Assembly (NCBI GenBank): GCA_002709835.1
Contig: PAQX01000033.1
Coordinates: 8,538-72,537, forward strand
Length of the DNA: 64,000 bases
DNA from: Deltaproteobacteria bacterium
Lineage (GTDB): Bacteria; Myxococcota_A; UBA9160; UBA4427
Direction of reading: 5' to 3'
Under the pieces are notes generated by a model. The model made no database searches and was not told where the DNA came from. It saw only the letters and a list, made by a program, of their open reading frames with translations. The position numbers were made by a program, and so were the translations under genes. Below, in pieces: positions 1 through 64,000 of the stretch (positions within the stretch are counted from its first letter, which is position 1; every line of letters begins with the position of its first letter).

Positions 1-1
1 C

Positions 2-370
2 GACCTCGAGACCGGCGACGTCGAATGGCAGCGTCCCCTCGGAAATCTGCGCGAGCTCGCGCCGGCCTTCGGCCGCTTCTTCGAATGGGGGACACCGGCA
101 CAGGGCGGACCGATCCAGACCGCGGGCGGCCTCGTCTTCATCGGCGCGACCCTCGACCGGACCTTCCGCGCGTTCGACGCGGAGACCGGCGAGATGCTCT
201 GGGACGCGCTGCTGCCGACCTCGGCGAACGCGACGCCGATGACTTACCGGATCGGACCCGAAGGTCGGCAATACGTCGTGATCGCCGCAGGGGGTCACTT
301 CCCCCTCGGCTCGCCGTCCGACGACGCGCTGATCGCCTACGCCCTTCCGCAGATTCCCGCGGAGGAGTAG
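2..370 (+). CDS. PQQ-dependent (glucose/quinate-type) dehydrogenase, C-terminal fragment; the start lies upstream of the window
   Basis: Frame 2 is open from the window edge to TAG 368-370. It reads ...TAGGLVFIGATLDRTFRAFDAETGEMLWDALLPTSANATPMTYRIGPEGRQYVVIAAGGH..., the terminal propeller blades of quinoprotein dehydrogenases. Clearly paralogous to the C-terminus of 31335..33476. Absent from the ORF track because no start codon lies in the window. Confidence 0.8.
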   Translation, partial: DLETGDVEWQRPLGNLRELAPAFGRFFEWGTPAQGGPIQTAGGLVFIGATLDRTFRAFDAETGEMLWDALLPTSANATPMTYRIGPEGRQYVVIAAGGHFPLGSPSDDALIAYALPQIPAEE

Positions 371-386
371 GCGCGGCCGCGCGGGA

Positions 387-1223
387 TCAGCGGAGCGAGG
401 TCAGCTCGTCGAGGAAGGGCAGAACGACGTCCGCGCCCGCCGGCGGACCGCCATAGACGACGCGCGATACGCCCGCGTCCTCGCATCGCTTCACGAAGTC
501 GGGATCCGGCGGCGCAGCGAAGATCGAGACCTCGAGCTCCTCGGGGTTGCGGTTCGCTTCTTCGGCCATCTTCCGGAAGTCGGCCATCATCTCCGGGAAG
601 TCCATCTCTTCTCGGCCGCCGATCGGGATCCAACCGTTCGCGTAGCGGATGGCCCGTCGCGCTCCGCCGGGGTAGGCACCGCCCACGTGGATCGGGGGGT
701 AGGGCTTCTGGGTCGGCTTCGGCTTCGCGATGATCCGATCGAAAGAGACGTGCTCGCTCTCGTAGGACGCCTCGCCCTGCGTCCAGATCTCCTTCATCGC
801 TTCGATCCGCTCGCGCATCAGCCGGAAGCGGCCCTCGCCCGCGGTGCCATGGTTGTTCATCTCCTCGATGTTCCAACCGGCTCCGATCCCGAAGAGGAAG
901 CGGCCCTTCGAGATCTTGTCGATCGAGGCCACCTGCTTGGCGGTCTGGATCGGGTCTCGCTGGACGACGAGGCAGATGCCCGTCGCGACCTTGAGCGTCG
1001 TCGTGACCGCGGCCGCGGCGGAGAGCCAGGCGAAGGGATCCATCGCGTCGTAGTAGAACTGCGGAAGCTCGGCGCCCCCGGGCCACGGCGAGAGACGGCT
1101 TGCCGGAATATGCGAGTGCTCGGCGACCCAGAGCGACTCGAATCCCCGCTCCTCGACCGCCGGTGCGAGCTCGATCGGGGACATGCAGTATTCGGTTCCG
1201 AAGAAGGTGACGGCGTGGTGCAT
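387..1223 (-). CDS. LLM-class (luciferase-like) flavin/F420-dependent oxidoreductase
   Basis: ORF 387..1247. The pattern ...SPIELAPAVEERGFESLWVAEHSHIP...GRFLFGIGAGW...GGAYPGGARRAIRYANGWIP matches the luciferase-like TIM barrel. Start trimmed to ATG 1223 (MHHAVTFF), which has GGAG upstream. Confidence 0.85.
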   Translation of the reverse strand: MHHAVTFFGTEYCMSPIELAPAVEERGFESLWVAEHSHIPASRLSPWPGGAELPQFYYDAMDPFAWLSAAAAVTTTLKVATGICLVVQRDPIQTAKQVASIDKISKGRFLFGIGAGWNIEEMNNHGTAGEGRFRLMRERIEAMKEIWTQGEASYESEHVSFDRIIAKPKPTQKPYPPIHVGGAYPGGARRAIRYANGWIPIGGREEMDFPEMMADFRKMAEEANRNPEELEVSIFAAPPDPDFVKRCEDAGVSRVVYGGPPAGADVVLPFLDELTSLR

Positions 1224-1357
1224 CAGGAGGCTCCTGCCAGATCGCATGTGCAGAGACCCGACGATCGCATAGATCGGGCAGCCCGGTCGGCCAGGGGCCT
1301 CGAAGAGGCATTTGCTCGGCTAGGATTCGAGCGCACCAGCGAACGAGGGTAAGCGTC

Positions 1358-1939
1358 ATGGAAGAAGCAGGTTCAGGCGGACGAGGGCGGATCTGGGTCG
1401 TGATCGGCGTGTTGGTCGGTCTCGTAGCGATGGGTTGGCTCGGTCTATCGAACGCCGACGGCCCCCTTTTCATCTTTCAGGGCGGCCCTTTTCGATCCGG
1501 CGAAGTGGTGGCCTACGACGCGCTCGACTGGACGCGTCTCGATGCGAAGACCGAGCTCGAGATGGAGATCGTCGGCGCCGAGACGTCCCTCACGCTCTGG
1601 TTCAGCGTGACCGACGGAAAACCGTACGTGGCCTGTGACCTCGATTGCGAGGACGGGAGGTTGAACCGCTGGCCGTCGCTCGTGCGCGCGGACGATCGCG
1701 TCGTCCTTCGGATCGAGGACAAGCGGGTCGAAGGGCGGCTGGCCTACGTCCCGCACGCCACGCCCGAGTACGCGGTCGTGAAGGCGGATCGGGATCGCAA
1801 GTATTCCGGAGCCGGCGGTGGGCGGGCGGCGGCCGAGACCGCGGCCCACGCGACGGTCGTCGAGGTCGGCGAGGCGCTGACCGGACGGGCGGAGCGGGCC
1901 GAGCCCGGAGATCGGGTGTTCCGCTTCGATCCGCGTTAG
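1358..1939 (+). CDS. membrane-anchored hypothetical protein
   Basis: 193-aa ORF with an N-terminal TM helix (IWVVIGVLVGLVAMGWLGL) and non-repetitive, coding-like composition. No family recognised. Confidence 0.6.
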   Translation: MEEAGSGGRGRIWVVIGVLVGLVAMGWLGLSNADGPLFIFQGGPFRSGEVVAYDALDWTRLDAKTELEMEIVGAETSLTLWFSVTDGKPYVACDLDCEDGRLNRWPSLVRADDRVVLRIEDKRVEGRLAYVPHATPEYAVVKADRDRKYSGAGGGRAAAETAAHATVVEVGEALTGRAERAEPGDRVFRFDPR

Positions 1940-1958
1940 GCGGCGCGCACGCTTCGGA

Positions 1959-3173
1959 TCAAGCGACTGGCGGCCCGGCTTCGATCGGGTCCGGGTCGAT
2001 CAGGAGACATCGCGTCCCGGAGTAGATCGACGGCATGCACCGGTTGCAGTGGATGCAGACGCCTTCGCTTTGCTCGCCCCGCTGCATCTTGAGCAGCAGG
2101 TCCGGCTCCCGGAGCAGCGCACGCCCCATCTGCACGAAGCCGAAGCCGTCGTCGAGAGCTTTCTCGATCGTCGCGCGGTTGTTGACTCCGCCGAGCAGAA
2201 TCACCGGCAGGTCCAGCGCGTCCTTGAAGCGGCGCGCGTGTTCCTCGAAGTAGGCCTCCTCGAAGGGCGTGTCCGGCATGAACTTGCGCCCGACGAGCTT
2301 GAACCCGAATCGAAGCAGCGGGGAGAGCGCCGCCCCGAACTCCGAGCGCGGTGCGTCGCCCCGGAAGAGAAACATCGGATTGCCGAACGAGCTGCCGCCG
2401 GTCAGGACGAGCCCGTCGAGCGTTCCATCGGATTCGATCATCTTCGCGACCGCGAGACTCTCCTCGATCTCGAGACCCTTCGGGATGGCATCGATCATGT
2501 TGAGCTTTGCGGTGATCGCGAGGCGACCGCCGACGGCTTCACGCACGGCCTTCAGAACTTCGCGTGAGAGGCGGGCGCGCTTCTCCAGGGGGCCACCCCA
2601 GCGATCGGTCCGATCGTTGAGCGCCGGGGACAAGAAGGCGCTCAAGAGGTAGTTGTGCCCGAGATGGACCTCGAGCGCGTCGAAGCCCGCTTCCTCGCAA
2701 CCGAGCGCCGTTCGGCGGAAGTCGTCGATCACGCGTTCGAGGTCCGCCTCCGTCGCCGCCGGCGTGAAACGCATCGATAGAGGGTTGAATCGGCGAGAGG
2801 CGGTGAAGCCGACGACGCCGTTCGACTTCGAGTCGGCCACGGGGCCGGCGTGGCCAATCTGCGCGGAGGCCTTGGCGCCTTCCGCGTGGATCGCTTCGGT
2901 CAACTTGCGCAGGCCGGGGATCGCTTCGTCGCGCATGTAGAGGCAGGCGTGGTTGGTGCGGCCATCGGGTGCGACGGCCACGTAGGCGACCGTGTTCATG
3001 CCGACGCCGCCGGCGGCAACGCGCCGGTGGTAATCGATCAGCTCCGCGGTCACGAGCGCATCGGGCATCACGCCCTCGAAGGTCGCGCTCTTGATGACGC
3101 GGTTCCGCAGCGTGATCGGTCCGAGCCGCGCCGGCGCGAAGGGATCGACGCGCCTGGGCGCGTCGCCGCTCAT
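1959..3173 (-). CDS. NADH:flavin oxidoreductase (Old Yellow Enzyme family) with a C-terminal CxxCxxC..C motif
   Basis: Last 405 codons of the 945-aa track ORF: ITLRNRVIKSATFEG, QIGHAGP, EVHLGHNYLLSAFLSPALNDRTDRWGG (OYE TIM barrel), ending in CIHCNRCMPSIYSGTRC. ATG 3173 overlaps the stop of the upstream SDR (ATGA). The upstream 540 codons of the track ORF are Arg/Pro-rich junk. Confidence 0.9.
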   Translation of the reverse strand: MSGDAPRRVDPFAPARLGPITLRNRVIKSATFEGVMPDALVTAELIDYHRRVAAGGVGMNTVAYVAVAPDGRTNHACLYMRDEAIPGLRKLTEAIHAEGAKASAQIGHAGPVADSKSNGVVGFTASRRFNPLSMRFTPAATEADLERVIDDFRRTALGCEEAGFDALEVHLGHNYLLSAFLSPALNDRTDRWGGPLEKRARLSREVLKAVREAVGGRLAITAKLNMIDAIPKGLEIEESLAVAKMIESDGTLDGLVLTGGSSFGNPMFLFRGDAPRSEFGAALSPLLRFGFKLVGRKFMPDTPFEEAYFEEHARRFKDALDLPVILLGGVNNRATIEKALDDGFGFVQMGRALLREPDLLLKMQRGEQSEGVCIHCNRCMPSIYSGTRCLLIDPDPIEAGPPVA

Positions 3174-3940
3174 GCGAGCTGGCCGCCGTCGATCGTGACG
3201 CCGGAACCCGTCATGAAGCGGGCCTCGTCCGAAGCGAGGTAGGCGACGAGGGCCGCGATGTCCGTAGGCTCGGCGATCATCGGCATCTGCGGGGTGATCC
3301 GTGCGAAGAGCGCAGGATCGATGTTGTCGACGGGAAATCCGGCCGCCGTCATCGGCGTGCTCACGCCGCCCGGACAGATCGCGTTCACCCGGACGCCGCG
3401 ACGCGCGTACTCGGAGGCGAGGGACTTGGTCAGGCCGAGCACGCCGGCCTTGGACGCGCAGTAGGCGGCGTTGTAGGGCACGCCCTGGAGCGCCGCGGCC
3501 GAGGCGATGTTCACGATCGCGCAGCCTCCCACCGGCCCGTCTTCGCGGTCCACGAAGTGGGGGAGGGCGGCCCGGCACATCTGGAACGTGCCGGTGAGGT
3601 TGATGGCGATCGTGGCGTTCCAGATCGCGGGGTCCTGCTCGAGGGTGTGGCCCGGTCGAAGGATGCCCGCCACGTTGGCGAGGGTGTCGAGGCCGCCGAG
3701 CGCGTCGAGGGCCGCGGCGACGCCCGCTTCGCAGGCGCTCGGATCCGAGACGTCGACGGCTGCGGCAGCGGCCGTCCCCCCGGCACTCGTGATCTGCTCG
3801 GCCGTGTCTTCGGCGCCTTCGGCGGCGATGTCGACACAGAAGACCGCGGCTCCTTCCTCGGCGAGCCGGAGCGCCGTGCCGCGGCCGATGCCGCTCGCCG
3901 CGCCCGTCACCAGCGCGTGTCGTCTCTTCAGTCGATCCAT
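3170..3940 (-). CDS. SDR family oxidoreductase
   Basis: TGAASGIGRG Rossmann motif and the NAAYCASK (YxxxK) catalytic motif. Start set to ATG 3940 (MDRLKRR), which has AAGGAGA 5 nt upstream. Confidence 0.9.
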   Translation of the reverse strand: MDRLKRRHALVTGAASGIGRGTALRLAEEGAAVFCVDIAAEGAEDTAEQITSAGGTAAAAAVDVSDPSACEAGVAAALDALGGLDTLANVAGILRPGHTLEQDPAIWNATIAINLTGTFQMCRAALPHFVDREDGPVGGCAIVNIASAAALQGVPYNAAYCASKAGVLGLTKSLASEYARRGVRVNAICPGGVSTPMTAAGFPVDNIDPALFARITPQMPMIAEPTDIAALVAYLASDEARFMTGSGVTIDGGQLA

Positions 3941-4076
3941 GTCTGTCTCCTTCTCGTCCAGCGGGCTCGGCTCGTCGCCGAGGCGTCGAATCATACCCCG
4001 TCGCAGACGGCCGTTGACGAGATAGAATCGGACGGGTCCGGCGCTTCATACGCCGAGTCCCCGGAGAGGTCCAGCC

Positions 4077-4658
4077 ATGCACGAGTTCGATCGCGGCGTC
4101 ACGAAGTACGACATCATGCCGATCCCGCCGGTCGAGGCACAGAGCGAGCAGTTCGAGGCCGGCCCGGTCACGATCTGGGTCGAGTACCGGCTGCTCGACG
4201 ACGCGATCGCCGCGGCGCACCAGGCCAACGAGGGCTTCGACGGCAGGATCGAACAGATCGCCGACTGCGGGGTCTCGCTCCACGTCTTCGGGGAAGAGTC
4301 GCCCGGCGGAGAACGAATCGAGTTTCTCCGCTTCGATTGTTTCGACGAGGACCCCCATTACCACTACGTGTCGTACGCGAACAACACGAACGAGATGGTT
4401 CATCTCGAACCCGCCGCGACGGGCGATCCGCTCGAATGGGCGATGGATCGGATCCGGACGCGTCTGCCGCAGATGCTGGCGCGCGCGGGCGCGAAGGAGC
4501 TTGCGTCCCGGGTCGACGCGGCGGATCTCGAGCGTGTCCTGCCCAACGTGGCCGCGGCGGCCTATCGCGCACGCTTCAACCACGACGACGCGGCGATCCA
4601 CGCGGGGGCGATGGCTGAGGCCGAGCCGGTCGCGAAGGCCGGGGGAGCGGCTTCGTGA
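4077..4658 (+). CDS. hypothetical protein
   Basis: 193-aa ORF preceded by GGAGAGG. Its stop overlaps the GTG start of the next gene (GTGA). Composition is protein-like; no family recognised. Confidence 0.6.
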   Translation: MHEFDRGVTKYDIMPIPPVEAQSEQFEAGPVTIWVEYRLLDDAIAAAHQANEGFDGRIEQIADCGVSLHVFGEESPGGERIEFLRFDCFDEDPHYHYVSYANNTNEMVHLEPAATGDPLEWAMDRIRTRLPQMLARAGAKELASRVDAADLERVLPNVAAAAYRARFNHDDAAIHAGAMAEAEPVAKAGGAAS

Positions 4659-5518
4659 GCGGCCCCGTCGCGATCGATCGGGCGCTCGAAGGGCGCGTCG
4701 CGTTCGTGACCGGAGCGAGTCGAGGGATCGGTCGCGGCTGCGCCGTGGGACTCGGCGCCCGGGGCGGGACGGTCTACGTGACCGCGCGCCGGACATCCGA
4801 CGCCGACCCGCCCGAGGAAGGCTCGATCGAAGCCGTCGCCGCCGAGATCGACGCGGTCGGCGGCAAAGGCATCGCGATCGCCTGCGATCACCGCGATGAC
4901 GCGGCAGTCGAAGCGGTCTTCGAGCGTGTGCGTGCCGACGAGGGGCGCCTCGACGTCCTCGTCAACAACGCGTTCATCATCCCCAACGAATTGACGAGCG
5001 GGAAGCCTTTCTGGGAGGTCCCGATCTCGAACTGGGACGACATGATCGACGTGGGGACCCGCTCCGCCTTCGTCGCAAGTCGCTTCGCGGCGCCGATGAT
5101 GATCGAGGGAGGCGGGGGCCTCATTGCGAACATCTCTTCGAGCGGCGCGGTCGAGTATGCCTGGCATGTCGTCTACGGCGTGGGCAAGTGTGCACTCGAC
5201 CGGATCACGGCGGATACCGCCCACGAGCTGAAGCCGCACGGCGTGGCCGTCGTGTCGCTCTGGCCCGGTCTGGTCTTGACCGAGCGAAACGAAGCGAACG
5301 CGAAGAAGGTCAGAGGCCTCGACTTCAGCAAGGCCGAGTCCCTCTTCTTCACGGGTCGCGCGGTCGCGGCGCTCGCTTCGGACGAGAGGGTGATCGAGCG
5401 GACCGGGCAGGCGCTCGTCTCCCGCGCGCTTGCGGACGAGTTCGGGTTCGTCGACGTCGACGGGCGCCTCCCCGACGGGCCGATGCACGAGCGACCGAAG
5501 GGTATCGGGGACGCCTAG
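4655..5518 (+). CDS. SDR family oxidoreductase
   Basis: VTGASRGIGRG nucleotide-binding motif, NNAF, SSSG...YGVGK catalytic pattern. Confidence 0.9.
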   Translation: MSGPVAIDRALEGRVAFVTGASRGIGRGCAVGLGARGGTVYVTARRTSDADPPEEGSIEAVAAEIDAVGGKGIAIACDHRDDAAVEAVFERVRADEGRLDVLVNNAFIIPNELTSGKPFWEVPISNWDDMIDVGTRSAFVASRFAAPMMIEGGGGLIANISSSGAVEYAWHVVYGVGKCALDRITADTAHELKPHGVAVVSLWPGLVLTERNEANAKKVRGLDFSKAESLFFTGRAVAALASDERVIERTGQALVSRALADEFGFVDVDGRLPDGPMHERPKGIGDA

Positions 5519-5519
5519 T

Positions 5520-6794
5520 GTGAGGGAGCGACCTCCTGCGTGGATCGCGTTGGCGTTTGCCGCTGTCTTCGGCTGCCAGTCGCCGCCCGTTCGGGATCCC
5601 GAGGACCCCTTCGACGCGCTTCACGGGCTCGCCGAGGCGATCGAAGAAAGCGCCGAGATCGCCCGCGCGGACGCGGCGTCTGCGGTGCCCAACGGCGGCG
5701 CAGAAGGGGCGCTCCACGTGCTGCGACTGCTCCGGCGAGCGATCGACGAGGAGATCGCCTGGGCCGACACCGCACATCCCTTCTTCCAGACCCAGGACGA
5801 GCGCTTCGCGAAGCTCGCGCTCGGCAACCCAGACAACCTCTACCTCGTGACGCGCGTGGACGACGATGCGGAGTACGTCCTTCGCGGGCGGCTCGGCACG
5901 GCCGCCGACTTCAACGTGCAGGTCTACCAGGGCTATCCCGGGATCCATCGCCCGATGCGTGCGTTCGGCTCGATCGGGCTGGATACGTTGGTGACGGACG
6001 ACGCGGGGCGTTTCGAGATCCATGTGGGCGGCGCTGCGCAGGAGGAGAACTGGATCGAGCTCCTGCCCGGCTCGCGGCGGATCCTCGTGCGCTTCACCTA
6101 TGGCGTATGGGCCACCGAGGAAGCCGGAGAACTCACGATCGAGCGCGTGGGCGAGCGGGGCACGCGAAGCGGCGCTGTGACGAACGAAGGGGCGGCGCGA
6201 CGGATTGCTGCGTCGGCGGAGTATCTGGAGGACGCGCTGCGTGGCTACAGCGAGCTCGTCGGGCAGGTTCTCGTCGGGCTCGAACCGAATACGCTCCGCC
6301 CGATGCGGCGGCTCACCGGGGATCTGGGCGGTCTGTCGAGTCAGTACAACGCGACGGGACGCTATGCGGTCGACGACGGCACGGCGCTCGTGGTCACGAC
6401 CCGCCCTTCGGACGCGCGTTATCAAGGCTTCCAGATCGGGACGGAGTGGTTCGAGGCGCTCGACTTCGTGAACCAGACGACGAGCCTGAACACCACCCAG
6501 GCGCGCCTGTCCTCCGACGGGGTATATCGATTCGTGATCGCGACGCGGGATCCCGGCGTGGCGAACTGGCTCGATGCGTCGTCGGCGCCGCAGGGGCAGA
6601 TCCTGCTGCGCTGGCAGGGCGTCGTGGAAGAGCTGGGGCCGGAGCACGAGCCGACCGTCTCGCTGGTTTCGTTCGCGGAGATCCGGGCGCTCTTCCCGGC
6701 CGACGAGCCCGTCTTCGACGAAGCGGCTCGAAGCGCGCAGATTGCGGAGCGACAGCGCGCGATCGAGCGTCGCTACGGCCTTTCGGCCCGCTGA
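5520..6794 (+). CDS. putative lipoprotein, DUF1214-like (family assignment unverified)
   Basis: In-frame GTG 5520 is followed by WIALAFAAVFGCQ, a lipobox-like signal. LGNPDNLYLVTRVDDDAEYVLRG and NWLDASSAPQGQILLRWQG resemble DUF1214-type proteins from memory. Confidence 0.65.
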   Translation: MRERPPAWIALAFAAVFGCQSPPVRDPEDPFDALHGLAEAIEESAEIARADAASAVPNGGAEGALHVLRLLRRAIDEEIAWADTAHPFFQTQDERFAKLALGNPDNLYLVTRVDDDAEYVLRGRLGTAADFNVQVYQGYPGIHRPMRAFGSIGLDTLVTDDAGRFEIHVGGAAQEENWIELLPGSRRILVRFTYGVWATEEAGELTIERVGERGTRSGAVTNEGAARRIAASAEYLEDALRGYSELVGQVLVGLEPNTLRPMRRLTGDLGGLSSQYNATGRYAVDDGTALVVTTRPSDARYQGFQIGTEWFEALDFVNQTTSLNTTQARLSSDGVYRFVIATRDPGVANWLDASSAPQGQILLRWQGVVEELGPEHEPTVSLVSFAEIRALFPADEPVFDEAARSAQIAERQRAIERRYGLSAR

Positions 6795-6802
6795 GCCGCG
6801 CC

Positions 6803-8146
6803 GTGTCCAATCCTTCCGGAGACCGCCTCCCGCTTTCCCGCATTCTGCTCTACTCCCTGCCGTTCTCCGGCTATCTGGCGATGTCGATGCCGGTCGGAAT
6901 GTGGTTCGCGAAGTTCTCGACCGATCAGCTTCTGATCGCGCCTGGGATCATCGGCGCGATCATATTCCTCGCTCGGGCGTGGGATGCGGTTTCCGACCCG
7001 ATGGCGGGATATCTCTCCGACCGGACGAACACGCGCCTCGGGCGTAGGCGGAGCTGGTTGGTCGCCTCTGCGATCCCGGTCGGTCTGACCTACGTGATGC
7101 TCTGGACGCCGCCCGAGAGCCTCGGGACGACCGGCGTGATCGTCTGGATCGCCGCCGCGATGCTCCTCTGGGAGACGACCTCGACGGCCTTCTACGTGCC
7201 ATACCTGTCGCTCGGCCTCGAACTCACGACCGACTATCACGATCGGACGCGGCTCTTCGGCTGGCGCCAGGCGCTGGTCGCGGCGGGATTCGGCGCGTCG
7301 CTCGGTGCGCTCTCTTTCATGCAGAACGAGGCGGAATATCCGGATGCGGAGTTCCAGGTGGCCGTCGTGACTTCCGTGGCCCTCACCCTCCTGATTCTGA
7401 TCTGTGTACTGGGGGTCCCCGAGCCGAAACATCATCAGGGTCGCGGGAGCGACCGGCTCTGGAATGCCTTCGCCGATGTCCTGCGGAACCCGCACGCGCG
7501 CATCCTGCTCGTCGTGCTCGGGATCGACTCCTTCGGGATGGGGGCGATCTCCGGTCTCGGCGCGTACATGGCCGAAGACGTCGTCGGGCGAGGCGACATG
7601 TTGATTCCCATGATGTCGGTGTGGATGGTGCCGCAATTCGTTTGCGTGCCGATCTGGGTTCGCCTCTCCCGACGAATCGGAAAGAAGCGGCTCTGGTTCG
7701 CCGGGATGGTCTGCAGCATCACGGGCTTTCTGGGGATTCTTTTCGTGGGCGAAGGCGACTGGCTAGTGACGCTCGTGCAGGTCCTCCTGATCGGGGTCGG
7801 GACCAGCATCTCTCTGGTGATCGGCCCCTCCGTGCAGGCGGACGTCGTCGACTACGACGAGCTGCAGACCGGGGAGCGGAAGGAGGGGGCCTACGTGGCC
7901 GTCTGGAACTTCGTGCGTAAAGCTGGGGCCGCGTTCTCGATGGGCCTAGGGCTCTTCGTCATCGGTCTCACCGGGTACGACCCGCTGGCCGACCGACAAT
8001 CGGACCTCGTCGTCTCGTCCATTCGTGTGATGGCCGGCGTCGTTCCAGCGCTCGCGTTCACGGTCGGGGCCTTGTTTTTCGCCCAATTCGGGTTGGACGA
8101 GGCCGAGCATCGTCGCTTGCGTGCGGAGATCGCGGCCCGCGACTGA
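6803..8146 (+). CDS. MFS/GPH-family (glycoside-pentoside-hexuronide-like) transporter
   Basis: C-terminal 447 codons of track ORF 5540..8146, starting at GTG 6803. Multiple hydrophobic helices. The ARAWDAVSDPMAGYLSDRTNTRLGRRRSW motif is typical of MelB/UidB-type symporters. Confidence 0.85.
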   Translation: MSNPSGDRLPLSRILLYSLPFSGYLAMSMPVGMWFAKFSTDQLLIAPGIIGAIIFLARAWDAVSDPMAGYLSDRTNTRLGRRRSWLVASAIPVGLTYVMLWTPPESLGTTGVIVWIAAAMLLWETTSTAFYVPYLSLGLELTTDYHDRTRLFGWRQALVAAGFGASLGALSFMQNEAEYPDAEFQVAVVTSVALTLLILICVLGVPEPKHHQGRGSDRLWNAFADVLRNPHARILLVVLGIDSFGMGAISGLGAYMAEDVVGRGDMLIPMMSVWMVPQFVCVPIWVRLSRRIGKKRLWFAGMVCSITGFLGILFVGEGDWLVTLVQVLLIGVGTSISLVIGPSVQADVVDYDELQTGERKEGAYVAVWNFVRKAGAAFSMGLGLFVIGLTGYDPLADRQSDLVVSSIRVMAGVVPALAFTVGALFFAQFGLDEAEHRRLRAEIAARD

Positions 8147-8242
8147 GCCTCGAAATCGTCGCCCCACGCGACCTCCGCGCGTCTATCTTTGCCGGACTCT
8201 TGCGGGACGCGCCGCGACGAAGCGGACGCGTGAGGAGCGCCC

Positions 8243-10663
8243 ATGCCGACCCCCTTCGATGGCCTTCGTGTTCTCGATCTCTCCACCGGAATCGCCGGTC
8301 CCTTCGCGACGCGGCTCCTCGCGGACATGGGGGCCGAAGTCGTGAAGGTCGAGTCGCCGGAAGGCGATCCGCTTCGACGGATGAAGACTTCGGCCGTGCT
8401 CGGGCGATCCGCGCCCCTCGCCGAGGGCGAGGATGGCGCGCTCTTCCAGTGGTTGAATGCGTCGAAGAAGAGTCTCGTCCTCGATCTCGCGGACAGCGCC
8501 AAGGATCGTGCGAACTTCCTCCGCCTCGTCACGGACGTCGATGTCGTCGTAGAGAGCTTCGAGCCGGGGTGGCTCGACGCGCGCGCGATCGGCTTCGAGG
8601 CGATCAATGCCGCGAACCCGAAGGCGAGTCTCGTATCGATCACGCCCTTCGGTCAGGATGGTCCCTGGGCGAAGCGCGCCGCGACGGATTTCACGCTTCA
8701 GGCCGAGTCCGGCTCCTTCTCCGGTCGCGGCTACGAGGATCTCGGTCCCGTCGTCGCGGGAGGGCGGCTCGGGGAGTACTGCGCAGGCAACTTCGCCTCG
8801 GTCGCGGCGGCGACCGCGTGGCGCTCGGCGCGTCAACACGGGGCAGGGCGGCATGCGGACGTTTCGATGCTCGAGACGATGATCCTGTGCTTCCAGCCCT
8901 ATCAGTTCATCCAGGGGCAGATGCGTCCGGGCGAGCAGTTTCCCGTCATGGTCGAGGTTCCGTCGATCGAGCCGGCTTCGGACGGGATGATCGGCTTTTC
9001 GACCCAGACCTCCCAGCAGTGGCATGACCTGTGCGTCATGGTGGAGCAGCCCGAGTGGGTGACGGATGACTCCCTCTGTCTCGGGCAGGAGCGCTACGAG
9101 CGTCGCGAGGAGCTTCTCTCGAAGATCCAGGAATGGACGCGGTCCCACTCGATCGACGAGATCGTCGATCTCTGCATCCAGCTCAGGATTCCCGTCGCGC
9201 CGATCGGGAACGGCAAGACGGTGCTCGAGACGGATCACATGATTGCGCGCGGCTTCTACCGCTCCCATCCCGAGGGCTTCCAGGCGCCGGGGGTGCCCTT
9301 CCGTCTCGAAGACGGGGACGTCGCGTCGTTGACCCCGGCTCCGAAGCTCGGCGAGCACACCGAAGAGATTCTTGCGGGATTCGCGCCGCGCCCGCCTGCG
9401 CCCGTGCTTTCTTCGGTCGGGAACGCGCCGCTTGCCGGGCTCAAGGTCGTCGACTTCACCGCATTCTGGGCGGGCCCATTCGCGGCGACGACCCTTGCCG
9501 AGCTCGGCGCGGAGGTGATCAAGGTCGAATCGATCCAGCGACCGGATGGGATGCGCTTCGCGTCGGGGTTCATCCCCGAAGACGGCATCGTCTGGGAGTG
9601 GGCGCCGGTCTTCCACGGCGCCAACTCCGGCAAGAAAGCCGTCACGCTCAATCTGGACGACGAAGAAGGTCTCGCTCTCGCGCGAGAGCTCGTTCGGCAG
9701 GCCGACGTGGTGATCGAGAACTTCTCGCCCCGCGTCATGGAGCGCTTCGGCTTCGATGGGCCCGCGGTGAAAGAACTGAACCCGGACGCAATCCTGATCC
9801 GGATGCCCGCCTTCGGGCTCGACGGGCCATGGCGGGATCGGGTCGGATTCGCGATGACGATCGAGCAGGCCTCGGGGCTCGCCTGGGTGACGGGCTTTCC
9901 GGATCGCGAACCGACGGTGCCGCGCGGGATCTGTGACCCGGTCGGGGGCATGACGGCGGTGCTCGCGCTGCTGGGGGCTCTGGAGCGCAAGGGGCAGGGC
10001 GCGGGCGGTCAGGTGATCGAGGTCTCGCTGCTCGAGGTCGGCTTGTTGCTCGCGGGAGAGCAGGTCGTCGAGCAAACCGCCTACGACGTGCTGCTCGAGC
10101 GGTCGGGCAACGTCGGGCCGGTCGCGTCGCCGCAGGGCGTCTATGAATGCCGCGACGAACGGAATCCGGACGATCTCGGCTGGGTCGCGATCGCGTGTGC
10201 GAACGACGAACAGTGGAGGGCACTCGTCGAAGCGCTCGGTCGCCCTGAATGGGCGAAAGCAGACGCCTTCGCCACGGAAGCAGGACGTCGCGCCGGTGCC
10301 GACCTGATCGATCGCGGTCTCGGGAAATGGTGCGCCGGCCGGTCCGGGCAGGAAATCTGCGACGCGTTGGCTGCTGCGGGGGTCCCCGTCGGTTGGCTCC
10401 ACAACCAGCGGGAGAACGTCCCCGGCCACGAACATCTCGATGCCCGAGGCTTCCTCGAGTTCCTCGATCATCCCTTCGCGGGGCGGATCGGTTATCCGCG
10501 CTCCTCGGTCCGGTACGACGGGGTGAAGACCGAGCGCACGTTGCCGCCGCTCCTGGGCGAGCACAACGATGAGATCCTGCGCGAGCGTCTGGGGAAATCC
10601 TCCGAAGAAATCCGCGCCCTCGAGGAGAAGAAGGTCGTCGGGACGCGTCCGAGCTTCCTCTAG
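8243..10663 (+). CDS. tandem-fused family III (CaiB/BaiF) CoA-transferase, two complete domains in one chain
   Basis: The N-terminal signature appears twice: GLRVLDLSTGIAGPFATRLLADMGAEVVKVESPEGDP, and near residue 395 LAGLKVVDFTAFWAGPFAATTLAELGAEVIKVESIQRPDG. GAGGAG SD precedes ATG 8243. Confidence 0.9.
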   Translation: MPTPFDGLRVLDLSTGIAGPFATRLLADMGAEVVKVESPEGDPLRRMKTSAVLGRSAPLAEGEDGALFQWLNASKKSLVLDLADSAKDRANFLRLVTDVDVVVESFEPGWLDARAIGFEAINAANPKASLVSITPFGQDGPWAKRAATDFTLQAESGSFSGRGYEDLGPVVAGGRLGEYCAGNFASVAAATAWRSARQHGAGRHADVSMLETMILCFQPYQFIQGQMRPGEQFPVMVEVPSIEPASDGMIGFSTQTSQQWHDLCVMVEQPEWVTDDSLCLGQERYERREELLSKIQEWTRSHSIDEIVDLCIQLRIPVAPIGNGKTVLETDHMIARGFYRSHPEGFQAPGVPFRLEDGDVASLTPAPKLGEHTEEILAGFAPRPPAPVLSSVGNAPLAGLKVVDFTAFWAGPFAATTLAELGAEVIKVESIQRPDGMRFASGFIPEDGIVWEWAPVFHGANSGKKAVTLNLDDEEGLALARELVRQADVVIENFSPRVMERFGFDGPAVKELNPDAILIRMPAFGLDGPWRDRVGFAMTIEQASGLAWVTGFPDREPTVPRGICDPVGGMTAVLALLGALERKGQGAGGQVIEVSLLEVGLLLAGEQVVEQTAYDVLLERSGNVGPVASPQGVYECRDERNPDDLGWVAIACANDEQWRALVEALGRPEWAKADAFATEAGRRAGADLIDRGLGKWCAGRSGQEICDALAAAGVPVGWLHNQRENVPGHEHLDARGFLEFLDHPFAGRIGYPRSSVRYDGVKTERTLPPLLGEHNDEILRERLGKSSEEIRALEEKKVVGTRPSFL

Positions 10664-10760
10664 GCCATCGAAGGGCCCTCGCCAGCGCCTCGAAAACGGG
10701 GGCAGCGACTGCTCGTCCAGTGTGTAACGTAGAGGGATACCAACGATTGGAGGGCCACCC

Positions 10761-11927
10761 ATGGGCCGCAAGTACCAGATCATTTCCGGTGACGGGCACG
10801 TCGAGACGCCCCCTGAGTCCTGGGTCAAGTACATGCCCGAGATCTACCAGGACCGCGCGCCGCGCCTGGTGAAACTCGCGACCGGCGGTGAAGCCTGGCT
10901 CATCGAAGGCCAGCCGCTGATCCCGAACGGCCAGAACATCACGGGCCGTGGTCCTGTCGTGACCGAGGGCGGTAGCTACTTCAACGAAGATGGAAGTTCC
11001 GCGGAAGGCGCCGGCGACGCAGCCCAGCGTCTGCGTGAGCAGGACATCGACGGCATCGATGCCGAGGTCCTCTTCCCGCCGATCTTCGCGTCGCGGGCGA
11101 TCGAGAACATCGGGGACAAGGACGTCTACCGCGCCCTCATTCGCGCATACAACACCTTCCTCGCGAGGGATTACTGCGCCGTCGCCCCCGATCGGCTGAT
11201 CGGGAACGGGGTGGTCCCCACGACGGGGGTCGAAGACGCGATCGCCGAGATCGAGTTCCTCGTCGACAACGGTATCCGCTCGGTTTCGCTCCACATGTTC
11301 CCGAACGGCTCCGGCTTCGCGAAGCCCGAAGACGACGAATTCTGGAAGCGTTCCCTCGAGATCGGCATGAAGCTCTCGCCGCATTTCGGGTTCGGGCAGT
11401 TTGCGCCGGACATGAGCAGCGTGGGCGTCGGCACCGGCCCCGACCCTTTTGCTGGGACGATCGTCCAGCGCGTCAGCGGCCAGCCGCCGATGTACAACAT
11501 GAGCCAGATCATCTGCTCGGGTGCCCTCGACCGCTTCCCGGATCTTCAGTTCTACTTCGCAGAAGTGAACGCGAGCTGGCTGCCCTGGGGTCTCTTCGTG
11601 ATCGACGACAACTACGAGATCTTCAAGGGCACCTTCGATCGAAAGCTCGAGCGGAAGCCGTCCGAGTACATCCTCGATCATTTCTGGTTCGGGATCATCC
11701 GAGATCCCAAGTGCGTCGCGATGCGTGACCACCTCCCCTTCGATCGATTGATGTTCGGCTCGGATTTTCCGCATTCGGTCGGGTCCTATCCGAAGTCGAA
11801 GCAGTTCCTCGATGACGCCTTCGACGGCGTGCCGGACTCCTACCGGAGCCAGATGCTCCTCGAGAACCCGGCGAAGTACTTCGACCTGGACCTCGACGCC
11901 GACATCACTCCGACGCCGGAGGCCTAG
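10761..11927 (+). CDS. amidohydrolase-2 family (metal-dependent TIM-barrel hydrolase/decarboxylase)
   Basis: YQIISGDGHVETPP (HxH-type metal motif region), ...DGIDAEVLFP..., ...RLMFGSDFPHS at the C-terminus. GGAGGG SD. Confidence 0.85.
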   Translation: MGRKYQIISGDGHVETPPESWVKYMPEIYQDRAPRLVKLATGGEAWLIEGQPLIPNGQNITGRGPVVTEGGSYFNEDGSSAEGAGDAAQRLREQDIDGIDAEVLFPPIFASRAIENIGDKDVYRALIRAYNTFLARDYCAVAPDRLIGNGVVPTTGVEDAIAEIEFLVDNGIRSVSLHMFPNGSGFAKPEDDEFWKRSLEIGMKLSPHFGFGQFAPDMSSVGVGTGPDPFAGTIVQRVSGQPPMYNMSQIICSGALDRFPDLQFYFAEVNASWLPWGLFVIDDNYEIFKGTFDRKLERKPSEYILDHFWFGIIRDPKCVAMRDHLPFDRLMFGSDFPHSVGSYPKSKQFLDDAFDGVPDSYRSQMLLENPAKYFDLDLDADITPTPEA

Positions 11928-12023
11928 CTTTCGCGGGGCCTTCCTTCGGTATCTCGCCGGCCTGCGACGACCCGTTGCGGGCCGGTTTCGTCAGACACAC
12001 TCCATCATCACTCCCGAGGCAAG

Positions 12024-12470
12024 ATGAGCGAATCCGTTTCCGATGCCGAGTTGGTCGAGCGCTTCCCGTGGGTCCAGATCACTCACGATTCGAAGTTTCA
12101 CTTCCGAGGTTGGCTCGACAAGCAGCTCCTGATCAACCGCTGCGCCGATTGCGGCAACTGGCACCACCCGCCGAAGCCGGTCTGTCCGGTCTGCTGGTCC
12201 GAGAATCTGGTCCCGACCGAGGTCGACGGAACCGGGACGATCCATCTGGCGATGGCGCTCCACCAAGGCGCGCCGGCGCCCGGAGTCGACTACGCGAAGG
12301 GACCGCACCCGGTCGTCGCCGTCGACCTCGATGGCGCGGACGGCGTTCGCTTCAGCAGTACGGTCATCGGTCTGCCGCCCGAGGAAGTCGTGATCGGTCT
12401 GCCGGTTGAGCTCGACTGGGTAGAGCGCTACGGCCACCCGTTCCCGGTCTTCCGAAAGCGTGAGGCGTAG
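12024..12470 (+). CDS. Zn-ribbon/OB-fold protein (DUF35 family)
   Basis: CADCGNWHHPPKPVCPVC four-Cys rubredoxin-like ribbon followed by an OB-fold-like region. Sits directly upstream of a thiolase-like gene, the canonical DUF35 arrangement. Confidence 0.85.
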   Translation: MSESVSDAELVERFPWVQITHDSKFHFRGWLDKQLLINRCADCGNWHHPPKPVCPVCWSENLVPTEVDGTGTIHLAMALHQGAPAPGVDYAKGPHPVVAVDLDGADGVRFSSTVIGLPPEEVVIGLPVELDWVERYGHPFPVFRKREA

Positions 12471-12474
12471 CAAC

Positions 12475-13665
12475 ATGGCACGACGAAATCCGATGCGAGA
12501 CGAGATCGCGATCGTCGGTGTGGGGTCGACCGATTTCAGCCGGGATGCGGGGGGAATCTCTGCGGCGAAGCTGGGGGCGCAGGCCTGTATCGCTGCGATC
12601 CAGGACGCGGGGATCGACAAGAGCGAGATCGATGGGGTGGTCGGGGCGCTTGAGCCCGGCGCCCCGCGCGCGAACCAGATGTCCTCGATCCTGGGGCTGA
12701 ACGACATCACCCATCATTCGAGTCCGATGCCCGTCGCGGTCTCCGCGCTCGTCGACGCGATGACGGCGATCTTCTCGGGGCAGTGCGACACGGTCCTCGT
12801 GTACTACGCGTTCACCCGGGCGCCGTGGAACTCGCGCTCCGCAGCGCAAGATCCCTTCCGGAGCTACCTCGGTGGGATGATGAGCGGCGGACTCAAGGCA
12901 CCGCCGATGCCCGAGTCGATCGATCCGTCGGCGGCCTATACCGCCTGGGCCCAGCGCTATATCCATGAGTACGACGTTCCGCGCGAAACCTTCGGTCGGG
13001 TGGCCATGAACATGCGTGCGAACGCGGCCAGGAATCCGAAGGCGGCAATGAAGACGCCCCTCACCATGGAGGCCTATCTGGAAGCGCGCATGATCCGGGA
13101 TCCGCTCTGCATGCTCGACATGGATATTCCGGTCGATGGGGCGGATGCCTTCATCCTGACGACGACCGAGAAGGCGAAGAAGCTGACGCCGAATCCCGTC
13201 GTGGTGCACACGGCGACGGCCGGCATGGTCGGTCGCAACGACGAAGACCAGCTGCCCTCCCTCGAGCGCCACGGTCAGCACGTCGTCGTCGAAGCGCTCA
13301 AGGAGCGCAGCGACGTCTGGATCGACGACGTCGACGTCTTCTTTCCCTACGACGGCTTCTCGATCATCACCCTCGGTTGGATCGAGAACATGGGCTTCGC
13401 GAAGCGTGGACAGGCGGGACGTTGGATGCTCGATCATTGGGACGAGGATCTCGGCTGCGTGATGATCGATGGGCGTGTCCCGATGAATCCCCACGGCGGT
13501 TCGCTGTCGGAAGGGGCTTCTCGCGGGACCGGCCATCTGCGCGAGGCAGTCATGCAGCTTCGTGGCGACGCAGGTGAGAGACAGGTCCATGACGCGAAGA
13601 CGGCTTTGATCGGCTGCGGCGGGTTCTTCTTCAACTCCCAGGGTGCGATCCTTAAGCGGCTCTAA
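12475..13665 (+). CDS. thiolase-like / SCP-x-type lipid-transfer protein
   Basis: EIAIVGVGSTDFSRD...AAKLGAQACIAAIQDAGIDKSEIDGVV... and a C-terminal ...NPHGGSLSEG...GCGG pattern. Start set to ATG 12475, after the DUF35 stop. Confidence 0.85.
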   Translation: MARRNPMRDEIAIVGVGSTDFSRDAGGISAAKLGAQACIAAIQDAGIDKSEIDGVVGALEPGAPRANQMSSILGLNDITHHSSPMPVAVSALVDAMTAIFSGQCDTVLVYYAFTRAPWNSRSAAQDPFRSYLGGMMSGGLKAPPMPESIDPSAAYTAWAQRYIHEYDVPRETFGRVAMNMRANAARNPKAAMKTPLTMEAYLEARMIRDPLCMLDMDIPVDGADAFILTTTEKAKKLTPNPVVVHTATAGMVGRNDEDQLPSLERHGQHVVVEALKERSDVWIDDVDVFFPYDGFSIITLGWIENMGFAKRGQAGRWMLDHWDEDLGCVMIDGRVPMNPHGGSLSEGASRGTGHLREAVMQLRGDAGERQVHDAKTALIGCGGFFFNSQGAILKRL

Positions 13666-13685
13666 CCCGAAAGAAGGCGGACGAG

Positions 13686-15416
13686 ATGGCGGACTTCGTC
13701 ATTCGTGGAGCGACGATCCTCGATGGGACGGGCACGCCCGGTTTCGTCGGGGACGTCGGGGTGCGCGAGGGTCGGATCGCGTTCGTCGGCACCGGCGACG
13801 CAGAGGGGCTGGAGGTCGTCGATGGGACGGGCCTCATGCTCACGCCCGGTTTCGTGGACCCACACACCCACTACGACGCCCAGCTCGCCTGGGACCCCAC
13901 GGCCTCGCCCTCGAACCTGCATGGCGTCACGACCATCATCGGCGGCAACTGCGGCTTCTCGATCGCGCCGCTCGGCCCGAACGACGCCGACTACATCCGG
14001 CGGATGATGTCGGTCGTCGAGGGGATGCCCCTCGAAGCGCTCGAACAAGGCATCGACTGGGGCTGGCAGGGCTTCGGGGAGTGGCTCGACCGGTTGGACG
14101 GGAAGACGGCGGTGAATGCCGCTTTTCTCGTCGGCCACTGCGCGCTCCGGCGTACGGTGATGGGGGACCGCGCGGTCGGGAACGAAGCGACGGTAGAAGA
14201 GATCGCCGCGATGTCGACGCTCCTTCGCGAGTCGATTCAGAGTGGGGCGATCGGCCTCTCGTCTTCCCGCTCCTTCACGCACCGCGATGGTGACGGCGAA
14301 CCCGTGCCTTCCCGGGCTGCGAGCGAGGAAGAGCTTCTGGCGCTCTGTGACGTCACGGGTGCACACGAGGGCACGACCCTCGAGTTCATCACCGACGGCT
14401 GTCTTCATGGATTCGAGGACCGCGAGGTCGACCTGATGACGCGCATGTCCCTCCGTGCGGGACGTCCGCTGAACTGGAACGTCTTCACGATCGATTCGAA
14501 GGAGCCGGATCGCTTTCGCAATCAGTTGACCGCCCAGGAGAAGGCGGCGGAGCAGGGCGCCGAAGTCGTGGCGCTCACGATGCCGACCCTGGTCGGGCTG
14601 ACGATGAGCTTTGAAACCTACTCGCCGATCCATCAGCTGCCGGGATGGCGCGACGTCCTCTCGCTTCCGCTCCAGGAGCGGATGGCTGAGCTCCGTAAGC
14701 CGGACGTCCGCGCTCGTCTCCTCGAGGGTTCACGCTCCCCCGAAGCGGGGGTCTTCGCGAGGGTCGCCGACTTCCCGAATTTCCGGATCGGCGAGACCCA
14801 TTCGAGAGCGAACGAAGGGCTGACCGGTCGGCTGGTCAAGGACATCGCTGGCGAGCGCGCTGCGCAGGACTTCGACACCCTCATCGACATCGTCCTCGAA
14901 GACGACCTGCGGACCGTCCTCTGGCCGGATCCACCGGACGACGACGAGTCGAGCTGGGCGCTTCGTCGCCAGGCCTGGGAGAACGGACACACCCTCCTTG
15001 GCGGTTCGGATGCGGGTGCACATCTCGACCGGATGTGCGGCGCGCCTTATACGACCGACTTCCTGGCGGATTGTTTGCGGGGGCGGAAGCTCTGGCCCGT
15101 CGAAAAGGCGGTGCAGGCGCTCACCGACCGCCCGGCGCGCCTCTTCGGCCTACGCGATCGAGGGCGCATCGCGCCGGGGCACTACGCGGACCTCGTCCTC
15201 TTCGATCCCGCAGAGATCGGCTCCGGCCTGATCCACGAACGCCGCGACCTGCCTGGGGATTCGGCCCGCTTGTTCGCGGAGTCGACCGGAATTCGACGCG
15301 TCTACGTAAACGGCGAGGCGATCGTCGTCGAGGGATGCCCGACGGAGGCCGTTCCGGGTCGGATCCTACGTTCGGGTAGGGATACCGAGACGGTCGGGAT
15401 CCCGGCGCGCGGCTGA
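13686..15416 (+). CDS. N-acyl-D-amino-acid deacylase-like amidohydrolase
   Basis: FVIRGATILDGTG...GDVGVREGRIAFVG...TPGFVDPHTHYD, then ...LGGSDAGAHLD..., typical of the D-aminoacylase family. Confidence 0.85.
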   Translation: MADFVIRGATILDGTGTPGFVGDVGVREGRIAFVGTGDAEGLEVVDGTGLMLTPGFVDPHTHYDAQLAWDPTASPSNLHGVTTIIGGNCGFSIAPLGPNDADYIRRMMSVVEGMPLEALEQGIDWGWQGFGEWLDRLDGKTAVNAAFLVGHCALRRTVMGDRAVGNEATVEEIAAMSTLLRESIQSGAIGLSSSRSFTHRDGDGEPVPSRAASEEELLALCDVTGAHEGTTLEFITDGCLHGFEDREVDLMTRMSLRAGRPLNWNVFTIDSKEPDRFRNQLTAQEKAAEQGAEVVALTMPTLVGLTMSFETYSPIHQLPGWRDVLSLPLQERMAELRKPDVRARLLEGSRSPEAGVFARVADFPNFRIGETHSRANEGLTGRLVKDIAGERAAQDFDTLIDIVLEDDLRTVLWPDPPDDDESSWALRRQAWENGHTLLGGSDAGAHLDRMCGAPYTTDFLADCLRGRKLWPVEKAVQALTDRPARLFGLRDRGRIAPGHYADLVLFDPAEIGSGLIHERRDLPGDSARLFAESTGIRRVYVNGEAIVVEGCPTEAVPGRILRSGRDTETVGIPARG

Positions 15417-15443
15417 CGCCTCTCGGCACGCCGCGCGCGCGGG

Positions 15444-15794
15444 TCACATCTCGCGCTTCTGGACCCATGACGTGCACCAGGCCGTCGTCGGGACCTTGCC
15501 CTCCACGAAGAGCCCGCACTTACCGTACTCGCCTTCGTTCACGATGAGCAGCGCGCAGTTCCCGCACTGCTGCCCTTCTCGTTCCGAGTCGCCGATGTAC
15601 GCGACCTGGGAGAGCAGGAGTGAGTTGCTCTTGACGTCGGACACGAGGTCCGGGCCGGCTTTTTCGGCGTCCTCGTGGTGATCGGCGAGAGCCGGCACCG
15701 CCGGCGTCGCCACGGCGAGGGCGGTGCCCATCGCGAGTAGGTGGAAATCACGGCGACTGATCGCCTTCCGCGGGGTCTCTTTCTTCGAATTCAT
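15444..15794 (-). CDS. high-potential iron-sulfur protein (HiPIP) with a Tat signal
   Basis: SRRDFH twin-arginine motif. Cluster ligands CGNC-x13-C-x13-WC followed by TSW (GWCxxW-type). Lies 3 nt downstream of sdhB on the same strand. Confidence 0.9.
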   Translation of the reverse strand: MNSKKETPRKAISRRDFHLLAMGTALAVATPAVPALADHHEDAEKAGPDLVSDVKSNSLLLSQVAYIGDSEREGQQCGNCALLIVNEGEYGKCGLFVEGKVPTTAWCTSWVQKREM

Positions 15795-15797
15795 GCC

Positions 15798-16559
15798 CTA
15801 GGTCCTCTCTTCTTCGCGCGCCGCACCGAGCATTTTTCGCCGCAGATAGGCGTATTGCTCGAGTAGCGGGAGCTCCTTCGGGCACACGTCGTGGCAGCCC
15901 ATCAGGCCGATGCAGCCGAAGACGCCGTTCTCGTCCGAGACGACTTCGAACCAATCGTCTTCGCTCCGCGCGTCGCGCGGATCCCGCATGAAACGGGCGA
16001 TCCGGTTGAGACCAGCCGCCCCGACGAAGTCGGGATTGACGTTCGCCACGCCGCAACCTGCGATGCAGCAGCCGCACTCGATGCAGCGCTCGCCCTCGTA
16101 GATCGCCTGAGCGAGGTCCGCGTCCATGCGCTCCTCTTCCGCGTGGGCCTGGAAGGGCGCCTTCTCCTCGATCCAGCCCCCTACCTGCTCCGCCATACCG
16201 CGAAACCAGGTGCCGGTATCGACCGACAGGTCGCCGATCAGCTTGAAGACGGGGAGCGGCTCGAGCCGGATCGTTTCGCCGAGGTCGCGCGTGAGCGTGT
16301 TGCACGCGAGCCGGGGTCTTCCGTTGACGAGCATTCCGCAGGAGCCGCAGATCGCAGAGCGACAGGCGAAGTCGAATTGCAGGCTCGGATCCTGCTCTTC
16401 ACGAATCCGGTTGAGCGCAATGTACAGCGTCATGAAGGGCTGCTCGTCGAGCTCGAAGGTCTGATGGTGCGGTTCCGAAGACGGGTCTTCGGGGTTGAAC
16501 CGGAAGATCTCGAAACGAAGTCGTCGCGGCGTCTCGAGCGTGATCATTTCAGTGCTCAT
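15798..16559 (-). CDS. sdhB: succinate dehydrogenase/fumarate reductase iron-sulfur subunit
   Basis: Three cluster motifs: CRSAICGSCGMLVNGRPRLAC, CIECGCCIAGC, CIGLMGCHDVCP. ATGA overlap with sdhA. Confidence 0.92.
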   Translation of the reverse strand: MSTEMITLETPRRLRFEIFRFNPEDPSSEPHHQTFELDEQPFMTLYIALNRIREEQDPSLQFDFACRSAICGSCGMLVNGRPRLACNTLTRDLGETIRLEPLPVFKLIGDLSVDTGTWFRGMAEQVGGWIEEKAPFQAHAEEERMDADLAQAIYEGERCIECGCCIAGCGVANVNPDFVGAAGLNRIARFMRDPRDARSEDDWFEVVSDENGVFGCIGLMGCHDVCPKELPLLEQYAYLRRKMLGAAREEERT

Positions 16560-18523
16560 TCATTCCTCTCCGGTCGGGTGGGCCGGTGCTCGTGCCCCTT
16601 CCAGGCCCCCCAAAGCATGCGTGCGCCCATCGGCTCGTCGGTCGGGAGCGCGCCGTGCGCTCGCATTTCGCTCGGTGCGCACTCGTTGTACCGGCCGATC
16701 GAGACCTCCATGGACTTCTGGAGCGTCTGTCCGTATCCCCGGTCGCCCGGCGGCAGATCCAGAAGGCCGACCGGCTCGTAGGTCAGGCGCGGGGCATCGG
16801 CCTCGGCGTCCCAGCGTGCGAGGGTCCTGTTCAGCCAGTGCGCGTCGTCGCGCGTCGGATGGTCCGTGCGGGCGTGGGCCCCCCGACTCTCCGTCCGCTC
16901 GAGCGCGCCGATGGCCGTGATGCGTGCGAGCCGAACCATGCCCTCGATCCGCATGGCGGCGGTCAGCTCCGGGTCGACGCCGGGACCGCTGCTTCGCAGC
17001 CCGACACGTTGGATGTCGCGCTGCGCTTGCTCGAGCTCCGTGACCGCCACCTCGAGCTCATCGCCCGTTCTGAACACGCCAACCTTCTCGTTCAGGATCG
17101 AGGCGACGCGATCGCGGACGGCGTAGACGTTCCCCCCGGTCGTCGGCCGATCGCGCCAGAGCGCGATCCGCTTGGCGGCGTCGGCCAGGAAGGACTGCGC
17201 GACGTCGGTCGACACGGAGAGCGATGCGGCCGCGGTCCGCTCCGCGACGCGGGCGCCGATCACCCGCCCGGCCACGACGGTCTCCGCCAGGCTGTTGCCG
17301 CCGAGTCGGTTGAAGCCATGCAGATCCCAACACGCCGCCTCACCGACCGCGTAGAGCCCGTGCATCCCGTAGGCCTCGCCGTCCTTGTTCACCCGCACGC
17401 CGCCCATCGAGTAGTGCTGGATCGGGCGCACGGGGATCGGGGCCTTCGAGGGGTCGAGGCCGTTGAAGTCGCGGCAGATGTCCCAGACTTCACGGAGCTT
17501 TGTGCGAAGATGAGCTTCGCCGAGGTGGCGAAGATCGAGCCAGAGGTGCTCGCCGAAGTCGCTGGCAACGCCGTGTCCGCGCTTGATCTGATCCATCATG
17601 TGACGCGAGACGACGTCACGACTGGCGAGTTCCTGCTTTTCCGGTTCGGCGTCGACCATGAAGCGGTGACCGTCGCGGTTCAGGAGGAAGCCGCCGTCGC
17701 CGCGGCAGCCCTCCGTCACGAGGATGCCGCTCGGAACGAGACCCGTCGGATGGAACTGGACGGCCTCCATGTTTCCGAGCGGAACCTCGCCGGTCTCGAG
17801 CGCGAGCACGGCACCGGCGCCCTCGTTGATCGTCGCGTTGGTGGTGTACTGGCCGTAGATGCGGCCGTGTCCGCCGGTCGCCAGAACCGTCGACTTTGCG
17901 AGCCACGCGGTCAGCTCGCCGGTGCGAAGGCAGCGTGAGACGGCGCCCCAGCAGCGCCCCCCCTCGTGGATCAGCGTCGTGGCCTCGACGCGATCGAGTA
18001 CGCGAATGCCGAGTCGCACCACCTCCCCGTCGACCGCGTAGAGCACGGCGTGCCCCGTTCCCGCTGATGCGTAACAGGCGCGCCACTTGGCCGTTCCGCC
18101 GAAGTCGCGATGGGTGATCAAACCGGCCTTTTCTTCCGGCTCCTCGATTTCGACCTTCTCGCCCTTGATGAAGTAGGTGTTCTTACCCGGGCGGACGCGG
18201 GTCCACGGCACGCCCCAATGCGCGAGCTCTCGCACCGCGACCGGTGCCTCGTGTGCGAAGATCGTCGCGACTTCCTGATCCGCGCCCCAGTCCGAGCCGC
18301 GAACCGTGTCGAGGAAATGAACCGTCGGCTCGTCGCCCTCCGCTTTGACGCAATTGCCGAGGGCGGCCTGCATGCCGCCCTGAGCGGCGCAGCTGTGGCT
18401 CCGGCGAGGCGGAACCAGAGAGAGGAGCGTGACGTCGTGCCCGGCGGTGGCGCTTTCGATCGCGCAACGTTCGCCCGCGAGGCCGCCGCCGATCACGAGT
18501 ACATCGGTCGTCTGGATCTTCAT
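16556..18523 (-). CDS. sdhA: succinate dehydrogenase/fumarate reductase flavoprotein subunit
   Basis: DVLVIGGGLAGERCA (FAD dinucleotide fold), SHSCAAQGG (covalent-FAD His region), HPTG, RGDGG, HYSMGG, ESRGAH. Start is ATG 18523. The track ORF (1000 aa) over-extends upstream. Confidence 0.92.
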   Translation of the reverse strand: MKIQTTDVLVIGGGLAGERCAIESATAGHDVTLLSLVPPRRSHSCAAQGGMQAALGNCVKAEGDEPTVHFLDTVRGSDWGADQEVATIFAHEAPVAVRELAHWGVPWTRVRPGKNTYFIKGEKVEIEEPEEKAGLITHRDFGGTAKWRACYASAGTGHAVLYAVDGEVVRLGIRVLDRVEATTLIHEGGRCWGAVSRCLRTGELTAWLAKSTVLATGGHGRIYGQYTTNATINEGAGAVLALETGEVPLGNMEAVQFHPTGLVPSGILVTEGCRGDGGFLLNRDGHRFMVDAEPEKQELASRDVVSRHMMDQIKRGHGVASDFGEHLWLDLRHLGEAHLRTKLREVWDICRDFNGLDPSKAPIPVRPIQHYSMGGVRVNKDGEAYGMHGLYAVGEAACWDLHGFNRLGGNSLAETVVAGRVIGARVAERTAAASLSVSTDVAQSFLADAAKRIALWRDRPTTGGNVYAVRDRVASILNEKVGVFRTGDELEVAVTELEQAQRDIQRVGLRSSGPGVDPELTAAMRIEGMVRLARITAIGALERTESRGAHARTDHPTRDDAHWLNRTLARWDAEADAPRLTYEPVGLLDLPPGDRGYGQTLQKSMEVSIGRYNECAPSEMRAHGALPTDEPMGARMLWGAWKGHEHRPTRPERNE

Positions 18524-19323
18524 ACGGTGGCTCCGAGAAGAAAGGCGAGGGGCGGCTCGATCCATTTCGCGAGCACTGCCAGCGTGAGGAAACCGAGGCC
18601 GAGGAAGCCGTAAAGCAGAACGTGCTCGATCCGGCGGAGTGCAGGCCGTCCCAGTCGGGAACCGATCCCCCACTTGACGGCGAAGCGGTAGAGCCCCGTA
18701 CTCGCATGAAACTCGACGCAGAGCAGCAGCAGCGCGTAGACGATCCAGAGCCCTTCGCTGACGCGTGCCTGCGTCGAGGCGGCTTCGATACCAGTGCGGA
18801 CACCGAAGGTGTCGGTGAAGACGTCGAAACCGACGAGGACCAGGTGGAAGCTGCCGAGAACGAGCAGGATCATCCCCGTCCAGACCTGCCAGACCCAGAG
18901 GCTCGATTCGAGGTGGCCCGGCGAGCGTGCACTCTCGACGCGCAGCGGCTCGGTGACGGCGCGGAGCTTGCGGTGCTCCCGGATCTGGGCGGGGATCTTG
19001 CGGCTGGCCATCGCAGCGTGAATCAGAAACAGCGCGGTGATCGCGAGCACGGTCGGTTGAGCGATGTAGACCTCTTCGAGTCCGCCGGCGAGAGCGTCGA
19101 AGCCGCGGGCGCCGGTCAGGATCGAGCCGACCAACGCCATGTGACCCCACATGAAGAGGGCGAGGGCGACGCCACTTCCACCACTGATGAGCTCGTACCG
19201 AAGCTGTCGCCGGGCTTCGCGCCGTCGCTGAGCGCCGTCGACGCGGGCCTCCCTCCGCGCCCTCCGCGGGGTGGGGGTCGGGGGCGAGACGGGTCGATCG
19301 ATTTCCGCCGGCGCAGCGCTCAA
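18520..19323 (-). CDS. sdhC: succinate:quinone oxidoreductase membrane cytochrome b subunit (single-subunit, 5-TM, type-B-like)
   Basis: Five hydrophobic helices with conserved His residues (MWGHMAL, FLIHAAM, GSFHLVL, VEFHAST). Stop overlaps the sdhA ATG. The start is uncertain: the track uses TTG 19323, which overlaps the MerR stop, and an internal GTG is possible. Confidence 0.75.
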   Translation of the reverse strand: MSAAPAEIDRPVSPPTPTPRRARREARVDGAQRRREARRQLRYELISGGSGVALALFMWGHMALVGSILTGARGFDALAGGLEEVYIAQPTVLAITALFLIHAAMASRKIPAQIREHRKLRAVTEPLRVESARSPGHLESSLWVWQVWTGMILLVLGSFHLVLVGFDVFTDTFGVRTGIEAASTQARVSEGLWIVYALLLLCVEFHASTGLYRFAVKWGIGSRLGRPALRRIEHVLLYGFLGLGFLTLAVLAKWIEPPLAFLLGATV

Positions 19324-20315
19324 ACCTGGATGCCCTCGTGTTCGCAGAGCTCGGCGAGCAACTGCTCCATGGCCGCGCGCGCCTCGGCGGTGCCCTCGGC
19401 CAGCCGTCGGTGTTGCGCCGCGTCGGCCTCGTCCCTCGACTCACAGTTCCGCGAGTACTGCTCGAAGGCGACGAGTCCGGTGACGAGGGAGGACAGATGG
19501 TTCGGACATTCGCAGTCGATCGCCGTCGAGACCTCGAGGAGGCGGGCGAGCTGTGCATCGTCGAAGCGACGCTCGACTGGCCCGCTTCCCGCCGAGCGAG
19601 CGGCTACGGCAGGGCGCGGCGGCACCTGCTTCCGCGCGAGCCGGATGACGAGGAGATCGTCGAGCGTGCGCCGTAGCGAGTCGAGGGGGAGGGGGAGCCG
19701 GCTCGTCACCGCGCCTGCTCGACCGAGCTTGGCGAGCGTCGCGTTCGTTGCGAAGCGGTAGACGACGAGGACGGCGGGGTTGCCCGGCAGCTGACGCGCC
19801 CCACGGAGGGTCGGCGCGGCGATCGGCTGCCCCTTGTCGACCTCGAGCACGACGATGTCCCATCGCTGGTCTTCGGCCTGAACGAGGAACTCTTCGACAT
19901 CCGCCGCGAAGACCTCGACCTCCAGCCCGCCGAAGGCCGCGCCATTCGCCTCGAGTTGACGCCGGATCGAGGGCGAGAGCACCGCAATGCGCGGATCACG
20001 ATCTCCGTCGCTCGCGTCGAGCGGAATGCTGGCGAGCGATTCGTGTTCGGCGATTCGTCCCAGTCGTTCGCGCAGGCTTTCGTCGGGCAGGTGAGCGATC
20101 TGCCCGATCGCTTCGTTGCAATCGACCAGCGCCTTCAACAGCTGGAGGCGCTCGACGGTCTCGTCGTCGTATTGGCGTCGGCCCGTTTCGCTGCGGATCG
20201 GCTTGATCGCGCCGTAGCGCCGTTCCCAGGCGCGAATCGTGTGCGCGTCGATCCCGGTGAGGGATGACACCGTGCCGATTTGATAGAGGCGGACCGTGTC
20301 TTGCGTCGTCGTCAT
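19320..20315 (-). CDS. MerR-family regulator with a receiver-like middle domain and a Cys-rich C-terminal domain
   Basis: N-terminal YQIGTVSSLTGIDAHTIRAWERRYG is a MerR HTH. The middle reads RIAVLSPS...WDIVVLEVD...AVLVVYRF, a CheY-like beta-alpha pattern lacking the acidic pocket. The C-terminus carries IDCECPNHL...C...C. Confidence 0.8.
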   Translation of the reverse strand: MTTTQDTVRLYQIGTVSSLTGIDAHTIRAWERRYGAIKPIRSETGRRQYDDETVERLQLLKALVDCNEAIGQIAHLPDESLRERLGRIAEHESLASIPLDASDGDRDPRIAVLSPSIRRQLEANGAAFGGLEVEVFAADVEEFLVQAEDQRWDIVVLEVDKGQPIAAPTLRGARQLPGNPAVLVVYRFATNATLAKLGRAGAVTSRLPLPLDSLRRTLDDLLVIRLARKQVPPRPAVAARSAGSGPVERRFDDAQLARLLEVSTAIDCECPNHLSSLVTGLVAFEQYSRNCESRDEADAAQHRRLAEGTAEARAAMEQLLAELCEHEGIQV

Positions 20316-20464
20316 GCGTCTCTTTCTATCCGACCGGGTTGATCGGGTGGTCTTGGGTTCGGCTCCGGCGGGCCACTTCGGATCCGCGATCGCGGGACCC
20401 TGGAAAGGGGCGGGGCGGCTTGGAGCCGGCCGCGATGTATGCGTCTGGGACGCTTTGACTCTCG

Positions 20465-21154
20465 TCAGAACTCACTTGCCGGGACGACGCGCTCGCGTTT
20501 GCGAATCGCGTCGACGACCCGTTGCGCCACGCTCTCCGGATCCTTCCCGGCCGGGAGTCGCGGCGCTTCGCCGGCGATGGGCCGGCTCGCGAGGCCGGTT
20601 TCGGTGTGCGGAGGTTGGAGGTCGATCACGTCGATCTTGCGCGCCCGGAGTTCCCGCGCGAGCGCTGCGTCGACGGCGGACAAGGCAGCCTTCGTCGCGG
20701 AGTAGAGCGCCATGCCCGCGGTCGGCCGTTCGCCGACGATTGCGCTGAGATTCGCGAGGAAGCCACCCTTCTCGAGCTCGGGAAGCACGGTCCGCATGAG
20801 TCGCACGGGCCCGATCAGGTTCGTGGTCACCAGTTCGTCCAAGGTCTCGTCCGTGAGTTCGGCGAGCGGGCCGAAGGCGACGACGCCGGTCGCGTTGACG
20901 ACGCCGTCAATTCGTCCAAATCGCGTCACTGCCTCCCACACGCACTCCGTGCAGGCATCCACGTCAGCGATGTCGCCGACGACGCGAGGACCCGGCAGGT
21001 CCAGCTGTGCGAGCTTCGCCTCGTCCCGTGCGAAAAGGGTCAGGCGGGCGCCGGCTTTGATCAGCTGTCGGCCGATCTCCGCCCCCAGCACGCCGGTCGC
21101 CCCGGCCAGCACAACGCTCGCGCCTTCCAGATCGTGGGGTTCCCTTTGCCGCAT
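20465..21154 (-). CDS. SDR family oxidoreductase (short, atypical)
   Basis: VVLAGATGVLGAEIG Rossmann motif and YSATKAAL (YxxxK). Start trimmed to ATG 21154 with AGGAGG upstream. Confidence 0.8.
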   Translation of the reverse strand: MRQREPHDLEGASVVLAGATGVLGAEIGRQLIKAGARLTLFARDEAKLAQLDLPGPRVVGDIADVDACTECVWEAVTRFGRIDGVVNATGVVAFGPLAELTDETLDELVTTNLIGPVRLMRTVLPELEKGGFLANLSAIVGERPTAGMALYSATKAALSAVDAALARELRARKIDVIDLQPPHTETGLASRPIAGEAPRLPAGKDPESVAQRVVDAIRKRERVVPASEF

Positions 21155-21333
21155 CTTGCCTCCTTCGACTGTGGGTGGACTATCTCCGTGGATCAATCGA
21201 TGTCTATGTCCAGGGACGCGAAAATCGGAGAAAAAGCTAGACAGGTCTTGATCAACCCCGTGGCCCACCGCAGCTTGCCGGCAAGGTCGCGGCATGGGAT
21301 CCGCGGCGTCGCGCAAGATGAGGAGGCCGTGGA

Positions 21334-22176
21334 ATGGCGCCCGAGGGAAAGCGGTTCGACGTTCTCGATGTCCATCACCACGTGGGAAACGCGTTCCGCG
21401 CCCTGGGCGGGGATCTATCGAGCGCGCCTGATGCGGAGACCGGGGCGTATCGATCGCGCGAGGTCGCGGATCGGCTCCGGATCATGGACGCGGCCTCGGT
21501 CGCGCAGGCCATCGTGATCCCCGGTCACGGGTACGAACGCGCAAACGGGCTCGCCGCTACGCGGGCCGAGAACGACGCCATCGCCCGCTACCGTGATGCT
21601 CGACCCGATCGCTTTCCTGCTGCGGTGGGCATCGTCGAGCCGCGCGATGGCGCGGCGAGCTTCGAGGAACTCGACCGGGCCAAGCAGCAGCTCGGTCTCG
21701 CGGGGATCAGCTTCCACACGCGGTTCCAGGGGGTGTCGCTCGACAGTCGATGGATCCTCGCGTATGTCGAGCGCATGGCGGAGCTCGGGCTCGTCCCGGT
21801 CGTTCATGCGATGAACGAGACGCCGTAGGAAGCCTTGTGGAAGCTCGCGGTGCTGGCGCGCTCGATTCCCGAGACGCCCGTCCTCGCGCTCGACGCCTTC
21901 TCTTCATACGAGGCAACCCGCGAGTGTTTCTTCATCGCGGAGGTCGCGCCCAACATCCTCTTCGATACGAGCCTCAGCTACAACTTCGACTTCATCGAAG
22001 ACTTCGCGCGCAGCTTCGGCGCCGAGCGCGTGGTCTTCGGCACGGATCTCTACTCGACGCCGGTGGGACGGCGGATCAGTCATCTGCTGCCCCAGATTCT
22101 CGAGAGCGCTCTGTCCGACGGGGAGAAGGCGCGGATCCTGAGCGGCAACGCACGTCAACTCTTCGGTCTCGCCTGA
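21334..22176 (+). pseudogene. amidohydrolase-2 family gene interrupted by one in-frame TAG (21826-21828)
   Basis: Track ORFs 21334..21828 and 21835..22176 are in the same frame. Joined, they give about 280 aa with DVHHHVG (metal HxH), ...VPVVHAMNETP*EALWKLAVL... and ...VVFGTDLYS (C-terminal metal Asp region). Confidence 0.65.
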
Positions 22177-22237
22177 AACGAGGGCCGGCCGCGCGCGGTC
22201 GCGGGGCCGAGGCCCGCCCCGAAGCTAGGCTCCGCCG

Positions 22238-22888
22238 ATGTCCGCTCCTTCTGAGATCGACCCGGATCTGCTCGACCCGATCCCCGCGAATCCCTTTCCG
22301 ACCCTCGTGAGGTGGTTCGAAGAGGCACGCGCATGCGACTCGATCCCGAACCCCGAGGCGATGGCCGTCGCGTCGGTCGACGCGGCGGGGGATCCGCAGG
22401 TTCGGCTCGTCTTGTGCCGCGGTTTCGATCCGAAGGAGGGGCGCTTCGAGTTCTTCACGAACTACGAGAGTGACAAGGGCGTGCAGCTGGACGCTCACCC
22501 GCGCGCGAGCTGCGTGATCCATTGGGATCCCCTGGGCCGGCAGGTCCGCTTCACCGGCGCAGTGGCGCGGACGACAGAGGAGCGATCCGATGCCTACTTC
22601 GCGTCGCGGGATCCGCTCTCTCAGATCTCGGCATGGGCGAGTCGCCAGAGTCGAGTCGTGAAGGATCGCGAGACGCTGGAGGCCTCCCGCGCCGCGCTTC
22701 GGGCGCAGTTGGGAGATGGGTCCGCCGCGCCGATTCCGCGCCCGCCTCATTGGGGCGGCTTCTTGATCGAAGCGGAGCACATCGAGCTGTGGAGCGCCCG
22801 GGAAGGCCGATTTCACGATCGGGCGCGGTGGATCCGGCGACGCGAGGGCACGACGACCCGGTGGGACGGCACGCGGCTGCAGCCCTGA
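22238..22888 (+). CDS. pdxH: pyridoxamine 5'-phosphate oxidase
   Basis: ...NPEAMAVASVDAAGDPQVRLVLCRGFD...FFTNYESDKG...SRQS...PPHWGGF...ELW...R.HDR...RLQP, the full PdxH pattern including the C-terminal RLxP. Confidence 0.9.
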   Translation: MSAPSEIDPDLLDPIPANPFPTLVRWFEEARACDSIPNPEAMAVASVDAAGDPQVRLVLCRGFDPKEGRFEFFTNYESDKGVQLDAHPRASCVIHWDPLGRQVRFTGAVARTTEERSDAYFASRDPLSQISAWASRQSRVVKDRETLEASRAALRAQLGDGSAAPIPRPPHWGGFLIEAEHIELWSAREGRFHDRARWIRRREGTTTRWDGTRLQP

Positions 22889-22933
22889 TGACGGCCGGGG
22901 TAAACCGGCCGCCATCAAGGGGTGAGCAGTCGC

Positions 22934-24808
22934 CTACGCCGATTGGGCGTAGGGGCGGGCACGACCGAGCAGGCGCTCGAGTTCCTCCCGATCCAGGGTC
23001 TCCCGCTCGAGCAGCGTCGTCGCTCCCTCGTCGAGCAGACCGCGATGGATCGCGAGAAGCTCGCAGGCGCGCTCGAAGGCGGTGTCGACGATCTGTCGCA
23101 CGGCTTCGTCGATCTGTCGCGCCGTGTCGTCGCTATACGCGGCGCTCGTGGGGACGGGGCCCAGGTGCTGGGGGCCCGATTCCGCGAAGCTCACGTTGCC
23201 GAGCTCCGGGACCATCGCAAACCGCGTCACCATTTCTCTCGCGATCTGTGTCGTGCGGGAGAGGTCGTCAGCGGCACCCGTGGAAAGATGATCGAAGACG
23301 AGCTTCTCTGCGGCCCGCCCGCCCATCAGGATCGCGAGCCGCGCCTCCAAGTTGTCGCGTGTTTCGAGTTGTCGCTCGCCCTCGGGTCGCTGAAGCGTGA
23401 AGCCGAGCGCGCCCATGTCACGCGGGATGATCGAGATCTTCGTGACGGGATCCGTGTCGGGAAGAGCGGTGGCGACGATCGCGTGTCCCATCTCGTGAAC
23501 GGCCACGATTCGTCGTTCGCGAAGCTCCATTCGCCGCGAGCGTTGTTCGAGCCCCGCGACCTGACGCTCGACCGCCGCATCGAAGTCTCCGAGCGTGACC
23601 GTGCTCCCCCCGCGCCGTGTGGCGACGATCGCCGCCTCGTTAACCAGATTCGCGAGGTCGGCACCGGAGAAGCCCGGGGTGAGGGCCGCGACGTCATCGA
23701 GGGCGAGCGCCTCGTCGACCACGATGTCGTTCGCATGCACGTTGAGGATCGCCAGGCGCCCGGCGCGGTCGGGTCGGCCGATGGTGACGCGGCGGTCGAA
23801 ACGGCCCGAGCGAAGCAGCGCGGGATCGAGGACTTCCGGACGGTTCGTCGCCGCGAGGACGACGATCCCGGTCGATCCGTCGAAACCGTCGAGTTCGACG
23901 AGTAGCTGGTTGAGCGTTTGCTCCTTCTCGTCGTGTCCCCCGAAGCTCGCGCCCGAGGTCCGGGCTCGTCCGAGCGCATCGAGTTCGTCGACGAAGATGA
24001 TGCACGGGGCGGCCTTGCGAGCCTGCTCGAAGAGGTCGCGGACGCGCGCCGCACCCACGCCGACGAACATCTCGACGAATTCCGATCCGCTAATCGAGAA
24101 GAAGGGTACGCCGGCTTCGCCTGCCACGGCGCGGGCGAGCAGGGTTTTGCCCGTCCCGGGCGGGCCGACGAGCAGCATGCCGCGCGGCATTCGCGCGCCT
24201 AGGCGGGCCGTGCTCGCCGGGTCTTGCAGGAAGGAAACAATCTCCTCGAGCTCTCCCTTCGCTTCGTCGATCCCGGCGACGTCGCAGAAACGCGTGCGTG
24301 TATCCTCTTCCGAGACGACCTTGGCGCGGCTTTGCGTCGCCTTCATGAGCGCGGCGGGGCCACCGCCCGCCATCGATCGGCGCATGAGGAAGAACCAGAG
24401 GCTGAGGAAGAGCAGAAGCGGGACGATCGCACGCGCAATCGCGACGAGCGGACTTGGCGGTGGCGTGCCCTCGAAGACGACGTCTCCAGCGCTCAGCTCG
24501 GCGGCGACACCCGCATCGACGGGGTAGGTCACGAAGCTTCGCGTGTCGTTTCCGGCGGCGAGCTCGCCTCGAATCACGTCGCTTGCCACGGTGGCCCGCT
24601 CGACCTGACCATCGGCCAGGAGCGCCTGGAATTCGGAGTAGGGCAACACCGTAGCGGGCGGGCCCAGTGAGAAGAATTGCGTCACGAACATGCCCGCGAC
24701 GATCGAGAGCGCGAAGAACAACGCCAACTGGTTCGCGGGCGGTAGCGACTTCGGGTCGGGCCCATCGTCAGGGGGGGTGGACGGTTTCTGGGGATCGCGA
24801 TGAATCAT
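22934..24808 (-). CDS. ftsH: ATP-dependent zinc metalloprotease FtsH
   Basis: Two N-terminal TM helices, Walker A GPPGTGKT, Walker [12 protein letters not shown] region [19 protein letters not shown], zinc site HEMGHA. Confidence 0.95.
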
Positions 24809-24978
24809 CTCGAGTCTCCCGACGGCGCGACGGTCGCCGTCGGCCGGAGGTGGCGCATGCGAAGACTCTACGTTCGCGATCGCGGGTGTCTAAGCCATGG
24901 CGAAGTTTTCGCGCAGAAAAGTTTGACGCAAGTCAGACGCCAACCACCCGGCAGACGTCTCGCGGCTAGGGTCCAACT

Positions 24979-25992
24979 ATGCCGTCGCCCAATCGGATTC
25001 GCCGCTTCCTCACACGAGCTGCTCTCGTCCTATTCGCGGTCTTATCTGCGGGATGCAGCGAACCTTCGGTCGCGGCCCGACTCCGCTACGTCCGCGCGGG
25101 CGTCGAGGAACTGCTCGACGCGGACGCCCCCGCCGTCCCGGTGCGCGAGGTCGCGCTGCCCCATCGGCGCGAACGGATCCTGACCGTCGAAGATCACACG
25201 ATCGGCCCCTTCGACTTTCTTGCGACCATCGGCTGTCGGCTCTCCGAGGTCGTCGCGACGCGAAACGCTCCGCTGGGCCGTGTACTCCGACCGACGCGTC
25301 GCCTCGCTCACGAGTTCGAGGTGATCGAAGCCATCGAATCGTGTTTACCGACGCTCGGGGAAGAGCGCGCGGCGCGCCTTGCCACGATTCTCGCCGCCAA
25401 GCAGGAGGCGCTGCCCCGTCACGTCTGGAATGCCCTCTGGCTCGACGAAGAGTTGGAGCGATTCCTTTCCTCGGGGCCAGCGGCGCTGATCGGAGGTCGC
25501 GATCCGGGAGACGGTGCACGACAGCTCCGGGTGACCGCCTCCGCCATCGGCGCGCGGGACATCGACGCCCTCGAGGACGCCTTCGAACAGCTCCGGGACG
25601 ATCCGGCGGCCGGGCCGCGCTTTCGGGACGCGGCGGCGGTGACGCGCGAGCTCGAGCAGATCGCGGCGCTCGTTCGGGCGGTGCCGACCGATCGATGTTC
25701 CGCTGCGGGACGACAGCTCGTCCGGATCTTCACGGAACGCTTCGTGCCGGTGCGCGGGCAGGTCGCGGATCTCGATCGCGATGCGCAACGGCTGGCGGAG
25801 GGGGTCCAGGCGGCTTTCGAAGCCTCCGGAACGGCACAGGCGAGCGATGCCATGAACGCGTACCGGATTGCGATCGCAGGGGAGGGCGACGATCCGGGGA
25901 TCGCGGGCGCTCTGCGTGGTGCGATCGTCGGACATGCGCGCGCGTGGAGTGGGGTGCTCGGAGTGTGCGAAGCGATCCCCGGCGCGGCTTGA
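24979..25992 (+). CDS. lipoprotein, DUF3080-like (family unverified)
   Basis: Signal peptide with lipobox LSAGCS. 337 aa with protein-like composition. General resemblance to DUF3080 lipoproteins from memory only. Confidence 0.6.
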   Translation: MPSPNRIRRFLTRAALVLFAVLSAGCSEPSVAARLRYVRAGVEELLDADAPAVPVREVALPHRRERILTVEDHTIGPFDFLATIGCRLSEVVATRNAPLGRVLRPTRRLAHEFEVIEAIESCLPTLGEERAARLATILAAKQEALPRHVWNALWLDEELERFLSSGPAALIGGRDPGDGARQLRVTASAIGARDIDALEDAFEQLRDDPAAGPRFRDAAAVTRELEQIAALVRAVPTDRCSAAGRQLVRIFTERFVPVRGQVADLDRDAQRLAEGVQAAFEASGTAQASDAMNAYRIAIAGEGDDPGIAGALRGAIVGHARAWSGVLGVCEAIPGAA

Positions 25993-26019
25993 GCGCCGTG
26001 CGAAGGAAACGAACGGACG

Positions 26020-26844
26020 ATGCCTGAAGGACCGGAAATCGCGCGGGAAGCGGACCAGATCCGCGCCGCCGTGCTCGACAAGCGCGTCGAGCGCGTTCAC
26101 TTCGGTTTGCCGCATCTCTCGCGGCGCGAAGCGGCCTTCGAGGATGCGCGGGTCGTCTCGGTCCGACCGAGGGGCAAGGCGATGCTGATCGGCTTCGACA
26201 ACGGCCTGACCCTCTACAGTCATAATCAGCTCTATGGACGCTGGTATGTGCGCAAGGCCGGATCGCTTCCGAAGACCCGGCGGCAATTGCGCATGGCGAT
26301 CGAGACGCAGGATCGATGGGCGCTTCTCTACAGCGCCTCCGAGATCGACGTCCTCGACGAGGTGGGGCTCTCGATGCACCCCTATCTCGCGAAGCTCGGT
26401 CCGGACGTCCTCGATCCGACGCTCGAGGCGGCAACGATCTCGGCGCGTCTCGAAGACCGGCGCTTCCAGCGTCGCGGGCTCGGCGCGCTGCTCCTCGATC
26501 AGTCCTTCGTGGCCGGATTGGGCAATTATCTGCGGTCGGAGATCGCCTTCGAGGCGCGGCTTCATCCCGATCAACGCCCCCTCGATCTGGACCCCGCCGA
26601 TCGCCGGCGGCTCGCACGGGCCACGCTCAAGATGGCCCGCCGTGCCTACGAGACGAAAGGCGTGACGCTCCCGAGGTCGCAGGCCGCGGCCTTGCGCAGG
26701 GCCGGGCAGTCGTGGTCGCGCGCGCGCCATTGGGTGTTCGCGCGCGCTCGGCAGTCCTGTCGCCGCTGTGACGACACCATCGTGCGTTTCGATCTGGCGG
26801 GCCGGCGGATCTATGTCTGCCCGACCTGCCAGGTTCTCCGGTAG
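26020..26844 (+). CDS. nei: endonuclease VIII / Fpg-Nei family DNA glycosylase
   Basis: N-terminal MPEGPEI catalytic Pro-Glu, H2TH region GLGNYLRSEI, C-terminal zinc finger CRRC...CPTCQ. Confidence 0.9.
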   Translation: MPEGPEIAREADQIRAAVLDKRVERVHFGLPHLSRREAAFEDARVVSVRPRGKAMLIGFDNGLTLYSHNQLYGRWYVRKAGSLPKTRRQLRMAIETQDRWALLYSASEIDVLDEVGLSMHPYLAKLGPDVLDPTLEAATISARLEDRRFQRRGLGALLLDQSFVAGLGNYLRSEIAFEARLHPDQRPLDLDPADRRRLARATLKMARRAYETKGVTLPRSQAAALRRAGQSWSRARHWVFARARQSCRRCDDTIVRFDLAGRRIYVCPTCQVLR

Positions 26845-26941
26845 TCGACGGGGTTCTGGGACGTGACCCCTCGTCGGTCGTTCGTTCCCCGGCGGGCAGT
26901 CGGCGTCGAGCGGTGTGGAGAGGGCGCGGCCCTTCCCTTTT

Positions 26942-27517
26942 TCAACTCAGTCGCTTCGCGCCGATCGACGTGGCCATCCAGTTCCCCAGTCGCGACCAGA
27001 AGACCTCCTGCAGTCGGGACCAGGGCTTCTCGGCCCAGGGCACGACATCACTCGAGAGTCGAAGTCGTACGCGGGTCTCGGCGTCCCCTTCGCCGAGTAC
27101 GAGGAACTCGAGGCGAGTCGGTCGCAGGAGACGAAGGCTGAGCACGTAGCTCCCGTAGAGATAGGACAGCGATCGATAGGCCCCGTCTTGCGTCTCTTCG
27201 ATCGTGTCCAGTCGACCGGGGAGCGAGAGCAGCGGGCCGTGATGGATGTTGAGACCGCCTTCGTGGAAGCCCGCGGGCGAGCCTGACTCGGGCGCGAGAA
27301 AGTCGACGCGGTAGGGCCAGAACTGCCCCTCGGAGAAGGTCTCCGGCGTCTCGAGCCATCGCCAGGCGTGCGTCCAGTGCGTCGCGATCCGGAACTCGCT
27401 CGTGTGCGCATGTTCGATGAATCCGGGCGTCTGCGGGTGCTCGGCCGGACGGTCGCGTGCGACACGAGGATCGATCCGGGAGGAGAGGGAAGCCTCGAAG
27501 GGAGGGGCGGAGGTCAT
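26942..27517 (-). CDS. hypothetical protein (possibly SRPBCC-like)
   Basis: Start trimmed to ATG 27517 (MTSAPPFE), with GGAGAA SD. 191 aa, no confident family call. Confidence 0.5.
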   Translation of the reverse strand: MTSAPPFEASLSSRIDPRVARDRPAEHPQTPGFIEHAHTSEFRIATHWTHAWRWLETPETFSEGQFWPYRVDFLAPESGSPAGFHEGGLNIHHGPLLSLPGRLDTIEETQDGAYRSLSYLYGSYVLSLRLLRPTRLEFLVLGEGDAETRVRLRLSSDVVPWAEKPWSRLQEVFWSRLGNWMATSIGAKRLS

Positions 27518-27623
27518 GCATTCTCCGGTCGAGCTTGATTCGCGGGGTCTCGTTTTCCCCCAAGCACTACGGGGAAACGCGGTGGGGGACGAGTCGGGAC
27601 CTCGGGATCCCGGGAGAGGCAGG

Positions 27624-28106
27624 TCATGAGCCGGGTGGGGTTGCGTTCGCGGGTTCGGCGGTTCGAGGCAGGGCGTCGAGAGCGCGACGCAGTCCATCGG
27701 CGGAGCGCTCGCCCGTGAATTGGAAGCCGACGTGGATCAGCGGATCGAGCAGGAAGGACAGGCCGCCGAGGCGCAGATCGGCGTCGTAGCGGATTTCGGT
27801 TCCGCCGGACCGGGGTGTGAGTTCGATCGTGTCGAGCGACCGGAACCAGGGCTCGTCGGCCCGGAAAACGAGGAGGCGATCAGGGTCTGCGCGCTCCAGG
27901 GTGTAGTGGATCGGGACGGTCCGCCCTCCGAGGCCGAGGCCGAGGTCGACGCGGAACTCCGCGCCGGCTTCCAGGGGGCCCTCGTCCAGTCGTGCGGCGG
28001 AGGGGACGCTCGGGTCCCAGGAAGCCGCGTTGGAAAAGTCGGCGAGGTACCGGAAGGCCGCGGAGGTGTCCGCGCGGGTCGCGATCGTCGTTTCGAAGTA
28101 GGCCAT
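27624..28106 (-). CDS. SRPBCC (polyketide cyclase/dehydrase-like) family protein
   Basis: MAYFETTIATRADTSAAFRYLADFSNAASWDP is the typical SRPBCC N-terminus. Start is ATG 28106 with GGGAG SD. Confidence 0.7.
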   Translation of the reverse strand: MAYFETTIATRADTSAAFRYLADFSNAASWDPSVPSAARLDEGPLEAGAEFRVDLGLGLGGRTVPIHYTLERADPDRLLVFRADEPWFRSLDTIELTPRSGGTEIRYDADLRLGGLSFLLDPLIHVGFQFTGERSADGLRRALDALPRTAEPANATPPGS

Positions 28107-28259
28107 GGGGCTCCCGAGCGGCGGGACGGTCGACGTGAACACAATGCTCTCCGAGGACCGTATCCGCGCCTGGCCTGGCTGTCTCGCGGCTCCCGCTCGA
28201 ACCTTCCCGGCTTCCCGCTAGGAGTTAGTTTTCTCACGGAGCCTGCGGAGCAATCTTCC

Positions 28260-28709
28260 ATGACCTACTTCCTCTTACTCGTCCATGTGGCTGCGACCTG
28301 GTACATGGTGGGGCTCTGCTGGCTGGTGCAGCGCGTCCAGTATCCGCTGATGGCGCAGGTCGGGCGTGCCGGGTTCGCCGACTACGAAGCAGCTCATGTC
28401 GCGCGGATCGGCCCGATCGTCGCCCCGCCGATGGTGATCGAGCTCGCAACGGGGCTGCTGCTGCTCTCATCGAACGAGACGGAGTTCCGCCATCCTTCGT
28501 TCCTGATCGCGCTGGGTTTGCTCGCGGCGATCTGGGTCTCGACCTTCGCGCTGCAGGTCCCGCTCCACGGGAAGCTCGCAGCGGGTTTCGATCCCGAAAC
28601 GCACGCGTCGCTCGTGTCGACGAACTGGCTCCGCACGATCGCGTGGACCGCACGCGGCCTGCTCGTAGGCTGGCTGACGTGGCGCCTCGCCATGGTGGAA
28701 CGCGCGTGA
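28260..28709 (+). CDS. DUF1772-like (anthrone-oxygenase-like) small membrane protein
   Basis: Four hydrophobic helices. ATG 28260. The stop overlaps the GTG of the photolyase gene (GTGA). Confidence 0.6.
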   Translation: MTYFLLLVHVAATWYMVGLCWLVQRVQYPLMAQVGRAGFADYEAAHVARIGPIVAPPMVIELATGLLLLSSNETEFRHPSFLIALGLLAAIWVSTFALQVPLHGKLAAGFDPETHASLVSTNWLRTIAWTARGLLVGWLTWRLAMVERA

Positions 28710-30277
28710 GTGTCTTCTCCGACCGGCTCCGCGAGGCGAACTGCGCTGATTCCGGCGCCGGTCGACGCTGGGTCTTCGCGTCCTACGACCAGCTGACCGA
28801 TCGCGTGGGCCCTCTCTCGAGCGAGTCGCCGGGGAATCTCGGCCTCGTCCTCGTCGAGACGACCTGGAGGCCACGACAACGTCCCTATCACAAACAAAAG
28901 CTCGCGATGGAGATCGCGAGTCAGCGTCACTTCGCGCTGGAGCAAGCGCGCCGCGGAGTTGCGATCCGCTATCTGACCGGGGACGAGACCTATGAAGAGC
29001 TGCTGGCCCCCGTCCTCGAGAAGGTCGGGCCGCTCCATGTGATGGAGCCGGCGGAGCGTGAGCTTCGGACCTCGCTCGCGCCGCTGGTCTCTTCCGGCTC
29101 GGTCGAGGTGGTTCCGAACGAGACGTGGCTCTCCACCCGTTCTCAGTTCGAGAAGTCCATCGGGGCCGCCGGCACCTGGCGGATGGATCGCTTCTACCGG
29201 AGGGTCCGTCAGGACTCGGGCATCCTGATGGACGGGAAGAAGCCGACCGGCGGGAAGTACAGCTTCGACGCCGAGAACCGAAAGGCCTGGCGGGGAGAGC
29301 CGGTCGCGCCTGATCCGCCGACCTTCGAAGTCGACGAGATCAAGCGCGAAGTCTTCGAGCTGGTGGAAGCACGGTTCGGCGACCATCCGGGCAGGCTGGA
29401 CGCGACGGCGCTCCCCGCAAGTCAGGACGAGGCGGAGCGCGCCTGGTCCTGGGCGAAGACCTCGTGCCTTCAGCATTTCGGGCCCTACGAGGATGCGATG
29501 TCGACGAAGTCCGCGGGCCTCTTCCATACGCGGATCTCGGCTTTGATGAACAACGGGCGGCTGCTTCCTCGAAGGGTGATCGAGGACGCGCTCGCGCTCG
29601 ACCTCCCCCTCGCGAGCCAGGAAGGCTTCGTGAGACAGATCCTCGGCTGGCGCGAGTTCATGCGGCACGTGCACTTCGAGACAGACGGTTTTCGTCGCCT
29701 GCCGGAGGGAATCGCGGACAACGTCCTCGATGCGACGGAGCCTCTGCCCGACGCGTATTGGGGGGCGCCCTCGGGTCTCGCCTGCCTCGATCACGTGGTC
29801 GACGAGGTCTGGAAGACCGGGTACGGACACCACATCACACGCCTCATGGTGCTTTCCAACATCGCGACGCTTCTCGGTCTCGAACCACGTGCGCTGAGTG
29901 ATTGGTTCTGGGTCGCCTACGTGGACGCCTACGACTGGGTCGTGGAACCGAACGTGATCGGGATGGGCACCTTCGCGCTCGGCGATCTCTTCGTGACGAA
30001 GCCCTACGTCTCGGGAGCCGCCTACGTGAATCGCATGTCCGATTACTGCGGGGATTGCGCATTCTCGCCGAAGAAGGACTGCCCGCTCACTCCGCTCTAC
30101 TGGTCTTTCCTCGAGCGGAACGAGGAAGCGCTGACGGGCAACGTGCGCATGGCGATGCCACTGCGGAGCCTGGCCAAGCGCGATCCGGATAAGCGCGCGG
30201 CCGATCGGGAAATCCGGGCCCGGGTTCTCGCCGCCCTGCGCGAGGGCCGACCGGTCGAGCCGGAGGCGATGTCGTGA
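28706..30277 (+). CDS. FeS-BCP-type cryptochrome/(6-4) photolyase family protein (PhrB/CryB-like)
   Basis: YHKQKL, GPYEDAM, GWREFMRH, HHITRLMVLSN, DAYDWV, and four Cys (ACLDH ... DYCGDCAFSPKKDC) in the positions of the PhrB [4Fe-4S] ligands. The start (GTG 28706 or ATG 28643) is uncertain. Confidence 0.85.
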   Translation: MSVFSDRLREANCADSGAGRRWVFASYDQLTDRVGPLSSESPGNLGLVLVETTWRPRQRPYHKQKLAMEIASQRHFALEQARRGVAIRYLTGDETYEELLAPVLEKVGPLHVMEPAERELRTSLAPLVSSGSVEVVPNETWLSTRSQFEKSIGAAGTWRMDRFYRRVRQDSGILMDGKKPTGGKYSFDAENRKAWRGEPVAPDPPTFEVDEIKREVFELVEARFGDHPGRLDATALPASQDEAERAWSWAKTSCLQHFGPYEDAMSTKSAGLFHTRISALMNNGRLLPRRVIEDALALDLPLASQEGFVRQILGWREFMRHVHFETDGFRRLPEGIADNVLDATEPLPDAYWGAPSGLACLDHVVDEVWKTGYGHHITRLMVLSNIATLLGLEPRALSDWFWVAYVDAYDWVVEPNVIGMGTFALGDLFVTKPYVSGAAYVNRMSDYCGDCAFSPKKDCPLTPLYWSFLERNEEALTGNVRMAMPLRSLAKRDPDKRAADREIRARVLAALREGRPVEPEAMS

Positions 30278-30861
30278 TGGACGACTACTACTCTCCGCAT
30301 CCGAGGGTCCTGCTCAGCCGCCCGATCCTGATCGGTGGGCAGATTGGGTGCGGTGCGCCCCTCGTGGGGCGAACGCTGTCCGCGCGAACAGGGCTGCCCT
30401 TCGTCGAGGTGGATCGGAGAATCGAACATACCGCGGGCGCCAGCCTCGCAGAGCTGGCGAAACGCGATGGTCTCGCCTCCGTCGCCCGCCGCGCACGAGA
30501 CGTGCTGCTCGCGTGTGCGCTCGAGAGGCCGGCGTCGATCGTCGTGCTCGATGCCGCCTGGCCGACGGCTGGGGTGGGGCGTGCCCTCGGTCGCTCCCTC
30601 GACCTCGTCCACGTGGAGCGCCCCGCCGACTACCTGCTCGATCGAATCGAGAAGGAGATTCATCGGGTCGGGGCGTGGCGTCTCGGTGGGCACCCGTTTG
30701 CCTTCCGGACCGGCGACGATCTCGCCGCGTTCCAGGGGGATCGGATCGATCTGCTCGCCCGAGCGACGGTTCATTACGCCGCCGACCATCAACATCCCCT
30801 CGAAGTGGTGGATGGCCTCCTGGAGTCGCTCGAAGCGATCTTTGGCGCGAAGGCGATCTGA
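30274..30861 (+). CDS. shikimate-kinase-fold protein with a degenerate P-loop (pseudo-kinase)
   Basis: Collinear with AroK (ILIGGQIGCGAPLVGRTLSARTGLPFVEVDRRIE...), but GxxGxGK[ST] is replaced by GQIGCGAP. The ATG overlaps the photolyase stop (ATGA). Confidence 0.6.
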   Translation: MMDDYYSPHPRVLLSRPILIGGQIGCGAPLVGRTLSARTGLPFVEVDRRIEHTAGASLAELAKRDGLASVARRARDVLLACALERPASIVVLDAAWPTAGVGRALGRSLDLVHVERPADYLLDRIEKEIHRVGAWRLGGHPFAFRTGDDLAAFQGDRIDLLARATVHYAADHQHPLEVVDGLLESLEAIFGAKAI

Positions 30862-30864
30862 TCG

Positions 30865-31260
30865 GTGGGCGCGGAGAGAGAGGTTCGGTTCTGTCGTCGA
30901 TGCGGGCGGCGAATCGAGTGGCGCCGCAAGTGGGCGTCGCAATGGGATCGGATCGCTTATTGCGGGGAAGCCTGCCGTCGCCGTCGCGTCGGCGCTCGTG
31001 ACCGATCGATCGAGGCCGCCCTCTCGGAGCGGGCCGCCCGCGCGTCCGCGGGGGCCACGTTCTGTCCGTCCGAGGTCGCGCGCGCGCTCGGCGGGACCAC
31101 CTGGCGGGATTGGATGGAGCCCGTGCGGGAGGCGGCGAGGCGGCTCGTCGTGCGCGGCGAGCTCGAGATCCTGCAAGAGGGACACGTCGTCGACGCCTCG
31201 ACCGCGCGCGGGCCGATTCGCGTTCGGAGAGTGGACCGACCGGTGGATTTCGCGCGCTAG
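30865..31260 (+). CDS. DUF2256 zinc-ribbon fused to a DUF3253 domain
   Basis: FCRRCGRRIEWRRKWASQWDRIAYCGEACRRRR matches the DUF2256 pattern. TFCPSEVARAL...WRDWMEPVREAARRLVVRGELEILQEGHVVD...GPIRVRR matches DUF3253. GTG start 4 nt after the previous stop. Confidence 0.7.
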   Translation: MGAEREVRFCRRCGRRIEWRRKWASQWDRIAYCGEACRRRRVGARDRSIEAALSERAARASAGATFCPSEVARALGGTTWRDWMEPVREAARRLVVRGELEILQEGHVVDASTARGPIRVRRVDRPVDFAR

Positions 31261-31334
31261 CCGAGCCTCGCGACCGTGCGGCGCCGCTCTATCCTCTGTC
31301 TCCCGGATCGGCTGATCGGGATAGGAGGTTGTCT

Positions 31335-33476
31335 TTGCGGCGTTTCGTACTGGGGCTGTCCATCATCGTCGTCGGCGTGATCGCGTGTGCGCGCGGTGGA
31401 CCGCAAAACCTCGGCACCTCCCCGTCTCGCGAAGACTGGGAGTGGAGCGTCTATCTGGGCGACGCCGGGCGGACCCACTTCGCCCCGCTCGATCAGATCT
31501 CCGTGGAAAACGTCGACCAGCTCGTGCCGGTCTGGAGCTACGACACCGGTGCGACCGAAGGCGCGCTCTCCCAGATCCAGTGCAACCCGATCGTGGTCGA
31601 CGGGTTCCTCTACGGCACGACGCCCCGTTCTCATCCCTTTGCGCTCGATGCCGCGACCGGCGCCGAGCGCTGGCGCTTCGATCCGACCGCGCACGGCAGC
31701 GCCGCGCAGGGCCACAACCGGGGCGTCGTCTACTGGGCGGGACCCGATGGCGGTCGGGTCCTCGCTGCGTCGGGTCAGGATCTGTGGATGCTCGATGCCA
31801 GCACGGGCGTGCCCGTGCCGGAATTCGGCGACGGGGGCCGGGTGGACCTCCGCACCGGACTGGCGCACGGCCTCGAGGCCTCGGACGTCGGATCTCCCAC
31901 GCCCGGGGTCGTCTTCGAAGACCTGATCATCGTCGGGACGAAGGTGGGCGAAGTGGATGGCGCCGCACCGGGAGACGTTCGCGCCTTCGATCTGAATACG
32001 GGTGCGCTCCGCTGGAGCTTTCACACGATCCCTCACGATGGCGAGTTCGGGGCCGAAACGTGGCCTGCCGGTGCGTGGCGCGATCGCGGGGGGGCCAACT
32101 CCTGGTCCGGCGCGACCCTCGATGCCGAGCGCGGGATCGTCTATCTGCCGACGGGTTCGGCGACGCCCGACTTCTGGGGTGGAGACCGTCCGGGCGACAA
32201 TCTCTACGCGAACTCGCTGCTCGCTCTCGATGCGCGAACAGGTGAGCGGCGCTGGCACTTCCAGACCGTCCATCACGACCTGTGGGATCGGGACCTTCCG
32301 GCGCCCCCGACGCTCGTCACGATCGAACGTGACGGCCGGCGGATCGATGCGGTCACACAGACGACGAAGAGCGGCCATCTCTTCGTCTTTGACCGCGATA
32401 CGGGCGAGCCGATCTTTCCGATCGAAGAGCGAGCGGTTCCCGCGCCCCTCCTCGACGGCGAATGGGTCGCGAAGACCCAGCCCTTCCCGACGGCCCCGCC
32501 GCCCTTCACCCGGCAGGCGCTCGACCTTTCCGGACTCGACGACGGTTGGAGAGCGGAGGGGTTTCGCGAGAAGCAGATGGCGCGCCTCGAAGGCATGCGC
32601 ATGGGCGAGGACTACATCCCGCCGAGCCTCGAGGGCTCGGTCATGTATCCGTCCTTCGACGGCGGCGCGGAGTGGGGCGGGGCCGCCTGGGACGAGGAGA
32701 CGGGCCTGCTCTACGTGAACGCCAACGAGATCGGCGGCGTCATGACGATGATCGAGGCGCCGAAGGAGGTGAACCCGCGCAGCGTCTATCTCGAGAACTG
32801 CGCCGTCTGCCATGGGCCGGATCTCGAAGGCACCGGCGTCGGCCCTTCGATTCGAAAGGTCGGCGAGCGACGCAGCGCTCTCGAGATCCTGACGATCCTG
32901 GCGCTCGGCGCCGGACGCATGCCCGGCTTCGTGCACATCCCGCTCCCGATCCTCGAGCGACTGACCGCCTATGTGTCCGACCCCGATGACGAGAAGAAGG
33001 CGCTCGCTGCTCTTGACGCGCGACCGGGAAGCGACGCGCCCTTCGTCGCCAAGGGGTACACCTATCTGCGTGACGACGAAGGCGTGCCGATCAACGCGCC
33101 GCCCTTCGGCACTCTGACCGCGATCGACGTCGGCGCCGGCACGATCCGCTGGCAGGTCCCGCTCGGCGATTACCCCCATCTCGTCGAACGGGGCGTGACA
33201 GGGGCGGGGACCGAGAACTACGGCGGACCGGTCGTCACCGCAGGCGGTCTGCTCTTCATCGCGGCCACGGCCGACGAGACCCTTCGCGCCTTCGACAAGC
33301 GGACCGGCGAGGTCCTCTGGGAGGCGCCGCTCCCGGCCTCGGGCTTCGCGACGCCAGCCACGTACTCCGTCTCGGGAAGGCAGTACGTCGTGATCGCAGC
33401 GGGTGGTGGCAAGCTCGGCCGCGCCTCGGGTTCGACCTACGTCGCCTTCGCGCTCCCGGAGACCGAGAAGGACTGA
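31335..33476 (+). CDS. PQQ-dependent dehydrogenase (Gcd-like propeller) with an internal c-type cytochrome domain; signal/lipoprotein anchor
   Basis: AGGAGG at 31323-31328, then TTG 31335. Signal FVLGLSIIVVGVIAC. Propeller repeats (...AATGAERWRFDP..., ...ARTGERRWHFQTVHHDLWDRD...). CAVCH at 32798-32812 with GRMPGF. The propeller then resumes and ends ...TAGGLLFIAATADETLRAFDKRTGEVLWEAPLP...GRQYVVIAAGGG. Confidence 0.85.
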   Translation: MRRFVLGLSIIVVGVIACARGGPQNLGTSPSREDWEWSVYLGDAGRTHFAPLDQISVENVDQLVPVWSYDTGATEGALSQIQCNPIVVDGFLYGTTPRSHPFALDAATGAERWRFDPTAHGSAAQGHNRGVVYWAGPDGGRVLAASGQDLWMLDASTGVPVPEFGDGGRVDLRTGLAHGLEASDVGSPTPGVVFEDLIIVGTKVGEVDGAAPGDVRAFDLNTGALRWSFHTIPHDGEFGAETWPAGAWRDRGGANSWSGATLDAERGIVYLPTGSATPDFWGGDRPGDNLYANSLLALDARTGERRWHFQTVHHDLWDRDLPAPPTLVTIERDGRRIDAVTQTTKSGHLFVFDRDTGEPIFPIEERAVPAPLLDGEWVAKTQPFPTAPPPFTRQALDLSGLDDGWRAEGFREKQMARLEGMRMGEDYIPPSLEGSVMYPSFDGGAEWGGAAWDEETGLLYVNANEIGGVMTMIEAPKEVNPRSVYLENCAVCHGPDLEGTGVGPSIRKVGERRSALEILTILALGAGRMPGFVHIPLPILERLTAYVSDPDDEKKALAALDARPGSDAPFVAKGYTYLRDDEGVPINAPPFGTLTAIDVGAGTIRWQVPLGDYPHLVERGVTGAGTENYGGPVVTAGGLLFIAATADETLRAFDKRTGEVLWEAPLPASGFATPATYSVSGRQYVVIAAGGGKLGRASGSTYVAFALPETEKD

Positions 33477-33504
33477 CGGCGCGGCCGACGGGCCTCGACT
33501 CGAC

Positions 33505-34476
33505 CTAGGGAAAGACGAGTTCGCCGTCTTCCGGAATTACGATCTCGCCCCCGAACTCGTTGCCGACGAGGCTCGTCATCTGGATCTCGAAGAAGGGCGG
33601 CGGACGGAGCCGGACCAGCACGAGGCGGTCGACCTGGGCGGTCGTTGCGAGGCGGCCGGCGGCGTCGACCAGCGTGTGGAACGCGCGATCCCGCTCGATG
33701 CGTTCGGCGTCCTCCACGACCGCGCCGGTCCCCTCGAGTTCGTCGACCGTCGGAAGGTAGGCGGCTTCGTGAACGAGCACGTCGGCCCCCCCGGCGAAAC
33801 TCGCCAGCGTCTCATGGCCCCAGCCGCTGCCGGAGACGACGACCCGCGACTGTCCGTCGGAAAAGCGCCACGCGAGGGTAGGGAGCGGGCCGTCCGGCAG
33901 TCTTCGCGCGTCGACGGTGATCGGCCCGACGGCTTCGCTGTGGCCATCGGCGACCTCGACGACGTCGATCTTTCCTCCGTCCTCCGACAAGCCCAGCGCC
34001 GAGGCCATCGCCGCGTTCCCGCCGGCGTGCGCCGCGACGAGGCCTTCGACGAGCGCGCGGGTGCCCGCCGGACCGACGACGCGGAGCGGTGCTTCGCGGT
34101 CGGTCAGCCATCCGTTCACGAGGAGATCGTCGAGGCCGACCGTGTTCCAGGGCAGCAGGTTCGTGAGGAAGACGACCGACGGCTGGTCGACCGGGATCTT
34201 CGCGAGGCGCAGTCCCTCGGCGATGCCGCGACCCGCGTCGACGAGCACCACGGTCGTGCCGAGACCGACTGCCGTCGCGGGGCCGAGCCGTTCGGGATTC
34301 TCGAACTCGCTTCCCGTGCCCACGGCGACCACGGACAGCTCGTCATAGTCTGCCGGATCGAGCGGCGCGACCAGCTCGGCCAGCTCCGCTGCCCGCCAAA
34401 GCACGCCTGCCCCGATCCACGCGAGGATCAGGATCGCAAATACCAGCCCGAGAAACGCGAGTCGTCCGTCCATCAC
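33505..34476 (-). CDS. membrane-anchored MBL-fold protein with a degenerate metal-binding motif
   Basis: N-terminal TM helix. An RNase Z/MBL-like beta-lactamase fold pattern (VVLVDAGRG...), but FLTNLLPWNTVG stands where HxHxDH is expected. Confidence 0.65.
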   Translation of the reverse strand: MMDGRLAFLGLVFAILILAWIGAGVLWRAAELAELVAPLDPADYDELSVVAVGTGSEFENPERLGPATAVGLGTTVVLVDAGRGIAEGLRLAKIPVDQPSVVFLTNLLPWNTVGLDDLLVNGWLTDREAPLRVVGPAGTRALVEGLVAAHAGGNAAMASALGLSEDGGKIDVVEVADGHSEAVGPITVDARRLPDGPLPTLAWRFSDGQSRVVVSGSGWGHETLASFAGGADVLVHEAAYLPTVDELEGTGAVVEDAERIERDRAFHTLVDAAGRLATTAQVDRLVLVRLRPPPFFEIQMTSLVGNEFGGEIVIPEDGELVFP

Positions 34477-34574
34477 TTCTTCCCGTCCCGCTCACCCCGC
34501 GGCGAGCGCCTGAGTCCGCAGGCGGGTCCAGCACAAAGGTCCGGAGACTCCGGCGAGCGCCCGCAGACGGAAGC

Positions 34575-35459
34575 CTAATCGAAGACGACCGTCTTGTTGT
34601 CGTAGACCAGGACCCGGCCGTCGAGGTGCCAGGACACGGCGCGCGAGAGCACGGTCCGCTCGACGTCTCGGCCCTTCCGGACGAGATCCTTGGGCGTGTC
34701 CCGATGGGACACACGAACCACGTCCTGCTCGATGATCGGGCCCTCGTCGAGGTCGAGGGTCGCGTAGTGCGCCGTCGCGCCGATCCGCTTCACGCCCCGC
34801 CCATAGGCCTGATGATAGGGCTTGCCTCCCTGGAAGGCGGGAAGGAAGGAGTGATGGATGTTGATGATCCGCATGGGGAAGGCGTCGATCATCTGCTCGG
34901 AGAGGATCTGCATGTATCTCGCCATCACGACGAGATCGATCTCGTATTCTTTGAGCAGCTCGATCTCCCGGCGCTCCTGGTCCGCCTTTGTCTCCTTGGT
35001 GATCGGGTAGACGCGGTAGTCGATCCCGAACTGTTCGGCGATCGGCTCGAGGTCGGGGTGGTTGCTCACGATCAGCGGGATGTCGCAGTGGAGCTCGCCC
35101 GAGCGGTGGCGCAGCAGCAGATCGTAGAGGCAGTGGTCGGTCTTCGAGACGAAGATCGCCATCTGGGGCACGTCGCGATCGAGGCGGAGCGTCCACTCCA
35201 TCTCATAGCGGTCGGCGACCTCGCGGATCGCGCCTTCGAGGGTCTTCTCGTCGATGACCGAGCCGCCGTCGCCGGTCGCGAGGTCGAAGCGGATGCGCTG
35301 GAAGAACTTCTCGGCGACGGAGTCGGTGTGCTGATCCGCGTCCAGGATGTTCAGGCCCAGCGCAAAGAGCAGCTGGGAGAGGGCGGCCACGAGACCCGGT
35401 CGATCATCGCAGCTTACGAGGAGCGTGGCGGTCGTCGAGTCTTTCGGGGGCGTCGGCAT
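34575..35459 (-). CDS. purU: formyltetrahydrofolate deformylase
   Basis: ACT domain (LLVSCDDRPGLVAALSQLL) plus a formyltransferase core (IINIHHSFLPAFQGGKPYHQA..GVKRIGATAHY). Start is ATG 35459. Confidence 0.92.
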   Translation of the reverse strand: MPTPPKDSTTATLLVSCDDRPGLVAALSQLLFALGLNILDADQHTDSVAEKFFQRIRFDLATGDGGSVIDEKTLEGAIREVADRYEMEWTLRLDRDVPQMAIFVSKTDHCLYDLLLRHRSGELHCDIPLIVSNHPDLEPIAEQFGIDYRVYPITKETKADQERREIELLKEYEIDLVVMARYMQILSEQMIDAFPMRIINIHHSFLPAFQGGKPYHQAYGRGVKRIGATAHYATLDLDEGPIIEQDVVRVSHRDTPKDLVRKGRDVERTVLSRAVSWHLDGRVLVYDNKTVVFD

Positions 35460-35623
35460 CGGGGGTCTCCTCGGGGGAATCCGGCGGGGAAGGGTAGCCG
35501 AGAGCCGGAATCTGGCGAAGTACGCCGTTGCCTTCCCCCCCGAACTATGGCCGCCCCCGGAACCCTTGGATAGATTGTGGACAGGGAATTCACTCATTCC
35601 CGAGTTCACCGCGGCTCGTTCAT

Positions 35624-35966
35624 GGGGGCGAGTCGTGGGAGCGGCCCGGAGGGGCGGTTACGGCGACCACCTGAGCCCGGGAACCAGGCATGCGCTTTGG
35701 GGCGCATGCTCATCCATACCATGCCGACTTTGGGAGGTAAGAATGGACCAACGTAGCACTACGGCGAGTGAGGTGGTGGCGTCCTAGCAACGCTGAACCG
35801 TTTCGTCGAAATAGCTAGGTGCTGCGTGGGACGCAGGTTCCCAACGCCGCCGCCCCTGGGATCGCGGATGTCGTAGCCGCTGCGGGGTCAACCGACCTGA
35901 TCCCAGGGACTTTCGATTCATCAGGAAGCGCGTGACTGCCGAGCAGTCGCGCGCTTCCTTCGTTTC
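35624..35966 (+). ncRNA. candidate structured RNA of unknown class (about 340 nt), ending at an intrinsic terminator
   Basis: 616-bp gap without a credible ORF on either strand. Helices: 35688-35709 (8 bp), 35822-35836 (6 bp), a 10-bp closing helix 35854-35863/35899-35908, and terminator 35924-35958. The 5' end and the strand are inferred only from the orientation of the U-tail. Confidence 0.35.
35924..35966 (+). terminator. Rho-independent terminator (plus-strand orientation)
   Basis: GGAAGCGCGUGACUGC-CGA-GCAGUCGCGCGCUUCC forms 16 bp (one G-U), followed by UUCGUUUCC. On the minus strand no U-tract follows the hairpin. Confidence 0.5.
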
Positions 35967-36075
35967 CGGGGTTGGATGGGCTCCGGTTCTCGAGGGGACG
36001 CCGGGGGGCGGCGCCCCCTTCGCGCGCAGGTTCAGGCCCGTCGCCCGGCTTTGCCGAGGCAGGGCCGTCGCGGTG

Positions 36076-37032
36076 TCAGCGGATGGCGAGTGGATTGATC
36101 GGTGAGCCGACGGCGCCGGTGATCGGGAGCGGGGGCGCCGTGAAGAGGAACGCGTAGCGGAGGTCTTCGGCGCACGCGGCGGCCAGAGCGTCCATGTGAA
36201 AGATCTCGCCGAAGAGGACGCCGGTGTTCCGCAGGGAGATCATGTGTAGCGGCTGGAAGCAGTCCTCCGTCTCGTTCGGGATGACCTCGATCCCCCAGGT
36301 GTCCGTGCAGACGGCGGCGACTTCGCGGTCGAAGAGCCAGCCCGAACAGTGGACGGAAAGCCCCGGCGCATTCCCTCCGCAGTATCCGTCCCACGATCCC
36401 TCGTCGAGGCAGCGGGTCATCATGCCCGTGCGGACGAGGACGATGTCACCGCTCTCGATCGTCACGCCCTGCGCCTCCGCGCACGCATCGAGATCATCGG
36501 GCTTGATCGGGAAGCCGTCCTCGAGCCAGAGTTCGCCGCGATGACGTGGGAGGTCGAGGAGTACGCCGCGCCCGACCACGCCGTTCTTCACGACCTCGAT
36601 TCCGTTCGCGCGCGCGCCGCGGCTCGTGACGAGCTCGATGTCGCGATCGTTGTACATCTTCCCGTCGTAGAAGACGTGGGAGAGCGCGTCCCATTGCGTT
36701 CCGCACTGGAGCGGCATCGTCACCGAGTCGTCCGCATAGCGGAAGCCGCCCGGGATGCCGTCCTGCGCGCCCGCGAGGACGTCACCCCCATCCTGGAGCA
36801 TCACGTGGATCGGATTGTGCCGCCCCCCGGCGCCGCTCTGCGGACCCTTCTGGTCGAAGTTGAGTCCACACGAGATGACCTGGCCGCGACGGGGCAGGGC
36901 GGTCGCGGCGAGGATCCGCTCGGGGGTGATGAAGTTCAGCGCGCCGAGCTCGTCGTCGGGGCCCCAGCGCCCCCAGTTGGAATAGCGTCGGCCCCATTCG
37001 CGTACGGTGTCGGCGGTAATCTTCGCGCTCAT
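36076..37032 (-). CDS. cyclase-family protein (kynurenine-formamidase-like fold)
   Basis: ...GTQWDALSHVF... and ...GRGVLLDL...GDIVLVRTG...PGL...D.WG.E are patterns of the putative cyclase family. The ATG overlaps the kdsB stop (ATGA). Confidence 0.85.
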   Translation of the reverse strand: MSAKITADTVREWGRRYSNWGRWGPDDELGALNFITPERILAATALPRRGQVISCGLNFDQKGPQSGAGGRHNPIHVMLQDGGDVLAGAQDGIPGGFRYADDSVTMPLQCGTQWDALSHVFYDGKMYNDRDIELVTSRGARANGIEVVKNGVVGRGVLLDLPRHRGELWLEDGFPIKPDDLDACAEAQGVTIESGDIVLVRTGMMTRCLDEGSWDGYCGGNAPGLSVHCSGWLFDREVAAVCTDTWGIEVIPNETEDCFQPLHMISLRNTGVLFGEIFHMDALAAACAEDLRYAFLFTAPPLPITGAVGSPINPLAIR

Positions 37033-37766
37033 GCGCCGCCTCCGGTTCGGGCGAGGGCCGCTTCGACGATCGCGACGTCCTCCGGGACGTCGACGGGAAC
37101 GCTGCTCCAGCCCTCGATCTCGGCGGCTCGGATCCGGTAGCCGTTCTCGAGGGCGCGCAGCTGTTCGAGCTCTTCGGCCCGCTCTGCGGGGCTCCGCTCG
37201 AGCGTCACGATCTCCAGCAGGAATTCCTTGCGGTAGACGTAGAGGCCGACGTGCTGGAGCGGCGCGATCCCGGTGTCCTTTCGGCGGAAGGGGATCGGCG
37301 CCCGGGAGAAATAGAGAGCGAAGCCGGCGGCATCGAGGACGACCTTCACGCGGTTCGGGTCGTCGAAGGCCTCCGGTTCGGCGCGATGGACGATCGTCGA
37401 CATCGCGGCGCGGTCGTCCTTCAAGAGCGCTTCGACCGCCGCGTCCACCACGAAGCCCTCGATCAGGGGCTCATCCCCCTGGACGTTCACGATCACTTCG
37501 AAGTCGCGGCGTGCTGCGACCTCGGCCAGACGATCGGTGCCCGTCGGGTGGTCGTTCCGGGTCATCTCGACCTCGGCCCCGAAGCCCTCGCAGGCCTCGC
37601 GGATTCGTTCGTCGTCCGTCGCAACCACGACGGCATCGATGCTCTTGGCGGCCCGGGTCCGCTCCCAGACATGCTGGATCATCGGCTTGCCGGCGATCGG
37701 GGTCAGCGGCTTGCCGGGAAAGCGAGTGGAACCGTATCGGGCAGGAAGGATCGCGAGAGTCGACAT
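37029..37766 (-). CDS. kdsB: 3-deoxy-manno-octulosonate cytidylyltransferase
   Basis: ILPARYGSTRFPGKPL..I.GKPMIQHV......VVVATDD..I........G......H..GTDR..E.....VNVQGDEP, the canonical KdsB pattern. Confidence 0.92.
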   Translation of the reverse strand: MSTLAILPARYGSTRFPGKPLTPIAGKPMIQHVWERTRAAKSIDAVVVATDDERIREACEGFGAEVEMTRNDHPTGTDRLAEVAARRDFEVIVNVQGDEPLIEGFVVDAAVEALLKDDRAAMSTIVHRAEPEAFDDPNRVKVVLDAAGFALYFSRAPIPFRRKDTGIAPLQHVGLYVYRKEFLLEIVTLERSPAERAEELEQLRALENGYRIRAAEIEGWSSVPVDVPEDVAIVEAALARTGGGA

Positions 37767-37890
37767 GGAACCATGCTACCGGAATCGGCCGACCCGTAGG
37801 GAGCGACTTCACGGCCGCTCGTGCCCCATTCCTTCTCGAACCGGGGGGCAGTGGCCCTCGGGCGGAGGGCCCCGTTGCTATGATCCGCGC

Positions 37891-39225
37891 GTGCAGGAAA
37901 CCGGCGACAACGGCGGCAGCGCGCACGACTCCGTCGAAGAACCGCAACGTGTCTCCCGCCCCTGGTGGCTGCCTCATTTCCTCGGTCGGGTCCCGATCGG
38001 GCTGGATGAGCGACACGTCGCCCTCGTCGGGGTCGTGGCGCTGGCCGCGCTCTTCGAGAACTACGACCAGTCGATGCTCACCGCTGCGTTCAAGCAGATC
38101 CGTGAGGGGTTCGGGCTTTCGCAGGCGGAGGCTGCGACCTGGTTCGGTTGGATCCGACTCGGCGCGCTTCCGGCGATCCTGGTGCTGCCGCTGGCCGACC
38201 GACTCGGTCGCCGCATCGTCATCCTCGTCGGGATCGTCGGCATGAGCCTCGGCACGTTGGCGTCGGGATTCGCGCCGAACATCGAGAGCTTCGTAGCGAT
38301 GCAGACGATCACCCGGACCTTCATCGTCGCGGCGACGGCGACAGCCGTCGTGATCATCGCCGAGGAGCTACCGGCGGCGAATCGTGGCTGGGGGATCGGC
38401 ATCCTCGGAGCCGTCGGTGCCTTCGGCTACGGCCTCGGCGCGATCCTCTACGCCTTCATCGAGTATCTGCCCTATGGCTGGCGCGCGATGTACATGGTCG
38501 GTGGGGTTCCGCTTCTACTGATGCCGCGTTTCATCCGGCTCATCCCCGAGACCCGCCGCTTCGTCGAGGAGCGGGAAGAGCGAATCGCCGGTCGTCGACC
38601 GCCGAGTCGTTGGATCTCGCCGCTGGCAGAGCTCATGCGGCGATACCCGGGTCGGATCCTCGCGGTCGCGGGCATGGCCTTCTTCTTTGCGGCGGGCTCG
38701 TCTCCGGCCTTCGGCCTCCTCTCCGACTTCGTGCAGACGACCCACGAGTGGACGCCCGCCAGCTTCTCTCTCATGTCCCTCGTTGCAGGCTCCTTCGGGA
38801 TCGTCGGGAACTCTGCGATGGGGTGGGCCGCCGATCGATGGGGCCGTCGACCAGTGGCCTCCGCAGGCTTCGGGCTCTTCCCGCTCGCGGCACTGGGGCT
38901 CTACTTCGGACCCGAGGCGACCGTGGCCCTCGTCTGGGTGCCCTTCGTCTTCCTGCTGACCGGCGGAAACGTCCTCATGAAGATCATCATCAGCGAGTTC
39001 TTCCCGACATCCAGCCGGAATACCGCGATGGGGATGGGCACGTTGATGGAGACCATCGGCGCGGCCGCGGGCTACTGGCTCGTCGGCGGATTCACCGCGG
39101 TCGGGACGTCGATCGCGCCCGCGGTGGTCGGCGTGAGCGCCCTGTGCCTGTTCGCCGTCGGGGTGATGTTCTTCATTCCCGAGACCGCGGGGCGTGAACT
39201 CGAAGAGACGAGCCACGCGGTCTAG
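37891..39225 (+). CDS. MFS transporter
   Basis: C-terminal 444 codons of track ORF 37537..39225, starting at GTG 37891. About 12 TM helices. MFS loop motifs LADRLGRR and WAADRWGRR. Confidence 0.8.
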   Translation: MQETGDNGGSAHDSVEEPQRVSRPWWLPHFLGRVPIGLDERHVALVGVVALAALFENYDQSMLTAAFKQIREGFGLSQAEAATWFGWIRLGALPAILVLPLADRLGRRIVILVGIVGMSLGTLASGFAPNIESFVAMQTITRTFIVAATATAVVIIAEELPAANRGWGIGILGAVGAFGYGLGAILYAFIEYLPYGWRAMYMVGGVPLLLMPRFIRLIPETRRFVEEREERIAGRRPPSRWISPLAELMRRYPGRILAVAGMAFFFAAGSSPAFGLLSDFVQTTHEWTPASFSLMSLVAGSFGIVGNSAMGWAADRWGRRPVASAGFGLFPLAALGLYFGPEATVALVWVPFVFLLTGGNVLMKIIISEFFPTSSRNTAMGMGTLMETIGAAAGYWLVGGFTAVGTSIAPAVVGVSALCLFAVGVMFFIPETAGRELEETSHAV

Positions 39226-39352
39226 CGGTCGCCTCGCGCGAATTGCCGATCGCGGCTGGCGGTCGATGCGCCGACCTTTCGCTACCTTGCGCGACCCGCC
39301 GAACGCCCCTCGGTGGCACGACCCTTCTTCCGTCCCTCCCGACTGAGACTCG

Positions 39353-39823
39353 ATGGACCCCAAGATCCTGTTCTGGGCAGCGGCCCTCCTGAACCTCGGT
39401 GTGCTTTGCGGCTTCGGCCTCCTCGGCGTGCGGTATGCGCGTCGCGGGGAGATCGCGCGCCATCGCCAGAACATGAAGATCGCGTCGCTTCTGATTCTGG
39501 GTTTCCTCGCGGCCTACGTTCTCAAGGTCGTGTTCCTCGGTCGAGAGGACCAGTCGGTCTGGTCGAGCCTCGACGTCTGGGTCCTGCGGATCCACGAGCT
39601 CTTCGTCGTCTTCATGCTCGTGGGGGGGGGCATCGCGTGGCGCCAGGGGCGAAAGCTCGAGGGGACGCGCGTCGTCACGCGGGATCCCGCAGATCCGGTG
39701 CCTGACCCGAAGGTCCTGCAGACGCATCGTCGCGCCGGATGGACCGCGGTCCTAGGCGGCGTGCTCGCCTTCTTCATGGCCATCGGCGTGCTTGCCGGGA
39801 TGATCGCTCGCGCCGGAGCCTAG
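39353..39823 (+). CDS. DUF420-like small membrane protein
   Basis: Four TM helices. ...ARRGEIARHRQNMKIA... and ...RIHELFVV... resemble DUF420. Confidence 0.65.
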   Translation: MDPKILFWAAALLNLGVLCGFGLLGVRYARRGEIARHRQNMKIASLLILGFLAAYVLKVVFLGREDQSVWSSLDVWVLRIHELFVVFMLVGGGIAWRQGRKLEGTRVVTRDPADPVPDPKVLQTHRRAGWTAVLGGVLAFFMAIGVLAGMIARAGA

Positions 39824-39925
39824 GTCCGTCGCCGCTTCCGACGCCTTGCCGGGCGCGTGCTCGAGGGCCCCCCGATCGCGCCGGTCCGAGAAGGCGCACC
39901 GAGCGAAGGCGGACGGAGGGGTCGA

Positions 39926-40864
39926 TCAGACGATCGAGCGCAGTTCGCGGACCATCTCCGTCGAGGCACGCTCGATGATCTCGTCGGGATCGGAGAGCGC
40001 GGACATCACGAAGTGGCGACAACCCGCCTTCGCGAAGTTCCGCATCTGCTCGAGGCAGTCCTCGGGCTTGCCGAGCAGGCAGTAGCGCTTCGACGCTTCG
40101 GTGAAGTCGGTGTTGTAGATCGTGCCGAGCATCTGCGACGCGCGTTTGTGGGCGGCTTCGTAGCTGTCGTCGAGGACGGTGAAGAGCAAGGCCGCCGTGT
40201 TGAAGGGGAGTCCCGCGCGCCCCGCGTCGGCGGCGTGGCCGCCGATCGCCTTCATGTTGGCGGCGTAGGTCTCGACGTCACACATGTGCGAGATGTATCC
40301 GTCCCCCAGGCGACCGGCGCGCTTCATCGACACGGCCTTGCGTCCGCCGACGATGATCGGGGGCGTCCGCACCGGCTTCGGCTCGATCTTCACGGGATCG
40401 AACTGATAGTAGTCACCGTCGTAGCCTGCCTTCCCCTCGGCCCAATGGGCACGGAGGATCTCGATCGGCTCGTTGGTTCGAGGGCCGCGCTGGGCGATCG
40501 GCGCATCGACCGCCTGGAACTCCGGCGGGAACTCGCCGCCGACGCCCACGCCGCAGAGGAAGCGGCCGTTCGACAGCATGTCGATCGTGCCCGTCATCTT
40601 GGCGGTCAGGGTCGGATTGCGAAGCGGAAGGAGGAGCACGCCCGTCGCGAGTTCGATCCGTTCCGTCGCCGCCGCGCAGAATGACAGTAGTGAAAGGCTC
40701 TCGATCACCGGGATGTGGAAGGCGATGTGGTCCCCGACCCAGATCGAGTCGAGTCCGCTGTCTTCCATCTTCCGCGCCCGCGCGAGGACCGAGTCCCGGT
40801 CGTTGGCGGCGAGCATCATCCCCATCTTCACTTCGTCGACGACGTTCAGTCCTGCGATTTCCAT
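39926..40864 (-). CDS. LLM-class flavin/F420-dependent oxidoreductase
   Basis: ...MEDSGLDSIWVGDHI..., GRFLCGVGVGG, ...PPIIVGGRK..., the luciferase-like TIM-barrel pattern. The start (40864 or 40825) is uncertain. Confidence 0.85.
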   Translation of the reverse strand: MEIAGLNVVDEVKMGMMLAANDRDSVLARARKMEDSGLDSIWVGDHIAFHIPVIESLSLLSFCAAATERIELATGVLLLPLRNPTLTAKMTGTIDMLSNGRFLCGVGVGGEFPPEFQAVDAPIAQRGPRTNEPIEILRAHWAEGKAGYDGDYYQFDPVKIEPKPVRTPPIIVGGRKAVSMKRAGRLGDGYISHMCDVETYAANMKAIGGHAADAGRAGLPFNTAALLFTVLDDSYEAAHKRASQMLGTIYNTDFTEASKRYCLLGKPEDCLEQMRNFAKAGCRHFVMSALSDPDEIIERASTEMVRELRSIV

Positions 40865-40904
40865 GAAGCGAGTCTAGTGCGCTCTGTCCTGGTGCGCGTG
40901 CGTT

Positions 40905-41468
40905 CTACAACCGGATGCGCGAGGACGGTCGGCGGCCCGAGTTCCGGTGGAGGACGGCGCCGAGGATCATGCCGGCGATGAAGATGCCGGCGCCGATGAG
41001 CCACTCCTGAGTGACGCTGCCGGCGCGCAGTTCGTAGTTCTCGATCTTGAGCGACTCGATCTCGGCGCGCTGCCCCGAGTCGGTCGAAGCGAGGGTGGCG
41101 TTCGACTCGCGGAGCTGGGCCGCTTCCGAGCGGATCTTTTCGAGTTGGCTCTTCAGGCCGGCCGTTTCGGTCTCGAGCTGGGCGAGTCGCAGCGTCGGCG
41201 GCGGCTCGGTCTCGAGATAGCCCGCCGGGATCCAGCCCGTCTTGCCATCGGTCGTTCGGATGCGCGTCCAGCTCTCGCCGCGGGCGAGGACATCCATCTC
41301 GTCGCCGGTTTCGACGGCGCCCAGGATCTTGAACTGGGTCCCGGCGCCGGCGCGCAGGTTCAGGCGGATGTTGCCGCGGACCCAGCCGGTATCGGCAATT
41401 GCGGCGGTTGCGAGGGCGACCAGCGCCAGCACGGTGAGGATGGCGGGGAAAATTCTCGAGGGACGCAA
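40905..41468 (-). CDS. SH3-domain protein with coiled coil and C-terminal TM anchor (YgiM/TIGR04211-like)
   Basis: Signal peptide, SH3b-like VRGNIRLNLRAGAGTQFKILGAVETGDEMDVLARGESWTRIRTTDGKTGWIPAGYL, a coiled-coil stretch, then a TM helix WLIGAGIFIAGMILGAVL. Confidence 0.8.
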   Translation of the reverse strand: MRPSRIFPAILTVLALVALATAAIADTGWVRGNIRLNLRAGAGTQFKILGAVETGDEMDVLARGESWTRIRTTDGKTGWIPAGYLETEPPPTLRLAQLETETAGLKSQLEKIRSEAAQLRESNATLASTDSGQRAEIESLKIENYELRAGSVTQEWLIGAGIFIAGMILGAVLHRNSGRRPSSRIRL

Positions 41469-41839
41469 ACGGGTACTCCCGGGACTTCAGCTGAGTCCTT
41501 TGGGGGGAGGGATTTCGACGGTAGTCGACGGCCAGGGTCGGAGTCGTGATCTATGACACCGGCCGGGCGGCAGCATATCGCTGGAAGCGCCCCGGCGGGA
41601 GTCGTTCGAGGCTCGGATCCGCTGCCGCCCGCGAACCCTGGTTGAGGCTGAAAACACGCAGGCCGAGCGAAGCGTCTCCCTGCAGGCACAGAAAACGACA
41701 CGCGCGAGGGCAACCCGGCGCGCCGCCGGCGGTCGCCCGGCCGAGCCAGACGATCGGGCCGCGCGTGTGATACGAAGCGCGCCTGGCGGCTGCCGCCCAG
41801 CGGACCGCCGTGCGCGTGCCGCGCAGTGGCGCGGGATCT

Positions 41840-41973
41840 CCTGCGGCCCCGAGAGGCCGCCGAGAGTGCCTGCGGCGTCGCAACGTGCCGAGCGCCCTCG
41901 GCCCGTTCGCGGGGCCTATCGCCTGCGGCCCGCTCGCAGGCCTGGCGCCTGCGGTCCAGCCGAGCGCGCTTCG
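41840..41973. repeat. degenerate tandem repeat of about 26-29 bp, about 5 units, each starting CCTGCGG
   Basis: CCTGCGG at 41840, 41869, 41922 and 41948, with a degenerate CCCTCGG at 41895. Units 3 and 4 share CCCG.TCGC.GG.CCT..CG. Lies in the 520-bp noncoding stretch downstream of tRNA-Asn. Confidence 0.35.
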
Positions 41974-41991
41974 CGCGCGCAGCGGAAGGAA

Positions 41992-42067
41992 TGGCTCCCC
42001 GGGCAGGACTCGAACCTGCGACAAGGCGGTTAACAGCCGCCTGCTCTACCAGCTGAGCTACCGGGGA
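41992..42067 (-). tRNA. tRNA-Asn (anticodon GTT), CCA encoded
   Basis: The reverse complement folds as a cloverleaf: TCCCCGG TA GCTC AGCTGGTA GAGC A GGCGG CTGTTAA CCGCC TTGTC GCAGG TTCGAGT CCTGC CCGGGGA G CCA. 76 nt, anticodon loop CU-GUU-AA. Confidence 0.95.
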
Positions 42068-42160
42068 ACGGAAACTCGGGAGGGGCGAGTTTAGGGCTTG
42101 CCGCCCGGTCCGCAACGCTCTCGCACCGGCAGTTTCGGTGCGATTTCCGGTCTGGAGGGC

Positions 42161-42646
42161 CTAGAGCTCGTCGAAGCGGATCTCCAGGACCTCGAACTCG
42201 CGTACGCCCTTGGGCACCTTGACGGAGACATCGTCCCCGACCTCCTTGCTCATGAGCGCCCGAGCGACCGGCGAGGTCACCGAGATCTGGCCATGCTTCG
42301 CGTCCGCCTCGTCCTCGCCGACGATCGTGTAGGCCACTTCGTCCTCGGTCTCGATGTCGGAAAGGACGACCGTGGCGCCGAAGCGGACCTTGTCGGGCTC
42401 CTGTCCCGCGGTCTCGATCACCTGGGCCCGCGCGATCTTGTCGTCGAGCATCGCGATCCGGCCGGCGATGTGGGCCTGTTTCTCCTTGGCCGCGTGGTAT
42501 TCGGCATTCTCGGAGAGGTCGCCGTGGGCGATCGCCTCCTCGATGTCCTTCACGTTGGCGGGCCGCTCCACGCTCTTCAGGTGCTTGAGCTCCTCCTTGA
42601 GGGCCGCGTAGCCTCGGGGCGTCATCGGGACTCGCTCGTCCATCAC
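42161..42646 (-). CDS. greA: transcription elongation factor GreA
   Basis: PMTPRGYAALKEELKHLK...R......I..A...GDLSENAEYHAAKE.Q..I..RI..L......A.VI... then a C-terminal FKBP-like domain VTSPVARALMSKEVGD.V.V..P.G. Confidence 0.93.
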   Translation of the reverse strand: MMDERVPMTPRGYAALKEELKHLKSVERPANVKDIEEAIAHGDLSENAEYHAAKEKQAHIAGRIAMLDDKIARAQVIETAGQEPDKVRFGATVVLSDIETEDEVAYTIVGEDEADAKHGQISVTSPVARALMSKEVGDDVSVKVPKGVREFEVLEIRFDEL

Positions 42647-42859
42647 AATTCCTTACGTTCACGCTCGCGCAGGGCGCGGCGCCGTTCGAAGCTCGTACTG
42701 CGATCGTGAACCGGGCGGATCGGGGCTCCAGGTCTCGTCCCTGGAATCGGGATCGGTCGCGTCGGGGATGCGCGCTCGTTCACCGGAGCCGGCCAGGCGG
42801 GGATCTTTCGGCCCATTAGGCTACCCAGAGCGTTCGGTTGCATCAACCGGCGAGATTGA

Positions 42860-43519
42860 ATGGGCCTTTTTGCCCACTCCCCAGGGATTCATATGTTCGG
42901 CGAAGACCCCAAGCACGAGCGCGAGAAGGGCCCCCTCTCCGACGAAGGGGCAGACCGGGACGGGTTCGTTCGCGCGGCGCTCTTCTTTTACGGCGCGCTC
43001 GGCTGCATCGCCCTCGTGTGGCGCATGTCGACCCCGGGCGCCTCGATCCTCCATGCGCCCGATCACCCGACGTCATTCGACGGGGTCGGCGGGGCGCTGC
43101 TCGCCGGTCTGCTGGTCGGCGGGATCTCTTTGGGCCTCTCCGAGGCGCTCACCCGTCTGAGCGATCTCGGGGAGTCCCTCGCCGACACCCTGGGCGAGAG
43201 CCTGGTCGGGATCTCCACGGCGGACGGCATCCTGCTCGCCTTCGCGAGCGGTGTGGCAGAGGAGATGTTCTTCCGCGGTGCGTTGCAACCGACGGTGGGC
43301 CTCGTCTGGGCGAGCGTGCTCTTCGGGGCGTGTCATTTCCTGCCGCGGAAGGAACTCGTGCTCTGGAGTGTCTACGCGGTCGCGATGGGGTTCGCGCTCG
43401 GCTGGCTCTTCGAGGCCACCGGCCATCTCGTCGCCCCGATGGCGGCGCACGTGCTGGTGAATGCGGTCAACCTCCCGCGTCTGGCGCGGCGGGCGGAAGA
43501 ACGGTCGCGGGGCGGCTGA
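42860..43519 (+). CDS. CPBP (CAAX) family intramembrane glutamic protease
   Basis: Motif 1 GVAEEMFFRGAL, motif 2 FGACH, motif 3 HVLVN, within TM helices. Confidence 0.85.
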   Translation: MGLFAHSPGIHMFGEDPKHEREKGPLSDEGADRDGFVRAALFFYGALGCIALVWRMSTPGASILHAPDHPTSFDGVGGALLAGLLVGGISLGLSEALTRLSDLGESLADTLGESLVGISTADGILLAFASGVAEEMFFRGALQPTVGLVWASVLFGACHFLPRKELVLWSVYAVAMGFALGWLFEATGHLVAPMAAHVLVNAVNLPRLARRAEERSRGG

Positions 43520-43525
43520 GCGCGA

Positions 43526-43918
43526 TCAGCCGACCAGGGCGATCGCGTCGATCTCGACCTGAGCGCCGAGCGGAAGCGCTGCCACGCCGACGGTCACGCG
43601 TGCCGGAGCCGGATCGACGTCGAAGGCTTCGGCGTAGACGGCGTTGACGCGGGGGAAGAGCGAGAGGTCGGTCAGGTAGACGGTCGCCTTCACGACGCGG
43701 TCCATGCCGCTGCCCGCCGCCTCGAGGACGGCTTGCAGGTTGGCCAGCACCTGGCGGGTCTCGTCTTCGATCTCGCCTTCGATCTTCTCTCCGGTCGCAG
43801 GATCGAGCGGGATCTGCCCGGAGGCGTAGACCACGTCGCCCGTGCGAATGGCCTGGGAGTAGGGACCGACGGGCGCGGGCGCGTCCGCGGTACGAATTTC
43901 CTGCCGTGCATCGTTCAT
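43526..43918 (-). CDS. ridA: RidA (YjgF/YER057c) family reactive-intermediate deaminase
   Basis: ...APAPVGPYSQAI..GD.VY.SGQIPLDP.TGE......I...T.QVL.NL.AVLEAAGS....VVK.TVYL.D......N.VY..F....PAR..V.VAALP.GA.VEI. Start trimmed to ATG 43918. Confidence 0.9.
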   Translation of the reverse strand: MNDARQEIRTADAPAPVGPYSQAIRTGDVVYASGQIPLDPATGEKIEGEIEDETRQVLANLQAVLEAAGSGMDRVVKATVYLTDLSLFPRVNAVYAEAFDVDPAPARVTVGVAALPLGAQVEIDAIALVG

Positions 43919-44069
43919 GGCGCGGGAGCATAACAGGCGATCCCGACCCGCAAAGCGGGCGGGTCGAGCACGGAGCGACGGAAGCACCCCCTCGGTTCAG
44001 TGCACCACCGCTTCAGGCTCTACGTTGCCTTTCAGCATGCTGCGTCGAAGTCGCAGGAGCGGCCCGGCC

Positions 44070-44342
44070 TCAGGACAAGGGCGTGTCTTCGGGGTCGGGG
44101 AGCATGCGCTCCTCGAGGACACGAATCAGGTAACCGAAGAGCAGGAGGTTCGGCAGGCGCCCACGGGCGTTGCCGGTGATGCCCGCGCCGTCGGCGAAGG
44201 CTTCCGCGTACTGCGAGAAGAACTCGATGGTCTCGAAGGGGATGTTCTTCGCGAGCATCTCGTTGATCTGTTCGGCGGGGAGATCGTCGAAGATCTCGGC
44301 GAACTCGACTGCAATCTCTTCCGGGGTCATTTCCGTCTCCAT
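44070..44342 (-). CDS. small acidic hypothetical protein
   Basis: 90-aa reading from ATG 44342 (METEMTPEEIAVEFAEIFDDLPAEQINEML...). No family recognised, so coding status is only moderately supported. Confidence 0.45.
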   Translation of the reverse strand: METEMTPEEIAVEFAEIFDDLPAEQINEMLAKNIPFETIEFFSQYAEAFADGAGITGNARGRLPNLLLFGYLIRVLEERMLPDPEDTPLS

Positions 44343-44707
44343 GAGCCGAATGCGACCCGGGCCAGTGCCTCGTGCGTCACGCGTCTCAGCATGTTGAGCT
44401 TTCGCGAAGGCCATCGACCGGGCCCTTCCAACGAGGCCGATCTTCACTCGGGCGACCGGGGGTGTCAACCATCGAAAAGACGCAAAGCTGCCGAAATCGG
44501 GTACGAGAAGGGCTCTCGCGCCCGATCTACGTTCGAGCTGCCGCAGGTCTTCTCCTTGCCGCCGGCCGGGATTCCCGTTCCCGAACGGTTGCGCAGGGCG
44601 GGAGTTGCCGGTTGCCGAAACGCCGTTCGGTCACGAGATGCCTCGTGCAAAAAGTCTGAACGCCGGGTTCTGGAAATGGGCACGAAATGGCCGCAAGGCG
44701 GTGGGCT

Positions 44708-45628
44708 TCACTCCGGAGTCGCGGCGCCTCCGTTGCGCGCGTTGGCGCGGCGCAACGAGTCGACGGTGAACACGATCAGCCCAACCCATACGAAGCCGAA
44801 GCCGAAGGCATGCGAGGCGGTGAACGGCTCGCCGTAGACCGTCGTCGCGAGGAGCAGTGTGATCGTCGGCGCGATGTATTGGAACATGCCGACCGCCGCG
44901 AGGGGGAGGCGGCGTGTCGACGCGTGAAAGAGCAGGAGCGGCACTGCGGTGACCGCGCCCGCCAGAGACAGGTACGCGTGCTCCGAGAAGCTCGCCTCGA
45001 GCAGGGGCGAGTGTTCCTTCAAGGTCAGCGCGAAGAGGGCGAGCAGCGTGAGCGGCAGGAGCACCATCATTTCTCGGGCGAGACCGCCGAGCGGCGGGGC
45101 CGGCCGGACCTTGTGGATCAAGCCGTAGAGCGCGAAGGAACCAGCCAGCGCGAGCGAGATCCAGGGAAGACCCCCCGCGCGAACCGTGAGCGTCGCGACG
45201 CCGCCCGCGGCGATGACGACGGCGGCAGTCTGTGCGCGATTCAACCGTTCGCCTAGCACGACGAGGCCGAGCAGGATGCTCATCAACGGATTGATGTAGT
45301 ACCCGAGGCTCGTCGCGACGATCTGATCCGATTGGACCGCGTAGATGAAGATCAACCAGTTGGTCGAGAGCAGGAGTGCCGCGAGCAGGCTCCACCGCCA
45401 CTCCCCGGCGCCCGAGGGACGAAGCTCGTGGAGCTTCCCGGTCACGGCGGCGGCGCCTAGGATCAGGATGAGCGTCCAGGCGATCCGGGGCAGGAGAACT
45501 TCGTCGGAAGGGATGTGGTTGATCGCCTTCCAGTAGATCGGGACGAGACCCCATGCGAAGTAGCAAGCAGTCGCGAAGCCCATTCCGCTTGGCGAGAGCG
45601 CTTCGTCGGCTTCGGATCCCGGGGCCAT
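44708..45628 (-). CDS. rarD: EamA/RarD-family permease
   Basis: Ten TM helices. WGLVPIYWK...P..E.L..R..W and GYYINPL motifs are typical of RarD. Start trimmed to ATG 45628, which avoids overlap with the upstream gene. Confidence 0.85.
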   Translation of the reverse strand: MAPGSEADEALSPSGMGFATACYFAWGLVPIYWKAINHIPSDEVLLPRIAWTLILILGAAAVTGKLHELRPSGAGEWRWSLLAALLLSTNWLIFIYAVQSDQIVATSLGYYINPLMSILLGLVVLGERLNRAQTAAVVIAAGGVATLTVRAGGLPWISLALAGSFALYGLIHKVRPAPPLGGLAREMMVLLPLTLLALFALTLKEHSPLLEASFSEHAYLSLAGAVTAVPLLLFHASTRRLPLAAVGMFQYIAPTITLLLATTVYGEPFTASHAFGFGFVWVGLIVFTVDSLRRANARNGGAATPE

Positions 45629-45647
45629 GCCCGAGACCCTAGCAGCG

Positions 45648-46274
45648 TCAGCTCCGGGTTTCGGCGCGGTAGGCGAGCGTCGACGGGGAGACGCCGAACT
45701 CCGGCGGCGCTTCGATTCCACGGAGCGCGAGGGTCAGTCGGATCAGCGCGTAGTGATGGATCACGTGGGTCGAGACGAATTGCATCTCTCTGGAGAGAGA
45801 GGAGCGAGTCCAATCCTGACCCGGCTCCGGGCGGACTTCGATCGGCGTGCGGCCATCGAGGGAGCGGATCCGCTCGAGAGCGCCGATCGTGCGTTCGATC
45901 TGCTGGCGGCCGACCTCGCGGTGGGTCTCGACCTCCGAGCGTCGTTTTCGGGAGGTGTAGTCGATCCGTCGAGCGTCGATCCCGGCGAGCAGGCAGGAGA
46001 CGAAGTCAAGGGAATGGCGGGTATGCGCGCCCGGGCTGGCCCAGGTCGAGTCGGCGGACTGGGTCGTCGTCTCGAGGGCCGCGGCGTAGTCCTCGTCCGA
46101 CAGAGCCTCGATCATCGCATGGCCCTGTCGCAGCAGGTCGATCAGCTCCTCCGCGGACCGGCTCAATTCGGTGCTCTGCTCCGGTCGCGGGGCGGGAGCC
46201 CGGCTCGCTCGGAGGAGTGCGGTCGGGTCGTGCGGATGGACTTCTTCTGCACAGCTTCGTAGGCTCGACGACAT
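45648..46274 (-). CDS. DinB-like four-helix-bundle protein
   Basis: Start is ATG 46274 (MSSSLRS). His-containing helices (...AHTRHSLDF..., ...VIHHYALI...) resemble DinB/YfiT-like metal-binding bundles. Confidence 0.6.
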   Translation of the reverse strand: MSSSLRSCAEEVHPHDPTALLRASRAPAPRPEQSTELSRSAEELIDLLRQGHAMIEALSDEDYAAALETTTQSADSTWASPGAHTRHSLDFVSCLLAGIDARRIDYTSRKRRSEVETHREVGRQQIERTIGALERIRSLDGRTPIEVRPEPGQDWTRSSLSREMQFVSTHVIHHYALIRLTLALRGIEAPPEFGVSPSTLAYRAETRS

Positions 46275-46605
46275 GTTTCCCTGCGTTTCCTCGAACGAAA
46301 GAGGTTCGAGCAGAGGGGGCTCGGCGGAATCCGCCCACTCTCTTTCCCTATCGGCCACTCGCCGCGAAATCCTTCGCCTGCAGGTCGGGCGATCGGCTTG
46401 AACCGGACCCGTGCCGCGATTGGGGGAAGGGCGAACAGGGCTTGTACCCGAGGCAGGGGCTCCAGGTCTCCCCGCCATCCTACGCGCTGTCGCGTCGCTT
46501 GGGGGGGCGTGCCGGCGGCGCGCGGCGAGGGCGGGCGCGCCATTCGGGACGGCGGCTTCGAAGGACGCGCGCTCGATCAGAGAGGACTTCGGCGGCGCGG
46601 CCGGT

Positions 46606-49044
46606 TCAGTTGACGAGACCGCTCGCCACCAGATCGGCGACCTCTTCCGCCTCGAACCCGAGTTCCTCCGCGAGGACCTCGAAGCTATCCCCACCGATCA
46701 GCGGGGATGCGTGGCGCGGGCCGTTGTCGTAGCCCGAGATCCGGAACTGGTGACCGGAGTAGGGGATGCGGCCCATTTCGGCATGGTCGAAGTGGCGGTA
46801 GAAGCCGCGTTGGGCGTACTGAGGGTCGTTCTGGAGGTCGCTGCTCCGCTGGACGTGGCCCGCCGGCACGCCGGCGTCGACCAGGACCGCCATCGCTTCC
46901 CGGGGCTTCCGCTCCCGGGTCCAAGCCGCGAGCTCCGCATCGATCGCGTCGTGTGCCGCGAGGCGTCCCGCGACGGTCTCGAGCTTCGGGTCCCGCGCCC
47001 ACTCGGGATCACCGAGGGTCCGACGGAGCGCGGCCCACTGGGCATCGTCCTCGACGGCGATCGCGAGCCATTCGTCTTCTCCGGCGCAGGGGTAGGCGCC
47101 CTGGGGCGCGGCGTCCCGAGAACGGTTGCCGTTGCGGGTGATCTCGAGGTCCGTGGTCTGCCGGGCGAGGAGCTCCGGTGCCAGGAAGTGGAGGGCGGCC
47201 TCCATCTGACCGAGGTCGATATGCTGGCCCTCGCCCGTGCGGCGTCGGTGATCGAGGGCGGCGAGCAGGGTCGTCGTCAGGAAGCGCGGGGCAACGGTGT
47301 CGGTGTAGGCGTTCCAGGGGCCGACGGGCGGGCGGTCGGGCCAGCCGGTCAGGTCGAAGAAGCCAGCGACGGCGGCGGCGTGGTAGCCGTAGCCGGCCAT
47401 GTTCGCGATGCGTCCGGTCTGGCCCATCAGACAGGTGCTCACCATGACGACGCTCGGGTTCGCCGCGCGCGCGGCCTCGTAGCCGATGCCGAGGCGATCG
47501 ACGGCCCCCGGAGTGAAGCTCTCGAGGATCACGTCCGCCCACTCGATCAGGCGGCCCGTGATCTCACGCGAACGTTCGTGCTTCATGTCGACGGTCAGGC
47601 TGCGCTTCGACGTGTTGAACTCGCCGAAGAACTGGGAGCGATTCCAGCCGCGTTGGTCATCCTTGTAGGGGCCGGCGGTGCGCAGGTTGTCGGCCTTCAC
47701 GCTCGACTCGATCCGGATCACGTTCGCGCCGTGGTCCGCGAGGTATTTTCCTGAGATCGGACCGACGCCCACCCACGAGAAGTCGGCGACCTTGAGGCCT
47801 TCGAGGGGGTATTCGGGCACGGGCGTGCTCTCGCGAAGCGGGGTCCGCTCGCGGGGTGCCGCGTCGAGCTCACGTAGGATCTCGTCCGTGTGTTCTCCGA
47901 GCCGCGGAGCGCGCCGCTCGATCTCGAAGGGCTGGAGGCTCGAGCGCGCGAAGGGGCCTGGCGTGCGGGCCGAGCCGCCGCCGGGCAGCTCGACCTCGTG
48001 GAAGTAGGCGCGGTCCTCGAGCTGCTCGAAGGTGAGCATGTCGTCGAGGGTCATGACGGGCGCGATGGTGAGGCCCTTCTCGAGGCCGGGCAGGAAGAGC
48101 TCCCGTTTCGTCTTCGTCTCGAGATAGGAATCGACGGTGGCGTCGAGTTCCTGGAGGGAGACCTTCAGCTCGCCGTTGCTGAAGATTCGCTGGCTGTAGC
48201 TGTCCCAGTCTTCCCGGGCGAGGAAGGCTTCGTCGATCGTGCCCGCCTCGAGGAGGATCGGCGTGAGCTTCTTGAACGACTCGGTCGTGATGAGGGTGAC
48301 GACGTGGCCGTCCTTCGCGGGGTGGGCCAACTCGAGGTCCTTCGGGCCGATCTGGAGCTTCGCGGCGTTCCGCTCGTAGTCGAAGCCCTGGATCGGTTCG
48401 GCGGTCAGGCCATTCAGCATGGTCCAGGTGAGCGCACTCTGGGCAGAGACGTCGATGAAGACGCCCTTCCCGGTCGTGCGTGCGCGGGCGTGACCGACCA
48501 TCGCGGCGACTGCAGCTTCCGAACCTGCATGCCGCCAGGCCTGCGGAACCGAGAGGCGGAGCGGAGCGCGATCTCGGTCGCCCTGGAGCGACATCGATCC
48601 CGCGAGCGCCGCGAGGGTGAGGTCGGCAGCAGGCCAGTCCGCGGCGGGGCCGTCGCTTCCGAAGGGCGTGACGCGGACGTGGACGAGCTGCGGGTTCGCC
48701 TCGAGGAGCATCGCGTGATCGAGGCCCGCTTCGTCGAGGAGGCTCGGCGGACCGGAGTCGAGGACGAAGTCGGCGCCCCGGGCCAGCTCGAGGAAACGCG
48801 CGCGCCCCTCTTCCGTTGCGAAGTCGAGGACGACCGAGCGCTTGTTGCGGTTGTAGGCCGCAAACGAGAGGCTGCGCTCGCTCTCAGGTCCTTCTTCTAG
48901 GAGCGGGCCGACCTGTCGAGCGGCGCTTCCGTCGGCGGGTTCGACACGCACGACGTCGGCGCCGAGATCGCCGAGCATCATGCCGGCAATCTGGCCACGG
49001 ACATCGGTCAGGTCGAGGACGCGGTATGGCGCGAGCAGGTCCAT
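46606..49044 (-). CDS. tandem-fused family III (CaiB/BaiF) CoA-transferase, paralog of 8243..10663
   Basis: The signature appears twice: YRVLDLTDVRGQIAGMMLGDLGADVVRVEPADG and LEGLKVADFSWVGVGPISGKYLADHGANVIRIESSVKADN. 812 aa. Confidence 0.9.
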   Translation of the reverse strand: MDLLAPYRVLDLTDVRGQIAGMMLGDLGADVVRVEPADGSAARQVGPLLEEGPESERSLSFAAYNRNKRSVVLDFATEEGRARFLELARGADFVLDSGPPSLLDEAGLDHAMLLEANPQLVHVRVTPFGSDGPAADWPAADLTLAALAGSMSLQGDRDRAPLRLSVPQAWRHAGSEAAVAAMVGHARARTTGKGVFIDVSAQSALTWTMLNGLTAEPIQGFDYERNAAKLQIGPKDLELAHPAKDGHVVTLITTESFKKLTPILLEAGTIDEAFLAREDWDSYSQRIFSNGELKVSLQELDATVDSYLETKTKRELFLPGLEKGLTIAPVMTLDDMLTFEQLEDRAYFHEVELPGGGSARTPGPFARSSLQPFEIERRAPRLGEHTDEILRELDAAPRERTPLRESTPVPEYPLEGLKVADFSWVGVGPISGKYLADHGANVIRIESSVKADNLRTAGPYKDDQRGWNRSQFFGEFNTSKRSLTVDMKHERSREITGRLIEWADVILESFTPGAVDRLGIGYEAARAANPSVVMVSTCLMGQTGRIANMAGYGYHAAAVAGFFDLTGWPDRPPVGPWNAYTDTVAPRFLTTTLLAALDHRRRTGEGQHIDLGQMEAALHFLAPELLARQTTDLEITRNGNRSRDAAPQGAYPCAGEDEWLAIAVEDDAQWAALRRTLGDPEWARDPKLETVAGRLAAHDAIDAELAAWTRERKPREAMAVLVDAGVPAGHVQRSSDLQNDPQYAQRGFYRHFDHAEMGRIPYSGHQFRISGYDNGPRHASPLIGGDSFEVLAEELGFEAEEVADLVASGLVN

Positions 49045-49063
49045 CGGCGGCGGGCCCTCCGGA

Positions 49064-49450
49064 TCAGGTGTCGGCGTTGTAGACGCGCTCGGTGAAGCGC
49101 CAGCCGTCGGCGGTCTTCGTCAGCTTGTCGAGATAGCGGCCCGTGGTGATGACCTTGTACTCGGGGCCGGCGATGTAGCCGAGGAGGAAGGCGGAGCCGT
49201 TCGCCGCGTCGCCCTCGCCGTCGACGACGACGTTGGTCGCGTTGTGGCGCATGAGCGGCATCATCTCATGGGTCTTCACCGCGAACTCGGAGATCGCCTC
49301 CTGGCCCTCGCAGAGGGTATGGCCCGGGTTGAAGACGCCATCGGCGACGAAAAGCCCCCCGAAGGTCTCGCCGTCTCCGGTGTCGATCGCGGTGTTGTAG
49401 CGGGCGTAGAGCATCTGGATCTCGATCACGTCGTCGGTCGTCAGCGGCAT
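49064..49450 (-). CDS. SnoaL-like / NTF2-fold protein
   Basis: 128 aa from ATG 49450. [32 protein letters not shown]...[20 protein letters not shown] is the typical NTF2-like cone pattern. Confidence 0.7.
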
Positions 49451-49658
49451 GGGGCTTCCTTCTTTGAGTGCGCGCGGCGGTTTCGGCGGGCCGTGTGCAG
49501 CGAGGGGAGACGCTACGGCATGGCCGATTCGTCGCAAGCGAGTCGCCCCCGTTCGCCCTCGAGCGGAATCTCGGCGACCCCCGTTGCACCGCGCTATAAC
49601 CCCGTCGTCGCGGCCCCCGAAACAGCGGCTGCGACGTCTGGAGGCGACGAGGACGCGC

Positions 49659-50174
49659 ATGGCGGACGAAACGACGCAAGCCCCGGAGGTCCTGGTCGGG
49701 ATCGTGATGGGCTCGACCTCGGACTGGCCGACGATGAAGAACGCGGCGGAGGTGCTCGAGGCCCTCGAGATTCCGCACGAGACGCGGGTCGTCTCCGCGC
49801 ACCGGACGCCCGACCTCCTCTTCGAGTATGCGGAGACCGCATCGGACCGAGGCCTCCGCGCGATCATCGCGGGTGCCGGCGGTGCGGCGCACCTGCCGGG
49901 CATGCTCGCGGCCAAGACCTGGGTGCCCGTCCTCGGGGTGCCGGTCCAGAGCAAGGCCCTCTCCGGGATGGACTCGCTCCTCTCGATCGCCCAGATGCCC
50001 GGAGGCATTCCCGTTGGCACCCTCGCGATCGGGAACTCGGGGGCGAAGAACGCGGGACTCCTCGCAGCGGCGATGCTCGCGACGACCGACGAGGGCGTGC
50101 GGAAGCGGCTCGAAGAGTGGCGCGCCCGGCAGACGGCCGACGTGCTCTCGAAACCCGACCCCAGCGTCGACTGA
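49659..50174 (+). CDS. purE: 5-(carboxyamino)imidazole ribonucleotide mutase
   Basis: [14 protein letters not shown].......L......[10 protein letters not shown]...........G....[22 protein letters not shown], the canonical class I PurE pattern. Start is ATG 49659. Confidence 0.93.
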
Positions 50175-50204
50175 TCGACAGCGGCAGAGAGAAGAGGGAT
50201 GGAG

Positions 50205-51308
50205 ATGAAGGTCGGGATCCTCGGCGGCGGGCAGCTCGGACAGATGCTCGCGATGGCGGCCAAGCCCCTCGACGTGGAGACCGTCGTCCTCGATCCCGCC
50301 GAAGACGCGGTGGCCGGTCAGGTCACGCGTCATCTCGCCGCGGACTGGACCGATCCGGCCGCGCTCCAGGAGCTCGCCGCGACCGACGTCGTGACCTACG
50401 AGTTCGAGAACGTGCCGTCCGAGGCGGTCGAGAAGCTCGTCGTCGACGTGCCCGTCCACCCGGCGCCGGCTGCCCTCGTGAAGAGCGGCGACCGGATCAT
50501 CGAAAAGAACCTCTTCAACGACCTCGGGATCGAGACCGCGCCCTTCGCTCCGGTCGACTCGCGGGAAGACCTCGAACGCGCCGTCGACACGATCGGCCTG
50601 CCGGCGATCCTCAAGACGCGCCGCTTCGGCTACGACGGCAAGGGGCAGGTCGTGCTGCGTGAGCCGGCGGACGTCGAGAGCGCGCTCGACGCGATCGCGG
50701 GGCAACCCGCGATTCTCGAAGGCTTCGTTCCCTTCGATCGCGAAGTGTCGGTTCTCGCGGCGCGCGGTCGGGACGGCGAACTCAAGTACTGGCCGGCGAC
50801 GGAGAACGTCCACGTCGACGGGATCCTCCACATCTCCCGCGCGCCGGCGGCCGAGGTCTCCAATGCGCTCCTGGCCGAGGCCGTGCGCGGACTCGAAGCC
50901 GTGATGGCCCACCTCGAATACGTGGGTGTGCTCGTCGTCGAGTTCTTCCAGGTGGGGGATCGGTTGGTCGCGAACGAGATGGCCTGCCGCGTCCACAACT
51001 CTGGCCACTGGACGATCGAAGGCGCGCCTGCGAGCCAGTTCGAGAACCAGATCCGGGCCGTCGCGGGCCTTCCTCTCGGCGAAACCGAGGTCGAGCGCTT
51101 CTCGGCGATGATCAACCTGATCGGTGAGGTCCCGCCCCTCGACCGGCTCGAGGGGCGCGAAGACGTGTTCCTGCACGTCTATGGGAAGTCGCCGCGGGAA
51201 GGGCGGAAGCTCGGTCATGTGACCGTCGTGGCCGAGACACGTGAATCGCTCGAGGTGAAGATCGAAGAGGTCTTCGCCGTCGTCGGGGATCGCTCGAAGT
51301 CCGCCTAG
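50205..51308 (+). CDS. purK: N5-carboxyaminoimidazole ribonucleotide synthase
   Basis: MKVGILGGGQLGQMLA..., YEFENVP, an ATP-grasp region (LPAILKTRRFGYDGKGQ), NEMACRVHNSGHWT. ATG 50205 is preferred over 50199 on SD spacing (AGAGGG). Confidence 0.92.
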   Translation: MKVGILGGGQLGQMLAMAAKPLDVETVVLDPAEDAVAGQVTRHLAADWTDPAALQELAATDVVTYEFENVPSEAVEKLVVDVPVHPAPAALVKSGDRIIEKNLFNDLGIETAPFAPVDSREDLERAVDTIGLPAILKTRRFGYDGKGQVVLREPADVESALDAIAGQPAILEGFVPFDREVSVLAARGRDGELKYWPATENVHVDGILHISRAPAAEVSNALLAEAVRGLEAVMAHLEYVGVLVVEFFQVGDRLVANEMACRVHNSGHWTIEGAPASQFENQIRAVAGLPLGETEVERFSAMINLIGEVPPLDRLEGREDVFLHVYGKSPREGRKLGHVTVVAETRESLEVKIEEVFAVVGDRSKSA

Positions 51309-52450
51309 CGCGGGCGAGCGTCGACCGACGGCCAGTCGAAGCGTTCGAAGAGCGGCGCGAGTTCCTCGCGGATCGCGGCTTCGTCCAGGTCGAACTCGAC
51401 GAGGGAGTAGCGGTGCTTCGTCTCGTGTTTGCCGGCGCGCGCCTGCGCGTCGTCGAGGACGCGTTCGAATCCGGCGTCGATCGGAAATCCTATATCCCGG
51501 TAGACGCGCTCGACGACGGCCTTCGGCTGCTCGATCAGTTCGCGGTAGTCGATCTCCGTCGCGAGGACCTCCGGGTGCTTCGCGAGGACTTTCGCGGGGT
51601 AGAGGTAGCTGTGGAGCGACTGCTCCTTGATCAGCCGGTAGCCGTTCTCCATCCGTTCCTCGGAGACGCCGCGGATCTCCCAGAATCCACGCATGAGCTT
51701 GAGCAGGCTGGGCATCGTCTCCAGCGGGTTCCGGTAGGGGATGATGAACTTCGCGTCGGGAAAGAACTCGATCAGCGATTCGACGCGGCCGGTGAACGTG
51801 GGGTTCTTCGAGAGATGGATCTTGCCTGGACCGTTCAGGTAGAGCTGACGCCGGATGCATTCCCGGTAGAAGCGCATCATCCGGCGACGCTTCCGGTCGG
51901 GCATCTCGTCCACGTAGTGGAAGCCCACGACGGAGAGATCCGGAACGCGCAGCGACCAGGATCCCGACGAACAGGAGTAGGTGAGAATGCCGTCGTCCTC
52001 CTCCGGGTAGTCGGCGGCCTGGTGATGGGCATCTCGGGTCTTCGAATAGCGCGCATCGCTCCGCGCGCGGGCGCGTCGCGCGAAGAAGCCGCCCAGTCGT
52101 TCTGCGTCGAAACGAGCGCTCCACCGGATCAGGACCTTGGGCAGGAGCGCCGACCAGAAGAGCTCGTACATCAGGAAGCACGAGAACCGCTCGTCCTGAT
52201 ACAGGAGGTCGTGGAGGTGGGTCGTGCCGCTCCGTCCGTGGCCGATCACGAAGACCGGCGTCTCGATCTTCGTCTTCCGGAGACCGGGAAAGAAGATCGG
52301 GTCGAGGGCGAAGCAGATCGCATTCAGCCCGGCGACGAGGGGGACGCGGATCATGAGGAGCGAGAAGAGTTTTCGAGCGCGACGTGGATCGGATTCGTTC
52401 CACGCGTACCGCATCATGCGGCCCCAGCATGCCCAGTCGAAGTAGAACAA
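51305..52450 (-). CDS. sulfotransferase-family protein
   Basis: PVFVIGHGRSGTTHLH (5'-PSB PAPS-binding loop) and a downstream ...YRNP... region. 381 aa. Confidence 0.8.
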   Translation of the reverse strand: MFYFDWACWGRMMRYAWNESDPRRARKLFSLLMIRVPLVAGLNAICFALDPIFFPGLRKTKIETPVFVIGHGRSGTTHLHDLLYQDERFSCFLMYELFWSALLPKVLIRWSARFDAERLGGFFARRARARSDARYSKTRDAHHQAADYPEEDDGILTYSCSSGSWSLRVPDLSVVGFHYVDEMPDRKRRRMMRFYRECIRRQLYLNGPGKIHLSKNPTFTGRVESLIEFFPDAKFIIPYRNPLETMPSLLKLMRGFWEIRGVSEERMENGYRLIKEQSLHSYLYPAKVLAKHPEVLATEIDYRELIEQPKAVVERVYRDIGFPIDAGFERVLDDAQARAGKHETKHRYSLVEFDLDEAAIREELAPLFERFDWPSVDARPR

Positions 52451-52459
52451 GGCGGTCTG

Positions 52460-52918
52460 CTACTCGCCGTTCACGAGTTCGTAGATCGCGTACTCGACGC
52501 AGTCCGGATGCATCCGGCCCTCGCCGACGGCGATCACCCGGGTCAGCCACGCATAGCGTTCGTCGGCGCACTCGAAGCGCACGTGGGTCAGGAACGGGTT
52601 GTCTCCGAACTCCGTCGATTGCCCGGCCGCGAGCTTTCCCTGGACGGTTTCGTTGAAGTCCATCAGTCCCGAGTACCGCATGTAGATCGGCGCATCGTCG
52701 TTCGTGCGGAGCATGAGGCGGACGTCCACCTGCCCGAACCCGTCTCCGGCGTCGAGGAGCCACTCGCCTCCCGGAGGGAGGACGACACCCGAGAGACGCT
52801 CGCCTTCGAAGGTGCCGCCGCTGACCGCGAAGATCTGCCGCGTGCCTATGGGGGTCGGGCCGATCAGCGTGGGGGCGTCGACGGTGGCTTTCAGCTGAAA
52901 AAGGTGGGCGAGCTTCAT
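52460..52918 (-). CDS. DUF3237-like beta-barrel protein
   Basis: ...IGPTPIGTRQIFAVSGGTFEG.RLSG.VLPGG.W......G....DVR..L.T.DGA.I...Y.G is the pattern of DUF3237. Lies 9 nt upstream of the sulfotransferase gene. Confidence 0.7.
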   Translation of the reverse strand: MKLAHLFQLKATVDAPTLIGPTPIGTRQIFAVSGGTFEGERLSGVVLPPGGEWLLDAGDGFGQVDVRLMLRTNDDAPIYMRYSGLMDFNETVQGKLAAGQSTEFGDNPFLTHVRFECADERYAWLTRVIAVGEGRMHPDCVEYAIYELVNGE

Positions 52919-53013
52919 TCGGTTTCTCCTCGGTTGGACCGCGTCGAGAGGGAATCCCAGAAGAGGGGCGCGGACAACCCGGTCCGATGATCTCAGGCTA
53001 GGCTGTTCACCGC

Positions 53014-53859
53014 ATGGGCTTCACCGACTTCGATCATCACATGGCCTTCGTGAACGGCCAGCAGATTCACTACGTCCGGGCCGGAGAAGGTCCGGCGGTC
53101 GCGCTCCTGCACGGCTGGCCCCAGACCTGGTACATGTGGCGCAAGGTCATCCCGGCGCTCGCAGAGCGGTACACGGTCCTCGCGCCGGACCTTCGCGGTT
53201 TCGGACAGTCGTCGAAGCCGCTGGACGGTTACGACAAGCGCACCGTCGCCGTCGACATCTACGAGCTCGTCCGTTCGCTCGGCTTCGAAGACGTGGCGCT
53301 CGTGGGCCACGACATGGGCGGACCGACGTCGTACGCCTACGCGTGTGCCCACCCCGATGAAGTCCGGCGCCTCTGCATCCTGGACGTCGCGATCACGATC
53401 GACGAGTCGGAGCAGGCGGAGTACTACAAGCGCCTCTTTCACCTCTCGTTCAACGCCGAACCGGACATCGCGATTCAGCTCGTGACGGGCCGTGAGCGCG
53501 AGTTCCTGACCCACTTCTACCGGCGCTGCTATAACCCGGGCGCCTTCAGCCTGGAAGACATCGACGAGTACGTGGCCGCGTTCTCGGCGCCGGGAGCGAT
53601 GCGCGGGAGCATGGCCCACTACGGCGCGCTGCCGCTGGACCTGAAGCACAACCAGGAAAACGCCGAGACGAAGCTCGAGATGCCGGTCCTCGCGCTGGGC
53701 GGCGCCATGAGCTTCGGGGGCGGTGTGAAGAAGAGCCTCGAGGCCGTCGCGAACGACGTGCGCGGAGGCGTAATCCAGGGCTGTGCCCACTGGATTGCGG
53801 AGGAGCAGCCGGAGCGGTTGCTCGAAGCGCTCCGGCCCTTCCTGGCCGAGGACGACTGA
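53014..53859 (+). CDS. alpha/beta hydrolase (epoxide hydrolase / haloalkane dehalogenase-like)
   Basis: LLHGWPQTWYMWRKVIP.L (HGWP oxyanion motif), nucleophile elbow VGHDMGG, C-terminal GCAHWIAEEQPE (catalytic His). Confidence 0.88.
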   Translation: MGFTDFDHHMAFVNGQQIHYVRAGEGPAVALLHGWPQTWYMWRKVIPALAERYTVLAPDLRGFGQSSKPLDGYDKRTVAVDIYELVRSLGFEDVALVGHDMGGPTSYAYACAHPDEVRRLCILDVAITIDESEQAEYYKRLFHLSFNAEPDIAIQLVTGREREFLTHFYRRCYNPGAFSLEDIDEYVAAFSAPGAMRGSMAHYGALPLDLKHNQENAETKLEMPVLALGGAMSFGGGVKKSLEAVANDVRGGVIQGCAHWIAEEQPERLLEALRPFLAEDD

Positions 53860-53965
53860 GTCGGCGGCGGTCGCTCGAATTGCCTACGTTCGCGGCTCAG
53901 GGAGTCGGTCGCCTCGCGGCGAAGGGTCGTCGCGAAGGAGGTCGCTCCGTCAGCAGGAGCCAACC

Positions 53966-54442
53966 ATGCTTGCAGTTGGGAGCGATGCGCCCGACTTCTC
54001 GGCGCAGGACCAGGACGGGAACACCGTCACGCTGTCCTCGTTGTCCGGGAAGTGGGTCGCCCTATGGTGGTATCCGAAGGCCTCGACGCCGGGTTGAACG
54101 CGTCAGGGCCACGGGTTCCGTGAGCAGAAAGATGCGTATGAAGGAGCGAATGCCGTCGTGATCGGCGTCTCCTTCGATTCGGTGGCGGATCAGAAGACGT
54201 TCGCCGACAACGAGGGCTTCCCCTACGTGCTCTTGTCCGACCCGGACAAGGCCATGGGGACGGCCTACGACGCTTGTCGCCAGGAAGGCGAGAAGTATTT
54301 CGAAGCCGGGATTCCGCGACGGATCAGCTACCTGATCAGCCCGGACGGCAAGATCGCGAAGGCCTACGACGTCGAGAACGATGGACTCGACCTCGACGGG
54401 CACGCTGCGGCGGTCCTTGCGGACATCCAGAGCGCGAGTTGA
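53966..54442 (+). CDS. bcp: BCP/PrxQ-type peroxiredoxin with in-frame TGA (54095-54097) at the peroxidatic position; candidate selenoprotein (alternatively a nonsense pseudogene)
   Basis: AGGAG SD plus ATG 53966. MLAVGSDAPDFSAQDQDGNTVTLSSLSGKWVALWWYPKASTPG-[TGA]-TRQGHGFREQKDAYEGANAVVIGVSFDS...LLSDPD...RISYLISPDGKIAKAY is collinear with Bcp over 158 codons. Track ORFs 53783..54097 and 54158..54442 share one frame. Confidence 0.7.
54098..54137 (+). promoter_or_regulatory. SECIS-like stem-loop immediately 3' of the in-frame UGA
   Basis: G54108-C54125, C54109-G54124, bulged A54123, C54110-G54122, A54111-U54121, C54112-G54120, G54113-C54119, apical loop GGUUC. An outer ACGC(54098-54101)/GCGU(54134-54137) helix. 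Loop centre is about 19 nt from the UGA. Confidence 0.45.
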
Positions 54443-54530
54443 TCGTCCGGGCGCTGGCCCGGATCGCAGAACGAAGACGCCCGGACGAGTCGATCGTCCG
54501 GGCGTTCCTCGTTCCAGAGGCGCGGCCTGC

Positions 54531-55031
54531 CTAACGCTTGTGCGCGTCGAAGGTTCCGTTGAAGGCGATCACGCGATCGTCGATCCGATCGCTGCGTCCC
54601 GAGAAGTCCGCGCGGAGTCCGGGTTCGACCTGTTCCGTCGCGAGGGGCAGGACGGCCTCGATCCCGGTGTAGTCGAGGTGGATCACCGCATCGATCCCGT
54701 CTTGCGTAGGGCGACCGACGATCTCGAAGCGCACCCGTGCGTCGCCGTGTTCGCAGACGCCGCTTCCCATCTCGGTCTCGCCGGTGAGGTCGGCAACGGT
54801 CAGCGCCACGTCGGCGATGTAGTCGAAGGCCCGTTCCTCGGCGGGGCCGTAGGTCTGGAAGCGGGTCTCGGTCACGAGGAGGAAGAACACGTCGTCGCCT
54901 ACGTACCGGCCGGCGGTCTCGAAGGACGGGGCGGGCGTTCCGGTCGCGGCGGCCCGGGGGCTCGCGCGCGTGGCGAGGAGGGCGAGGGAGACGAGCAGGA
55001 CGACGGCGGTCAGGGCGAGGCGGCGAATCAT
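54531..55031 (-). CDS. secreted hypothetical protein
   Basis: Signal peptide MIRRLALTAVVLLVSLALLATRA. 166 aa, no family recognised. Confidence 0.6.
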   Translation of the reverse strand: MIRRLALTAVVLLVSLALLATRASPRAAATGTPAPSFETAGRYVGDDVFFLLVTETRFQTYGPAEERAFDYIADVALTVADLTGETEMGSGVCEHGDARVRFEIVGRPTQDGIDAVIHLDYTGIEAVLPLATEQVEPGLRADFSGRSDRIDDRVIAFNGTFDAHKR

Positions 55032-55150
55032 GGCGGGCTCCAGGTGGAGCCGGTCACGTGGTCGTGCCGGCCTTCATCTGGAGAGGCGCAGACCCGCGCA
55101 GAACCGGGCAGTTTTTCCCGGGGCGCGCCGAGAAATCCTGCCCGCGGGGA

Positions 55151-55588
55151 TCAGGCTCGAATCCGCCAATGGACGAGCGTGTAGGGCGGCTCGGCCTCAT
55201 GGTGCTCGAAGACCGGATCGACGGTCGCGCCGATCGGGATCTCGCCCTCGGGAGGGGCCACGAGGTTGCCGACCATGCGGATCCCGTCCGCGTCGGGGAA
55301 CTCGACGAGGACGACCACGTAGGGGCAGGCCTCGGCGAGCACCGGGTGGACGGGATGATGCGGGCGCTGCCAGCTGTAGATCCGCGCCTCGCCGGGGACC
55401 GGCGCGAACTCGAGATCGAAGGAATGGCAGCGGTGGCAGAGATGTTCGGGGGTCCACTGCCAGGTGCCGCAGGCGTTGCAGCGCTGGGCGACGAGCTCGT
55501 CACGGGCAGCGGCGTCCCAGTAGGGACCGTCGAGCTCGTCGGGCATCGGCCGGGGCAGGCCTTCGGGCAGTACGAATGAATCGTTCAC
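55151..55588 (-). CDS. Zn-ribbon/OB-fold protein (DUF35 family)
   Basis: CNACGTWQWTPEHLCHRC ribbon followed by an OB-fold (YVVVLVEFPDADGIRMVGNLV). Lies downstream of a thiolase-like gene. Confidence 0.85.
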   Translation of the reverse strand: MNDSFVLPEGLPRPMPDELDGPYWDAAARDELVAQRCNACGTWQWTPEHLCHRCHSFDLEFAPVPGEARIYSWQRPHHPVHPVLAEACPYVVVLVEFPDADGIRMVGNLVAPPEGEIPIGATVDPVFEHHEAEPPYTLVHWRIRA

Positions 55589-55619
55589 GGCTTGATCTCC
55601 GAGGAATCGCGGACGGGCC

Positions 55620-56807
55620 TCACAGCGTGGCCTCCGAGCCGAAGAGGGAGTTGGTGGCCGGCACGACCATCGGTCCCGAGTTCACGAAGGCGACCTCGGC
55701 GCCCTCGACCTGATTGGGCGAGGTGCCGCGGATCTGGCGGACCGCTTCGATGTTCAGCTCGAGGCCGTGCATGTAGCACTCGGCGAGGTTGCCGCCGCTC
55801 GTATTGAGGGGGAGCTTGCCCTTCGGTGCGATCAGGTTGTCGAAGGCGATCACTTCGTTGGCGTTCTCGTAGGTGCAGAAGCCGTGTTCGATCAGGCTCA
55901 TGACCACGCCGCCGGTGAAGTTCTCGTAGCTCTGGACGACATCCACGTCCTCCGGTCCGAGCTCCGCCATCGCGAAGAGATCGGGCGCGACGGTCTTGAA
56001 GCTCGAGGTCGCATAGTCGGGGTTGTTGTGGCCGCCGGCCCCGGCGCGGTACTCCGCCCCCTGCGCCGCGCCGAGGAGGTAGGCGGGCTTCTGCTTGAGG
56101 TCCTTCGCGCGGTCCGCGGGCACGAGGATCAGCGCGGCGGCCCCGTCGTTCTCGAGACAGCAGTCGAAGAGGCGGAAGGGCTCGGTGATCCAGCGCGAGT
56201 TGTCGTAGCCATCCACGTCGAGGGGGCGCCCGTGCATGACGGCGCGCGGGTTGTTCTGGGCGTGGTGGTAGGAGGCCATCGAGATCGCGCGCAGGGTGCT
56301 GCGCGAGATCCCGTGGTCGTGCATCAGGCGCGTCGTGCGCATCGCGAACATCTGCGCCGGCGACATCACGCCGTAGGGGATCGTGTGGGCGTAGGAGCCG
56401 GCGAGTGCGCCGGGGTAGCCCGCGCCCGAACCGAAACGTCCGCCCTGGCCCTGGGCCAGCCCGCGGTAGACGACGACGCAATCCGCGACGCCGGCGTGGA
56501 TCGCCATGGCCGCATTCCCGATGGCTCCGGAGCCGCCGCCTCCTCCGCCGCCCCACACCATGTTCGCGAAGCGGAGGGACTTCATGCCGAGCGCGGCCGC
56601 GACCCGGTCCGCCGGATTCTTGTCGTCGGCGTACGAGGCGATCCCGTCGATCTCGCACGGATCGATCCCAGCATCCTCTGCTGCAGCGAGGATCGCCTTC
56701 AGCGTCAGCTTGAACTGCGCGTCTGGGGACTGGCCGTGTTTGTAGTAGGTCGTCTCGCCGATTCCGGCGACGGCGACCTGACCGCGCATCGTTCGTTTCG
56801 TTCGCAT
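55620..56807 (-). CDS. thiolase-like / SCP-x-type lipid-transfer protein
   Basis: Last 395 codons of the 734-aa track ORF: QVAVAGIGETTYYKHG..., ...NTSGGNLAECYMHGLE... AGGAG SD upstream of ATG 56807. Confidence 0.88.
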   Translation of the reverse strand: MRTKRTMRGQVAVAGIGETTYYKHGQSPDAQFKLTLKAILAAAEDAGIDPCEIDGIASYADDKNPADRVAAALGMKSLRFANMVWGGGGGGGSGAIGNAAMAIHAGVADCVVVYRGLAQGQGGRFGSGAGYPGALAGSYAHTIPYGVMSPAQMFAMRTTRLMHDHGISRSTLRAISMASYHHAQNNPRAVMHGRPLDVDGYDNSRWITEPFRLFDCCLENDGAAALILVPADRAKDLKQKPAYLLGAAQGAEYRAGAGGHNNPDYATSSFKTVAPDLFAMAELGPEDVDVVQSYENFTGGVVMSLIEHGFCTYENANEVIAFDNLIAPKGKLPLNTSGGNLAECYMHGLELNIEAVRQIRGTSPNQVEGAEVAFVNSGPMVVPATNSLFGSEATL

Positions 56808-56939
56808 CGCCCGTTCTCCTGCATGGGTGGCGAGGAGCCTCGACGATAAGCGGGTGGGCCGCGTCGCGCTCGCACCCCCCGCTGTCCGGCGGGGAGCGGA
56901 CGCGCCATAATCGAGGTTTCCGATCCGAAGGGAGAATCC

Positions 56940-57812
56940 GTGTCCGCACCCGTGTCCCGATTCGAAGCGCCGACCGAGGTCGAGGCGGCCGTCGCGCTGC
57001 TCGCCGAAGAAGAGGGGGCGCGCGTCCTCTCGGGCGGAACGGACCTCCTCGTCCAGATGCGACTGGGCGCCGGCGCGCCGCCGCTCTTCGTCGACGTGAA
57101 GAGGATTCCCCGACTGACGGCGGTTCGGCTCGATTCGAACGGCTTGCGGATCGGCGCCGCGGTGCCGGCGGCCGAGATCTATGAGAACGACGAAATTCGT
57201 TCGCTCTGGCCCGGACTCGCGGAAGCCACCGATCTGATCGGTTCGACCCAGATCCAGGGCCGTGCGACCTGGTCCGGGAACCTCTGCAACGCGTCGCCGG
57301 CGGCGGACGCGGTGCCCGCCCTGATCGCCTGTGGCGCGACCGCGGTCGTGGCCGGACCGAAAGGAGAGCGCCGGGTCGCGGTCGAAGACTTCACGACCGG
57401 TCCGGGCAAGACGGTGCTGGAGCGCGGGGAGCTCGTGATCGAGTTCGAAGTGCCCGCTCCGGCGGTCCATGCGAGCGACGCGTATCTCCGACTGATCCCG
57501 CGCACAGAAATGGACATCGCCGTCGTCGGGGCCGGCGTCGCGCTCACGCTCGACGCCGCGGGGACCGTCGAGTCGGCGAGGGTGGTTCTCGGGGCCGTTG
57601 CGCCGACCGCGATCCGCGTGCCCGACGCAGAGGCCGCGCTCGTAGGATCCCCCCTCGGCGACGAATCGCTCTCCGCGGCCGCCGCCGCGTCGACGGCCGC
57701 GGCCAACCCGATCGACGACAAGCGCGGGACCGTCGCCTATCGCAAGAAGATCGCCGGCGTCCTCACGACGCGTGCCGCGAAGGTCGCGTACGAGCGCGCG
57801 CAGGCGCGCTAG
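56940..57812 (+). CDS. xanthine dehydrogenase-family FAD-binding (medium, CoxM-like) subunit
   Basis: ARVLSGGTDLLVQM, ...IGSTQIQGRATWSGNLCNASPAAD..., ...DDKRGTVAYRKK... GTG start with GGGAGAA SD. Confidence 0.88.
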   Translation: MSAPVSRFEAPTEVEAAVALLAEEEGARVLSGGTDLLVQMRLGAGAPPLFVDVKRIPRLTAVRLDSNGLRIGAAVPAAEIYENDEIRSLWPGLAEATDLIGSTQIQGRATWSGNLCNASPAADAVPALIACGATAVVAGPKGERRVAVEDFTTGPGKTVLERGELVIEFEVPAPAVHASDAYLRLIPRTEMDIAVVGAGVALTLDAAGTVESARVVLGAVAPTAIRVPDAEAALVGSPLGDESLSAAAAASTAAANPIDDKRGTVAYRKKIAGVLTTRAAKVAYERAQAR

Positions 57813-57862
57813 CCGGAACCGCACGGTCCGCCGGAAGACTGAAGCAAGAGAAGAGAGAAGAC

Positions 57863-58345
57863 GTGGCGAAGATTCGAGTCGAGACGACGATCAACGGGGA
57901 AGAGACCGAGTTCCTCTGCAACGGGCAAGAGAGCCTGCTCGAGGTGCTCCGGGACGGCCTCGGGATGACCGGCACGAAGGAAGGCTGTACGACCGGGGAC
58001 TGCGGCGCCTGCTCCGTCGTCGTCGACGGCCGGCTCGTTCCGTCCTGCCTCGTCCTCGCCGCGGAGACCGGCGGACGGACCGTCGACACGATCGAAGGCG
58101 TCGCCGATGGCCAGACGCTGACGCCCGTCCAGCAGCAGTTCCTCGAACACGGCGCGCTGCAGTGCGGGATCTGTACGCCGGGCTTCATCGTCGCCGCCGA
58201 AAAGCTGCTCGAGAAGAACCCGAACCCGACCGAGGCCGAGGCGCGGTATTTCCTCGCCGGCAACCTCTGTCGGTGCACCGGATACGACAAGATCATCAAG
58301 GCGGTCCTCGACGCGGCGGCCGTGATGCGGGAGGGGCGGGCATGA
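57863..58345 (+). CDS. (2Fe-2S)-binding small (CoxS-like) subunit
   Basis: Two cluster motifs: GCTTGDCGACSV...C and CGICTPGF...CRCTGY. Confidence 0.92.
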   Translation: MAKIRVETTINGEETEFLCNGQESLLEVLRDGLGMTGTKEGCTTGDCGACSVVVDGRLVPSCLVLAAETGGRTVDTIEGVADGQTLTPVQQQFLEHGALQCGICTPGFIVAAEKLLEKNPNPTEAEARYFLAGNLCRCTGYDKIIKAVLDAAAVMREGRA

Positions 58346-60618
58346 GCGCAGCCACCGACGATTCGAATCGCAAGTTCAAGCAGATCGGCAGTCGACCCAT
58401 CCGTCACGACGGCCTCGACAAGGTGACGGGCCGCGCCCGCTTCGGTGCGGACTTCACGCTGCCCGGCGCGCTGCAGGGCGTCTTCGTCCGCAGTCCCTAC
58501 GCCCACGCGAAGATCTTGAAGATCGACACGAGCAAGGCGGAGAAGGTCCCCGGCGTGAAGGCGGTGATCACCGCGGAGGACCTCCCGGAGCTCCCCATGA
58601 GTTGGGTCTCCCAGGGCCCTGCCGGCGTCGACTCCGGCGCGAACCAGCGGGTGATTCTCGCGCGCGAGAAGGCGCTCTATCACGGCCACGCCTTTGCGGC
58701 GGTCGCGGCGGCGACCCGTGAGATCGCGGTCGAAGCGGGTCGGCTGATCGAAGTCGAGTGGGAAGTTCTTCCGCCGGTCCTCTCGGTCGACCAGGCGCTC
58801 GCCGAAGACGCGCCGATCCTGCATGAGGGCCAGAAGACCGAGGGGGCGGGTCCGCCGGTCGAGGGCGACACGAACATCACGAACCAGATCGTCTTCGAAG
58901 GCGGCGACCTCGACGCGGGATTCGCGGACGCGGACCTCGTCGTAGAAGGCGAGTTCGAGACCCCGATGGTCCACCAGGGCTACATCGAACCCCATGCCTG
59001 CCTGGTCAACGCGCGCGAGGACGGGACTTCGGAGATCTGGTGTGCGACTCAGGGGCCCTTCGGCGTGAAGACCGAAACGGCCACGCTCACTGGGACGGAT
59101 CCGCAGACGATCAAGGTCACGCCCTCCGAGATCGGCGGTGGCTTCGGCGGCAAGATCCCGGTCTACCTCGAGCCCGCCGCGCTGGCCCTCTCTCGCAAGG
59201 CGGGTCGGCCGGTCAAGATGACGATGACCCGGGAGGAGGTCTTCCGTGGGACGGGGCCGACCTCGGGCTCCAAGATGAAGCTCAAGCTCGGGGCGAAGAG
59301 CGACGGCACGCTGGTCGCTGCGGATCTCCGGCTCGACTTCGAGGCGGGCTGCTTCCGCGGTTCGCCCGTCGGCGCGGCTTGCATGACCACGCTCTCGCCG
59401 TACGTGATCCCGAACTTCCGGATCCTCGGTCGGGACATCGTCGTGAACAAGCCGCGAGTCGCAGCCTATCGCGCGCCTGGCGCCCCGATTGGCTCGTTCG
59501 CCGCGGAGAGTCTCCTCGACGAGCTCGCGCGAAAGCTCGGTCGCGACCCGATCGACCTTCGCCTGCAGAACGCGATCGAAGAAGGCGGTCGTGCGAAGTA
59601 TGGCCCGAAGTTCGGCCCGATCGGCTTCAAGGAGACGCTCGAAGCCGCCAAGGCCCACCCGCAGTACAAGACGGCCCTCGAAGGCAACCAGGGCCGCGGT
59701 GTCGCGGCGGGCTTCTGGTTCAACGCCGGCATGCAGTCGAGCGCGACGGTGAGCGTGAACCCCGACGGCTCGGCGGTCGTGCGGACCGGCAACCCGGACA
59801 TCGGGGGGAGTCGCGCGAGCATGGCCCTCATGTGTGCCGAAGAACTCGGGATCGACGTTGCGCGCGTTCGACCGATGGTCGGTGACACCGACTCGGTCGG
59901 ACACTGCGACCCGACCGGCGGCAGCCGCGTGACCTACGCGACGGGTATGGCGGTCATCGATGCGACGCGACAGGTGATCGATCATCTGCGCGCGCGGGCG
60001 GCGACGATGCTCGACGTCGAACTCGACAGCATCGAATGGCAGGACGGCAATGCCGTCGCGGTCAACGGGGCCTCCGACAAGGGCTCGATCCCGATCGAAG
60101 ACATCGCCCGCAAGATGGGCGCGACCGGTGGCCCGATCGTCGCGAGCGCCTCCGTCAGCCCGCCGGCGGCGGGCCCAGGCTTCGGAGTCCACGTCTGCGA
60201 CCTCGAGGTCGACCCGGAGACGGGGGTCTCGCGCGTGCTCCGGTATCTGGTCGTCCAGGACGCGGGGAAGGCGATCCACCCGACCTTCGTCGAAGGCCAA
60301 TATCAGGGCGGCGCCGCTCAGGGAATCGGCTGGGCGCTCAACGAGGAGTACCTCTGGGACGAAGAGGGCAAGGTCGAGAACGCCGGCTTCCTCGACTACC
60401 GGGTGCCGGTGGCGAGCGACCTGCCGATGATCGACACGGTGATCGTCGAAGTGCCGAACCCGCTCCATCCCTATGGGGTGCGCGGCGTCGGAGAGACCCC
60501 GATCGTGCCGCCGCTCGGGGCCGTCGCGAACGCGATGCGCGATGCGACGGGGGTTCGTTTTCATCGGCTGCCGATGTCGCCGCCGAGGGTCCTCGATGCC
60601 CTCGAAGGCGCCGAGTAG
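58342..60618 (+). CDS. xanthine dehydrogenase-family molybdopterin-binding large subunit (aldehyde-oxidoreductase-like, not CODH-type)
   Basis: ATG 58342 overlaps the small-subunit stop (ATGA). ...GRARFGADF..., IGGGFGGK, AAYRAPGAP active-site loop (not VAYRCSFR or AYRGAGR), C-terminal YGVRGVGE. Confidence 0.92.
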   Translation: MSAATDDSNRKFKQIGSRPIRHDGLDKVTGRARFGADFTLPGALQGVFVRSPYAHAKILKIDTSKAEKVPGVKAVITAEDLPELPMSWVSQGPAGVDSGANQRVILAREKALYHGHAFAAVAAATREIAVEAGRLIEVEWEVLPPVLSVDQALAEDAPILHEGQKTEGAGPPVEGDTNITNQIVFEGGDLDAGFADADLVVEGEFETPMVHQGYIEPHACLVNAREDGTSEIWCATQGPFGVKTETATLTGTDPQTIKVTPSEIGGGFGGKIPVYLEPAALALSRKAGRPVKMTMTREEVFRGTGPTSGSKMKLKLGAKSDGTLVAADLRLDFEAGCFRGSPVGAACMTTLSPYVIPNFRILGRDIVVNKPRVAAYRAPGAPIGSFAAESLLDELARKLGRDPIDLRLQNAIEEGGRAKYGPKFGPIGFKETLEAAKAHPQYKTALEGNQGRGVAAGFWFNAGMQSSATVSVNPDGSAVVRTGNPDIGGSRASMALMCAEELGIDVARVRPMVGDTDSVGHCDPTGGSRVTYATGMAVIDATRQVIDHLRARAATMLDVELDSIEWQDGNAVAVNGASDKGSIPIEDIARKMGATGGPIVASASVSPPAAGPGFGVHVCDLEVDPETGVSRVLRYLVVQDAGKAIHPTFVEGQYQGGAAQGIGWALNEEYLWDEEGKVENAGFLDYRVPVASDLPMIDTVIVEVPNPLHPYGVRGVGETPIVPPLGAVANAMRDATGVRFHRLPMSPPRVLDALEGAE

Positions 60619-60643
60619 GCACGCCGGGACGAAGGGATCCCCC

Positions 60644-61231
60644 TTGGCGATCGTCCTCTTCTCGTCGGCGCAACAACGCTTCACGAAGGGGGAAGACAGG
60701 GTCGAGATCGAGGCGACCCGCGTCGACCACCTGATTCGTGCGCTCTACGCCCGATATGCCGAGCTCGACGGGCAGCTCGACAACGCGGCGGTCGCCGTCG
60801 ACGGTGTGATCCACAACGAAGCGGAGTACGTCGCCTTGCCCGAAGGCTGTGAAGTCCAATTCGTCGGGCAGGTCGCGGGCGGCTCCGGCGACGCGGTGAG
60901 CGAGCCGCTCGGCGGCGTCACAGGAGAGCCCCTCGGGCTCGCGCGTGCATGGCGAAGCGCGGGGCGAGGCGTCGCGATCGCCACGGTCATCGAGACATGG
61001 GGCTCGTCACCCTGTCCGGCGGGGAGCCTGCTCGCCGTCGACGAACGGGGTCACTTCGAAGGCTCCGTGTCGGGCGGGTGCGTCGAAGGGGCGGTCATCG
61101 AAGCGGCCGGCAACGTGATCGAGAGCGGAGAGTCCACCGTCCTCGAGTTCGGCGTCGCCGACGAAGACGCCTGGGCGGTCGGGCTCGCGTGCGGGGGTCG
61201 CGTCCGCATTCTCGTCGAGCGCCTCGGGTGA
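60644..61231 (+). CDS. MoaD/ThiS-like beta-grasp (80 aa, ends GG) fused in frame to an XdhC/CoxI N-terminal domain
   Basis: TTG 60644 (GAAGGGA SD). LAIVLFSSAQQRF...PEGCEVQFVGQVAGG, with GG at 60878-60883 and no stop. Then SGDAVSEPLGGVTGEPLGLARAW...AIATVIETWGSSPCPAGSLLAVDERGHFEGSVSGGCVEGAV... to TGA 61231. Confidence 0.7.
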   Translation: MAIVLFSSAQQRFTKGEDRVEIEATRVDHLIRALYARYAELDGQLDNAAVAVDGVIHNEAEYVALPEGCEVQFVGQVAGGSGDAVSEPLGGVTGEPLGLARAWRSAGRGVAIATVIETWGSSPCPAGSLLAVDERGHFEGSVSGGCVEGAVIEAAGNVIESGESTVLEFGVADEDAWAVGLACGGRVRILVERLG

Positions 61232-61923
61232 AGGGCGCGTTCCTCGAAGAGATCCTCGCGGCCCGCGAAGAGCGCCGACCCGTCGTTCGGCTCGTTTGGC
61301 TCGACGACGGTCGTGAAAGGCTCGTCGATCCGGCCGGCGGCGGGGCGGGCCTCGATGCGAGCCTCGTCGAAGCGGCGAAAGACGCGCTGCGCTCCGACAA
61401 GGCCACCCTCGTCGAGACGGACGGGGGGGCGATCTTCGTCCATCCCTTCAATCCGGCGCTTCGTCTCGCGATCGTGGGCGCCGTCCACATCGCCCAACAC
61501 CTCGCCGCTCTCGCCGATCGCCTTGGCTACTCGGTGACGGTGATCGATCCGCGGACGGGCTTCCTGACCGAGGCGCGCTTTCCGGGCGTCACCCTCGATG
61601 CGCGTTGGCCGGACGAAGCCCTCGAAGCGTTCGCGCTCGATGCGCGGAGTGCGGTGGTGACCCTGTCCCACGATTCCAAGATCGACGAGCCTGCGTTGTC
61701 GGCCGCGCTTCGGTCGCCCGCGTTCTACGTCGGCGCGCTCGGGAGTCGAAGGACCCAGGAGAAGCGGCGCGGTCGGCTGCGGGAAGCGGGGCTCGCGGAG
61801 GCGGACCTCGACCGGATCCATGGGCCGGTCGGGCTCGATCTCGGGGCAAAGAGCCCTGCGGAGATCGCGCTCTCGGTGGCGGCCGAGTTGACCGCGACGC
61901 TCCGCGCACGTGGCGACGCGTGA
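61228..61923 (+). CDS. XdhC-family Moco-insertion chaperone (Rossmann-type C-domain protein)
   Basis: GTGA-coupled start at 61228. LRLAIVGAVHIAQHLAALADRLGYSVTVIDPR...VVTLSHDSKIDEPAL...FYVGALGSRR. Confidence 0.85.
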   Translation: MKGAFLEEILAAREERRPVVRLVWLDDGRERLVDPAGGGAGLDASLVEAAKDALRSDKATLVETDGGAIFVHPFNPALRLAIVGAVHIAQHLAALADRLGYSVTVIDPRTGFLTEARFPGVTLDARWPDEALEAFALDARSAVVTLSHDSKIDEPALSAALRSPAFYVGALGSRRTQEKRRGRLREAGLAEADLDRIHGPVGLDLGAKSPAEIALSVAAELTATLRARGDA

Positions 61924-62558
61924 CGCGTACCGGAGCGGATTACGTCGCGCTGGTGCTCGCGGCCGGCGCTTCCCGCCGGATGGGCGCGGACCAGAACAAG
62001 CTGCTCGAAGAGGTCGGGGGACGGCCTCTCGTCGCGGGCGTCGTCGAGGCATTCGTCGAGGCGGGGGTCGACCGGGTCCTCGTCGTCGTCGGGCATGAAG
62101 CGGAACGGATCGAAGCAGTGCTCGCCGGTCGACCGGGAGTCGAGTGGGTCGCGAATGCGGCGTGGTCGGAAGGGATGGGGAGCTCGCTCGCGGCCGGGGC
62201 GAGCGTTCTGGCAAAAGAAGCCGAGGGCAGGCTCGACGGGGTGCTGGTCTGCGTCGGCGATCTTCCGGGGCTCTCGCCCGAGGTGATCGGGCAGGTGTGC
62301 GCCGCTCACGCAGAGAGCGCTTCGCCCGCGGCGATCTGCGTTCCGACCCACGGCGGGCGGGACGGTCATCCGGTGCTTTTCGGTCGCGTCCATCTCGACG
62401 CGCTCGTCGCGCAGTCGGGGGATCGCGGCGCGCGGGGGCTGCTCCTCGAATACGCGGACGACGTCCGGCGGGTTCCCGTCGAAAGCGCTGGGATCTTCGA
62501 GGACGTCGATACGCCCGAGCAACTCGAGCGCGCTCGTCGCGAAGTCGGGAGCCGGTAG
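61920..62558 (+). CDS. mocA: MobA-like NTP transferase, probable molybdenum cofactor cytidylyltransferase
   Basis: GTGA-coupled start at 61920. LVLAAGASRRMG..NKLL......PLV, ...GDLPGLSPE..., ...GHPVLF... is the MocA/MobA glycosyltransferase-A-like pattern. Confidence 0.85.
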   Translation: MTRTGADYVALVLAAGASRRMGADQNKLLEEVGGRPLVAGVVEAFVEAGVDRVLVVVGHEAERIEAVLAGRPGVEWVANAAWSEGMGSSLAAGASVLAKEAEGRLDGVLVCVGDLPGLSPEVIGQVCAAHAESASPAAICVPTHGGRDGHPVLFGRVHLDALVAQSGDRGARGLLLEYADDVRRVPVESAGIFEDVDTPEQLERARREVGSR

Positions 62559-62705
62559 CGTCGTCGCGCCGCCGACCGGGCGTCGATCGCGTCCCCCGGT
62601 CCGCTGTGATAGCAATGGTGGCCCGCCGGCCCCGGCGGGAACCCAGTACCCTCCTCCGCGTCGCTCAAGGCCGGTCGCGGTGGCCTCAACCAGGAGACGA
62701 CCCCC

Positions 62706-63179
62706 ATGGAAGAAGTGCGATTCGACGACGTCGAGAGCCTGCAGAAGTTCGTGAGCGACGAGTTCGGTGAGTTCGGCGATCCGACCGAGATCACGCAGGA
62801 AATGGTGAACCAGTTCGCCGAAGTCACCGGCGACCACCAGTGGATCCACATCGACGTCGAGCGCTGCAAGAAGGAGAGCCCCTTCGGCGGTCCGATCGTC
62901 CACGGCTTCTTCACCCTGTCGCTCATGCCCAAGCTGAATGCGTCGCTGCCGCAGGCCTACAAGACGACGGGCGTCAAGAACGCGGTCAACTACGGCTCGG
63001 ACAAGCTCCGCTTCCTCTCACCGGTTCCGGTCGGTGCCTCGGTCCACGCATGCAGCCGACTCGTCTCCGTCGAGGCGGGCAAGAAGGGCGTTCGCCTCGA
63101 GCAGGAAGCCGCGATCCACGTCGTGGGGAGCGACCGCCCGGCCGTGCTCTACAACATGATCACGCTGCTCCAGGGTTAG
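62706..63179 (+). CDS. MaoC-like (R-specific enoyl-CoA hydratase fold) dehydratase
   Basis: FAEVTGDHQWIHIDVERCKKESPFGGPIVHGFFTLSL is the hot-dog-fold MaoC signature. AGGAGA SD. Confidence 0.88.
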   Translation: MEEVRFDDVESLQKFVSDEFGEFGDPTEITQEMVNQFAEVTGDHQWIHIDVERCKKESPFGGPIVHGFFTLSLMPKLNASLPQAYKTTGVKNAVNYGSDKLRFLSPVPVGASVHACSRLVSVEAGKKGVRLEQEAAIHVVGSDRPAVLYNMITLLQG

Positions 63180-63193
63180 GGGCCTCAGGCACT

Positions 63194-64000
63194 TTGCCTC
63201 CCTCTCCCCATCCCGATTTCTCGGGCTGGCGGGTCTGCGTCTACGCAGGCCTGACCCAGGCGCTGGCGATCGGGTTCACCCTCGGTGCGGTGGGCCTCTT
63301 CGCCGCGCCCGTCGGCGAAGAATTCGGGATCACCGCGACCGGCTTCAATCTCGGCGTCGGCGGGTTCACCCTCGTGATGAACCTGTCGATGCCGGTGATC
63401 GGCCGGTTCATCGACCGCGGTTCGATTCGCAACGTGATGGCACTCGGTGCCCTCGTCCTCGCCGTGAGTCTCTTCGGGCTCGCCGTCGCGAACGCCGTGT
63501 GGCAGGTCGCGCTTTGCTGGATCGTCGGCTGTGCGCTCGGGATGGCGATGCTCGGACCGATGCCTTCGTCGACGGCGATGGCGAACTGGTTCGATCGCCA
63601 GCGCGGACGTGCGATCGGCTTCGCGAACGTAGGCGCCCCGGCCGGGCCTCTCGTGATCGTGCCCGCCGCCGCGCTCGCGTTCGAGCCCTTCGGCTGGCGA
63701 CCCGTCCTTGGGGCCTTCGCGGCGGCCGCACTCTTCGTGGCGCTGCCGGCGGCGCGCTTCGGGATGCTCGACCGCCCTGGCGACGTCGGGCAGTTTCCGG
63801 ACGGGGACGCGCCCGCGGACGGTGAGGGGCAGGGTGAGGGGACCGCGAGCGGGTCCGTGTGGGATGCATCTTCGCTCGTCCGCTCCCGTGCATTCTGGAT
63901 GATCGCCCTCGGCGCGGCGATCTTCGGGGGGCAGGGGATCGTCGTCGGCGCGAACTCGATCCCCTTCCTCCAGCACCGGGGGGCGAGCGTCGCTCTCTCG
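63194..64000 (+). CDS. MFS transporter (OFA/MCT-like), 5' part; continues beyond the window
   Basis: The frame is open from 63182 to the window end: ...LTQALAIGFTLGAVGLFAAPVGEEFGIT...MPVIGRFIDRGSIRNVM...NWFDRQRGRAIGF... Absent from the track because no stop lies in the window. The TTG 63194 start is a guess. Confidence 0.7.
   Translation, partial: MPPSPHPDFSGWRVCVYAGLTQALAIGFTLGAVGLFAAPVGEEFGITATGFNLGVGGFTLVMNLSMPVIGRFIDRGSIRNVMALGALVLAVSLFGLAVANAVWQVALCWIVGCALGMAMLGPMPSSTAMANWFDRQRGRAIGFANVGAPAGPLVIVPAAALAFEPFGWRPVLGAFAAAALFVALPAARFGMLDRPGDVGQFPDGDAPADGEGQGEGTASGSVWDASSLVRSRAFWMIALGAAIFGGQGIVVGANSIPFLQHRGASVALS

Follow-up and report, generated by a model that had tools for sequence, protein, structure and literature searches.

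The open reading frame at positions 8243..10663 (+ strand) of the window, that is, the whole stretch of 64,000 nucleotides analysed, encodes a fused two-domain family III CoA-transferase (ORF A, 806 aa), which is an ordinary new member of a class already described. The explanation that best accounts for the data as a whole, and that we hold to be likely, is that the C-terminal half is catalytic, that the N-terminal half is its partner and that the enzyme serves the activation of an imported acid within an operon. The combination of an invariant Asp in the C-half and of a drifting column in the N-half predicts one working site per chain. The two-domain architecture with its C-terminal Asp has been published, DddD and PtmU4 being the characterised members; a count from 2017 gave 2401 homologs, the majority of them in Actinobacteria and Proteobacteria (PMC6006322, 2018).

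Architecture and active-site columns

ORF A is a single open reading frame and so is its paralog within the window, ORF B (46606..49044, - strand; 812 aa). The PF02515 profile, whose curated cut-off is 23.3 bits, matches each protein along two full-length stretches, with bit scores of 597 for ORF A and 569 for ORF B (whole-protein E-values of 2e-179 and 6e-171). The second domain begins at residue 397 in ORF A and at residue 414 in ORF B. The first-pass annotation of this DNA had proposed two complete CaiB/BaiF modules with N-terminal signatures at about residues 7 and 395; the two domains are indeed present in both proteins, and the signatures of ORF A lie at residues 6-20 (DGLRVLDLSTGIAGP) and 398-412 (AGLKVVDFTAFWAGP). 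Motifs such as GxGQxxDV and related ones are found in both halves.

BbsEF is the benzylsuccinate CoA-transferase, in which BbsE is the non-catalytic and BbsF the catalytic subunit. The N-half of ORF A (residues 1-378; 8243..9376, + strand) is a BbsE-type module devoid of the Asp nucleophile and the C-half (residues 396-806; 9428..10660, + strand) is of the BbsF type, predicted to be catalytic. They are joined by a Pro-rich linker (residues ~379-395, GFAPRPPAPVLSSVGNA; 9377..9427, + strand), a run of non-consensus columns in the homolog alignment, which is poorly conserved but in frame and free of stops. The AlphaFold2 model of ORF A is confident (pLDDT 93, pTM 0.95), including across the junction, where blocks 381-390 and 391-400 have mean pLDDT values of 83 and 87. 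According to Foldseek, either half of this model can be overlaid on a complete monomer of BbsF or SUGCT (TM-score of about 0.9), the top matches of the C-half being BbsF chains (TM 0.90-0.91). No solved structure of a two-domain member is found among the PDB matches, each of which spans one half only.

The catalytic Asp column, that of Frc D169 and BbsF D178, distinguishes the two halves. In HMMER alignments to the solved structures 4ed9, Brucella Frc (10uh) and human SUGCT, Glu178 of the N-half (LGEYCAG; codon GAG, 8774..8776, + strand) falls at the position of the catalytic Asp. Asp565 of the C-half (ICDPVGG; codon GAC, 9935..9937, + strand), the predicted nucleophile, stands opposite the same residue of these structures and opposite BbsF Asp178, given as the site of the CoA adduct in the title of PDB entry 9fol. 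In ORF B, the alignment places Trp170 (48535..48537, - strand) in the N-half column and Asp582 (47299..47301, - strand) in that of the C-half. Thus, the replacement of Asp by Glu in the N-half of ORF A, initially read by eye, is confirmed by profile alignment to solved enzymes; no aligned Asp is found in the N-half of either protein, and the paralog is asymmetric as had been stated, with a different replacement residue.

The Asp of the C-half does not vary in any of three samples (121/121 close homologs, 80/80 genomic loci, 124/124 representatives). Among these representatives, the N-half column is E in 65 (52%), D in 22 (18%) and another residue in 37 (30%). ORF B falls in a BbsE/BbsF-proximal subclade where this column is mostly non-acidic. 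Constraint is weaker on the N-half than on the C-half (mean column entropy of 2.41 vs 2.09; 7 vs 22 near-invariant columns). The idea of a conserved one-active-site architecture thus stands in part: the covalent pseudo-dimer is old and conserved and only its C-half carries an invariant Asp, but the asymmetry is not universal, since an Asp occupies the N-half column in 18% of the representatives and in two of the seven complete fused paralogs of this genome.

A second column points in the same direction. The mesaconyl-CoA transferase Asn100 forms a hydrogen bond with the CoA pantetheine (PMC9196870), and the Asn of the E-N-F motif is taken, by motif, as its putative equivalent. Nearly all C-halves (96%) and single-domain paralogs (95%) have this Asn, against 3-9% of N-halves; in the N-half of ORF A, Ser105 (codon AGC; 8555..8557, + strand) occupies its position. 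The loss of the Asn is statistically sound as a second marker of N-site decay and is supportive only: the catalytic C-half of ORF B likewise carries a Ser at this position, so that loss of the Asn alone does not prove inactivity.

From these columns, a mechanism can be proposed. Asp565 would attack the donor acyl-CoA to give a mixed anhydride, then an Asp-CoA thioester, from which CoA would pass to the acceptor acid. The N-half, having lost both the Asp and the E-N-F Asn, would mainly be an obligatory partner that completes an interlocked pseudo-dimer and contributes its small domain to the pocket of the C-half, and the single-chain fusion would lock a 1:1 heterodimer.

It could also be proposed that the N-half is functional as well, its pocket with the conserved carboxylate of Glu178 serving either in catalysis or in ligand binding. 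This pocket could carry out another CoA transfer, provide the general base of a lyase- or epimerase-type reaction on the acyl-CoA, or bind CoA or acyl-CoA in a regulatory role. Glu178 is more conserved than would be expected of a dead site, as the column is E in 119/121 close homologs of ORF A; in 76/80 genomic relatives it is E or D, and it is acidic in 84% of the A-type clade. Furthermore, about 50 N-half columns, including CoA-pocket-like motifs, are invariant among homologs with at least 48% identity (conserved motifs GDPLRR, LNxxK, GPWxxRP, TEFTLQAxxGS and GGRxGE), and a genuine Asp is present in the 22 representatives and two paralogs mentioned above. Family III also includes racemase members. 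In addition, DddD is described as a two-domain transferase/lyase (PMC6006322). We nevertheless regard this reading as unlikely. The N-half column is non-acidic in nearly a third of the representatives while the C-half Asp never varies, nearly all N-halves have lost the E-N-F Asn, and the column holds a Tyr in the relative BbsE. The conservation of the N-half could largely serve the interface and the pocket of the C-half. Moreover, the D430E replacement lowers the activity of PtmU4 125-400-fold (PMC6006322), which makes Glu a poor substitute for the catalytic Asp. A narrower form, in which only the A-type subclade would use the N-half pocket, with Glu178 in GGRxG(E/D)(W/Y), as a second functional site for acid/base chemistry or allosteric binding of CoA or acyl-CoA, appears a little more doubtful still. 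If it were true, the fused enzyme would be bifunctional or internally regulated, a situation described within family III only for DddD. The near-fixation of Glu178 among close relatives of ORF A is the residual question of this analysis and bears on pseudo-active sites.

Operon of ORF A

Under the preferred explanation, with a catalytic C-half and a partner N-half, the probable role of ORF A is to activate an organic acid taken up by the cell, as part of a conserved operon for the breakdown of that acid. Directly upstream lies a gene for an MFS_2/GPH-family transporter (6803..8146, + strand; PF13347 E-value 1e-89, TIGR00792 230 bits). Downstream, 10761..11927 (+ strand) encodes a PtmU3/DitZ-like protein of the Amidohydro_2 fold (PF04909), a candidate amidohydrolase-related dinuclear oxygenase (ARO). 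Its top PDB matches are PtmU3 (6omp, E-value 6.7e-33) and DitZ (8uyr, E-value 8.5e-24), and it carries the motifs D11-G-H13 and D335-F-P-H, which were set against the ARO signature (PMC13154177). It is followed by a DUF35 gene (zf-ChsH2 and OB domains; PF12172, PF01796) overlapping a gene for an SCP-x/lipid-transfer-type thiolase (PF22691, PF00108; both within 12024..13665, + strand), this thiolase matching an NCBIfam lipid-transfer protein. The last gene of the co-directional block (13686..15416, + strand) encodes an Amidohydro_3, D-aminoacylase-like hydrolase (PF07969; D-aminoacylase 1m7j, E-value 8e-47). Farther upstream are genes for an SDR (3170..3994, - strand), a DUF7700 protein without any match in the PDB (4077..4658, + strand) and another SDR (4655..5518, + strand).

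The gene order around ORF A is conserved at two orthologous loci, L081 and L082, whose CoA-transferases are 87% and 70% identical to it: the three upstream genes keep their order, and the transporter gene, the DUF35/thiolase pair and the Amidohydro_3 gene remain beside the ortholog. The operon is kept only by close orthologs (at least 70% identity). Across 80 genomic loci whose CoA-transferases share 41-55% identity with ORF A, no neighbour is shared at 40% identity or more except generic SDRs. No NCBIfam equivalog reached its cut-off for ORF A, ORF B or their neighbours. Any substrate or CoA donor named for the enzyme is conjecture. The MFS_2 transporter could import a carboxylic acid, which ORF A would activate; the resulting acyl-CoA could then be handled by putatively co-transcribed enzymes, namely the PtmU3/DitZ-like oxygenase, the SDRs and the DUF35/SCP-x thiolase pair, in a beta-oxidation-like C-C cleavage of an alicyclic or terpenoid-type acid. 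The conserved operon, which links ORF A with the PtmU3/DitZ-like candidate dinuclear oxygenase and with the DUF35/SCP-x thiolase pair, may represent an uncharacterised CoA-dependent route for such acids in Myxococcota and their relatives from the environment, most of them uncultured.

Alternatively, ORF A could be a PtmU4-type thioacid-forming enzyme or a DddD-type DMSP CoA-transferase/lyase. It has in common with both enzymes the two-domain class and the C-terminal Asp, and its oxygenase-like neighbour resembles PtmU3, from the same platensimycin pathway as PtmU4. Among the closest full-length homologs that carry an organism name, most belong to Myxococcota and Deltaproteobacteria genomes assembled from metagenomes. 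Marine habitats are rich in DMSP. However, this possibility is very improbable. Neither an acyl-CoA synthetase (PtmA3-like) nor a ThiS/MoaD-type sulfur carrier is found in 387..16559 or at the two orthologous loci, and genes of a DMSP operon (BCCT-type transporter, dddB/C-type dehydrogenases) are absent from the flanks of ORF A and from the same two loci. Unlike the thioacid or DMSP contexts of PtmU4 and DddD, the surroundings of ORF A consist of MFS_2, ARO-like oxygenase and DUF35/thiolase genes. By description, the Asp of PtmU4 is at residue 430 and not at about 565, which implies another domain layout. Finally, the published thioacid group comprises Actinobacteria, Beta- and Gammaproteobacteria only (PMC6006322).

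Origin and breadth of the fusion

Sequence comparison shows that ORF A joins in one chain an E-type and an F-type subunit that diverged long ago. In one tree, the N-halves group with BbsE and the C-halves with BbsF, with SH-aLRT supports of 98 and 97; a second tree gives the same grouping with supports of 99 and 96. The set of halves numbers 285. In the same way, the N-half of ORF A scores 147 bits against BbsE (9fn0_A) vs 101 bits against BbsF (9fn0_B), and the top sequence match of its C-half is BbsF (9fn0_B, E-value 7e-54). The first-pass annotation had seen in ORF A a tandem duplication. Identity between the two halves is just 29%, and each resembles its Bbs counterpart (BbsE for the N-half, BbsF for the C-half) at least as much as it resembles the other half; this rules out a recent duplication and shows a fusion of old paralogs. 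Distances between N-halves go together with those between C-halves (r = 0.69; 0 of 500 permutations gave a higher value). BbsE shares a clade with the N-halves of both ORF A and ORF B and BbsF shares another with their C-halves, which answers positively the question whether the fusion is older than these paralogs.

Full-length homologs, about 800 aa long, number more than 5095, and at least 594 genomic loci retain the fusion. These homologs span many independent assemblies, including complete chromosomes and cultured Mycobacterium, Mycolicibacterium, Rhodococcus and Frankia. This genome holds eight fused copies, one of which is cut by a contig end. E/F-like genes also occur in it as two pairs of unfused neighbours (C5 and C27). 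The source genome is a 108-contig MAG with such unfused pairs, and the 806-codon frame could in principle be an assembly artefact or a frameshift joining adjacent BbsE-like and BbsF-like genes, as had been considered from the outset, but the number and breadth of the full-length homologs, the eight fused copies, the in-frame linker without a stop and the confident model across the junction make the chance of this practically nil.

Comparison with known family III enzymes

As in the published two-domain class, ORF A has tandem family III domains in one polypeptide, joined by a linker of low conservation. An essential Asp is conserved in the C-terminal domain of the class, where ORF A has the invariant Asp565. 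ORF A differs from the characterised members in the position of its Asp and in its operon, and its closest named homologs are Myxococcota or Deltaproteobacteria MAGs.

Like Frc/YfdW, CaiB, SUGCT, YfdE, Rv3272 and Mct, ORF A has the PF02515 fold, with a Rossmann-type large domain and a small domain, and the Asp nucleophile column. Each of these enzymes is an interlocked homodimer, symmetric and with two identical sites, whereas the pseudo-dimer of ORF A is covalent and asymmetric.

The closest parallel is BbsEF, and the view of family III enzymes as obligate homodimers, expressed in the first-pass annotation, does not hold, as BbsEF occurs naturally as a heteromer whose two subunits divide the work in the same way. 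BbsE lacks the Asp (Tyr171 in its place), like the N-half, which clusters with it, the residue being a Glu in ORF A; BbsF, with its CoA adduct site at Asp178, clusters with the C-half and provides its best matches in both sequence and fold. In the fusion, the E-like half comes first and the F-like half second, which is also the order of the letters in the bbs gene names. The enzyme types of BbsAB and BbsCD are mirrored in the operon of ORF A by the DUF35/thiolase pair and the two SDRs. In contrast, BbsE and BbsF are separate polypeptides. The halves of ORF A are E-type and F-type partner modules rather than BbsEF orthologs within a bbs operon (bbsABCDEFGH): they are only 30-32% identical to BbsE and BbsF, the thiolase scores 73 bits with the BbsB model against a cut-off of 750, and neither a BbsG-type acyl-CoA dehydrogenase nor a BbsH-type hydratase is found near ORF A. 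Taken together, the data clearly show that the large two-domain family III class is the fused counterpart of a BbsE/BbsF-type heteromer with one catalytic and one non-catalytic subunit.

Fused CoA-transferases of the window and their distribution

ORF A (8243..10663, + strand, 806 aa) and its paralog ORF B (46606..49044, - strand, 812 aa) are both intact single frames, and each protein contains two full-length stretches matching CoA_transf_3 (PF02515; E 2e-179 for A and 6e-171 for B), called here N-half and C-half. No NCBIfam equivalog matches A or B at cut-off, their partial matches being succinate-glutarate, formyl-CoA, mesaconate and carnitine CoA-transferases. The catalytic column was set by HMMER alignments to solved structures. 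In the N-half of A, Glu178 (in 'GGRLGEYCAG') is aligned to the Asp of 4ed9 (FADIFTG), of the Brucella Frc 10uh (MTDIVAG) and of human SUGCT (MTDLATG). In the C-half, Asp565 (in 'GICDPVGG') is aligned to the Asp of the same structures and to 'NYTDHV' of BbsF, the catalytic subunit of benzylsuccinate CoA-transferase. The Asp of this latter motif is Asp178, which the title of PDB 9fol gives as the site of the CoA adduct. In B, the column is occupied by Trp170 in the N-half and by Asp582 in the C-half. The first-pass annotation, which described two modules per protein with the Asp only in the C-half column, was thus accurate in every particular.

A word-indexed search with A retrieved at least 5095 proteins at E <= 1e-20, the best 120 of which are nearly all 795-830 aa long with 100% query coverage. 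One genome per species was also scanned, giving at least 594 encoding loci, in Myxococcota, Binatia, Acidimicrobiia (including complete 'Poriferisocius' chromosomes) and Haliea/Halioglobus, as well as in cultured hosts such as Mycobacterium szulgai, Mycolicibacterium sphagni, Rhodococcus parequi and Frankia. These numbers effectively rule out an assembly artefact as the source of the single frame of A.

The genome that contains the window, a 3.99 Mb MAG (77% complete), has 39 PF02515 domain matches. They correspond to seven complete fused genes, an eighth truncated at a contig end, two adjacent unfused pairs (split pairs) and about 17 single-domain genes. This expansion, large for a 4 Mb MAG, is spread over contigs C5, C10, C27, C28, C83, C86, C89 and C100 and the window (C33:8538-72537).

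Origin of the two halves

The two halves of A share only 29% identity. Its N-half shares 30% identity with BbsE, the non-catalytic subunit of benzylsuccinate CoA-transferase, and with the N-half of B; its C-half shares 32-33% with BbsF and with the C-half of B. An IQ-TREE analysis of all 41 domains of this genome with five solved references groups six of the seven fused N-halves with BbsE and the gene of the C5 split pair that carries Tyr (SH-aLRT 98), and seven of the eight fused C-halves with BbsF and the gene of this pair that carries Asp (SH-aLRT 97). In the same way, a FastTree analysis of 285 halves, taken from 124 representative sequences (33-56% identical to A) that each stand for a cluster at 50% identity, places 128 of the 129 N-halves with BbsE (support 99) and 129 of the 130 C-halves with BbsF (support 96). 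Pairwise distances between N-halves and between C-halves are correlated (r = 0.69; none of 500 permutations higher), as expected if the halves were inherited together. Identity and groupings indicate that the fused class is a covalent version of a BbsE/BbsF-type heteromer rather than the product of a recent tandem duplication. Within the fused clades, where the split pairs are nested, internal resolution is weak, and either one fusion followed by fissions or several independent fusions would account for the tree.

The sole exception in the FastTree analysis is a fused gene of this genome, C5f (G000:C5:11487-13835), which has a Ser in its N-half and an Asp in its C-half. Neither half belongs to the E-type or the F-type clade, the C-half being on a long branch, and C5f looks like an independent fusion event. 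In the C5 split pair, the F-like gene (Asp) lies upstream of the E-like gene (Tyr), the reverse of the fused-gene order. At G000:C27:24085-26480, the Leu-bearing gene C27pair_up adjoins an Asp-bearing partner; with a solitary Ile-bearing gene (G000:C86:12499-13635) it forms a clade (support 100) outside the BbsE group. These two genes represent a second lineage of family III modules lacking the Asp, independent of the first, and a heteromer of one catalytic and one non-catalytic subunit seems to have evolved more than once.

An AlphaFold2 model of A, built from a 50-sequence alignment, has a pLDDT of 93 and a pTM of 0.95 with no low-confidence segment, the ten-residue blocks of the linker region (381-390 and 391-400) averaging 83 and 87. 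The high pTM fits a predicted fixed pseudo-dimer. In a Foldseek search of the PDB, BbsF chains come first (TM 0.90-0.91 on target, 32% identity), followed by SUGCT, Frc, YfdW, YfdE, Mct, Rv3272 and CaiB. Every match spans one half only (TM on query <= 0.47), and this library therefore holds no solved two-domain member.

One active site or two

All of the 121 close homologs, 80 genomic loci and 124 representatives sampled keep the Asp of the C-half. The N column (the same position in the N-half) is Glu in 119 of the 121 close homologs; it is Glu, Asp or another residue in 61, 15 and 4 of the loci, and in 65, 22 and 37 of the representatives (Q, S, L, A, Y, H and R among these 37). In the tree, this column is acidic in 84% of the 97 rows of the A-type N clade, versus 27% of the 33 rows that make up the B/BbsE-type remainder. 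The fused genes of the window's genome have Glu (three), Asp (two), Trp (one) and Ser (one); in the two split pairs the non-catalytic gene has Tyr in one and Leu in the other, and BbsE has Tyr.

The N-half evolves slightly faster than the C-half (mean entropy 2.41 vs 2.09; near-invariant columns 7 vs 22). The Asn of the E-N-F motif occurs in nearly all C-halves (96%) and single-domain paralogs (95%), versus 3-9% of N-halves, the position being Ser105 in A. By its motif, this Asn is taken to be the counterpart of Asn100 of mesaconyl-CoA transferase, which hydrogen-bonds the CoA pantetheine (PMC9196870). Since the C-half of B also has a Ser there, the loss of Asn is a supportive argument only. 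In the two-domain enzyme PtmU4, replacing Asp by Glu lowers activity 125-400-fold (PMC6006322); a crystallised D169E variant of Frc (PDB 1vgr) is among the Foldseek matches. Entropy, Asn loss, the cost of Glu in PtmU4 and the Tyr of BbsE point to an inert N-site. It is thus likely, from sequence comparison, that the C-half carries the working nucleophile and that the N-half would be a structural partner completing the pocket. One feature is left unexplained by such a partner, the near-fixation of Glu178, which lies in a conserved GGRxG(E/D)(W/Y) motif and is accompanied by about 50 invariant N-half positions among homologs at least 48% identical. A second functional site in the N-half would account for it, but we consider this improbable.

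Gene context and relation to known systems

Upstream of A lie genes encoding an OYE flavoprotein (1959..3173, -), an SDR (3170..3994, -), a DUF7700 protein (4077..4658, +), a second SDR (4655..5518, +), an unknown protein (ending at 6794, +) and an MFS_2/GPH transporter (6803..8146, +). Downstream, all on the + strand, are Amidohydro_2 (10761..11927), DUF35 (12024..12470), SCP-x/lipid-transfer thiolase (12460..13665) and D-aminoacylase-like Amidohydro_3 (13686..15416) genes. This order is repeated around orthologs 87% and 70% identical, on 835 kb and 963 kb contigs, but was not found around more distant homologs. An uncharacterised component of this module is the DUF7700 protein, which adjoins an SDR in all three orthologous operons and has no match in PDB or NCBIfam. 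The Amidohydro_2 protein has its best matches in PtmU3 (E 6.7e-33) and in DitZ, a hydroxylase of diterpenoids (E 8.5e-24); both are diiron 'amidohydrolase-related dinuclear oxygenases' (PMC13154177). It has the N-terminal D-x-H (D11, H13) and the D-x-P-H (D335-F-P-H) motifs, with a Val where the published motif ends in D/E (PMC13154177), and may be an oxygenase rather than a hydrolase or decarboxylase. B is preceded by a SnoaL_4 (NTF2-like) gene (49064..49480, -), which ends 20 bases upstream of its start on the same strand and is probably co-transcribed with it, and is followed by DinB-like and EamA genes; these neighbours give no clear pathway clue.

According to Dong et al. 2018 (PMC6006322), 2401 homologs with two domains were on record in 2017, and no member apart from DddD had been characterised before PtmU4; what is central to the finding on A is therefore already published. 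The first-pass interpretation was largely right, although the class it describes is a known one; its terms 'tandem duplication' and 'obligate homodimers' call for correction. Unlike PtmU4, A has no thioacid cassette and, unlike DddD, no DMSP operon; judged by gene context alone, it belongs to neither type. A tentative and rather doubtful proposal is that a carboxylic acid would be taken up, activated with CoA by A, hydroxylated by the PtmU3/DitZ-like candidate oxygenase, oxidised by the SDRs and finally cleaved at a C-C bond by the DUF35/thiolase pair. By the analogy of its enzyme types, such a pathway would resemble the Bbs pathway and the CoA-dependent degradation of terpenoid and steroid rings and side chains.

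Follow-up and report, generated by a model that had tools for sequence, protein, structure and literature searches.

By analogy of design, the closest functional counterpart of the RNA described here appears to be rreB, one of the rre small mRNAs (rreB, rreR) of the alpha-proteobacteria. This mRNA of 165 nt, whose ORF encodes 14 aa and whose Shine–Dalgarno (SD) sequence has 17 nt, binds 30S subunits, is weakly translated and depends for its stability on the start codon (Hahn et al., RNA Biol 2017, PMC5711450). The RreB peptide is unstructured and its overproduction gave no phenotype, and the function of rreB is still elusive (PMC5711450).

A second described system is Ms_IGR-5 (RF02471), an actinobacterial sRNA first found in Mycobacterium smegmatis, where IGR-5 is ncMSMEG15794c. 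Li et al. are said to have first isolated it, in 2013, by foreign-Hfq pull-down. In M. smegmatis, IGR-5 is a validated, uncharacterised, NAD-capped sRNA between MSMEG_5794 and MSMEG_5795 (bioRxiv 10.1101/2021.12.14.472595); ribosome footprints lie on Ms_IGR-5 in this species and on its homologue in M. abscessus (PMC4974804), and Ms_IGR-5 has been seen by RNA-seq in Streptomyces (PMC8079986, PMC8780764).

Here we compare with these systems a locus in the window, by which we mean the whole stretch of 64 kb of DNA that was analysed. We consider it fairly probable that the locus is an independent gene for a structured, translated RNA of ~330 nt, one of the 'ribosome-docking mini-mRNA' type that is remotely related to Ms_IGR-5 and extended at its 5' side.

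Boundaries, strand and distribution of the RNA gene

The gap that holds the RNA spans 35460–36075 and is bounded by the purU start on one side and by the end of a putative cyclase gene on the other, flanks that the preliminary description had placed correctly. The features of the locus, in window coordinates, are:

34575–35459, minus strand: purU, with the domains Formyl_trans_N and ACT
35545–35576, plus strand: putative promoter region, with the block CTATGGCC (35545–52), a 17-nt spacer and the −10 box TAGATT (35571–76)
35548–53, plus strand: weak −35-like TGGCCG, overlapping the block CTATGGCC
35854–35908, plus strand: predicted three-way-junction terminator, its stem CCCUGGGAUC / GAUCCCAGGG closing around P10 and a variable hairpin
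35864–80, plus strand: P10, GCGG[AUGUCGUAG]CCGC, inside the terminator stem
35886–97, plus strand: variable hairpin, inside the terminator stem
35924–35967, plus strand: GC-rich 16-bp hairpin (stem 35924–58) followed by UUCGUUUCC, outside the conserved element
36076–37032, minus strand: putative cyclase gene, convergent to the RNA gene
41992–42067, minus strand: tRNA-Asn (GTT), the only Rfam or ARAGORN match in the 64-kb window

When the gap was compared by BLASTN with 40 relatives, 35580–35914 was found to be kept at 81–95% identity in 24 of 24 genomes of the genus, and at 70–77% in the majority of the order's other families. Judged by such comparison, the gap holds a conserved RNA gene on the plus strand, at ~35583–35914, with a putative promoter and terminator of its own; the predicted RNA is ~330 nt long, and at its centre lies a conserved 14-codon frame that is also the core of its predicted fold. 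Two statements of the preliminary description gave way here, namely that the gap is 'ORF-free' (it carries this conserved ORF, with an SD, at 35743–35787) and that the element extends over 35624–35966. Its proposals of a stand-alone, structured plus-strand RNA that is no 5' leader, of a highly structured region, and of a sequence that could not be matched by eye to RNase P, SRP, 6S, tmRNA or common riboswitch cores were sound: the next gene on the plus side is convergent; the folding energy of 35600–35975 is −191 kcal/mol on the plus strand (z = −4.8 against dinucleotide shuffles, with z = −3.8 for the minus strand) and relatives carry compensatory changes; and Rfam searches of the window with 1.6-kb and 231-nt segments at E ≤ 10 gave nothing relevant, including no match to RF02471. 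The label of a novel or unclassified RNA stood in part, in that no Rfam family matches the window element, but not in full, in that the element appears to be a remote relative of the catalogued Ms_IGR-5.

The promoter block and a CGATAnnTT −10 are conserved across 37 relatives, and at the corresponding columns of the alignment the Nitrospirota members show canonical −10 boxes of the type TGnTATAAT; transcription would thus begin at ~35583. Both promoter and terminator were recognised only through comparison of relatives, and a consensus promoter/terminator scan of 35300–36300 called nothing, the 16-bp hairpin included. As a separate observation, the block CTATGGCC, which reads CTCTAGCC in other families, is a conserved feature of the interval from the purU start to the −10 box of the RNA. 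It could be a weak −35 of the RNA; its minus-strand reading, CATAGT, could serve as the −10 of purU, in which case the divergent promoters would overlap and could exclude each other.

In the strand test, 92.9% of the pair cells pair when read on the plus strand versus 87.2% on the minus strand, and 588 G–U cells stand against 151 A–C cells. Since this G–U excess comes together with a U-run after the terminator stem, a −10 box and an SD with its ORF, we assign the RNA to the plus strand.

Of 401 genomes sampled from the phylum, 53 contain the exact core, in single copy and almost always in the window's own order, and a reversed control pattern gave zero matches in the same 401 genomes. Nitrospirota MAGs were also recovered by a scan for the 18-nt core motif, and about 100 of the 119 loci of the pattern scan are matched by an nhmmer profile, most of them at full length. 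The Nitrospirota carriers are a narrow lineage; in a sample of that phylum the family model finds the RNA in two of 150 genomes. All Myxococcota genomes searched have one copy each. With the family model R1, which was built only from Myxococcota and Nitrospirota 3' domains, the Nitrospirota genome of locus L048 gives a second, much weaker match at G526:C81:19383–19551 (45.8 bits, versus 139.9 for the main copy), which may be a diverged paralogue.

The RNA is also carried by MAGs labelled Spirochaetaceae/Spirochaetales (L050, L053, L054, L057, L095, L100, L110, L111 and L117), Gemmatimonadota (L079), Geobacter (L060) and Alphaproteobacteria (L068). Most of these have an adjacent Myxococcota-type purU (L079 has none), and one 'Spirochaetaceae' isolate is named HK-STAS-MYXO-51. 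Such labels are probably wrong or outdated, and not a sign of wide transfer.

The mini-ORF and the helices built around it

The translation signals in the window are:

35732–38, plus strand: Shine–Dalgarno sequence GGGAGGU, a 7-nt match to the order's 16S tail GGAUCACCUCCUUUCU
35743–35787, plus strand: 14-codon ORF, ATG...TAG (stop at 35785–87), encoding MDQRSTTASEVVAS, with the SD upstream

In a first count by script, 103 of 107 sequences had an SD, a start and a frame of 14–15 codons. Alignment A1, which comprises 104 distinct full-length copies, has an SD, an in-frame ATG, GTG or TTG and a stop in all 104, the frame being 14 codons long in 97 and 15 in seven. Along a tree of the RNA the stop codon has been exchanged at least 19 times, in every case for another stop, ATG, GTG and TTG have replaced one another as start codon at least four times, and the length of the ORF has changed three times, by one codon each. 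The variable codons 2–5 occur as 63 distinct segments, each of 12 or 15 nt; these codons are free, and position 12 of the peptide is A, V, D, E or G. Since the peptide is poorly constrained while the frame is kept, we argue that selection acts on translatability and not on the peptide; the ORF appears to be a translated-looking mini-gene, kept as an ORF while its peptide drifts. In other lineages the SD of the family matches 8–15 nt of the 16S tail GGAUCACCUCCUUUCU; the match of only 7 nt in the window does not speak for strong '30S docking' in this genus.

The structure model has 67 pairs in 12 helices, three of them long-range, and was tested on the 104 distinct sequences. Of its 6815 pair cells 92.3% pair, versus 43–51% when partners are slid by 1–3 columns; double-sided, compensatory changes are found in 33 pairs, and none of 500 shuffles reached the observed measures. 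Compensatory changes back the nested helices P1–P5, P9 and the variable arm P11, and P10 has one compensatory pair, in one sequence. The local elements are:

35584–35601, plus strand: P1 hairpin, GGGAAU[UCACUC]AUUCCC; four of six stem pairs compensatory
35604–35642, plus strand: P2, hairpin of variable length closed by GUUCAC / GGGAGC; four of six closing pairs compensatory
35645–49 / 35677–81, plus strand: P3, CCCGG / CCGGG, enclosing P4; four of five pairs compensatory
35652–58 / 35666–72, plus strand: P4; five of six pairs compensatory
35661–65, plus strand: invariant CGGCG in the P4 loop
35688–35709, plus strand: P5 hairpin, GCAUGCGC[UUUGGG]GCGCAUGC; five of six pairs compensatory, with a conserved YUGGG loop
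35722–26, plus strand: UGCCG, which can pair with the P4 loop CGGCG; 99.6% maintained
35779–35793, plus strand: P6 hairpin, GCGU[CCUAGCA]ACGC, with the stop codon in its loop; 87% of cells pair
35828–31 / 35839–42, plus strand: P8, GGGA / UCCC; holds in 85–104 of 104 sequences

Within P2, a U–G pair (columns 70/188) is present in 103 of 104 sequences. The pairing of UGCCG with the P4 loop passes from G–C to G–U in 41 sequences, with changes on one side only. The helices that the preliminary description had read from this one sequence fared unequally. Its 8-bp hairpin at 35688–35709 is real and covarying, and is P5. Its 6-bp hairpin at 35822–35836 can be formed by this sequence, yet no more than 26–73 of 104 sequences keep its pairs, and the overlapping P8 is conserved instead. 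The long-range complement that it had noticed (CCACC at 35667–71 with GGUGG at 35772–76) can pair in 89–104 of 104 sequences but fails where P4 covaries; since it breaks with P4 covariation, and since the same GGUGG also pairs with 35846–51, it is at best an alternative conformer. Its 10-bp helix (35854–63 / 35899–908) is real, with compensatory changes in eight of the nine pairs of the family stem and 99.6% of cells pairing, and we take it as the terminator stem of the family because a U-run directly follows it in relatives. In this genome that U-run is degraded to CUUUCGAUUC (35910–19). The 16-bp hairpin, which had been put forward as a strong plus-strand terminator, is a real hairpin but is common only to the closest relative (L003), and is thus not the terminator of the family; it may serve as a back-up terminator in this genome. 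An origin of the segment 35912–36075 as a repeat element was ruled out, for the segment occurs once in the genome.

Three long-range helices converge on one segment of the ORF:

35759–35777, plus strand: hub CUACGGC / GAGUGA / GGUGGU, in the 3' half of the ORF, complementary to three distant elements
35870–76, plus strand: P10 loop GUCGUAG, with hub CUACGGC; 99.3% paired
35590–95, plus strand: P1 loop UCACUC, with hub GAGUGA; 98% maintained, nearly invariant
35846–51, plus strand: G+CCGCC, just before the terminator stem, with hub GGUGGU; 99.2% paired, nearly invariant

In particular, the helix between the hub and the P10 loop has changed from G–C to A–U in 16 sequences and from C–G to U–A in three, via G–U intermediates, and these changes alter the peptide, with A replaced by T or V at codon 8. 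Loci L038 and later were collected through the hub motif, so that the invariance of the hub in them is partly a matter of ascertainment; the covariation with the P10 loop is no such artefact, since that loop lies outside the motif used for fishing. The pairing with the P1 loop is almost invariant and therefore offers no test by covariation, and the helix with 35846–51 is supported by wobble changes only, with no compensatory ones. Besides these helices, about half of the distinct sequences carry UAG or GUAG in codons 4–5 (columns of 35749–35765). This UAG can pair locally with the CUAC of the hub, as the P10 loop does, and a hairpin competing with the first hub helix is possible; it also accounts for the frequent stops of the +2 frame, seen in 34 of 63 segments.

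Counted from the start codon, the hub starts at +17, at the edge of a 30S footprint, so that an ORF occupied by a 30S subunit or a 70S ribosome should be incompatible with the closed fold; we infer from this model that folding and translation of the ORF may well be mutually exclusive. Given such exclusion between the compact fold and a ribosome on the ORF, the RNA would act as a ribosome-gated conformational switch, and among modes of action we suggest this as the likeliest. By binding or translating the ORF, a ribosome would unfold the core and free the loops, and without translation the core would close; what matters would be ribosome binding or translation itself, and not the peptide.

Neighbouring genes and rival explanations

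In ~70 loci purU is divergent and lies 50–230 nt from the 5' end of the RNA. One clade and, apart from it, a single further lineage have purU on the strand of the RNA, 15–312 nt downstream and past an intact stem and U-run. The arrangement of purU has changed at least twice independently (a single clade is rejected, p = 2e-5), so that the adjacency of RNA and purU has outlived rearrangement. In some Nitrospirota the gene upstream of the RNA is MTHFR; purU was not found near the Nitrospirota and actinobacterial relatives. The M. smegmatis neighbour MSMEG_5795 is an Rv0812-type ADC lyase/D-amino-acid transaminase of folate synthesis (PMC8105722), and at the best-scoring RF02471 locus (L157) a class IV aminotransferase gene lies immediately upstream. 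The linkage to purU, MTHFR and ADC lyase suggests a tie to folate and one-carbon metabolism. This link was drawn post hoc, since most actinobacterial neighbours are unrelated to folate: the actinobacterial loci show no conserved synteny, and their neighbours include citrate synthase, ligA, serA, acyl-CoA dehydrogenase and LmeA. Duplex energies between the RNA and the purU translation start, computed by a crude method, were no better than those of shuffled controls (mean z = −0.13).

A further step, which we offer as speculation and hold to be a long shot, is that the RNA senses the capacity for translation initiation and so ties ribosome loading to one-carbon metabolism. With formyl-Met-tRNA and 10-formyl-THF replete, the mini-ORF would be initiated efficiently and ribosomes would keep the hub unfolded; this would free the P1 loop (which is anti-SD-like), the P10 loop and the CCACC strand for targets or, as an alternative output, alter the divergent promoter of purU where the two overlap. 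On failure of initiation, the RNA would snap into the closed fold. Such a sensor would explain why purU, MTHFR and ADC lyase lie beside the RNA in three phyla.

Four other explanations have to be weighed against the structured, translated RNA that we favour. According to the first, which we regard as unlikely, the transcript is an mRNA for a bioactive 14-aa peptide and its structure only tunes stability or translation. The ORF is clearly selected to stay open and a C-terminal motif, T-x-S-E-V-A-A-S, is conserved, but the conserved C-terminal codons are kept at synonymous sites too, the change of A to T or V at codon 8 is compensated in the P10 loop despite the altered amino acid, and the peptide varies freely at position 12 and in codons 2–5. 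Moreover, the actinobacterial relatives share only E-V of the motif, and the RreB peptide, unstructured and without an overproduction phenotype (PMC5711450), argues in the same direction.

Considering the arrangement of purU, we also weighed a cis-acting leader or attenuator of that gene, in which translation of the leader ORF controls read-through of the terminator; this would fit the clade and the lineage in which purU follows on the same strand, as well as the adjacency kept across the order, and yet we judge it improbable. With purU divergent in the window, as it is in ~70 further loci, the RNA cannot belong to the purU mRNA; the plus strand here has no following gene, the next one being convergent; the Nitrospirota and actinobacterial relatives have no purU nearby; and no obvious antiterminator competing with the terminator stem was found.

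Quite improbable, in our view, is an untranslated sRNA that acts by base-pairing or by binding a protein, its ORF being a chance product of structural constraints. Base-pairing does cover most of the ORF, the SD-like GGAGG/GGUGG and the CCACC could be purely structural partners, and Ms_IGR-5 was reportedly pulled down with a foreign Hfq. An accidental frame is hard to reconcile, however, with at least 19 switches from stop to stop and zero to a sense codon, a start that is always ATG, GTG or TTG in 104 sequences, indels only in multiples of three, and ribosome footprints on mycobacterial Ms_IGR-5 (PMC4974804).

Finally, a 5' UTR or riboswitch of purU on the minus strand, suggested by the position of the element directly upstream of purU on that strand in most genomes and by a minus-strand fold better than shuffles, is very improbable and was rejected on the G–U/A–C counts, the lower pairing of the minus strand and the plus-strand signals, given that the U-run follows the stem on the plus strand only, that this strand also carries the −10 box, the SD and both the start and the stop codon, and that tandem loci have the element turned round with respect to purU.

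Comparison with known RNAs

tmRNA (RF00023) resembles the RNA of the window in being a structured RNA of ~350 nt, with pseudoknots around a short frame and a stop codon in a hairpin; unlike the window RNA, it has a tRNA-like domain and neither an SD nor a start codon. Identity with tmRNA was rejected, for the element gave no ARAGORN or RF00023 match and a normal tmRNA lies at G000:C24:11335–11702. 6S RNA (RF00013) is a rod-like hairpin of ~180 nt with a central bubble, whereas the helices of the window RNA make up a multi-domain fold; it was rejected because its architecture is wrong and the covarying helices form no rod. RF00013 had zero matches in the whole genomes of 21 relatives, by a search whose control was weak (five of 14 control genomes matched).

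The relation to Ms_IGR-5 is carried by covariance models. Seven of 12 family members match RF02471 at 19.9–40.8 bits, in the right place, on the right strand and over the full model length, its positions 1–184 aligning to the 3' half of the relatives; the Rfam gathering cut-off is 45 bits, which no family member tested reaches. In the reciprocal direction, R1 finds 15 of 25 actinobacterial RF02471 loci at full length and at the exact coordinates (E 9e-6 to 0.1), and an nhmmer search of the actinobacterial loci with the Myxococcota profile gave zero matches, so that the Myxococcota and Actinobacteria groups are bridged only by covariance models. From these reciprocal matches, the family appears to be a remote, 5'-extended relative of Ms_IGR-5. 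Over the 3' 190 nt the succession of parts is common to both and collinear with the model: a strong SD, an ORF of 12–14 codons with a GAGGUGG core and, further downstream, the UCCC..AG..CACC strand and the terminator stem CCCCGRGAGC; the actinobacterial ORF likewise has 12–14 codons and ends in ..EVAA-x. Ms_IGR-5, too, stands alone as a gene and has a promoter and a terminator of its own. It differs in several respects. The additional 5' domain of ~150 nt (P1–P5), with the P1 loop docking on the ORF, is found only in the Myxococcota/Nitrospirota form; the actinobacterial RNAs start ~15 nt before the SD, whereas the window has this structured domain between promoter and SD, and the actinobacterial copies can be said to be without it since their promoter (−10 box) lies just upstream of the SD. 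The actinobacterial SD matches 16–17 nt of the 16S tail, in contrast to 7 nt in the window, and in the window family the terminator forms a three-way junction with an inner loop that pairs to the ORF, which Ms_IGR-5 does not share.

The rre mRNAs, like the window RNA, are stand-alone, small and structured, and both families have a tiny conserved ORF around a ribosome-binding site, GTG starts being common. The window RNA is a stand-alone small mRNA with a conserved ORF within the 14–25 codons of the rre class; the class is further defined by a stretch upstream of the ORF that is complementary to the 16S tail over at least 16 nt, where the window reaches 7 nt and its relatives up to 15. The rre RNAs are 160–180 nt long and the window RNA ~330 nt, and a hub of three long-range helices is present in the window family and none has been described for rre RNAs. 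No sequence similarity to rre was detected, and the CC2171 model (RF01867) had no match in the window or in the relatives searched.

To these systems our analysis adds the covariation of the hub, the turnover of stop codons, the reciprocal model search, the distribution among lineages and the folate-gene neighbourhoods. The last are a first physiological lead, for which M. smegmatis IGR-5 offers a tractable model, and the opposition of ribosome occupancy and RNA fold is a concrete, testable one. RNAs built around a ribosome-binding site and a tiny frame are thus found in several phyla, as rre, as Ms_IGR-5 and now in Myxococcota and Nitrospirota; among them the variant in the window is anatomically the most informative, since the frame itself is the hub of three long-range helices, one of which is backed by compensatory changes that alter the peptide, which argues that translation is selected and the peptide is not.

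Follow-up and report, generated by a model that had tools for sequence, protein, structure and literature searches.

A predicted selenocysteine-containing BCP/PrxQ-type peroxiredoxin and its candidate SECIS hairpin in a marine Myxococcota bacterium

The prokaryotic 'Prx' selenoprotein family carries a TxxU motif and corresponds to COG1225, i.e. Bcp (PMC1088965 Table 1; PMC9312934). With 43 sequences, it was the second most abundant family in the Sargasso Sea (PMC1088965), and 253 sequences were reported from GOS (PMC2398784 Table 2). A PxxxTxxU motif has been described for these selenocysteine (Sec)-containing peroxiredoxins (PMC13188914), and Cys is inferred to have been converted to Sec five times independently within the Prx family (PMC1794560). 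Among Myxococcota, Anaeromyxobacter possesses 11 selenoproteins, three of which are peroxiredoxins (PMC1794560), while marine Acidimicrobiia (Actinomarina) carry selA, selB, selC and selD (bioRxiv 10.64898/2026.04.03.716425). PrxU is the only Sec-containing peroxiredoxin that PMC13188914 cites as experimentally characterised (ref. 83 therein).

Here we analyze a gene located in a 64-kb stretch of DNA (hereafter, the window) from a marine Myxococcota bacterium. The original prediction, made from the DNA letters alone, proposed a Sec codon in a BCP/PrxQ peroxiredoxin followed by a SECIS-like hairpin, and our comparative evidence strongly supports this central reading. It had also regarded a BCP-type Sec enzyme as unusual; this view does not hold, since TxxU Prx proteins belong to COG1225 and have formed a recognised, abundant marine family since 2005.

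Reading frame, protein family and active site

Translation from the ATG at 53966 to the terminal TGA at 54440–54442 is broken only once, by the TGA at 54095–54097 (Table 1). The ORF list places two ORFs, 53783..54097 and 54158..54442, in the peroxiredoxin frame, in agreement with the initial description of two same-frame ORFs separated by a single TGA.

Table 1 Coordinates of features at the peroxiredoxin locus (positions in the window).
Feature	Position	Strand	Details and basis
Shine-Dalgarno-like sequence AGGAG	53955..53959	+	6 nt 5' of the ATG; read from the sequence
Predicted selenoprotein gene, 158-codon BCP/PrxQ-type peroxiredoxin (157 sense codons plus Sec)	53966..54442	+	Translation, Pfam, PDB, dN/dS, collinearity
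Active-site motif P37-K-A-S-T41-P-G-U44 (PxxxTxxU)	54074..54097	+	Pro37, Thr41 and codon 44 invariant in 81 sequences
In-frame UGA at the peroxidatic position, very probably read as selenocysteine	54095..54097	+	TGA in 81/81 sequences
Outer helix ACGCGUC/GAUGCGU around the hairpin	54098..54137	+	Arms 54098-54104/54131-54137; window and L083 only
Full upper stem: G108-C125, C109-G124, bulged A123, 5-bp core	54108..54125	+	MFE fold
Candidate SECIS core, invariant block CACGGGUUCCGUGA: stem CACGG/CCGUG, loop GUU (or 4 bp, loop GGUUC)	54110..54123	+	
Codon of Arg119, catalytic Arg of the peroxiredoxin active site	54320..54322	+	Invariant in 81 sequences
G+C-rich inverted repeats between convergent genes	54444..54505	.	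TCGTCCGGGCG / CGCCCGGACGA / TCGTCCGGGCG; read from the sequence

The 158-residue read-through product matches the Pfam AhpC/TSA family (PF00578; E 3.7e-34) over residues 4–132, spanning profile positions 1–123 of 124 and thus essentially the full domain. Its top NCBIfam match is Bcp (PRK09437), at 98 bits under a 140-bit equivalog cutoff, and none of the NCBIfam models reaches its own cutoff on the read-through protein. A PDB search returned BCP/PrxQ from Xanthomonas campestris as the best solved-structure matches (E ~1e-22). In these alignments, YPKDSTPGCTTEG lies opposite YPKASTPG[TGA]TRQG, which places the TGA exactly on the peroxidatic-Cys column, and Arg119 lies opposite the Arg of the Xanthomonas ER(S/T) motif. 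Together, the Pfam, PRK09437 and Xanthomonas BCP matches confirm the Bcp type assigned to the read-through protein, and the structural alignments confirm the location of the stop on the catalytic column, both of which had been proposed originally. Downstream of the gene, a terminator-like match on the minus strand (54505–54477) falls within the inverted repeats, which are likely a terminator region common to both convergent genes.

Conservation of the TGA codon and selection on either side of it

A single scan of GTDB species-representative genomes yielded 80 loci, giving 81 sequences with the window. Loci L001–L010 belong to Myxococcota/'Deltaproteobacteria' MAGs and share 68–92% identity with the window protein; L011–L080 belong to Acidimicrobiia (53–65% identity) and include the complete chromosomes of Ca. 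Poriferisocius and Ca. Aldehydirespirator. The peroxidatic column holds TGA in 81/81 sequences, down to an identity of ~53%. A metagenome scan contributed 55 further loci. Every closer relative among them that covers the column (L083–L127) has TGA; the distant BCPs L132–L134 have TGA as well, and three other loci (L128, L129 and L131) have TGC. Over many kilobases, the window and the Myxococcota MAG loci align collinearly at ~70–85% nucleotide identity, indicating that the chromosomal position of the gene is stable within a lineage of marine Myxococcota.

Nei-Gojobori dN/dS values between the window and its relatives were 0.05–0.27 upstream of the TGA and 0.10–0.41 downstream of it. Mean column entropies at codon positions 1/2/3 were likewise comparable, at 0.68/0.52/1.42 upstream and 0.66/0.56/1.34 downstream, and the peroxiredoxin catalytic residues Pro37, Thr41 and Arg119 are invariant across the 81-sequence alignment. 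These values indicate that the coding sequence is kept under purifying selection on both sides of the TGA; such selection downstream of the codon was one of the signs that the original prediction had suggested looking for.

The gene could alternatively be a pseudogene, in which a Cys-type Bcp acquired its TGA from TGC or TGT by nonsense mutation or through faulty sequencing or assembly. A single base change would suffice, gene callers see the locus as two ORFs, and one relative (L045) does look degraded, with an extra TGA at Trp30 and a CGT -> GGT change. Nevertheless, two phyla are represented among the 81 independent assemblies, all of which carry the TGA, as do the closer metagenome relatives; downstream dN/dS (~0.1–0.3) is the same as upstream, with the catalytic residues unchanged. 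The nonsense-mutation alternative raised at the outset is contradicted by this TGA conservation and downstream selection, and we consider a pseudogene extremely improbable.

A search of 5.8 billion proteins revealed that the closest relatives, at 65–91% identity, are almost all C-terminal fragments of 86–113 aa, and that C-terminal fragments beginning just past the TGA position make up ~80 of the 120 top-ranked database relatives. Fragments of this kind, starting past a stop, typically arise when a Sec codon goes unrecognised. No full-length relative exceeds 61% identity; those at 54–61% carry Cys and read PKASTPGCTIEG. Cys homologs at the peroxidatic column include P0002, P0003, P0005 and P0008; the alternation between Cys and Sec anticipated among orthologs therefore exists. 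Two database entries have W at this column, which corresponds to TGA translated as Trp.

The same fragments can be read in another way, with the TGA acting as a true stop and the locus producing a short N-terminal peptide and/or a separate C-terminal fragment initiated at GTG 54158. A GTG-initiated ORF of 94 aa does exist, and databases list such products. However, the internal start is not conserved, and the start points differ from one database entry to another (86, 91, 94, 101, 104 and 113 aa). Moreover, the segment from the TGA to Val65 is conserved in frame as protein, and splitting the thioredoxin fold at the active site, with loss of the peroxidatic residue, would abolish peroxidase activity. 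Genuine termination at this codon is, in our assessment, scarcely credible.

Two hairpin architectures downstream of the UGA codon

In the codon alignment of the 81 sequences, third-position entropy drops to 0 at Phe51 (TTC in 78/78) and Arg52 (CGT in 80/80), whereas the other Phe and Arg columns range from 0.8 to 1.8. Specifically, CGC, CGG and CGT occur side by side in the other invariant Arg columns (entropy 1.5–1.8), as do TTC and TTT in the remaining Phe columns. Elsewhere in the family, CGT is a minor choice for Arg, used by 11/81 sequences at the invariant Arg105. This synonymous-site constraint sits 18–33 nt past the UGA, at the distance expected for a bacterial SECIS. Among the sequences with the hairpin type of the window, the block CACGGGUUCCGUGA is identical in 20/20, including four synonymous third positions, while flanking third positions vary.

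The predicted hairpin at 54108–54125 is present as originally described, with a folding energy of -7.5 kcal/mol (-17.5 kcal/mol with the non-conserved outer helix) and a loop spacing within the SECIS range. We compared it with the bacterial SECIS consensus used by bSECISearch (PMC13188914 Fig. 2 legend), which comprises an apical loop of 3–9 nt, a stem of 4–16 bp, a G in the first two loop positions followed by G/U, a UGA-to-loop spacing of 16–37 nt and an MFE of -7.5 kcal/mol or lower (PMC13188914). The loop, GUU or G-GUU-C, and the stem, CACGG/CCGUG plus 2 bp past the bulged A, agree with the loop and stem rules; the spacing of 17 nt (54098–54114) lies within the range, and the MFE of 54108–54125 is exactly the threshold value. 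The window hairpin thus appears to fit the published consensus, supporting its designation as a candidate SECIS.

Folding energy alone did not distinguish the hairpin from shuffled sequence (z = -1.13), so its significance comes from the comparison with relatives. Among these, the stem extension varies between a bulged GGC..GAGC and a contiguous GGU..GAUC. No covariation was detected in the 20 window-type sequences, as the core is invariant. The longer ACGC/GCGU outer helix described in the original prediction can form in the window, yet it is not conserved: only 57.9% of cells are paired in the 20 relatives, no better than in shuffles. We therefore rejected its arms as part of the element, and the outer helix probably lies outside the conserved structure. 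A search of the window with Rfam at gathering thresholds, together with a permissive scan of 53900–54500, identified no SECIS or other relevant family. To our knowledge, Rfam holds essentially no bacterial SECIS models, making this result uninformative. The permissive scan returned only a chance snoRNA match (E 4.5).

The hairpin of the Acidimicrobiia, of 7 bp, involves the same frozen codons but is built differently: its stem is GGGRUUC/GARYCYC and its loop, located 21 nt from the UGA, is CGUGAYC. Pairing is retained in 97.7% of cells. At pair 24-38, 43 sequences have GC and 24 have AU, with 0 mispairs; the covariation score was reached by 0/500 shuffles, and slid registers collapse. This covariation is not a coding artefact, because a silent change in the third position of a Gly codon goes together with an Ile/Ala replacement. 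Hence, the hairpin covariation looked for following the original prediction is absent from the invariant core of the window type and present in the Acidimicrobiia type. The invariant GGN-UUC-CGU-GA contributes the 5' arm and loop in the Acidimicrobiia type, and the loop and 3' arm in the window type. By hand inspection, we rejected a single hairpin for both clades, with the window pairing at only 2/7 Acidimicrobiia-type positions, and likewise a window-type stem in Acidimicrobiia, which would contain a G-G mismatch.

Two metagenome relatives that are intermediate, with 75% identity, L090 and L092, still have the Acidimicrobiia-type hairpin. In a rough NJ tree, built with no support values, the Myxococcota clade nests among Acidimicrobiia sequences; the same tree, again with no support values, places Cys forms inside the Sec clade. 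The nesting of the Myxococcota and the two hairpin architectures (L090, L092) give a hint of horizontal transfer with SECIS remodelling. We tentatively raise the possibility, which we rate as rather unlikely, that the selenoprotein gene moved between phyla and that its SECIS was then remodelled to suit the SelB of the recipient. If true, this would represent a natural example of SECIS-SelB co-adaptation. The paired alternative hairpins on frozen codons could serve the study of SelB-SECIS specificity.

Decoding of the UGA codon and comparison with known selenoproteins

We searched for the Sec machinery by tblastn, using E. coli SelA, SelB and SelD from NC_000913 as queries. Neither the 64-kb window nor the 80 genome loci (flanks of up to 10 kb each) contained a match to selA, selB or selD. 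ARAGORN, run on these sequences, gave tRNA-Asn and tRNA-Gln only and no tRNA-Sec. Screening the window for further selenoproteins by in-frame TGA and codon-position GC left the peroxiredoxin gene as the only credible case; the in-frame TGA sites at 43517 and 50172 were rejected as non-coding-like by codon-position GC. Clustering of conserved in-frame TGAs in the locus flanks produced nothing credible besides Prx. Its output was dominated by high-GC genes whose off-frame translations are conserved as well.

The lack of Sec machinery matches in the window and in the 80 loci with their flanks, along with the public entries giving W at the codon, could favor a different decoding of the UGA, in which a suppressor or near-cognate tRNA, or a reassigned code, supplies Trp, Cys or Gly. 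TGA is, however, the commonest ordinary stop in the window, ending 26/40 long high-GC3 ORFs, including the peroxiredoxin gene itself, which indicates that TGA keeps its standard meaning; the W entries come from gene calls made under code 4. Furthermore, the catalytic column works only with Cys or Sec, and Trp or Gly would inactivate an enzyme that is nevertheless maintained by purifying selection. A conserved hairpin and frozen synonymous sites at SECIS distance would also have no role in such read-through. We therefore judge decoding as another amino acid very unlikely.

Based on the TGA in 81/81 sequences, purifying selection on both sides, the frozen synonymous sites, the consensus-fitting hairpin and Cys/Sec alternation, the window very probably contains an intact gene for a Sec-containing BCP/PrxQ-type peroxiredoxin, with the UGA at 54095–54097 encoding Sec. 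In the mechanism that we propose from the sequence and its relatives, this UGA would not be taken as a stop, and the hairpin starting ~11 nt downstream, whose GGUUC/GUU apical loop lies 17 nt past the UGA, would act as a bacterial SECIS and recruit SelB-GTP with Sec-tRNA(Sec). Insertion of selenocysteine at residue 44 would yield a thioredoxin-fold peroxidase of ~158 residues. By analogy with the family, the Sec44 selenolate would be activated by Pro37, Thr41 and Arg119 and attack H2O2 or an organic hydroperoxide, and the resulting selenenic acid would be reduced by a thiol reductant, most likely thioredoxin.

As for the resolving residue, the window protein has His at the +5 position, consistent with the absence of a resolving Cys noted initially, and Cys occurs there in only 4/81 sequences. 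Xanthomonas Cys84 (alpha3 position) lies opposite Ala, and Cys104 is confined to 9 close relatives. With no conserved resolving Cys, a one-Sec mechanism, equivalent to that of a 1-Cys peroxiredoxin, is most likely.

Bcp-type selenium peroxiredoxins have been known in marine bacteria for ~20 years, and the window gene is an unannotated, ordinary member of this group. Our results leave general selenoprotein knowledge unchanged, the two hairpin architectures with their hint of horizontal transfer being the only mildly new angle. The main consequence concerns annotation: with the Sec codon taken as a stop, public databases list the gene and >100 relatives as truncated 'peroxiredoxin Q/BCP' or as hypothetical proteins. 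If the gene were annotated correctly, a selenoenzyme would join the known antioxidant defences of marine Myxococcota and of Acidimicrobiia, both sponge-associated and pelagic, and these genomes would be marked as Sec users.

Among described systems, every testable feature of the window gene is consistent with membership in the long-known Prx (TxxU) family (pfam00578/COG1225; Kryukov, Zhang, Gladyshev). This family shares with the window protein an AhpC/TSA domain with Bcp as the best match, Sec in place of the peroxidatic Cys in PxxxTxxU, and a SECIS hairpin just downstream; it is abundant in marine metagenomes and also occurs in Deltaproteobacteria/Myxococcota such as Anaeromyxobacter. Compared through the published family description (representative WP_011365628.1), the window clade presents no essential difference. 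Cys-type BCP/PrxQ proteins (E. coli Bcp; X. campestris BCP, PDB 3GKK and 5IIZ) resemble the window protein in fold and length, and have in common with it the motif YPK(A/D)STPG-C/U-T and the catalytic Arg. In contrast, the window protein would carry Sec for the peroxidatic Cys and lacks both the +5 Cys of the E. coli type and Cys84 of Xanthomonas; the resolving Cys at +5 (alpha2) or alpha3 that characterizes atypical 2-Cys BCP/PrxQ is thus missing.

PrxU from Eubacterium acidaminophilum (NCBIfam NF040737) is a peroxiredoxin that likewise uses Sec as its peroxidatic residue, but it represents another Prx subfamily with a 233-position model. The cutoff of this model is 270 bits, of which the window protein reaches only 49.7; we therefore rejected this identity. 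The Prx-like thiol:disulfide oxidoreductase selenoproteins also combine an AhpC/TSA-related thioredoxin fold with Sec, but within a UxxC motif. The window motif is TxxU (T-P-G-U) with no Cys at +3, and the UxxC identity was rejected as well. A UxxC-type example, W-U-P-F-C, appeared among the metagenome loci (L135). Finally, like the bacterial SECIS prototype of E. coli fdhF, the candidate element in the window is a stem-loop within the coding sequence directly 3' of the UGA. Its G-U loop start, 17-nt spacing and bulged stem nucleotide fit the bacterial consensus, while the conserved core has a very short stem of 5 bp, and the energy lies at the threshold.

Hairpin types, a possibly degraded copy and mis-annotated entries

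Comparison of alignments A2 and A4 shows that the invariant GGN-UUC-CGU-GA codons 3′ of the Sec-TGA contribute to two distinct hairpins: the window type (CACGG-GUU-CCGUG) and the Acidimicrobiia type, which has a 7-bp stem and the loop CGUGAYC. The latter is retained in the metagenome loci L090:2590 and L092:1007, both with 75% protein identity to the window. An ortholog in an Acidimicrobiales MAG (L045:1155-1640, JBFJYB010000036.1) carries, in addition to the Sec-TGA, a TGA at the otherwise invariant Trp30 position, together with a CGT to GGT change at Arg52 in the SECIS core that occurs in no other sequence. This locus is probably either in decay or affected by errors of assembly; it illustrates how a genuine pseudogene appears within the Sec-peroxiredoxin family. 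In two entries of the public protein collection (P0006 and P0085), the Sec column is occupied by tryptophan (PKASTPGWT...), evidently a TGA rendered as Trp by the gene caller; this constitutes a second kind of mis-annotation, in addition to truncation.

Cys104 and the relationships of Sec and Cys forms

The only cysteine of the window protein, Cys104 (YDACRQEGEKY), is common to just the nine closest sequences, the remaining 72 having Glu, Val, Ser or Ala. Cys104 may act as a resolving residue specific to this lineage, or may have no relevance. In a neighbor-joining tree of Sec and Cys forms, calculated without support values, the Sec clade encloses the Cys homologs P0002, P0003 and P0005/P0008, and sequences from Myxococcota are placed among those of Acidimicrobiia. 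This topology suggests reversions from Sec to Cys and transfer between phyla.

Genomic neighborhood and other in-frame TGAs

The genes around the peroxiredoxin gene point to a setting of lipid/steroid-type β-oxidation, and none of these neighbors is a selenium-related gene or a redox partner. A terminator-like match lies on the minus strand at 54505-54477, and the G+C-rich motif region is probably a bidirectional terminator shared by the convergent genes. The locus L002 (CAZAUR010000017.1), labeled "uncultured Spirochaetaceae bacterium", is collinear with the window over >13 kb at ~80% nucleotide identity, as are the Myxococcota MAGs; this bin has probably been given an incorrect taxonomic label.

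Features in and around the peroxiredoxin gene
Feature	Position	Strand	Remark
DUF3237 protein	52460-52918	-	
Alpha/beta hydrolase	53014-53859	+	
Cys104 codon	54275-54277		
G+C-rich 11-nt motif, three copies/arms	54444-54505		TCGTCCGGGCG / CGCCCGGACGA / TCGTCCGGGCG; between peroxiredoxin gene and next ORF
ORF without Pfam match	54531-55031	-	convergent to peroxiredoxin gene
ChsH2-type zinc-ribbon/OB-fold protein	55151-55588	-	
Thiolase-like protein	55620-56801	-	

Beyond this gene, only two sites in the window, 43517 (+) and 50172 (+), have an in-frame TGA flanked by stop-free sequence of high GC3, and neither looks like a Sec codon: at 43517 the first-position GC is too high for a true coding frame, and at 50172 one gene seems to end and another to begin (…MEMKVGI).

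Sec in other homologs

A TGA also occupies the peroxidatic column in three distant BCP homologs from metagenomes (L132:2465, L133:624 and L134:531; 35-42% identity to the window protein), and Sec at this position is therefore recurrent across several BCP lineages. The second of these keeps a Cys at +4 (U-T-K-E-S-C). Among the weak matches, L135:1178-1579 (Ga0210396_10067868) encodes a different selenoprotein, with a UxxC motif (FFRSADW[TGA]PFCK), that belongs to the established "Prx-like thiol:disulfide oxidoreductase" family of Sec proteins.

Follow-up and report, generated by a model that had tools for sequence, protein, structure and literature searches.

A MoaD/ThiS-type beta-grasp domain ending in Gly-Gly fused in frame to the N-domain of a split XdhC in a molybdenum hydroxylase operon

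The window, a stretch of DNA of 64,000 nucleotides, carries on its forward strand the genes of a xanthine-oxidase-family molybdenum hydroxylase together with several accessory genes. The FAD-binding subunit (CoxM/XdhB-like, positions 56940–57812; NCBIfam XdhB_XDHase 201.7 bits, below cut-off) is followed by the 2Fe-2S subunit (CoxS-like, 57863–58345; NCBIfam iron-sulfur subunit matches of ~175 bits) and the Mo-binding large subunit (CoxL/XdhA-like, 58342–60618; Pfam Ald_Xan_dh_C, MoCoBD_1, and MoCoBD_2), whose ATG overlaps the stop codon of the 2Fe-2S gene as ATGA. The next open reading frame (ORF) runs from TTG 60644 to the TGA at 61229–61231. It encodes 195 amino acids; the original prediction had the ORF right and its length off by one, as 196 is the number of codons with the stop included. 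A Shine-Dalgarno-like GAAGGGA, read directly at 60631–60637, lies 6 nt 5′ of TTG 60644, and the starts of orthologues, which use ATG, GTG, or TTG, align with this codon.

Downstream, the stop of this ORF overlaps as GTGA the GTG start of a gene for the C-terminal Rossmann half of XdhC (61228–61923; Pfam XdhC_C, PF13478, 147.9 bits). The stop of that gene in turn forms a GTGA overlap with the GTG start of a gene for a MocA-like molybdenum cofactor cytidylyltransferase (61920–62558; Pfam NTP_transf_3, 125.9 bits), for which the best NCBIfam match is TIGR03310 matur_MocA_YgfJ at 143.5 bits, below its cut-off of 186. The downstream neighbor is a MaoC-type dehydratase gene (62706–63179), conserved within the clade that carries the fusion: it follows the MocA gene at 65–90% identity (tblastn) in loci L014–L024 and L026, and the orthologue in L001 is recorded with Pfam MaoC_dehydratas. 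Scanning for an operon promoter and terminator gave no signal above background. Pfam and NCBIfam searches and reading of the ORFs agree with the original prediction on the domain calls, on the in-frame fusion, on coupling through GTGA, and on the surrounding operon.

The 195-residue ORF is an in-frame fusion of two neighboring accessory genes of one molybdenum hydroxylase operon. Residues 1–80 (60644–60883) form a MoaD/ThiS-type beta-grasp domain, recognized by Pfam ThiS, AF2, and Foldseek, that ends in VAGG. The codons of Gly79 and Gly80 (60878–60883) mark the ancestral C-terminus of the carrier and a predicted processing site, GG|SG; as had been noted, no stop codon follows them. The linker (residues 81–95, 60884–60928) opens with a conserved Ser-Gly(-Asp) and continues as a variable disordered stretch containing the in-frame GTG that had also been pointed out (Val85, 60896–60898). 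The XdhC N-terminal (XdhC_CoxI) domain and the stop codon occupy 60929–61231. Disorder is predicted for residues 76–92 (pLDDT below 50), and the first helix of the XdhC N-domain starts from residue 96. Homologues have linkers of 10–38 residues, of low complexity and hypervariable in length and sequence. Tandem duplications are seen in the linkers of two homologues (P0028 and P0036).

Profile searches with the product match both domains above threshold. Pfam ThiS (PF02597) covers residues 9–80 over profile positions 6–76 of 76, its end coinciding exactly with the Gly-Gly, and scores 24.5 bits for the full protein and 27.5 bits for residues 1–80 alone at a cut-off of 22.5. The moaD equivalog TIGR01682 aligns over 2–80 of 80 and scores 25.3 bits against a cut-off of 66.15; the beta-grasp domain is not a housekeeping MoaD. 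A sequence-only PDB search with the beta-grasp profile gave marginal matches only (E 0.14 to a MoaD), and a structure-based search was therefore needed. The AF2 model of residues 1–80 (pLDDT 90, pTM 0.79; tail residues 78–80 below 50) shows the anticipated beta-grasp fold of the ubiquitin type, and its C-terminal tail is flexible. Foldseek places it closest to CysO (3dwg_C, TMq 0.82), human MOCS2A (0.76), and E. coli MoaD (1fm0_D, 0.72), with SAMP1 also among the matches (TM 0.7–0.8 for the four). Among 1.84 billion proteins the family makes up 521 clusters when grouped at 50% identity, and it stands well apart from housekeeping MoaD and ThiS.

The C-terminal part is matched by PF02625 (XdhC_CoxI) over residues 103–170 with 83.8 bits. 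Conserved cysteines are Cys124, Cys146 (in SGGCVE), and Cys183, and the invariant columns include G145, C146, V147, and E148. Foldseek matches this domain to 3on5_A and 2we7_A. The Rossmann C-domain is not part of the fusion polypeptide; XdhC is split here because its C-domain is encoded by the separate, translationally coupled gene at 61228. The genes for the FAD, FeS, and Mo subunits lie directly upstream of the ORF that contains the N-domain.

The fusion is not confined to the window. Full-length fused homologues at 54–98% identity form ~88 clusters from independent samples, and 15 species-representative genomes carry the same continuous fused ORF; an assembly or frameshift artefact is rejected on these grounds. 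The survey of homologous molybdenum hydroxylase clusters that had been proposed finds fused and separate forms alike. Among 77 species-level genomes from Myxococcota, Acidobacteriota, and Proteobacteria, the beta-grasp domain ends in GG-stop in 52, is fused in 15, and has another C-terminus in 10. A profile search limited to the beta-grasp domain returns over 100 clusters of stand-alone homologues, 79–82 residues long and many with an exact Gly-Gly end. The free Gly-Gly terminus is ancestral and the fused state derived.

The split form, found in L007 and L029, has the order FAD, FeS, Mo, an 81-residue carrier (GGR-stop), a 102-residue XdhC N-domain, XdhC_C, and MocA, with the carrier stop and the XdhC N-domain start overlapping as GTGA. 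The string GGTGAGCG is common to the window and to the L007 junction, which reads GGA CGG TGA / GTG AGC. In the Mo-subunit tree the fused forms are monophyletic and the split form is their sister. Genes for XdhC and MocA are found downstream only in one Myxococcota-type clade, the clade of the fusion. The fusion thus arose once, in this clade, as a derived event rather than the defining arrangement. It is close to certain that an indel brought the carrier in frame with the formerly overlapping start codon of the XdhC N-domain, and the anatomy and evolutionary origin of the fusion are known with the same near certainty.

GTG 60896 corresponds by homology to the codon that starts the XdhC N-domain gene in the split orthologue, and it is a relic of that start. 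The suggestion that this codon could also yield a stand-alone XdhC N-domain is not borne out across the family: most fused orthologues have GTC, GTT, ACG, or ATC at the position of Val85, and a conserved internal start is rejected for the family. A stronger version, in which the XdhC N-domain is the only product and the upstream 84 codons are untranslated or vestigial, would fit both this homology and the NCBI (PGAP) annotation of a near-identical genome, where a 111-residue 'XdhC family protein' begins at the position of GTG 60896. It is hard to reconcile, however, with 80 upstream codons that are conserved as protein (54–98% identity) and fold confidently as a beta-grasp, with the non-start codons of the orthologues, with a Shine-Dalgarno-like motif at TTG 60644 and none at GTG 60896, and with the loss at GTG 60896 of the stop–start overlap on which coupling depends in the split form. 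We regard it as very improbable. Public records miss the fusion and list it as a 'hypothetical protein' or as the truncated 111-residue 'XdhC family protein'.

The original prediction linked the carrier to XdhC; its conserved partner is instead the enzyme. In 72 of the 77 genomes the beta-grasp gene directly follows the genes for the FAD, FeS, and Mo subunits of one uncharacterized orthologous enzyme, the Mo subunit (51–91% identity) ending less than 400 nt upstream, and orthologues of the FAD subunit are syntenic in 63 of the 77 loci. This FAD/FeS/Mo/beta-grasp module occurs in several phyla, in most instances without XdhC nearby, and the primary partner of the beta-grasp protein is the enzyme rather than XdhC. 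Cultured, genome-sequenced organisms also carry the four-gene module, namely Stella vacuolata ATCC 43931 and Ramlibacter lithotrophicus. The module is present in the complete genomes AP019702.1, AP019701.1, and OY970201.1, and CALNYJ010000002.1 and CBDCWV010000016.1 are long contigs from the fused clade.

Comparison of the Mo subunit with known enzymes gave no substrate: it scores below every NCBIfam equivalog cut-off and its best solved relatives (CoxL, 4-hydroxybenzoyl-CoA reductase alpha, and Kdh) reach only ~270 bits. It lacks the active-site Cys of CO dehydrogenase and reads AYRAPGAP. Neighbors in the window, among them CoA-transferases, thiolase-like/DUF35 pairs, and MaoC, hint at an acyl-CoA substrate; the CoA-transferase/thiolase-like/MaoC context is not conserved outside the clade.

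With position as its strongest conserved association, in otherwise unrelated contexts, the beta-grasp protein might serve the molybdenum hydroxylase as a fourth, non-catalytic subunit or as an assembly factor, with no sulfur-carrier role. Its tail could, for example, act as a plug in the substrate or cofactor funnel of the large subunit in its apo state, and the fusion would then join two assembly factors. The slot after the Mo gene is one where xanthine-oxidase-family operons often place their specific chaperone, and the small size of the family and its clear separation from MoaD and ThiS would also suit such a role. Nevertheless, the exact GG-stop end, disordered tail, and nearest structural relatives of the protein are hallmarks of activated carriers, and a beta-grasp subunit is absent from the solved xanthine-oxidase-family relatives and was not found in the literature. 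A structural or assembly role of this kind is improbable.

The Gly-Gly motif is invariant in all 34 fused homologues compared (54–98% identical; mean column identity 65%), and its codons turn over freely, with GGC, GGA, GGT, and GGG all in use across orthologues. Invariance despite this synonymous turnover indicates that the motif is under selection in the fused state. The junction reads VAGG|SG, and Ser81 is conserved in at least 90% of fused sequences; one homologue (P0087) has Ala after the Gly-Gly. Autoproteolysis at Gly|Ser through an N-to-O acyl shift was considered and not adopted, given this Ser-to-Ala replacement and the R, Q, A, M, or E that free-standing forms carry after the Gly-Gly.

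A precedent for an internal Gly-Gly followed by Ser is MoaX (Rv3323c) of M. tuberculosis, a MoaD-MoaE fusion that is cut between Gly82 and Ser83, a cut required for activity; replacing its penultimate Gly with Ala abolishes function (PMC4326299). In D. radiodurans, the JAMM protease DR0402 cleaves DR2607, another MoaD-MoaE fusion (PMC8832034). The window protein shares with both an N-terminal MoaD-type beta-grasp, an internal Gly-Gly, and then a partner from molybdenum cofactor metabolism, and it shares the GG|S junction with MoaX. Its partner is the XdhC N-domain, whereas theirs is MoaE, the catalytic partner of the carrier. Furthermore, its carrier is not a housekeeping MoaD and sits in the operon of one enzyme with no MoaE, E1, or JAMM gene nearby, and cleavage in its case is a prediction.

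Polyprotein processing after the Gly-Gly, offered originally as an alternative to tethering, is the reading best supported by the comparative evidence, namely the motif in 34 of 34 fused homologues, the GG|S junction, and the orthologues that end in GG-stop. The precursor would be cut after GG|S and would free an enzyme-dedicated sulfur carrier for cofactor maturation; for this scheme, working as a whole, we see an even chance. The G-A-G ends found in place of G-G in two species representatives (L062 and L068) are a counterpoint, given the loss of MoaX function when its penultimate Gly becomes Ala.

If the fusion is not cleaved, the beta-grasp domain may instead be a MoaD-mimicking docking or adaptor domain that recruits a MoaD-binding partner to XdhC on a flexible linker. 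Candidate partners would be the cognate Mo subunit, MoaE or molybdopterin synthase, MoeB, or a sulfurtransferase, and cofactor synthesis, sulfuration, and insertion would be channeled without a thiocarboxylate on the beta-grasp domain. Thiocarboxylation of an uncleaved tether is impossible by known chemistry; the main hypothesis of the original prediction, in which a tethered carrier may bring the terminal sulfido ligand to the cofactor, gains and loses nothing from the computed evidence. The Myxococcota/Acidobacteriota branch has repeatedly tolerated C-terminal extensions (GGR, GGSG...RR, GGSPEETGA, GGESFDQRLSHI, and the complete fusion). A GGSG sequence is typical of flexible hinges, linkers of 10–38 residues suit a tether, protease and E1 genes are missing from the neighborhood, and T. 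thermophilus has a MoaD-related protein of solved structure (1v8c) that carries a further domain at its C-terminus. On the other hand, two glycines held strictly invariant under synonymous turnover, while the rest of the linker drifts, are more than a hinge needs. Outside that branch nearly all genomes have an exact Gly-Gly end, which points to chemistry on the terminal carboxylate. To our knowledge, purely structural beta-grasp families such as TmoB and RnfH keep no C-terminal Gly-Gly. An uncleaved docking domain is rather improbable.

The enzymes that processing and sulfur transfer would require are not encoded close by. Genes for ThiF/MoeB, JAMM/MPN, MoaE, rhodanese, and cysteine desulfurase are absent from the ~60 ORFs scanned in the window (Pfam) and from eight Pfam-annotated related loci. 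An E1 and a JAMM protease, for which the original prediction had proposed a search, are likewise missing within 10 kb in ~90 related loci. When the flanking ORFs of the 77 loci are clustered without bias, only the four core genes recur in more than 11 loci. MoaE is not among these recurrent neighbors either; pairing with MoaE in trans would be possible. Every enzymatic partner must therefore be assumed to be encoded elsewhere.

In the favored scheme of a cleaved precursor, the N-terminal part would be an enzyme-specific MoaD/ThiS-type carrier, ancestrally a free-standing protein of ~80 residues with a Gly-Gly end encoded after the Mo gene, and the C-terminal part is the N-domain of XdhC, a cofactor chaperone split over two genes. 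The 195-residue precursor would be cut in trans between Gly80 and Ser81 by a protease whose gene lies elsewhere, a JAMM/MPN+ enzyme being the precedent. A MoeB/ThiF-type E1, also encoded elsewhere, would then adenylate the released carrier and convert its Gly80 to a thiocarboxylate, and the carrier would give its sulfur to maturation of the cytosine-dinucleotide molybdenum cofactor of the cognate enzyme, either at the molybdopterin dithiolene or as the terminal Mo=S. The released XdhC N-domain would pair with the XdhC Rossmann half to hold the cofactor, and MocA would add CMP. Cleavage, thiocarboxylation, and the destination of the sulfur are all inferred. The link to maturation is favored by translational coupling of the gene to XdhC_C and MocA behind the structural genes. 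If the product is cleaved, the fusion brings no tethering advantage and may be neutral, a merely tolerated read-through.

A narrower proposal is that the beta-grasp domain is a dedicated thiocarboxylate carrier that installs or reinstalls the terminal Mo=S through its Gly-Gly tail. It would act on XdhC or inside the assembled enzyme, and the fusion to the XdhC N-domain would mark the site of action. We consider this specific role doubtful. If true, bacteria would have a sulfuration or repair route whose last step does not depend on a cysteine desulfurase persulfide.

Several known systems resemble parts of this arrangement. Tungsten AOR operons embed MoaD paralogues, and an AOR-MoaD fusion is known in Azoarcus (Iyer, Burroughs and Aravind 2006, PMC1779556). 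Here too a MoaD-like gene is dedicated to, and sometimes fused with, one pterin-cofactor enzyme system. However, the AOR operons encode MoeB, MoaE, and MoeA, a complete sulfur relay, whereas the present module holds the carrier only; the enzyme is AOR there and of the xanthine oxidase family here; and MoaD is C-terminal in the Azoarcus fusion, so its Gly-Gly stays free.

XdhC is the platform for cofactor sulfuration before insertion (PMC2997495, PMC13653126). As in the systems of the specific chaperones XdhC, PaoD, and CoxF, which in Rhodobacter capsulatus include the cysteine desulfurase NifS4, XdhC N and Rossmann domains lie beside a xanthine-oxidase-family enzyme, with MocA. The known sulfur donor in those systems is a cysteine desulfurase persulfide, and unlike XdhC, PaoD, and CoxF, the XdhC described here is split in two genes with a sulfur-carrier domain on its N-terminal half. 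The eukaryotic Moco sulfurase ABA3/MOCOS offers a working analogy only, in that a sulfur-mobilizing module is fused to one that holds the cofactor during sulfuration; its domains are unrelated (NifS-like and a MOSC-type C-terminal domain), it uses persulfide and not thiocarboxylate, and there is no homology. The T. thermophilus 'MoaD related protein' 1v8c (Foldseek TMq 0.78) likewise joins an N-terminal MoaD-like beta-grasp to a further domain, but its C-terminal domain is a different one with no link to XdhC or a molybdenum hydroxylase operon.

No description of a fusion between XdhC and MoaD or another beta-grasp, or of a MoaD-like gene in xanthine dehydrogenase operons, was found in the literature. 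The 2006 survey of prokaryotic beta-grasp proteins, which is comprehensive, gives MoaE, ThiG, ThiF, AOR, and sulfite reductase as fusion partners, with XdhC absent (PMC1779556), and an October 2026 review of the sulfido ligand contains neither the word MoaD nor thiocarboxylate (PMC13653126). The window protein would represent a third kind of MoaD fusion expected to need cleavage after the Gly-Gly, beside MoaD-MoaE and the archaeal SAMP-type linear fusions.

How bacteria deliver the essential sulfido ligand to the cofactor of xanthine-oxidase-family enzymes is understood in outline only, with XdhC and a cysteine desulfurase as the known route. Should the carrier do no more than raise molybdopterin production for an enzyme made in large amounts, the fusion would be a case of tidy operon evolution and little more. 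A MoaD-like carrier tied to one molybdenum hydroxylase across several phyla, and joined in one clade to the chaperone that hosts sulfuration, is nonetheless a concrete candidate for an alternative step or for one that is missing. The fusion points to an unrecognized, enzyme-specific step in molybdenum cofactor maturation.

The carrier fusion is encoded by an uninterrupted open reading frame that runs from TTG 60644, with a GAAGGGA motif 6 nt 5' of it, to TGA 61229-61231 of the window sequence, giving a product of 195 amino acids. Residues 9-80 match the Pfam ThiS/MoaD domain (profile positions 6-76 of 76), scoring 24.5 bits in the whole-protein context and 27.5 bits for the domain alone against a cut-off of 22.5 bits, and the match ends at Gly79-Gly80. 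The XdhC_CoxI domain follows at residues 103-170 with 83.8 bits. Residues 2-80 align end to end with the NCBIfam MoaD equivalog model but score 25 bits, far short of its 66-bit cut-off, so the beta-grasp domain is, as far as profile scores tell, a member of the MoaD superfamily and not a housekeeping MoaD.

The full-length AF2 model contains two well-folded domains, between which residues 76-92 have pLDDT below 50. In Foldseek searches with this model, the C-terminal part resembles XdhC N-domains (3on5, 2we7) and the N-terminal part MoaD and CysO. Modeled alone, residues 1-80 have pLDDT 90 and pTM 0.79 with a floppy tail, and their top matches are CysO (0.82), MOCS2A (0.76), E. coli MoaD (0.72), and SAMP1. 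These best matches to the predicted fold are all activated sulfur carriers or archaeal modifier relatives, and the modeled fold is genuinely of the MoaD/ThiS type, its tail disordered. What the original prediction had read from the DNA (the reading frame, the Gly-Gly, a MoaD-like domain joined to an XdhC N-domain, and operon coupling) is correct throughout, and both domains are borne out by the profile matches and predicted structures. NCBI records of near-identical genomes (MGB0618344.1 and MBB83548.1) give the gene either as an 'XdhC family protein' of 111 aa or as a hypothetical protein of 211 aa. The shorter annotation begins at the internal GTG (window 60896-61231) and leaves the beta-grasp unannotated; neither record recognises the fusion.

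The fusion gene (60644-61231) lies in a tightly coupled operon, preceded by genes for the FAD subunit (56940-57812), the 2Fe-2S subunit (57863-58345), and the Mo subunit (58342-60618) and followed by genes for the XdhC Rossmann half (61228-61923) and a MocA-like protein (61920-62558). Adjacent genes overlap by ATGA or GTGA at 58342, 61228, and 61920. The Mo enzyme, of the xanthine-oxidase family, is uncharacterised; it falls under all NCBIfam equivalog cut-offs and scores ~270 bits against CoxL, 4-hydroxybenzoyl-CoA reductase, and Kdh structures. The window also holds two double-length CoA-transferase family III genes (8234-10663, forward strand, and 46606-49119, reverse strand; ~810-840 aa, two CoA_transf_3 stretches each) and two pairs of DUF35/ChsH2-type OB-fold and thiolase-like genes (11928-13665, forward, and 55151-56900, reverse). 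Together with a MaoC gene 3' of the operon, these suggest acyl-CoA metabolism around the Mo enzyme.

Elsewhere in the window, a Bcp/PrxQ-type peroxiredoxin gene (53966-54442, forward) has an in-frame TGA at 54095-54097 in the peroxidatic Cys site (..WWYPKASTPG-TGA-TRQGHGF..). With the TGA read as Cys, the entire product aligns with AhpC-TSA (117.8 bits, profile positions 1-123 of 124), and a stable hairpin (-18.5 kcal/mol, z -2.2) starts 3 nt past the UGA; the gene probably encodes a selenocysteine peroxiredoxin and carries a bacterial SECIS element. An Amidohydro_2 gene (21322-22176, forward) is broken by an in-frame TAG at 21826-21828, its halves matching positions 2-144 and 198-289 of the same Pfam model; either the gene is a pseudogene or the stop is a sequencing error. 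Next to a HiPIP gene (15447-15797, reverse) lies a cluster of the succinate dehydrogenase/fumarate reductase type (15801-19440, reverse), with flavoprotein, Fe-S subunit, and membrane subunit.

A database search with the 195-aa query returned ~88 clusters of full-length homologues (clustered at 90% identity), 54-98% identical and from many independent samples. Gly79 and Gly80 are invariant in 34 of 34 aligned fused homologues, and Ser81 and Gly82 are almost so. The linker after GGSG spans 10-38 residues, is of low complexity, and is internally duplicated in two cases; in the fused homologues P0028 and P0036 a 12-residue unit, GDPLGEPTTAQA, occurs two or three times in tandem, which indicates a linker free to expand. 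Across orthologues the codons of the two glycines include GGC, GGA, GGT, and GGG, a synonymous turnover that attributes the invariance to purifying selection rather than recent common descent. At the level of aligned genes, the fusion is real and its Gly-Gly has stayed under persistent selection after fusion.

A profile limited to the beta-grasp retrieves over 100 clusters of free-standing homologues, ~80 aa long. When 1.84 billion cluster representatives were searched exhaustively by HMM, only 521 matched at E ≤ 1e-3, nearly all ~80 aa with the profile end at the protein end; by these searches the subfamily is small and set well apart from the remainder. Many free-standing homologues end in an exact GG-stop, some in GG plus one or two residues (GGR, GGQ, GGA, GGKA), and a few in GGSG plus a short tail. 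The 407-aa P0342 joins a short-chain-dehydrogenase-like N-terminal region to a C-terminal beta-grasp copy ending in GG, which may represent a second kind of fusion or the merging of gene calls.

Scanning one genome per species yielded 77 loci in Myxococcota-type MAGs, Acidobacteriota (Vicinamibacterales), and Alpha-, Beta-, and Gammaproteobacteria, with Stella vacuolata ATCC 43931, Stella sp. ATCC 35155, and Ramlibacter lithotrophicus as cultured carriers. In tblastn searches with window proteins, the 3' end of an orthologous gene for the Mo subunit (51-91% identity) lies within 400 nt upstream of the beta-grasp gene in 72 of the 77; upstream FeS and FAD subunit genes are found in 64 and 63. 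Downstream XdhC-N (16 loci), XdhC-C (14), and MocA (14) genes are confined to the Myxococcota-type group. When all flanking ORFs were clustered without prior bias, wide recurrence was limited to the genes for the Mo, FAD, and FeS subunits and the beta-grasp, with no other ORF in more than 11 loci, and the surroundings of Pfam-annotated example loci are otherwise unrelated. The conserved unit is therefore a module of four genes: FAD subunit, FeS subunit, Mo subunit, and MoaD-like carrier. Of the 77 carriers, 15 are fused to XdhC-N, 52 end in GG-stop, and 10 are of other form.

Several loci depart from the common arrangement. Some fused-clade genomes (L005/L006, L024) have the order Mo, FAD, FeS instead of FAD, FeS, Mo, with the fusion gene after the FeS gene. 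A Pseudomonadaceae MAG (GCA_024743435.1; L011/L012) has a free-standing carrier after a lone Mo subunit gene and no FAD or FeS subunit genes within 10 kb. In an Acidobacteriota MAG (L031), two tandem FAD/FeS/Mo sets precede a single carrier gene, and the fragmented tblastn matches suggest frameshifts or a duplicated module. The carriers of a Rhodospirillales MAG (L062) and a MAG labelled Asaia bogorensis (L068) end in ...KIGAG rather than GG, a penultimate Ala being unusual in this family.

One Myxococcota genome (L007/L029) holds this cassette in split form, as seven genes; here the stop codon of an 81-aa carrier ending in GGR-TGA shares bases with the GTG that starts a 102-aa XdhC-N gene. 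The in-frame GTG 60896 of the window sits in a GGTGAGCG string common to this junction and, on this comparison, is a relic of the split gene's start codon, put in frame by an indel. A neighbour-joining tree built from Mo subunits groups the fused forms in a single clade, with the split form as its sister. A locus nested in the fused clade (L025) has lost the XdhC part and kept GGSG plus a tail. The next branch, Acidobacteriota, has GG-stop or short tails, and Proteobacteria have GG-stop almost uniformly. Judged from these termini, the ancestral carrier ended in a free GG. The original prediction also allowed for a stand-alone XdhC N-domain starting at GTG 60896; this does not hold for the family, since most fused orthologues have GTC, GTT, ACG, or ATC there, and internal initiation is no family feature.

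Adenylation and thiocarboxylation of MoaD-type carriers require a free terminal Gly. The 195-aa product would be a precursor cleaved after Gly80, and the freed carrier, charged by an E1 encoded elsewhere, would give sulfur for the cofactor of its cognate enzyme. M. tuberculosis MoaX, a MoaD-MoaE fusion with the same GG|Ser junction as the window fusion, is cleaved at Gly82|Ser83, and its function depends on the cut (PMC4326299); a Deinococcus MoaD-MoaE fusion is cleaved by the JAMM protease DR0402 (PMC8832034). The polyprotein cut after GG, first raised as an alternative, is thus favoured by selection on the Gly-Gly, the shared junction, and the ancestral free GG, with cleavage itself inferred. 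The MoeB/ThiF-type E1 and JAMM protease sought as its partners did not appear: genes for ThiF/MoeB, JAMM, MoaE, rhodanese, and NifS are absent from the 64-kb window and, by Pfam annotation of loci and flanking-ORF clustering, from the vicinity of related loci. The fusion may also simply be tolerated where a lineage has a suitable protease; cleavage, if real, leaves no tether, and C-terminal extensions are frequent in the Myxococcota and Acidobacteriota branch and near absent in Proteobacteria. The G-A-G terminus of two species is unexpected for MoaD-like chemistry. Alternatively to the precursor reading, the beta-grasp may stay uncleaved and serve for docking, or may help to assemble the Mo subunit in a non-catalytic role.

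For a cleaved and charged carrier, the sulfur supplied could be the molybdopterin dithiolene sulfur, making the protein a dedicated MoaD paralogue, or the terminal sulfido ligand. XdhC keeps hold of the cofactor during oxo to sulfido exchange by a cysteine desulfurase (PMC13653126). The carrier is tightly linked to one xanthine-oxidase-family enzyme and, in the fused clade, also to XdhC and MocA. That it is confined to one enzyme orthologue and has been fused to XdhC speaks slightly for its acting at the enzyme or chaperone rather than in general molybdopterin supply, which is an argument and not a test. That the carrier donates the sulfido ligand is itself rather unlikely.

A 2006 census of prokaryotic beta-grasp architectures lists MoaD/ThiS fusions to MoaE, ThiG, ThiF, AOR, and sulfite reductase, and XdhC is absent from these partners. 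The literature searched contains no description of the XdhC fusion or the four-gene module, and a 2026 review of the sulfido ligand mentions neither MoaD nor thiocarboxylate (PMC13653126). In kind, this would be either a MoaD-type fusion that undergoes processing or a MoaD paralogue embedded with its enzyme; what is new is the partner, XdhC, and a previously unrecognised operon module. If the carrier does deliver the terminal sulfido ligand, this would be a new route.
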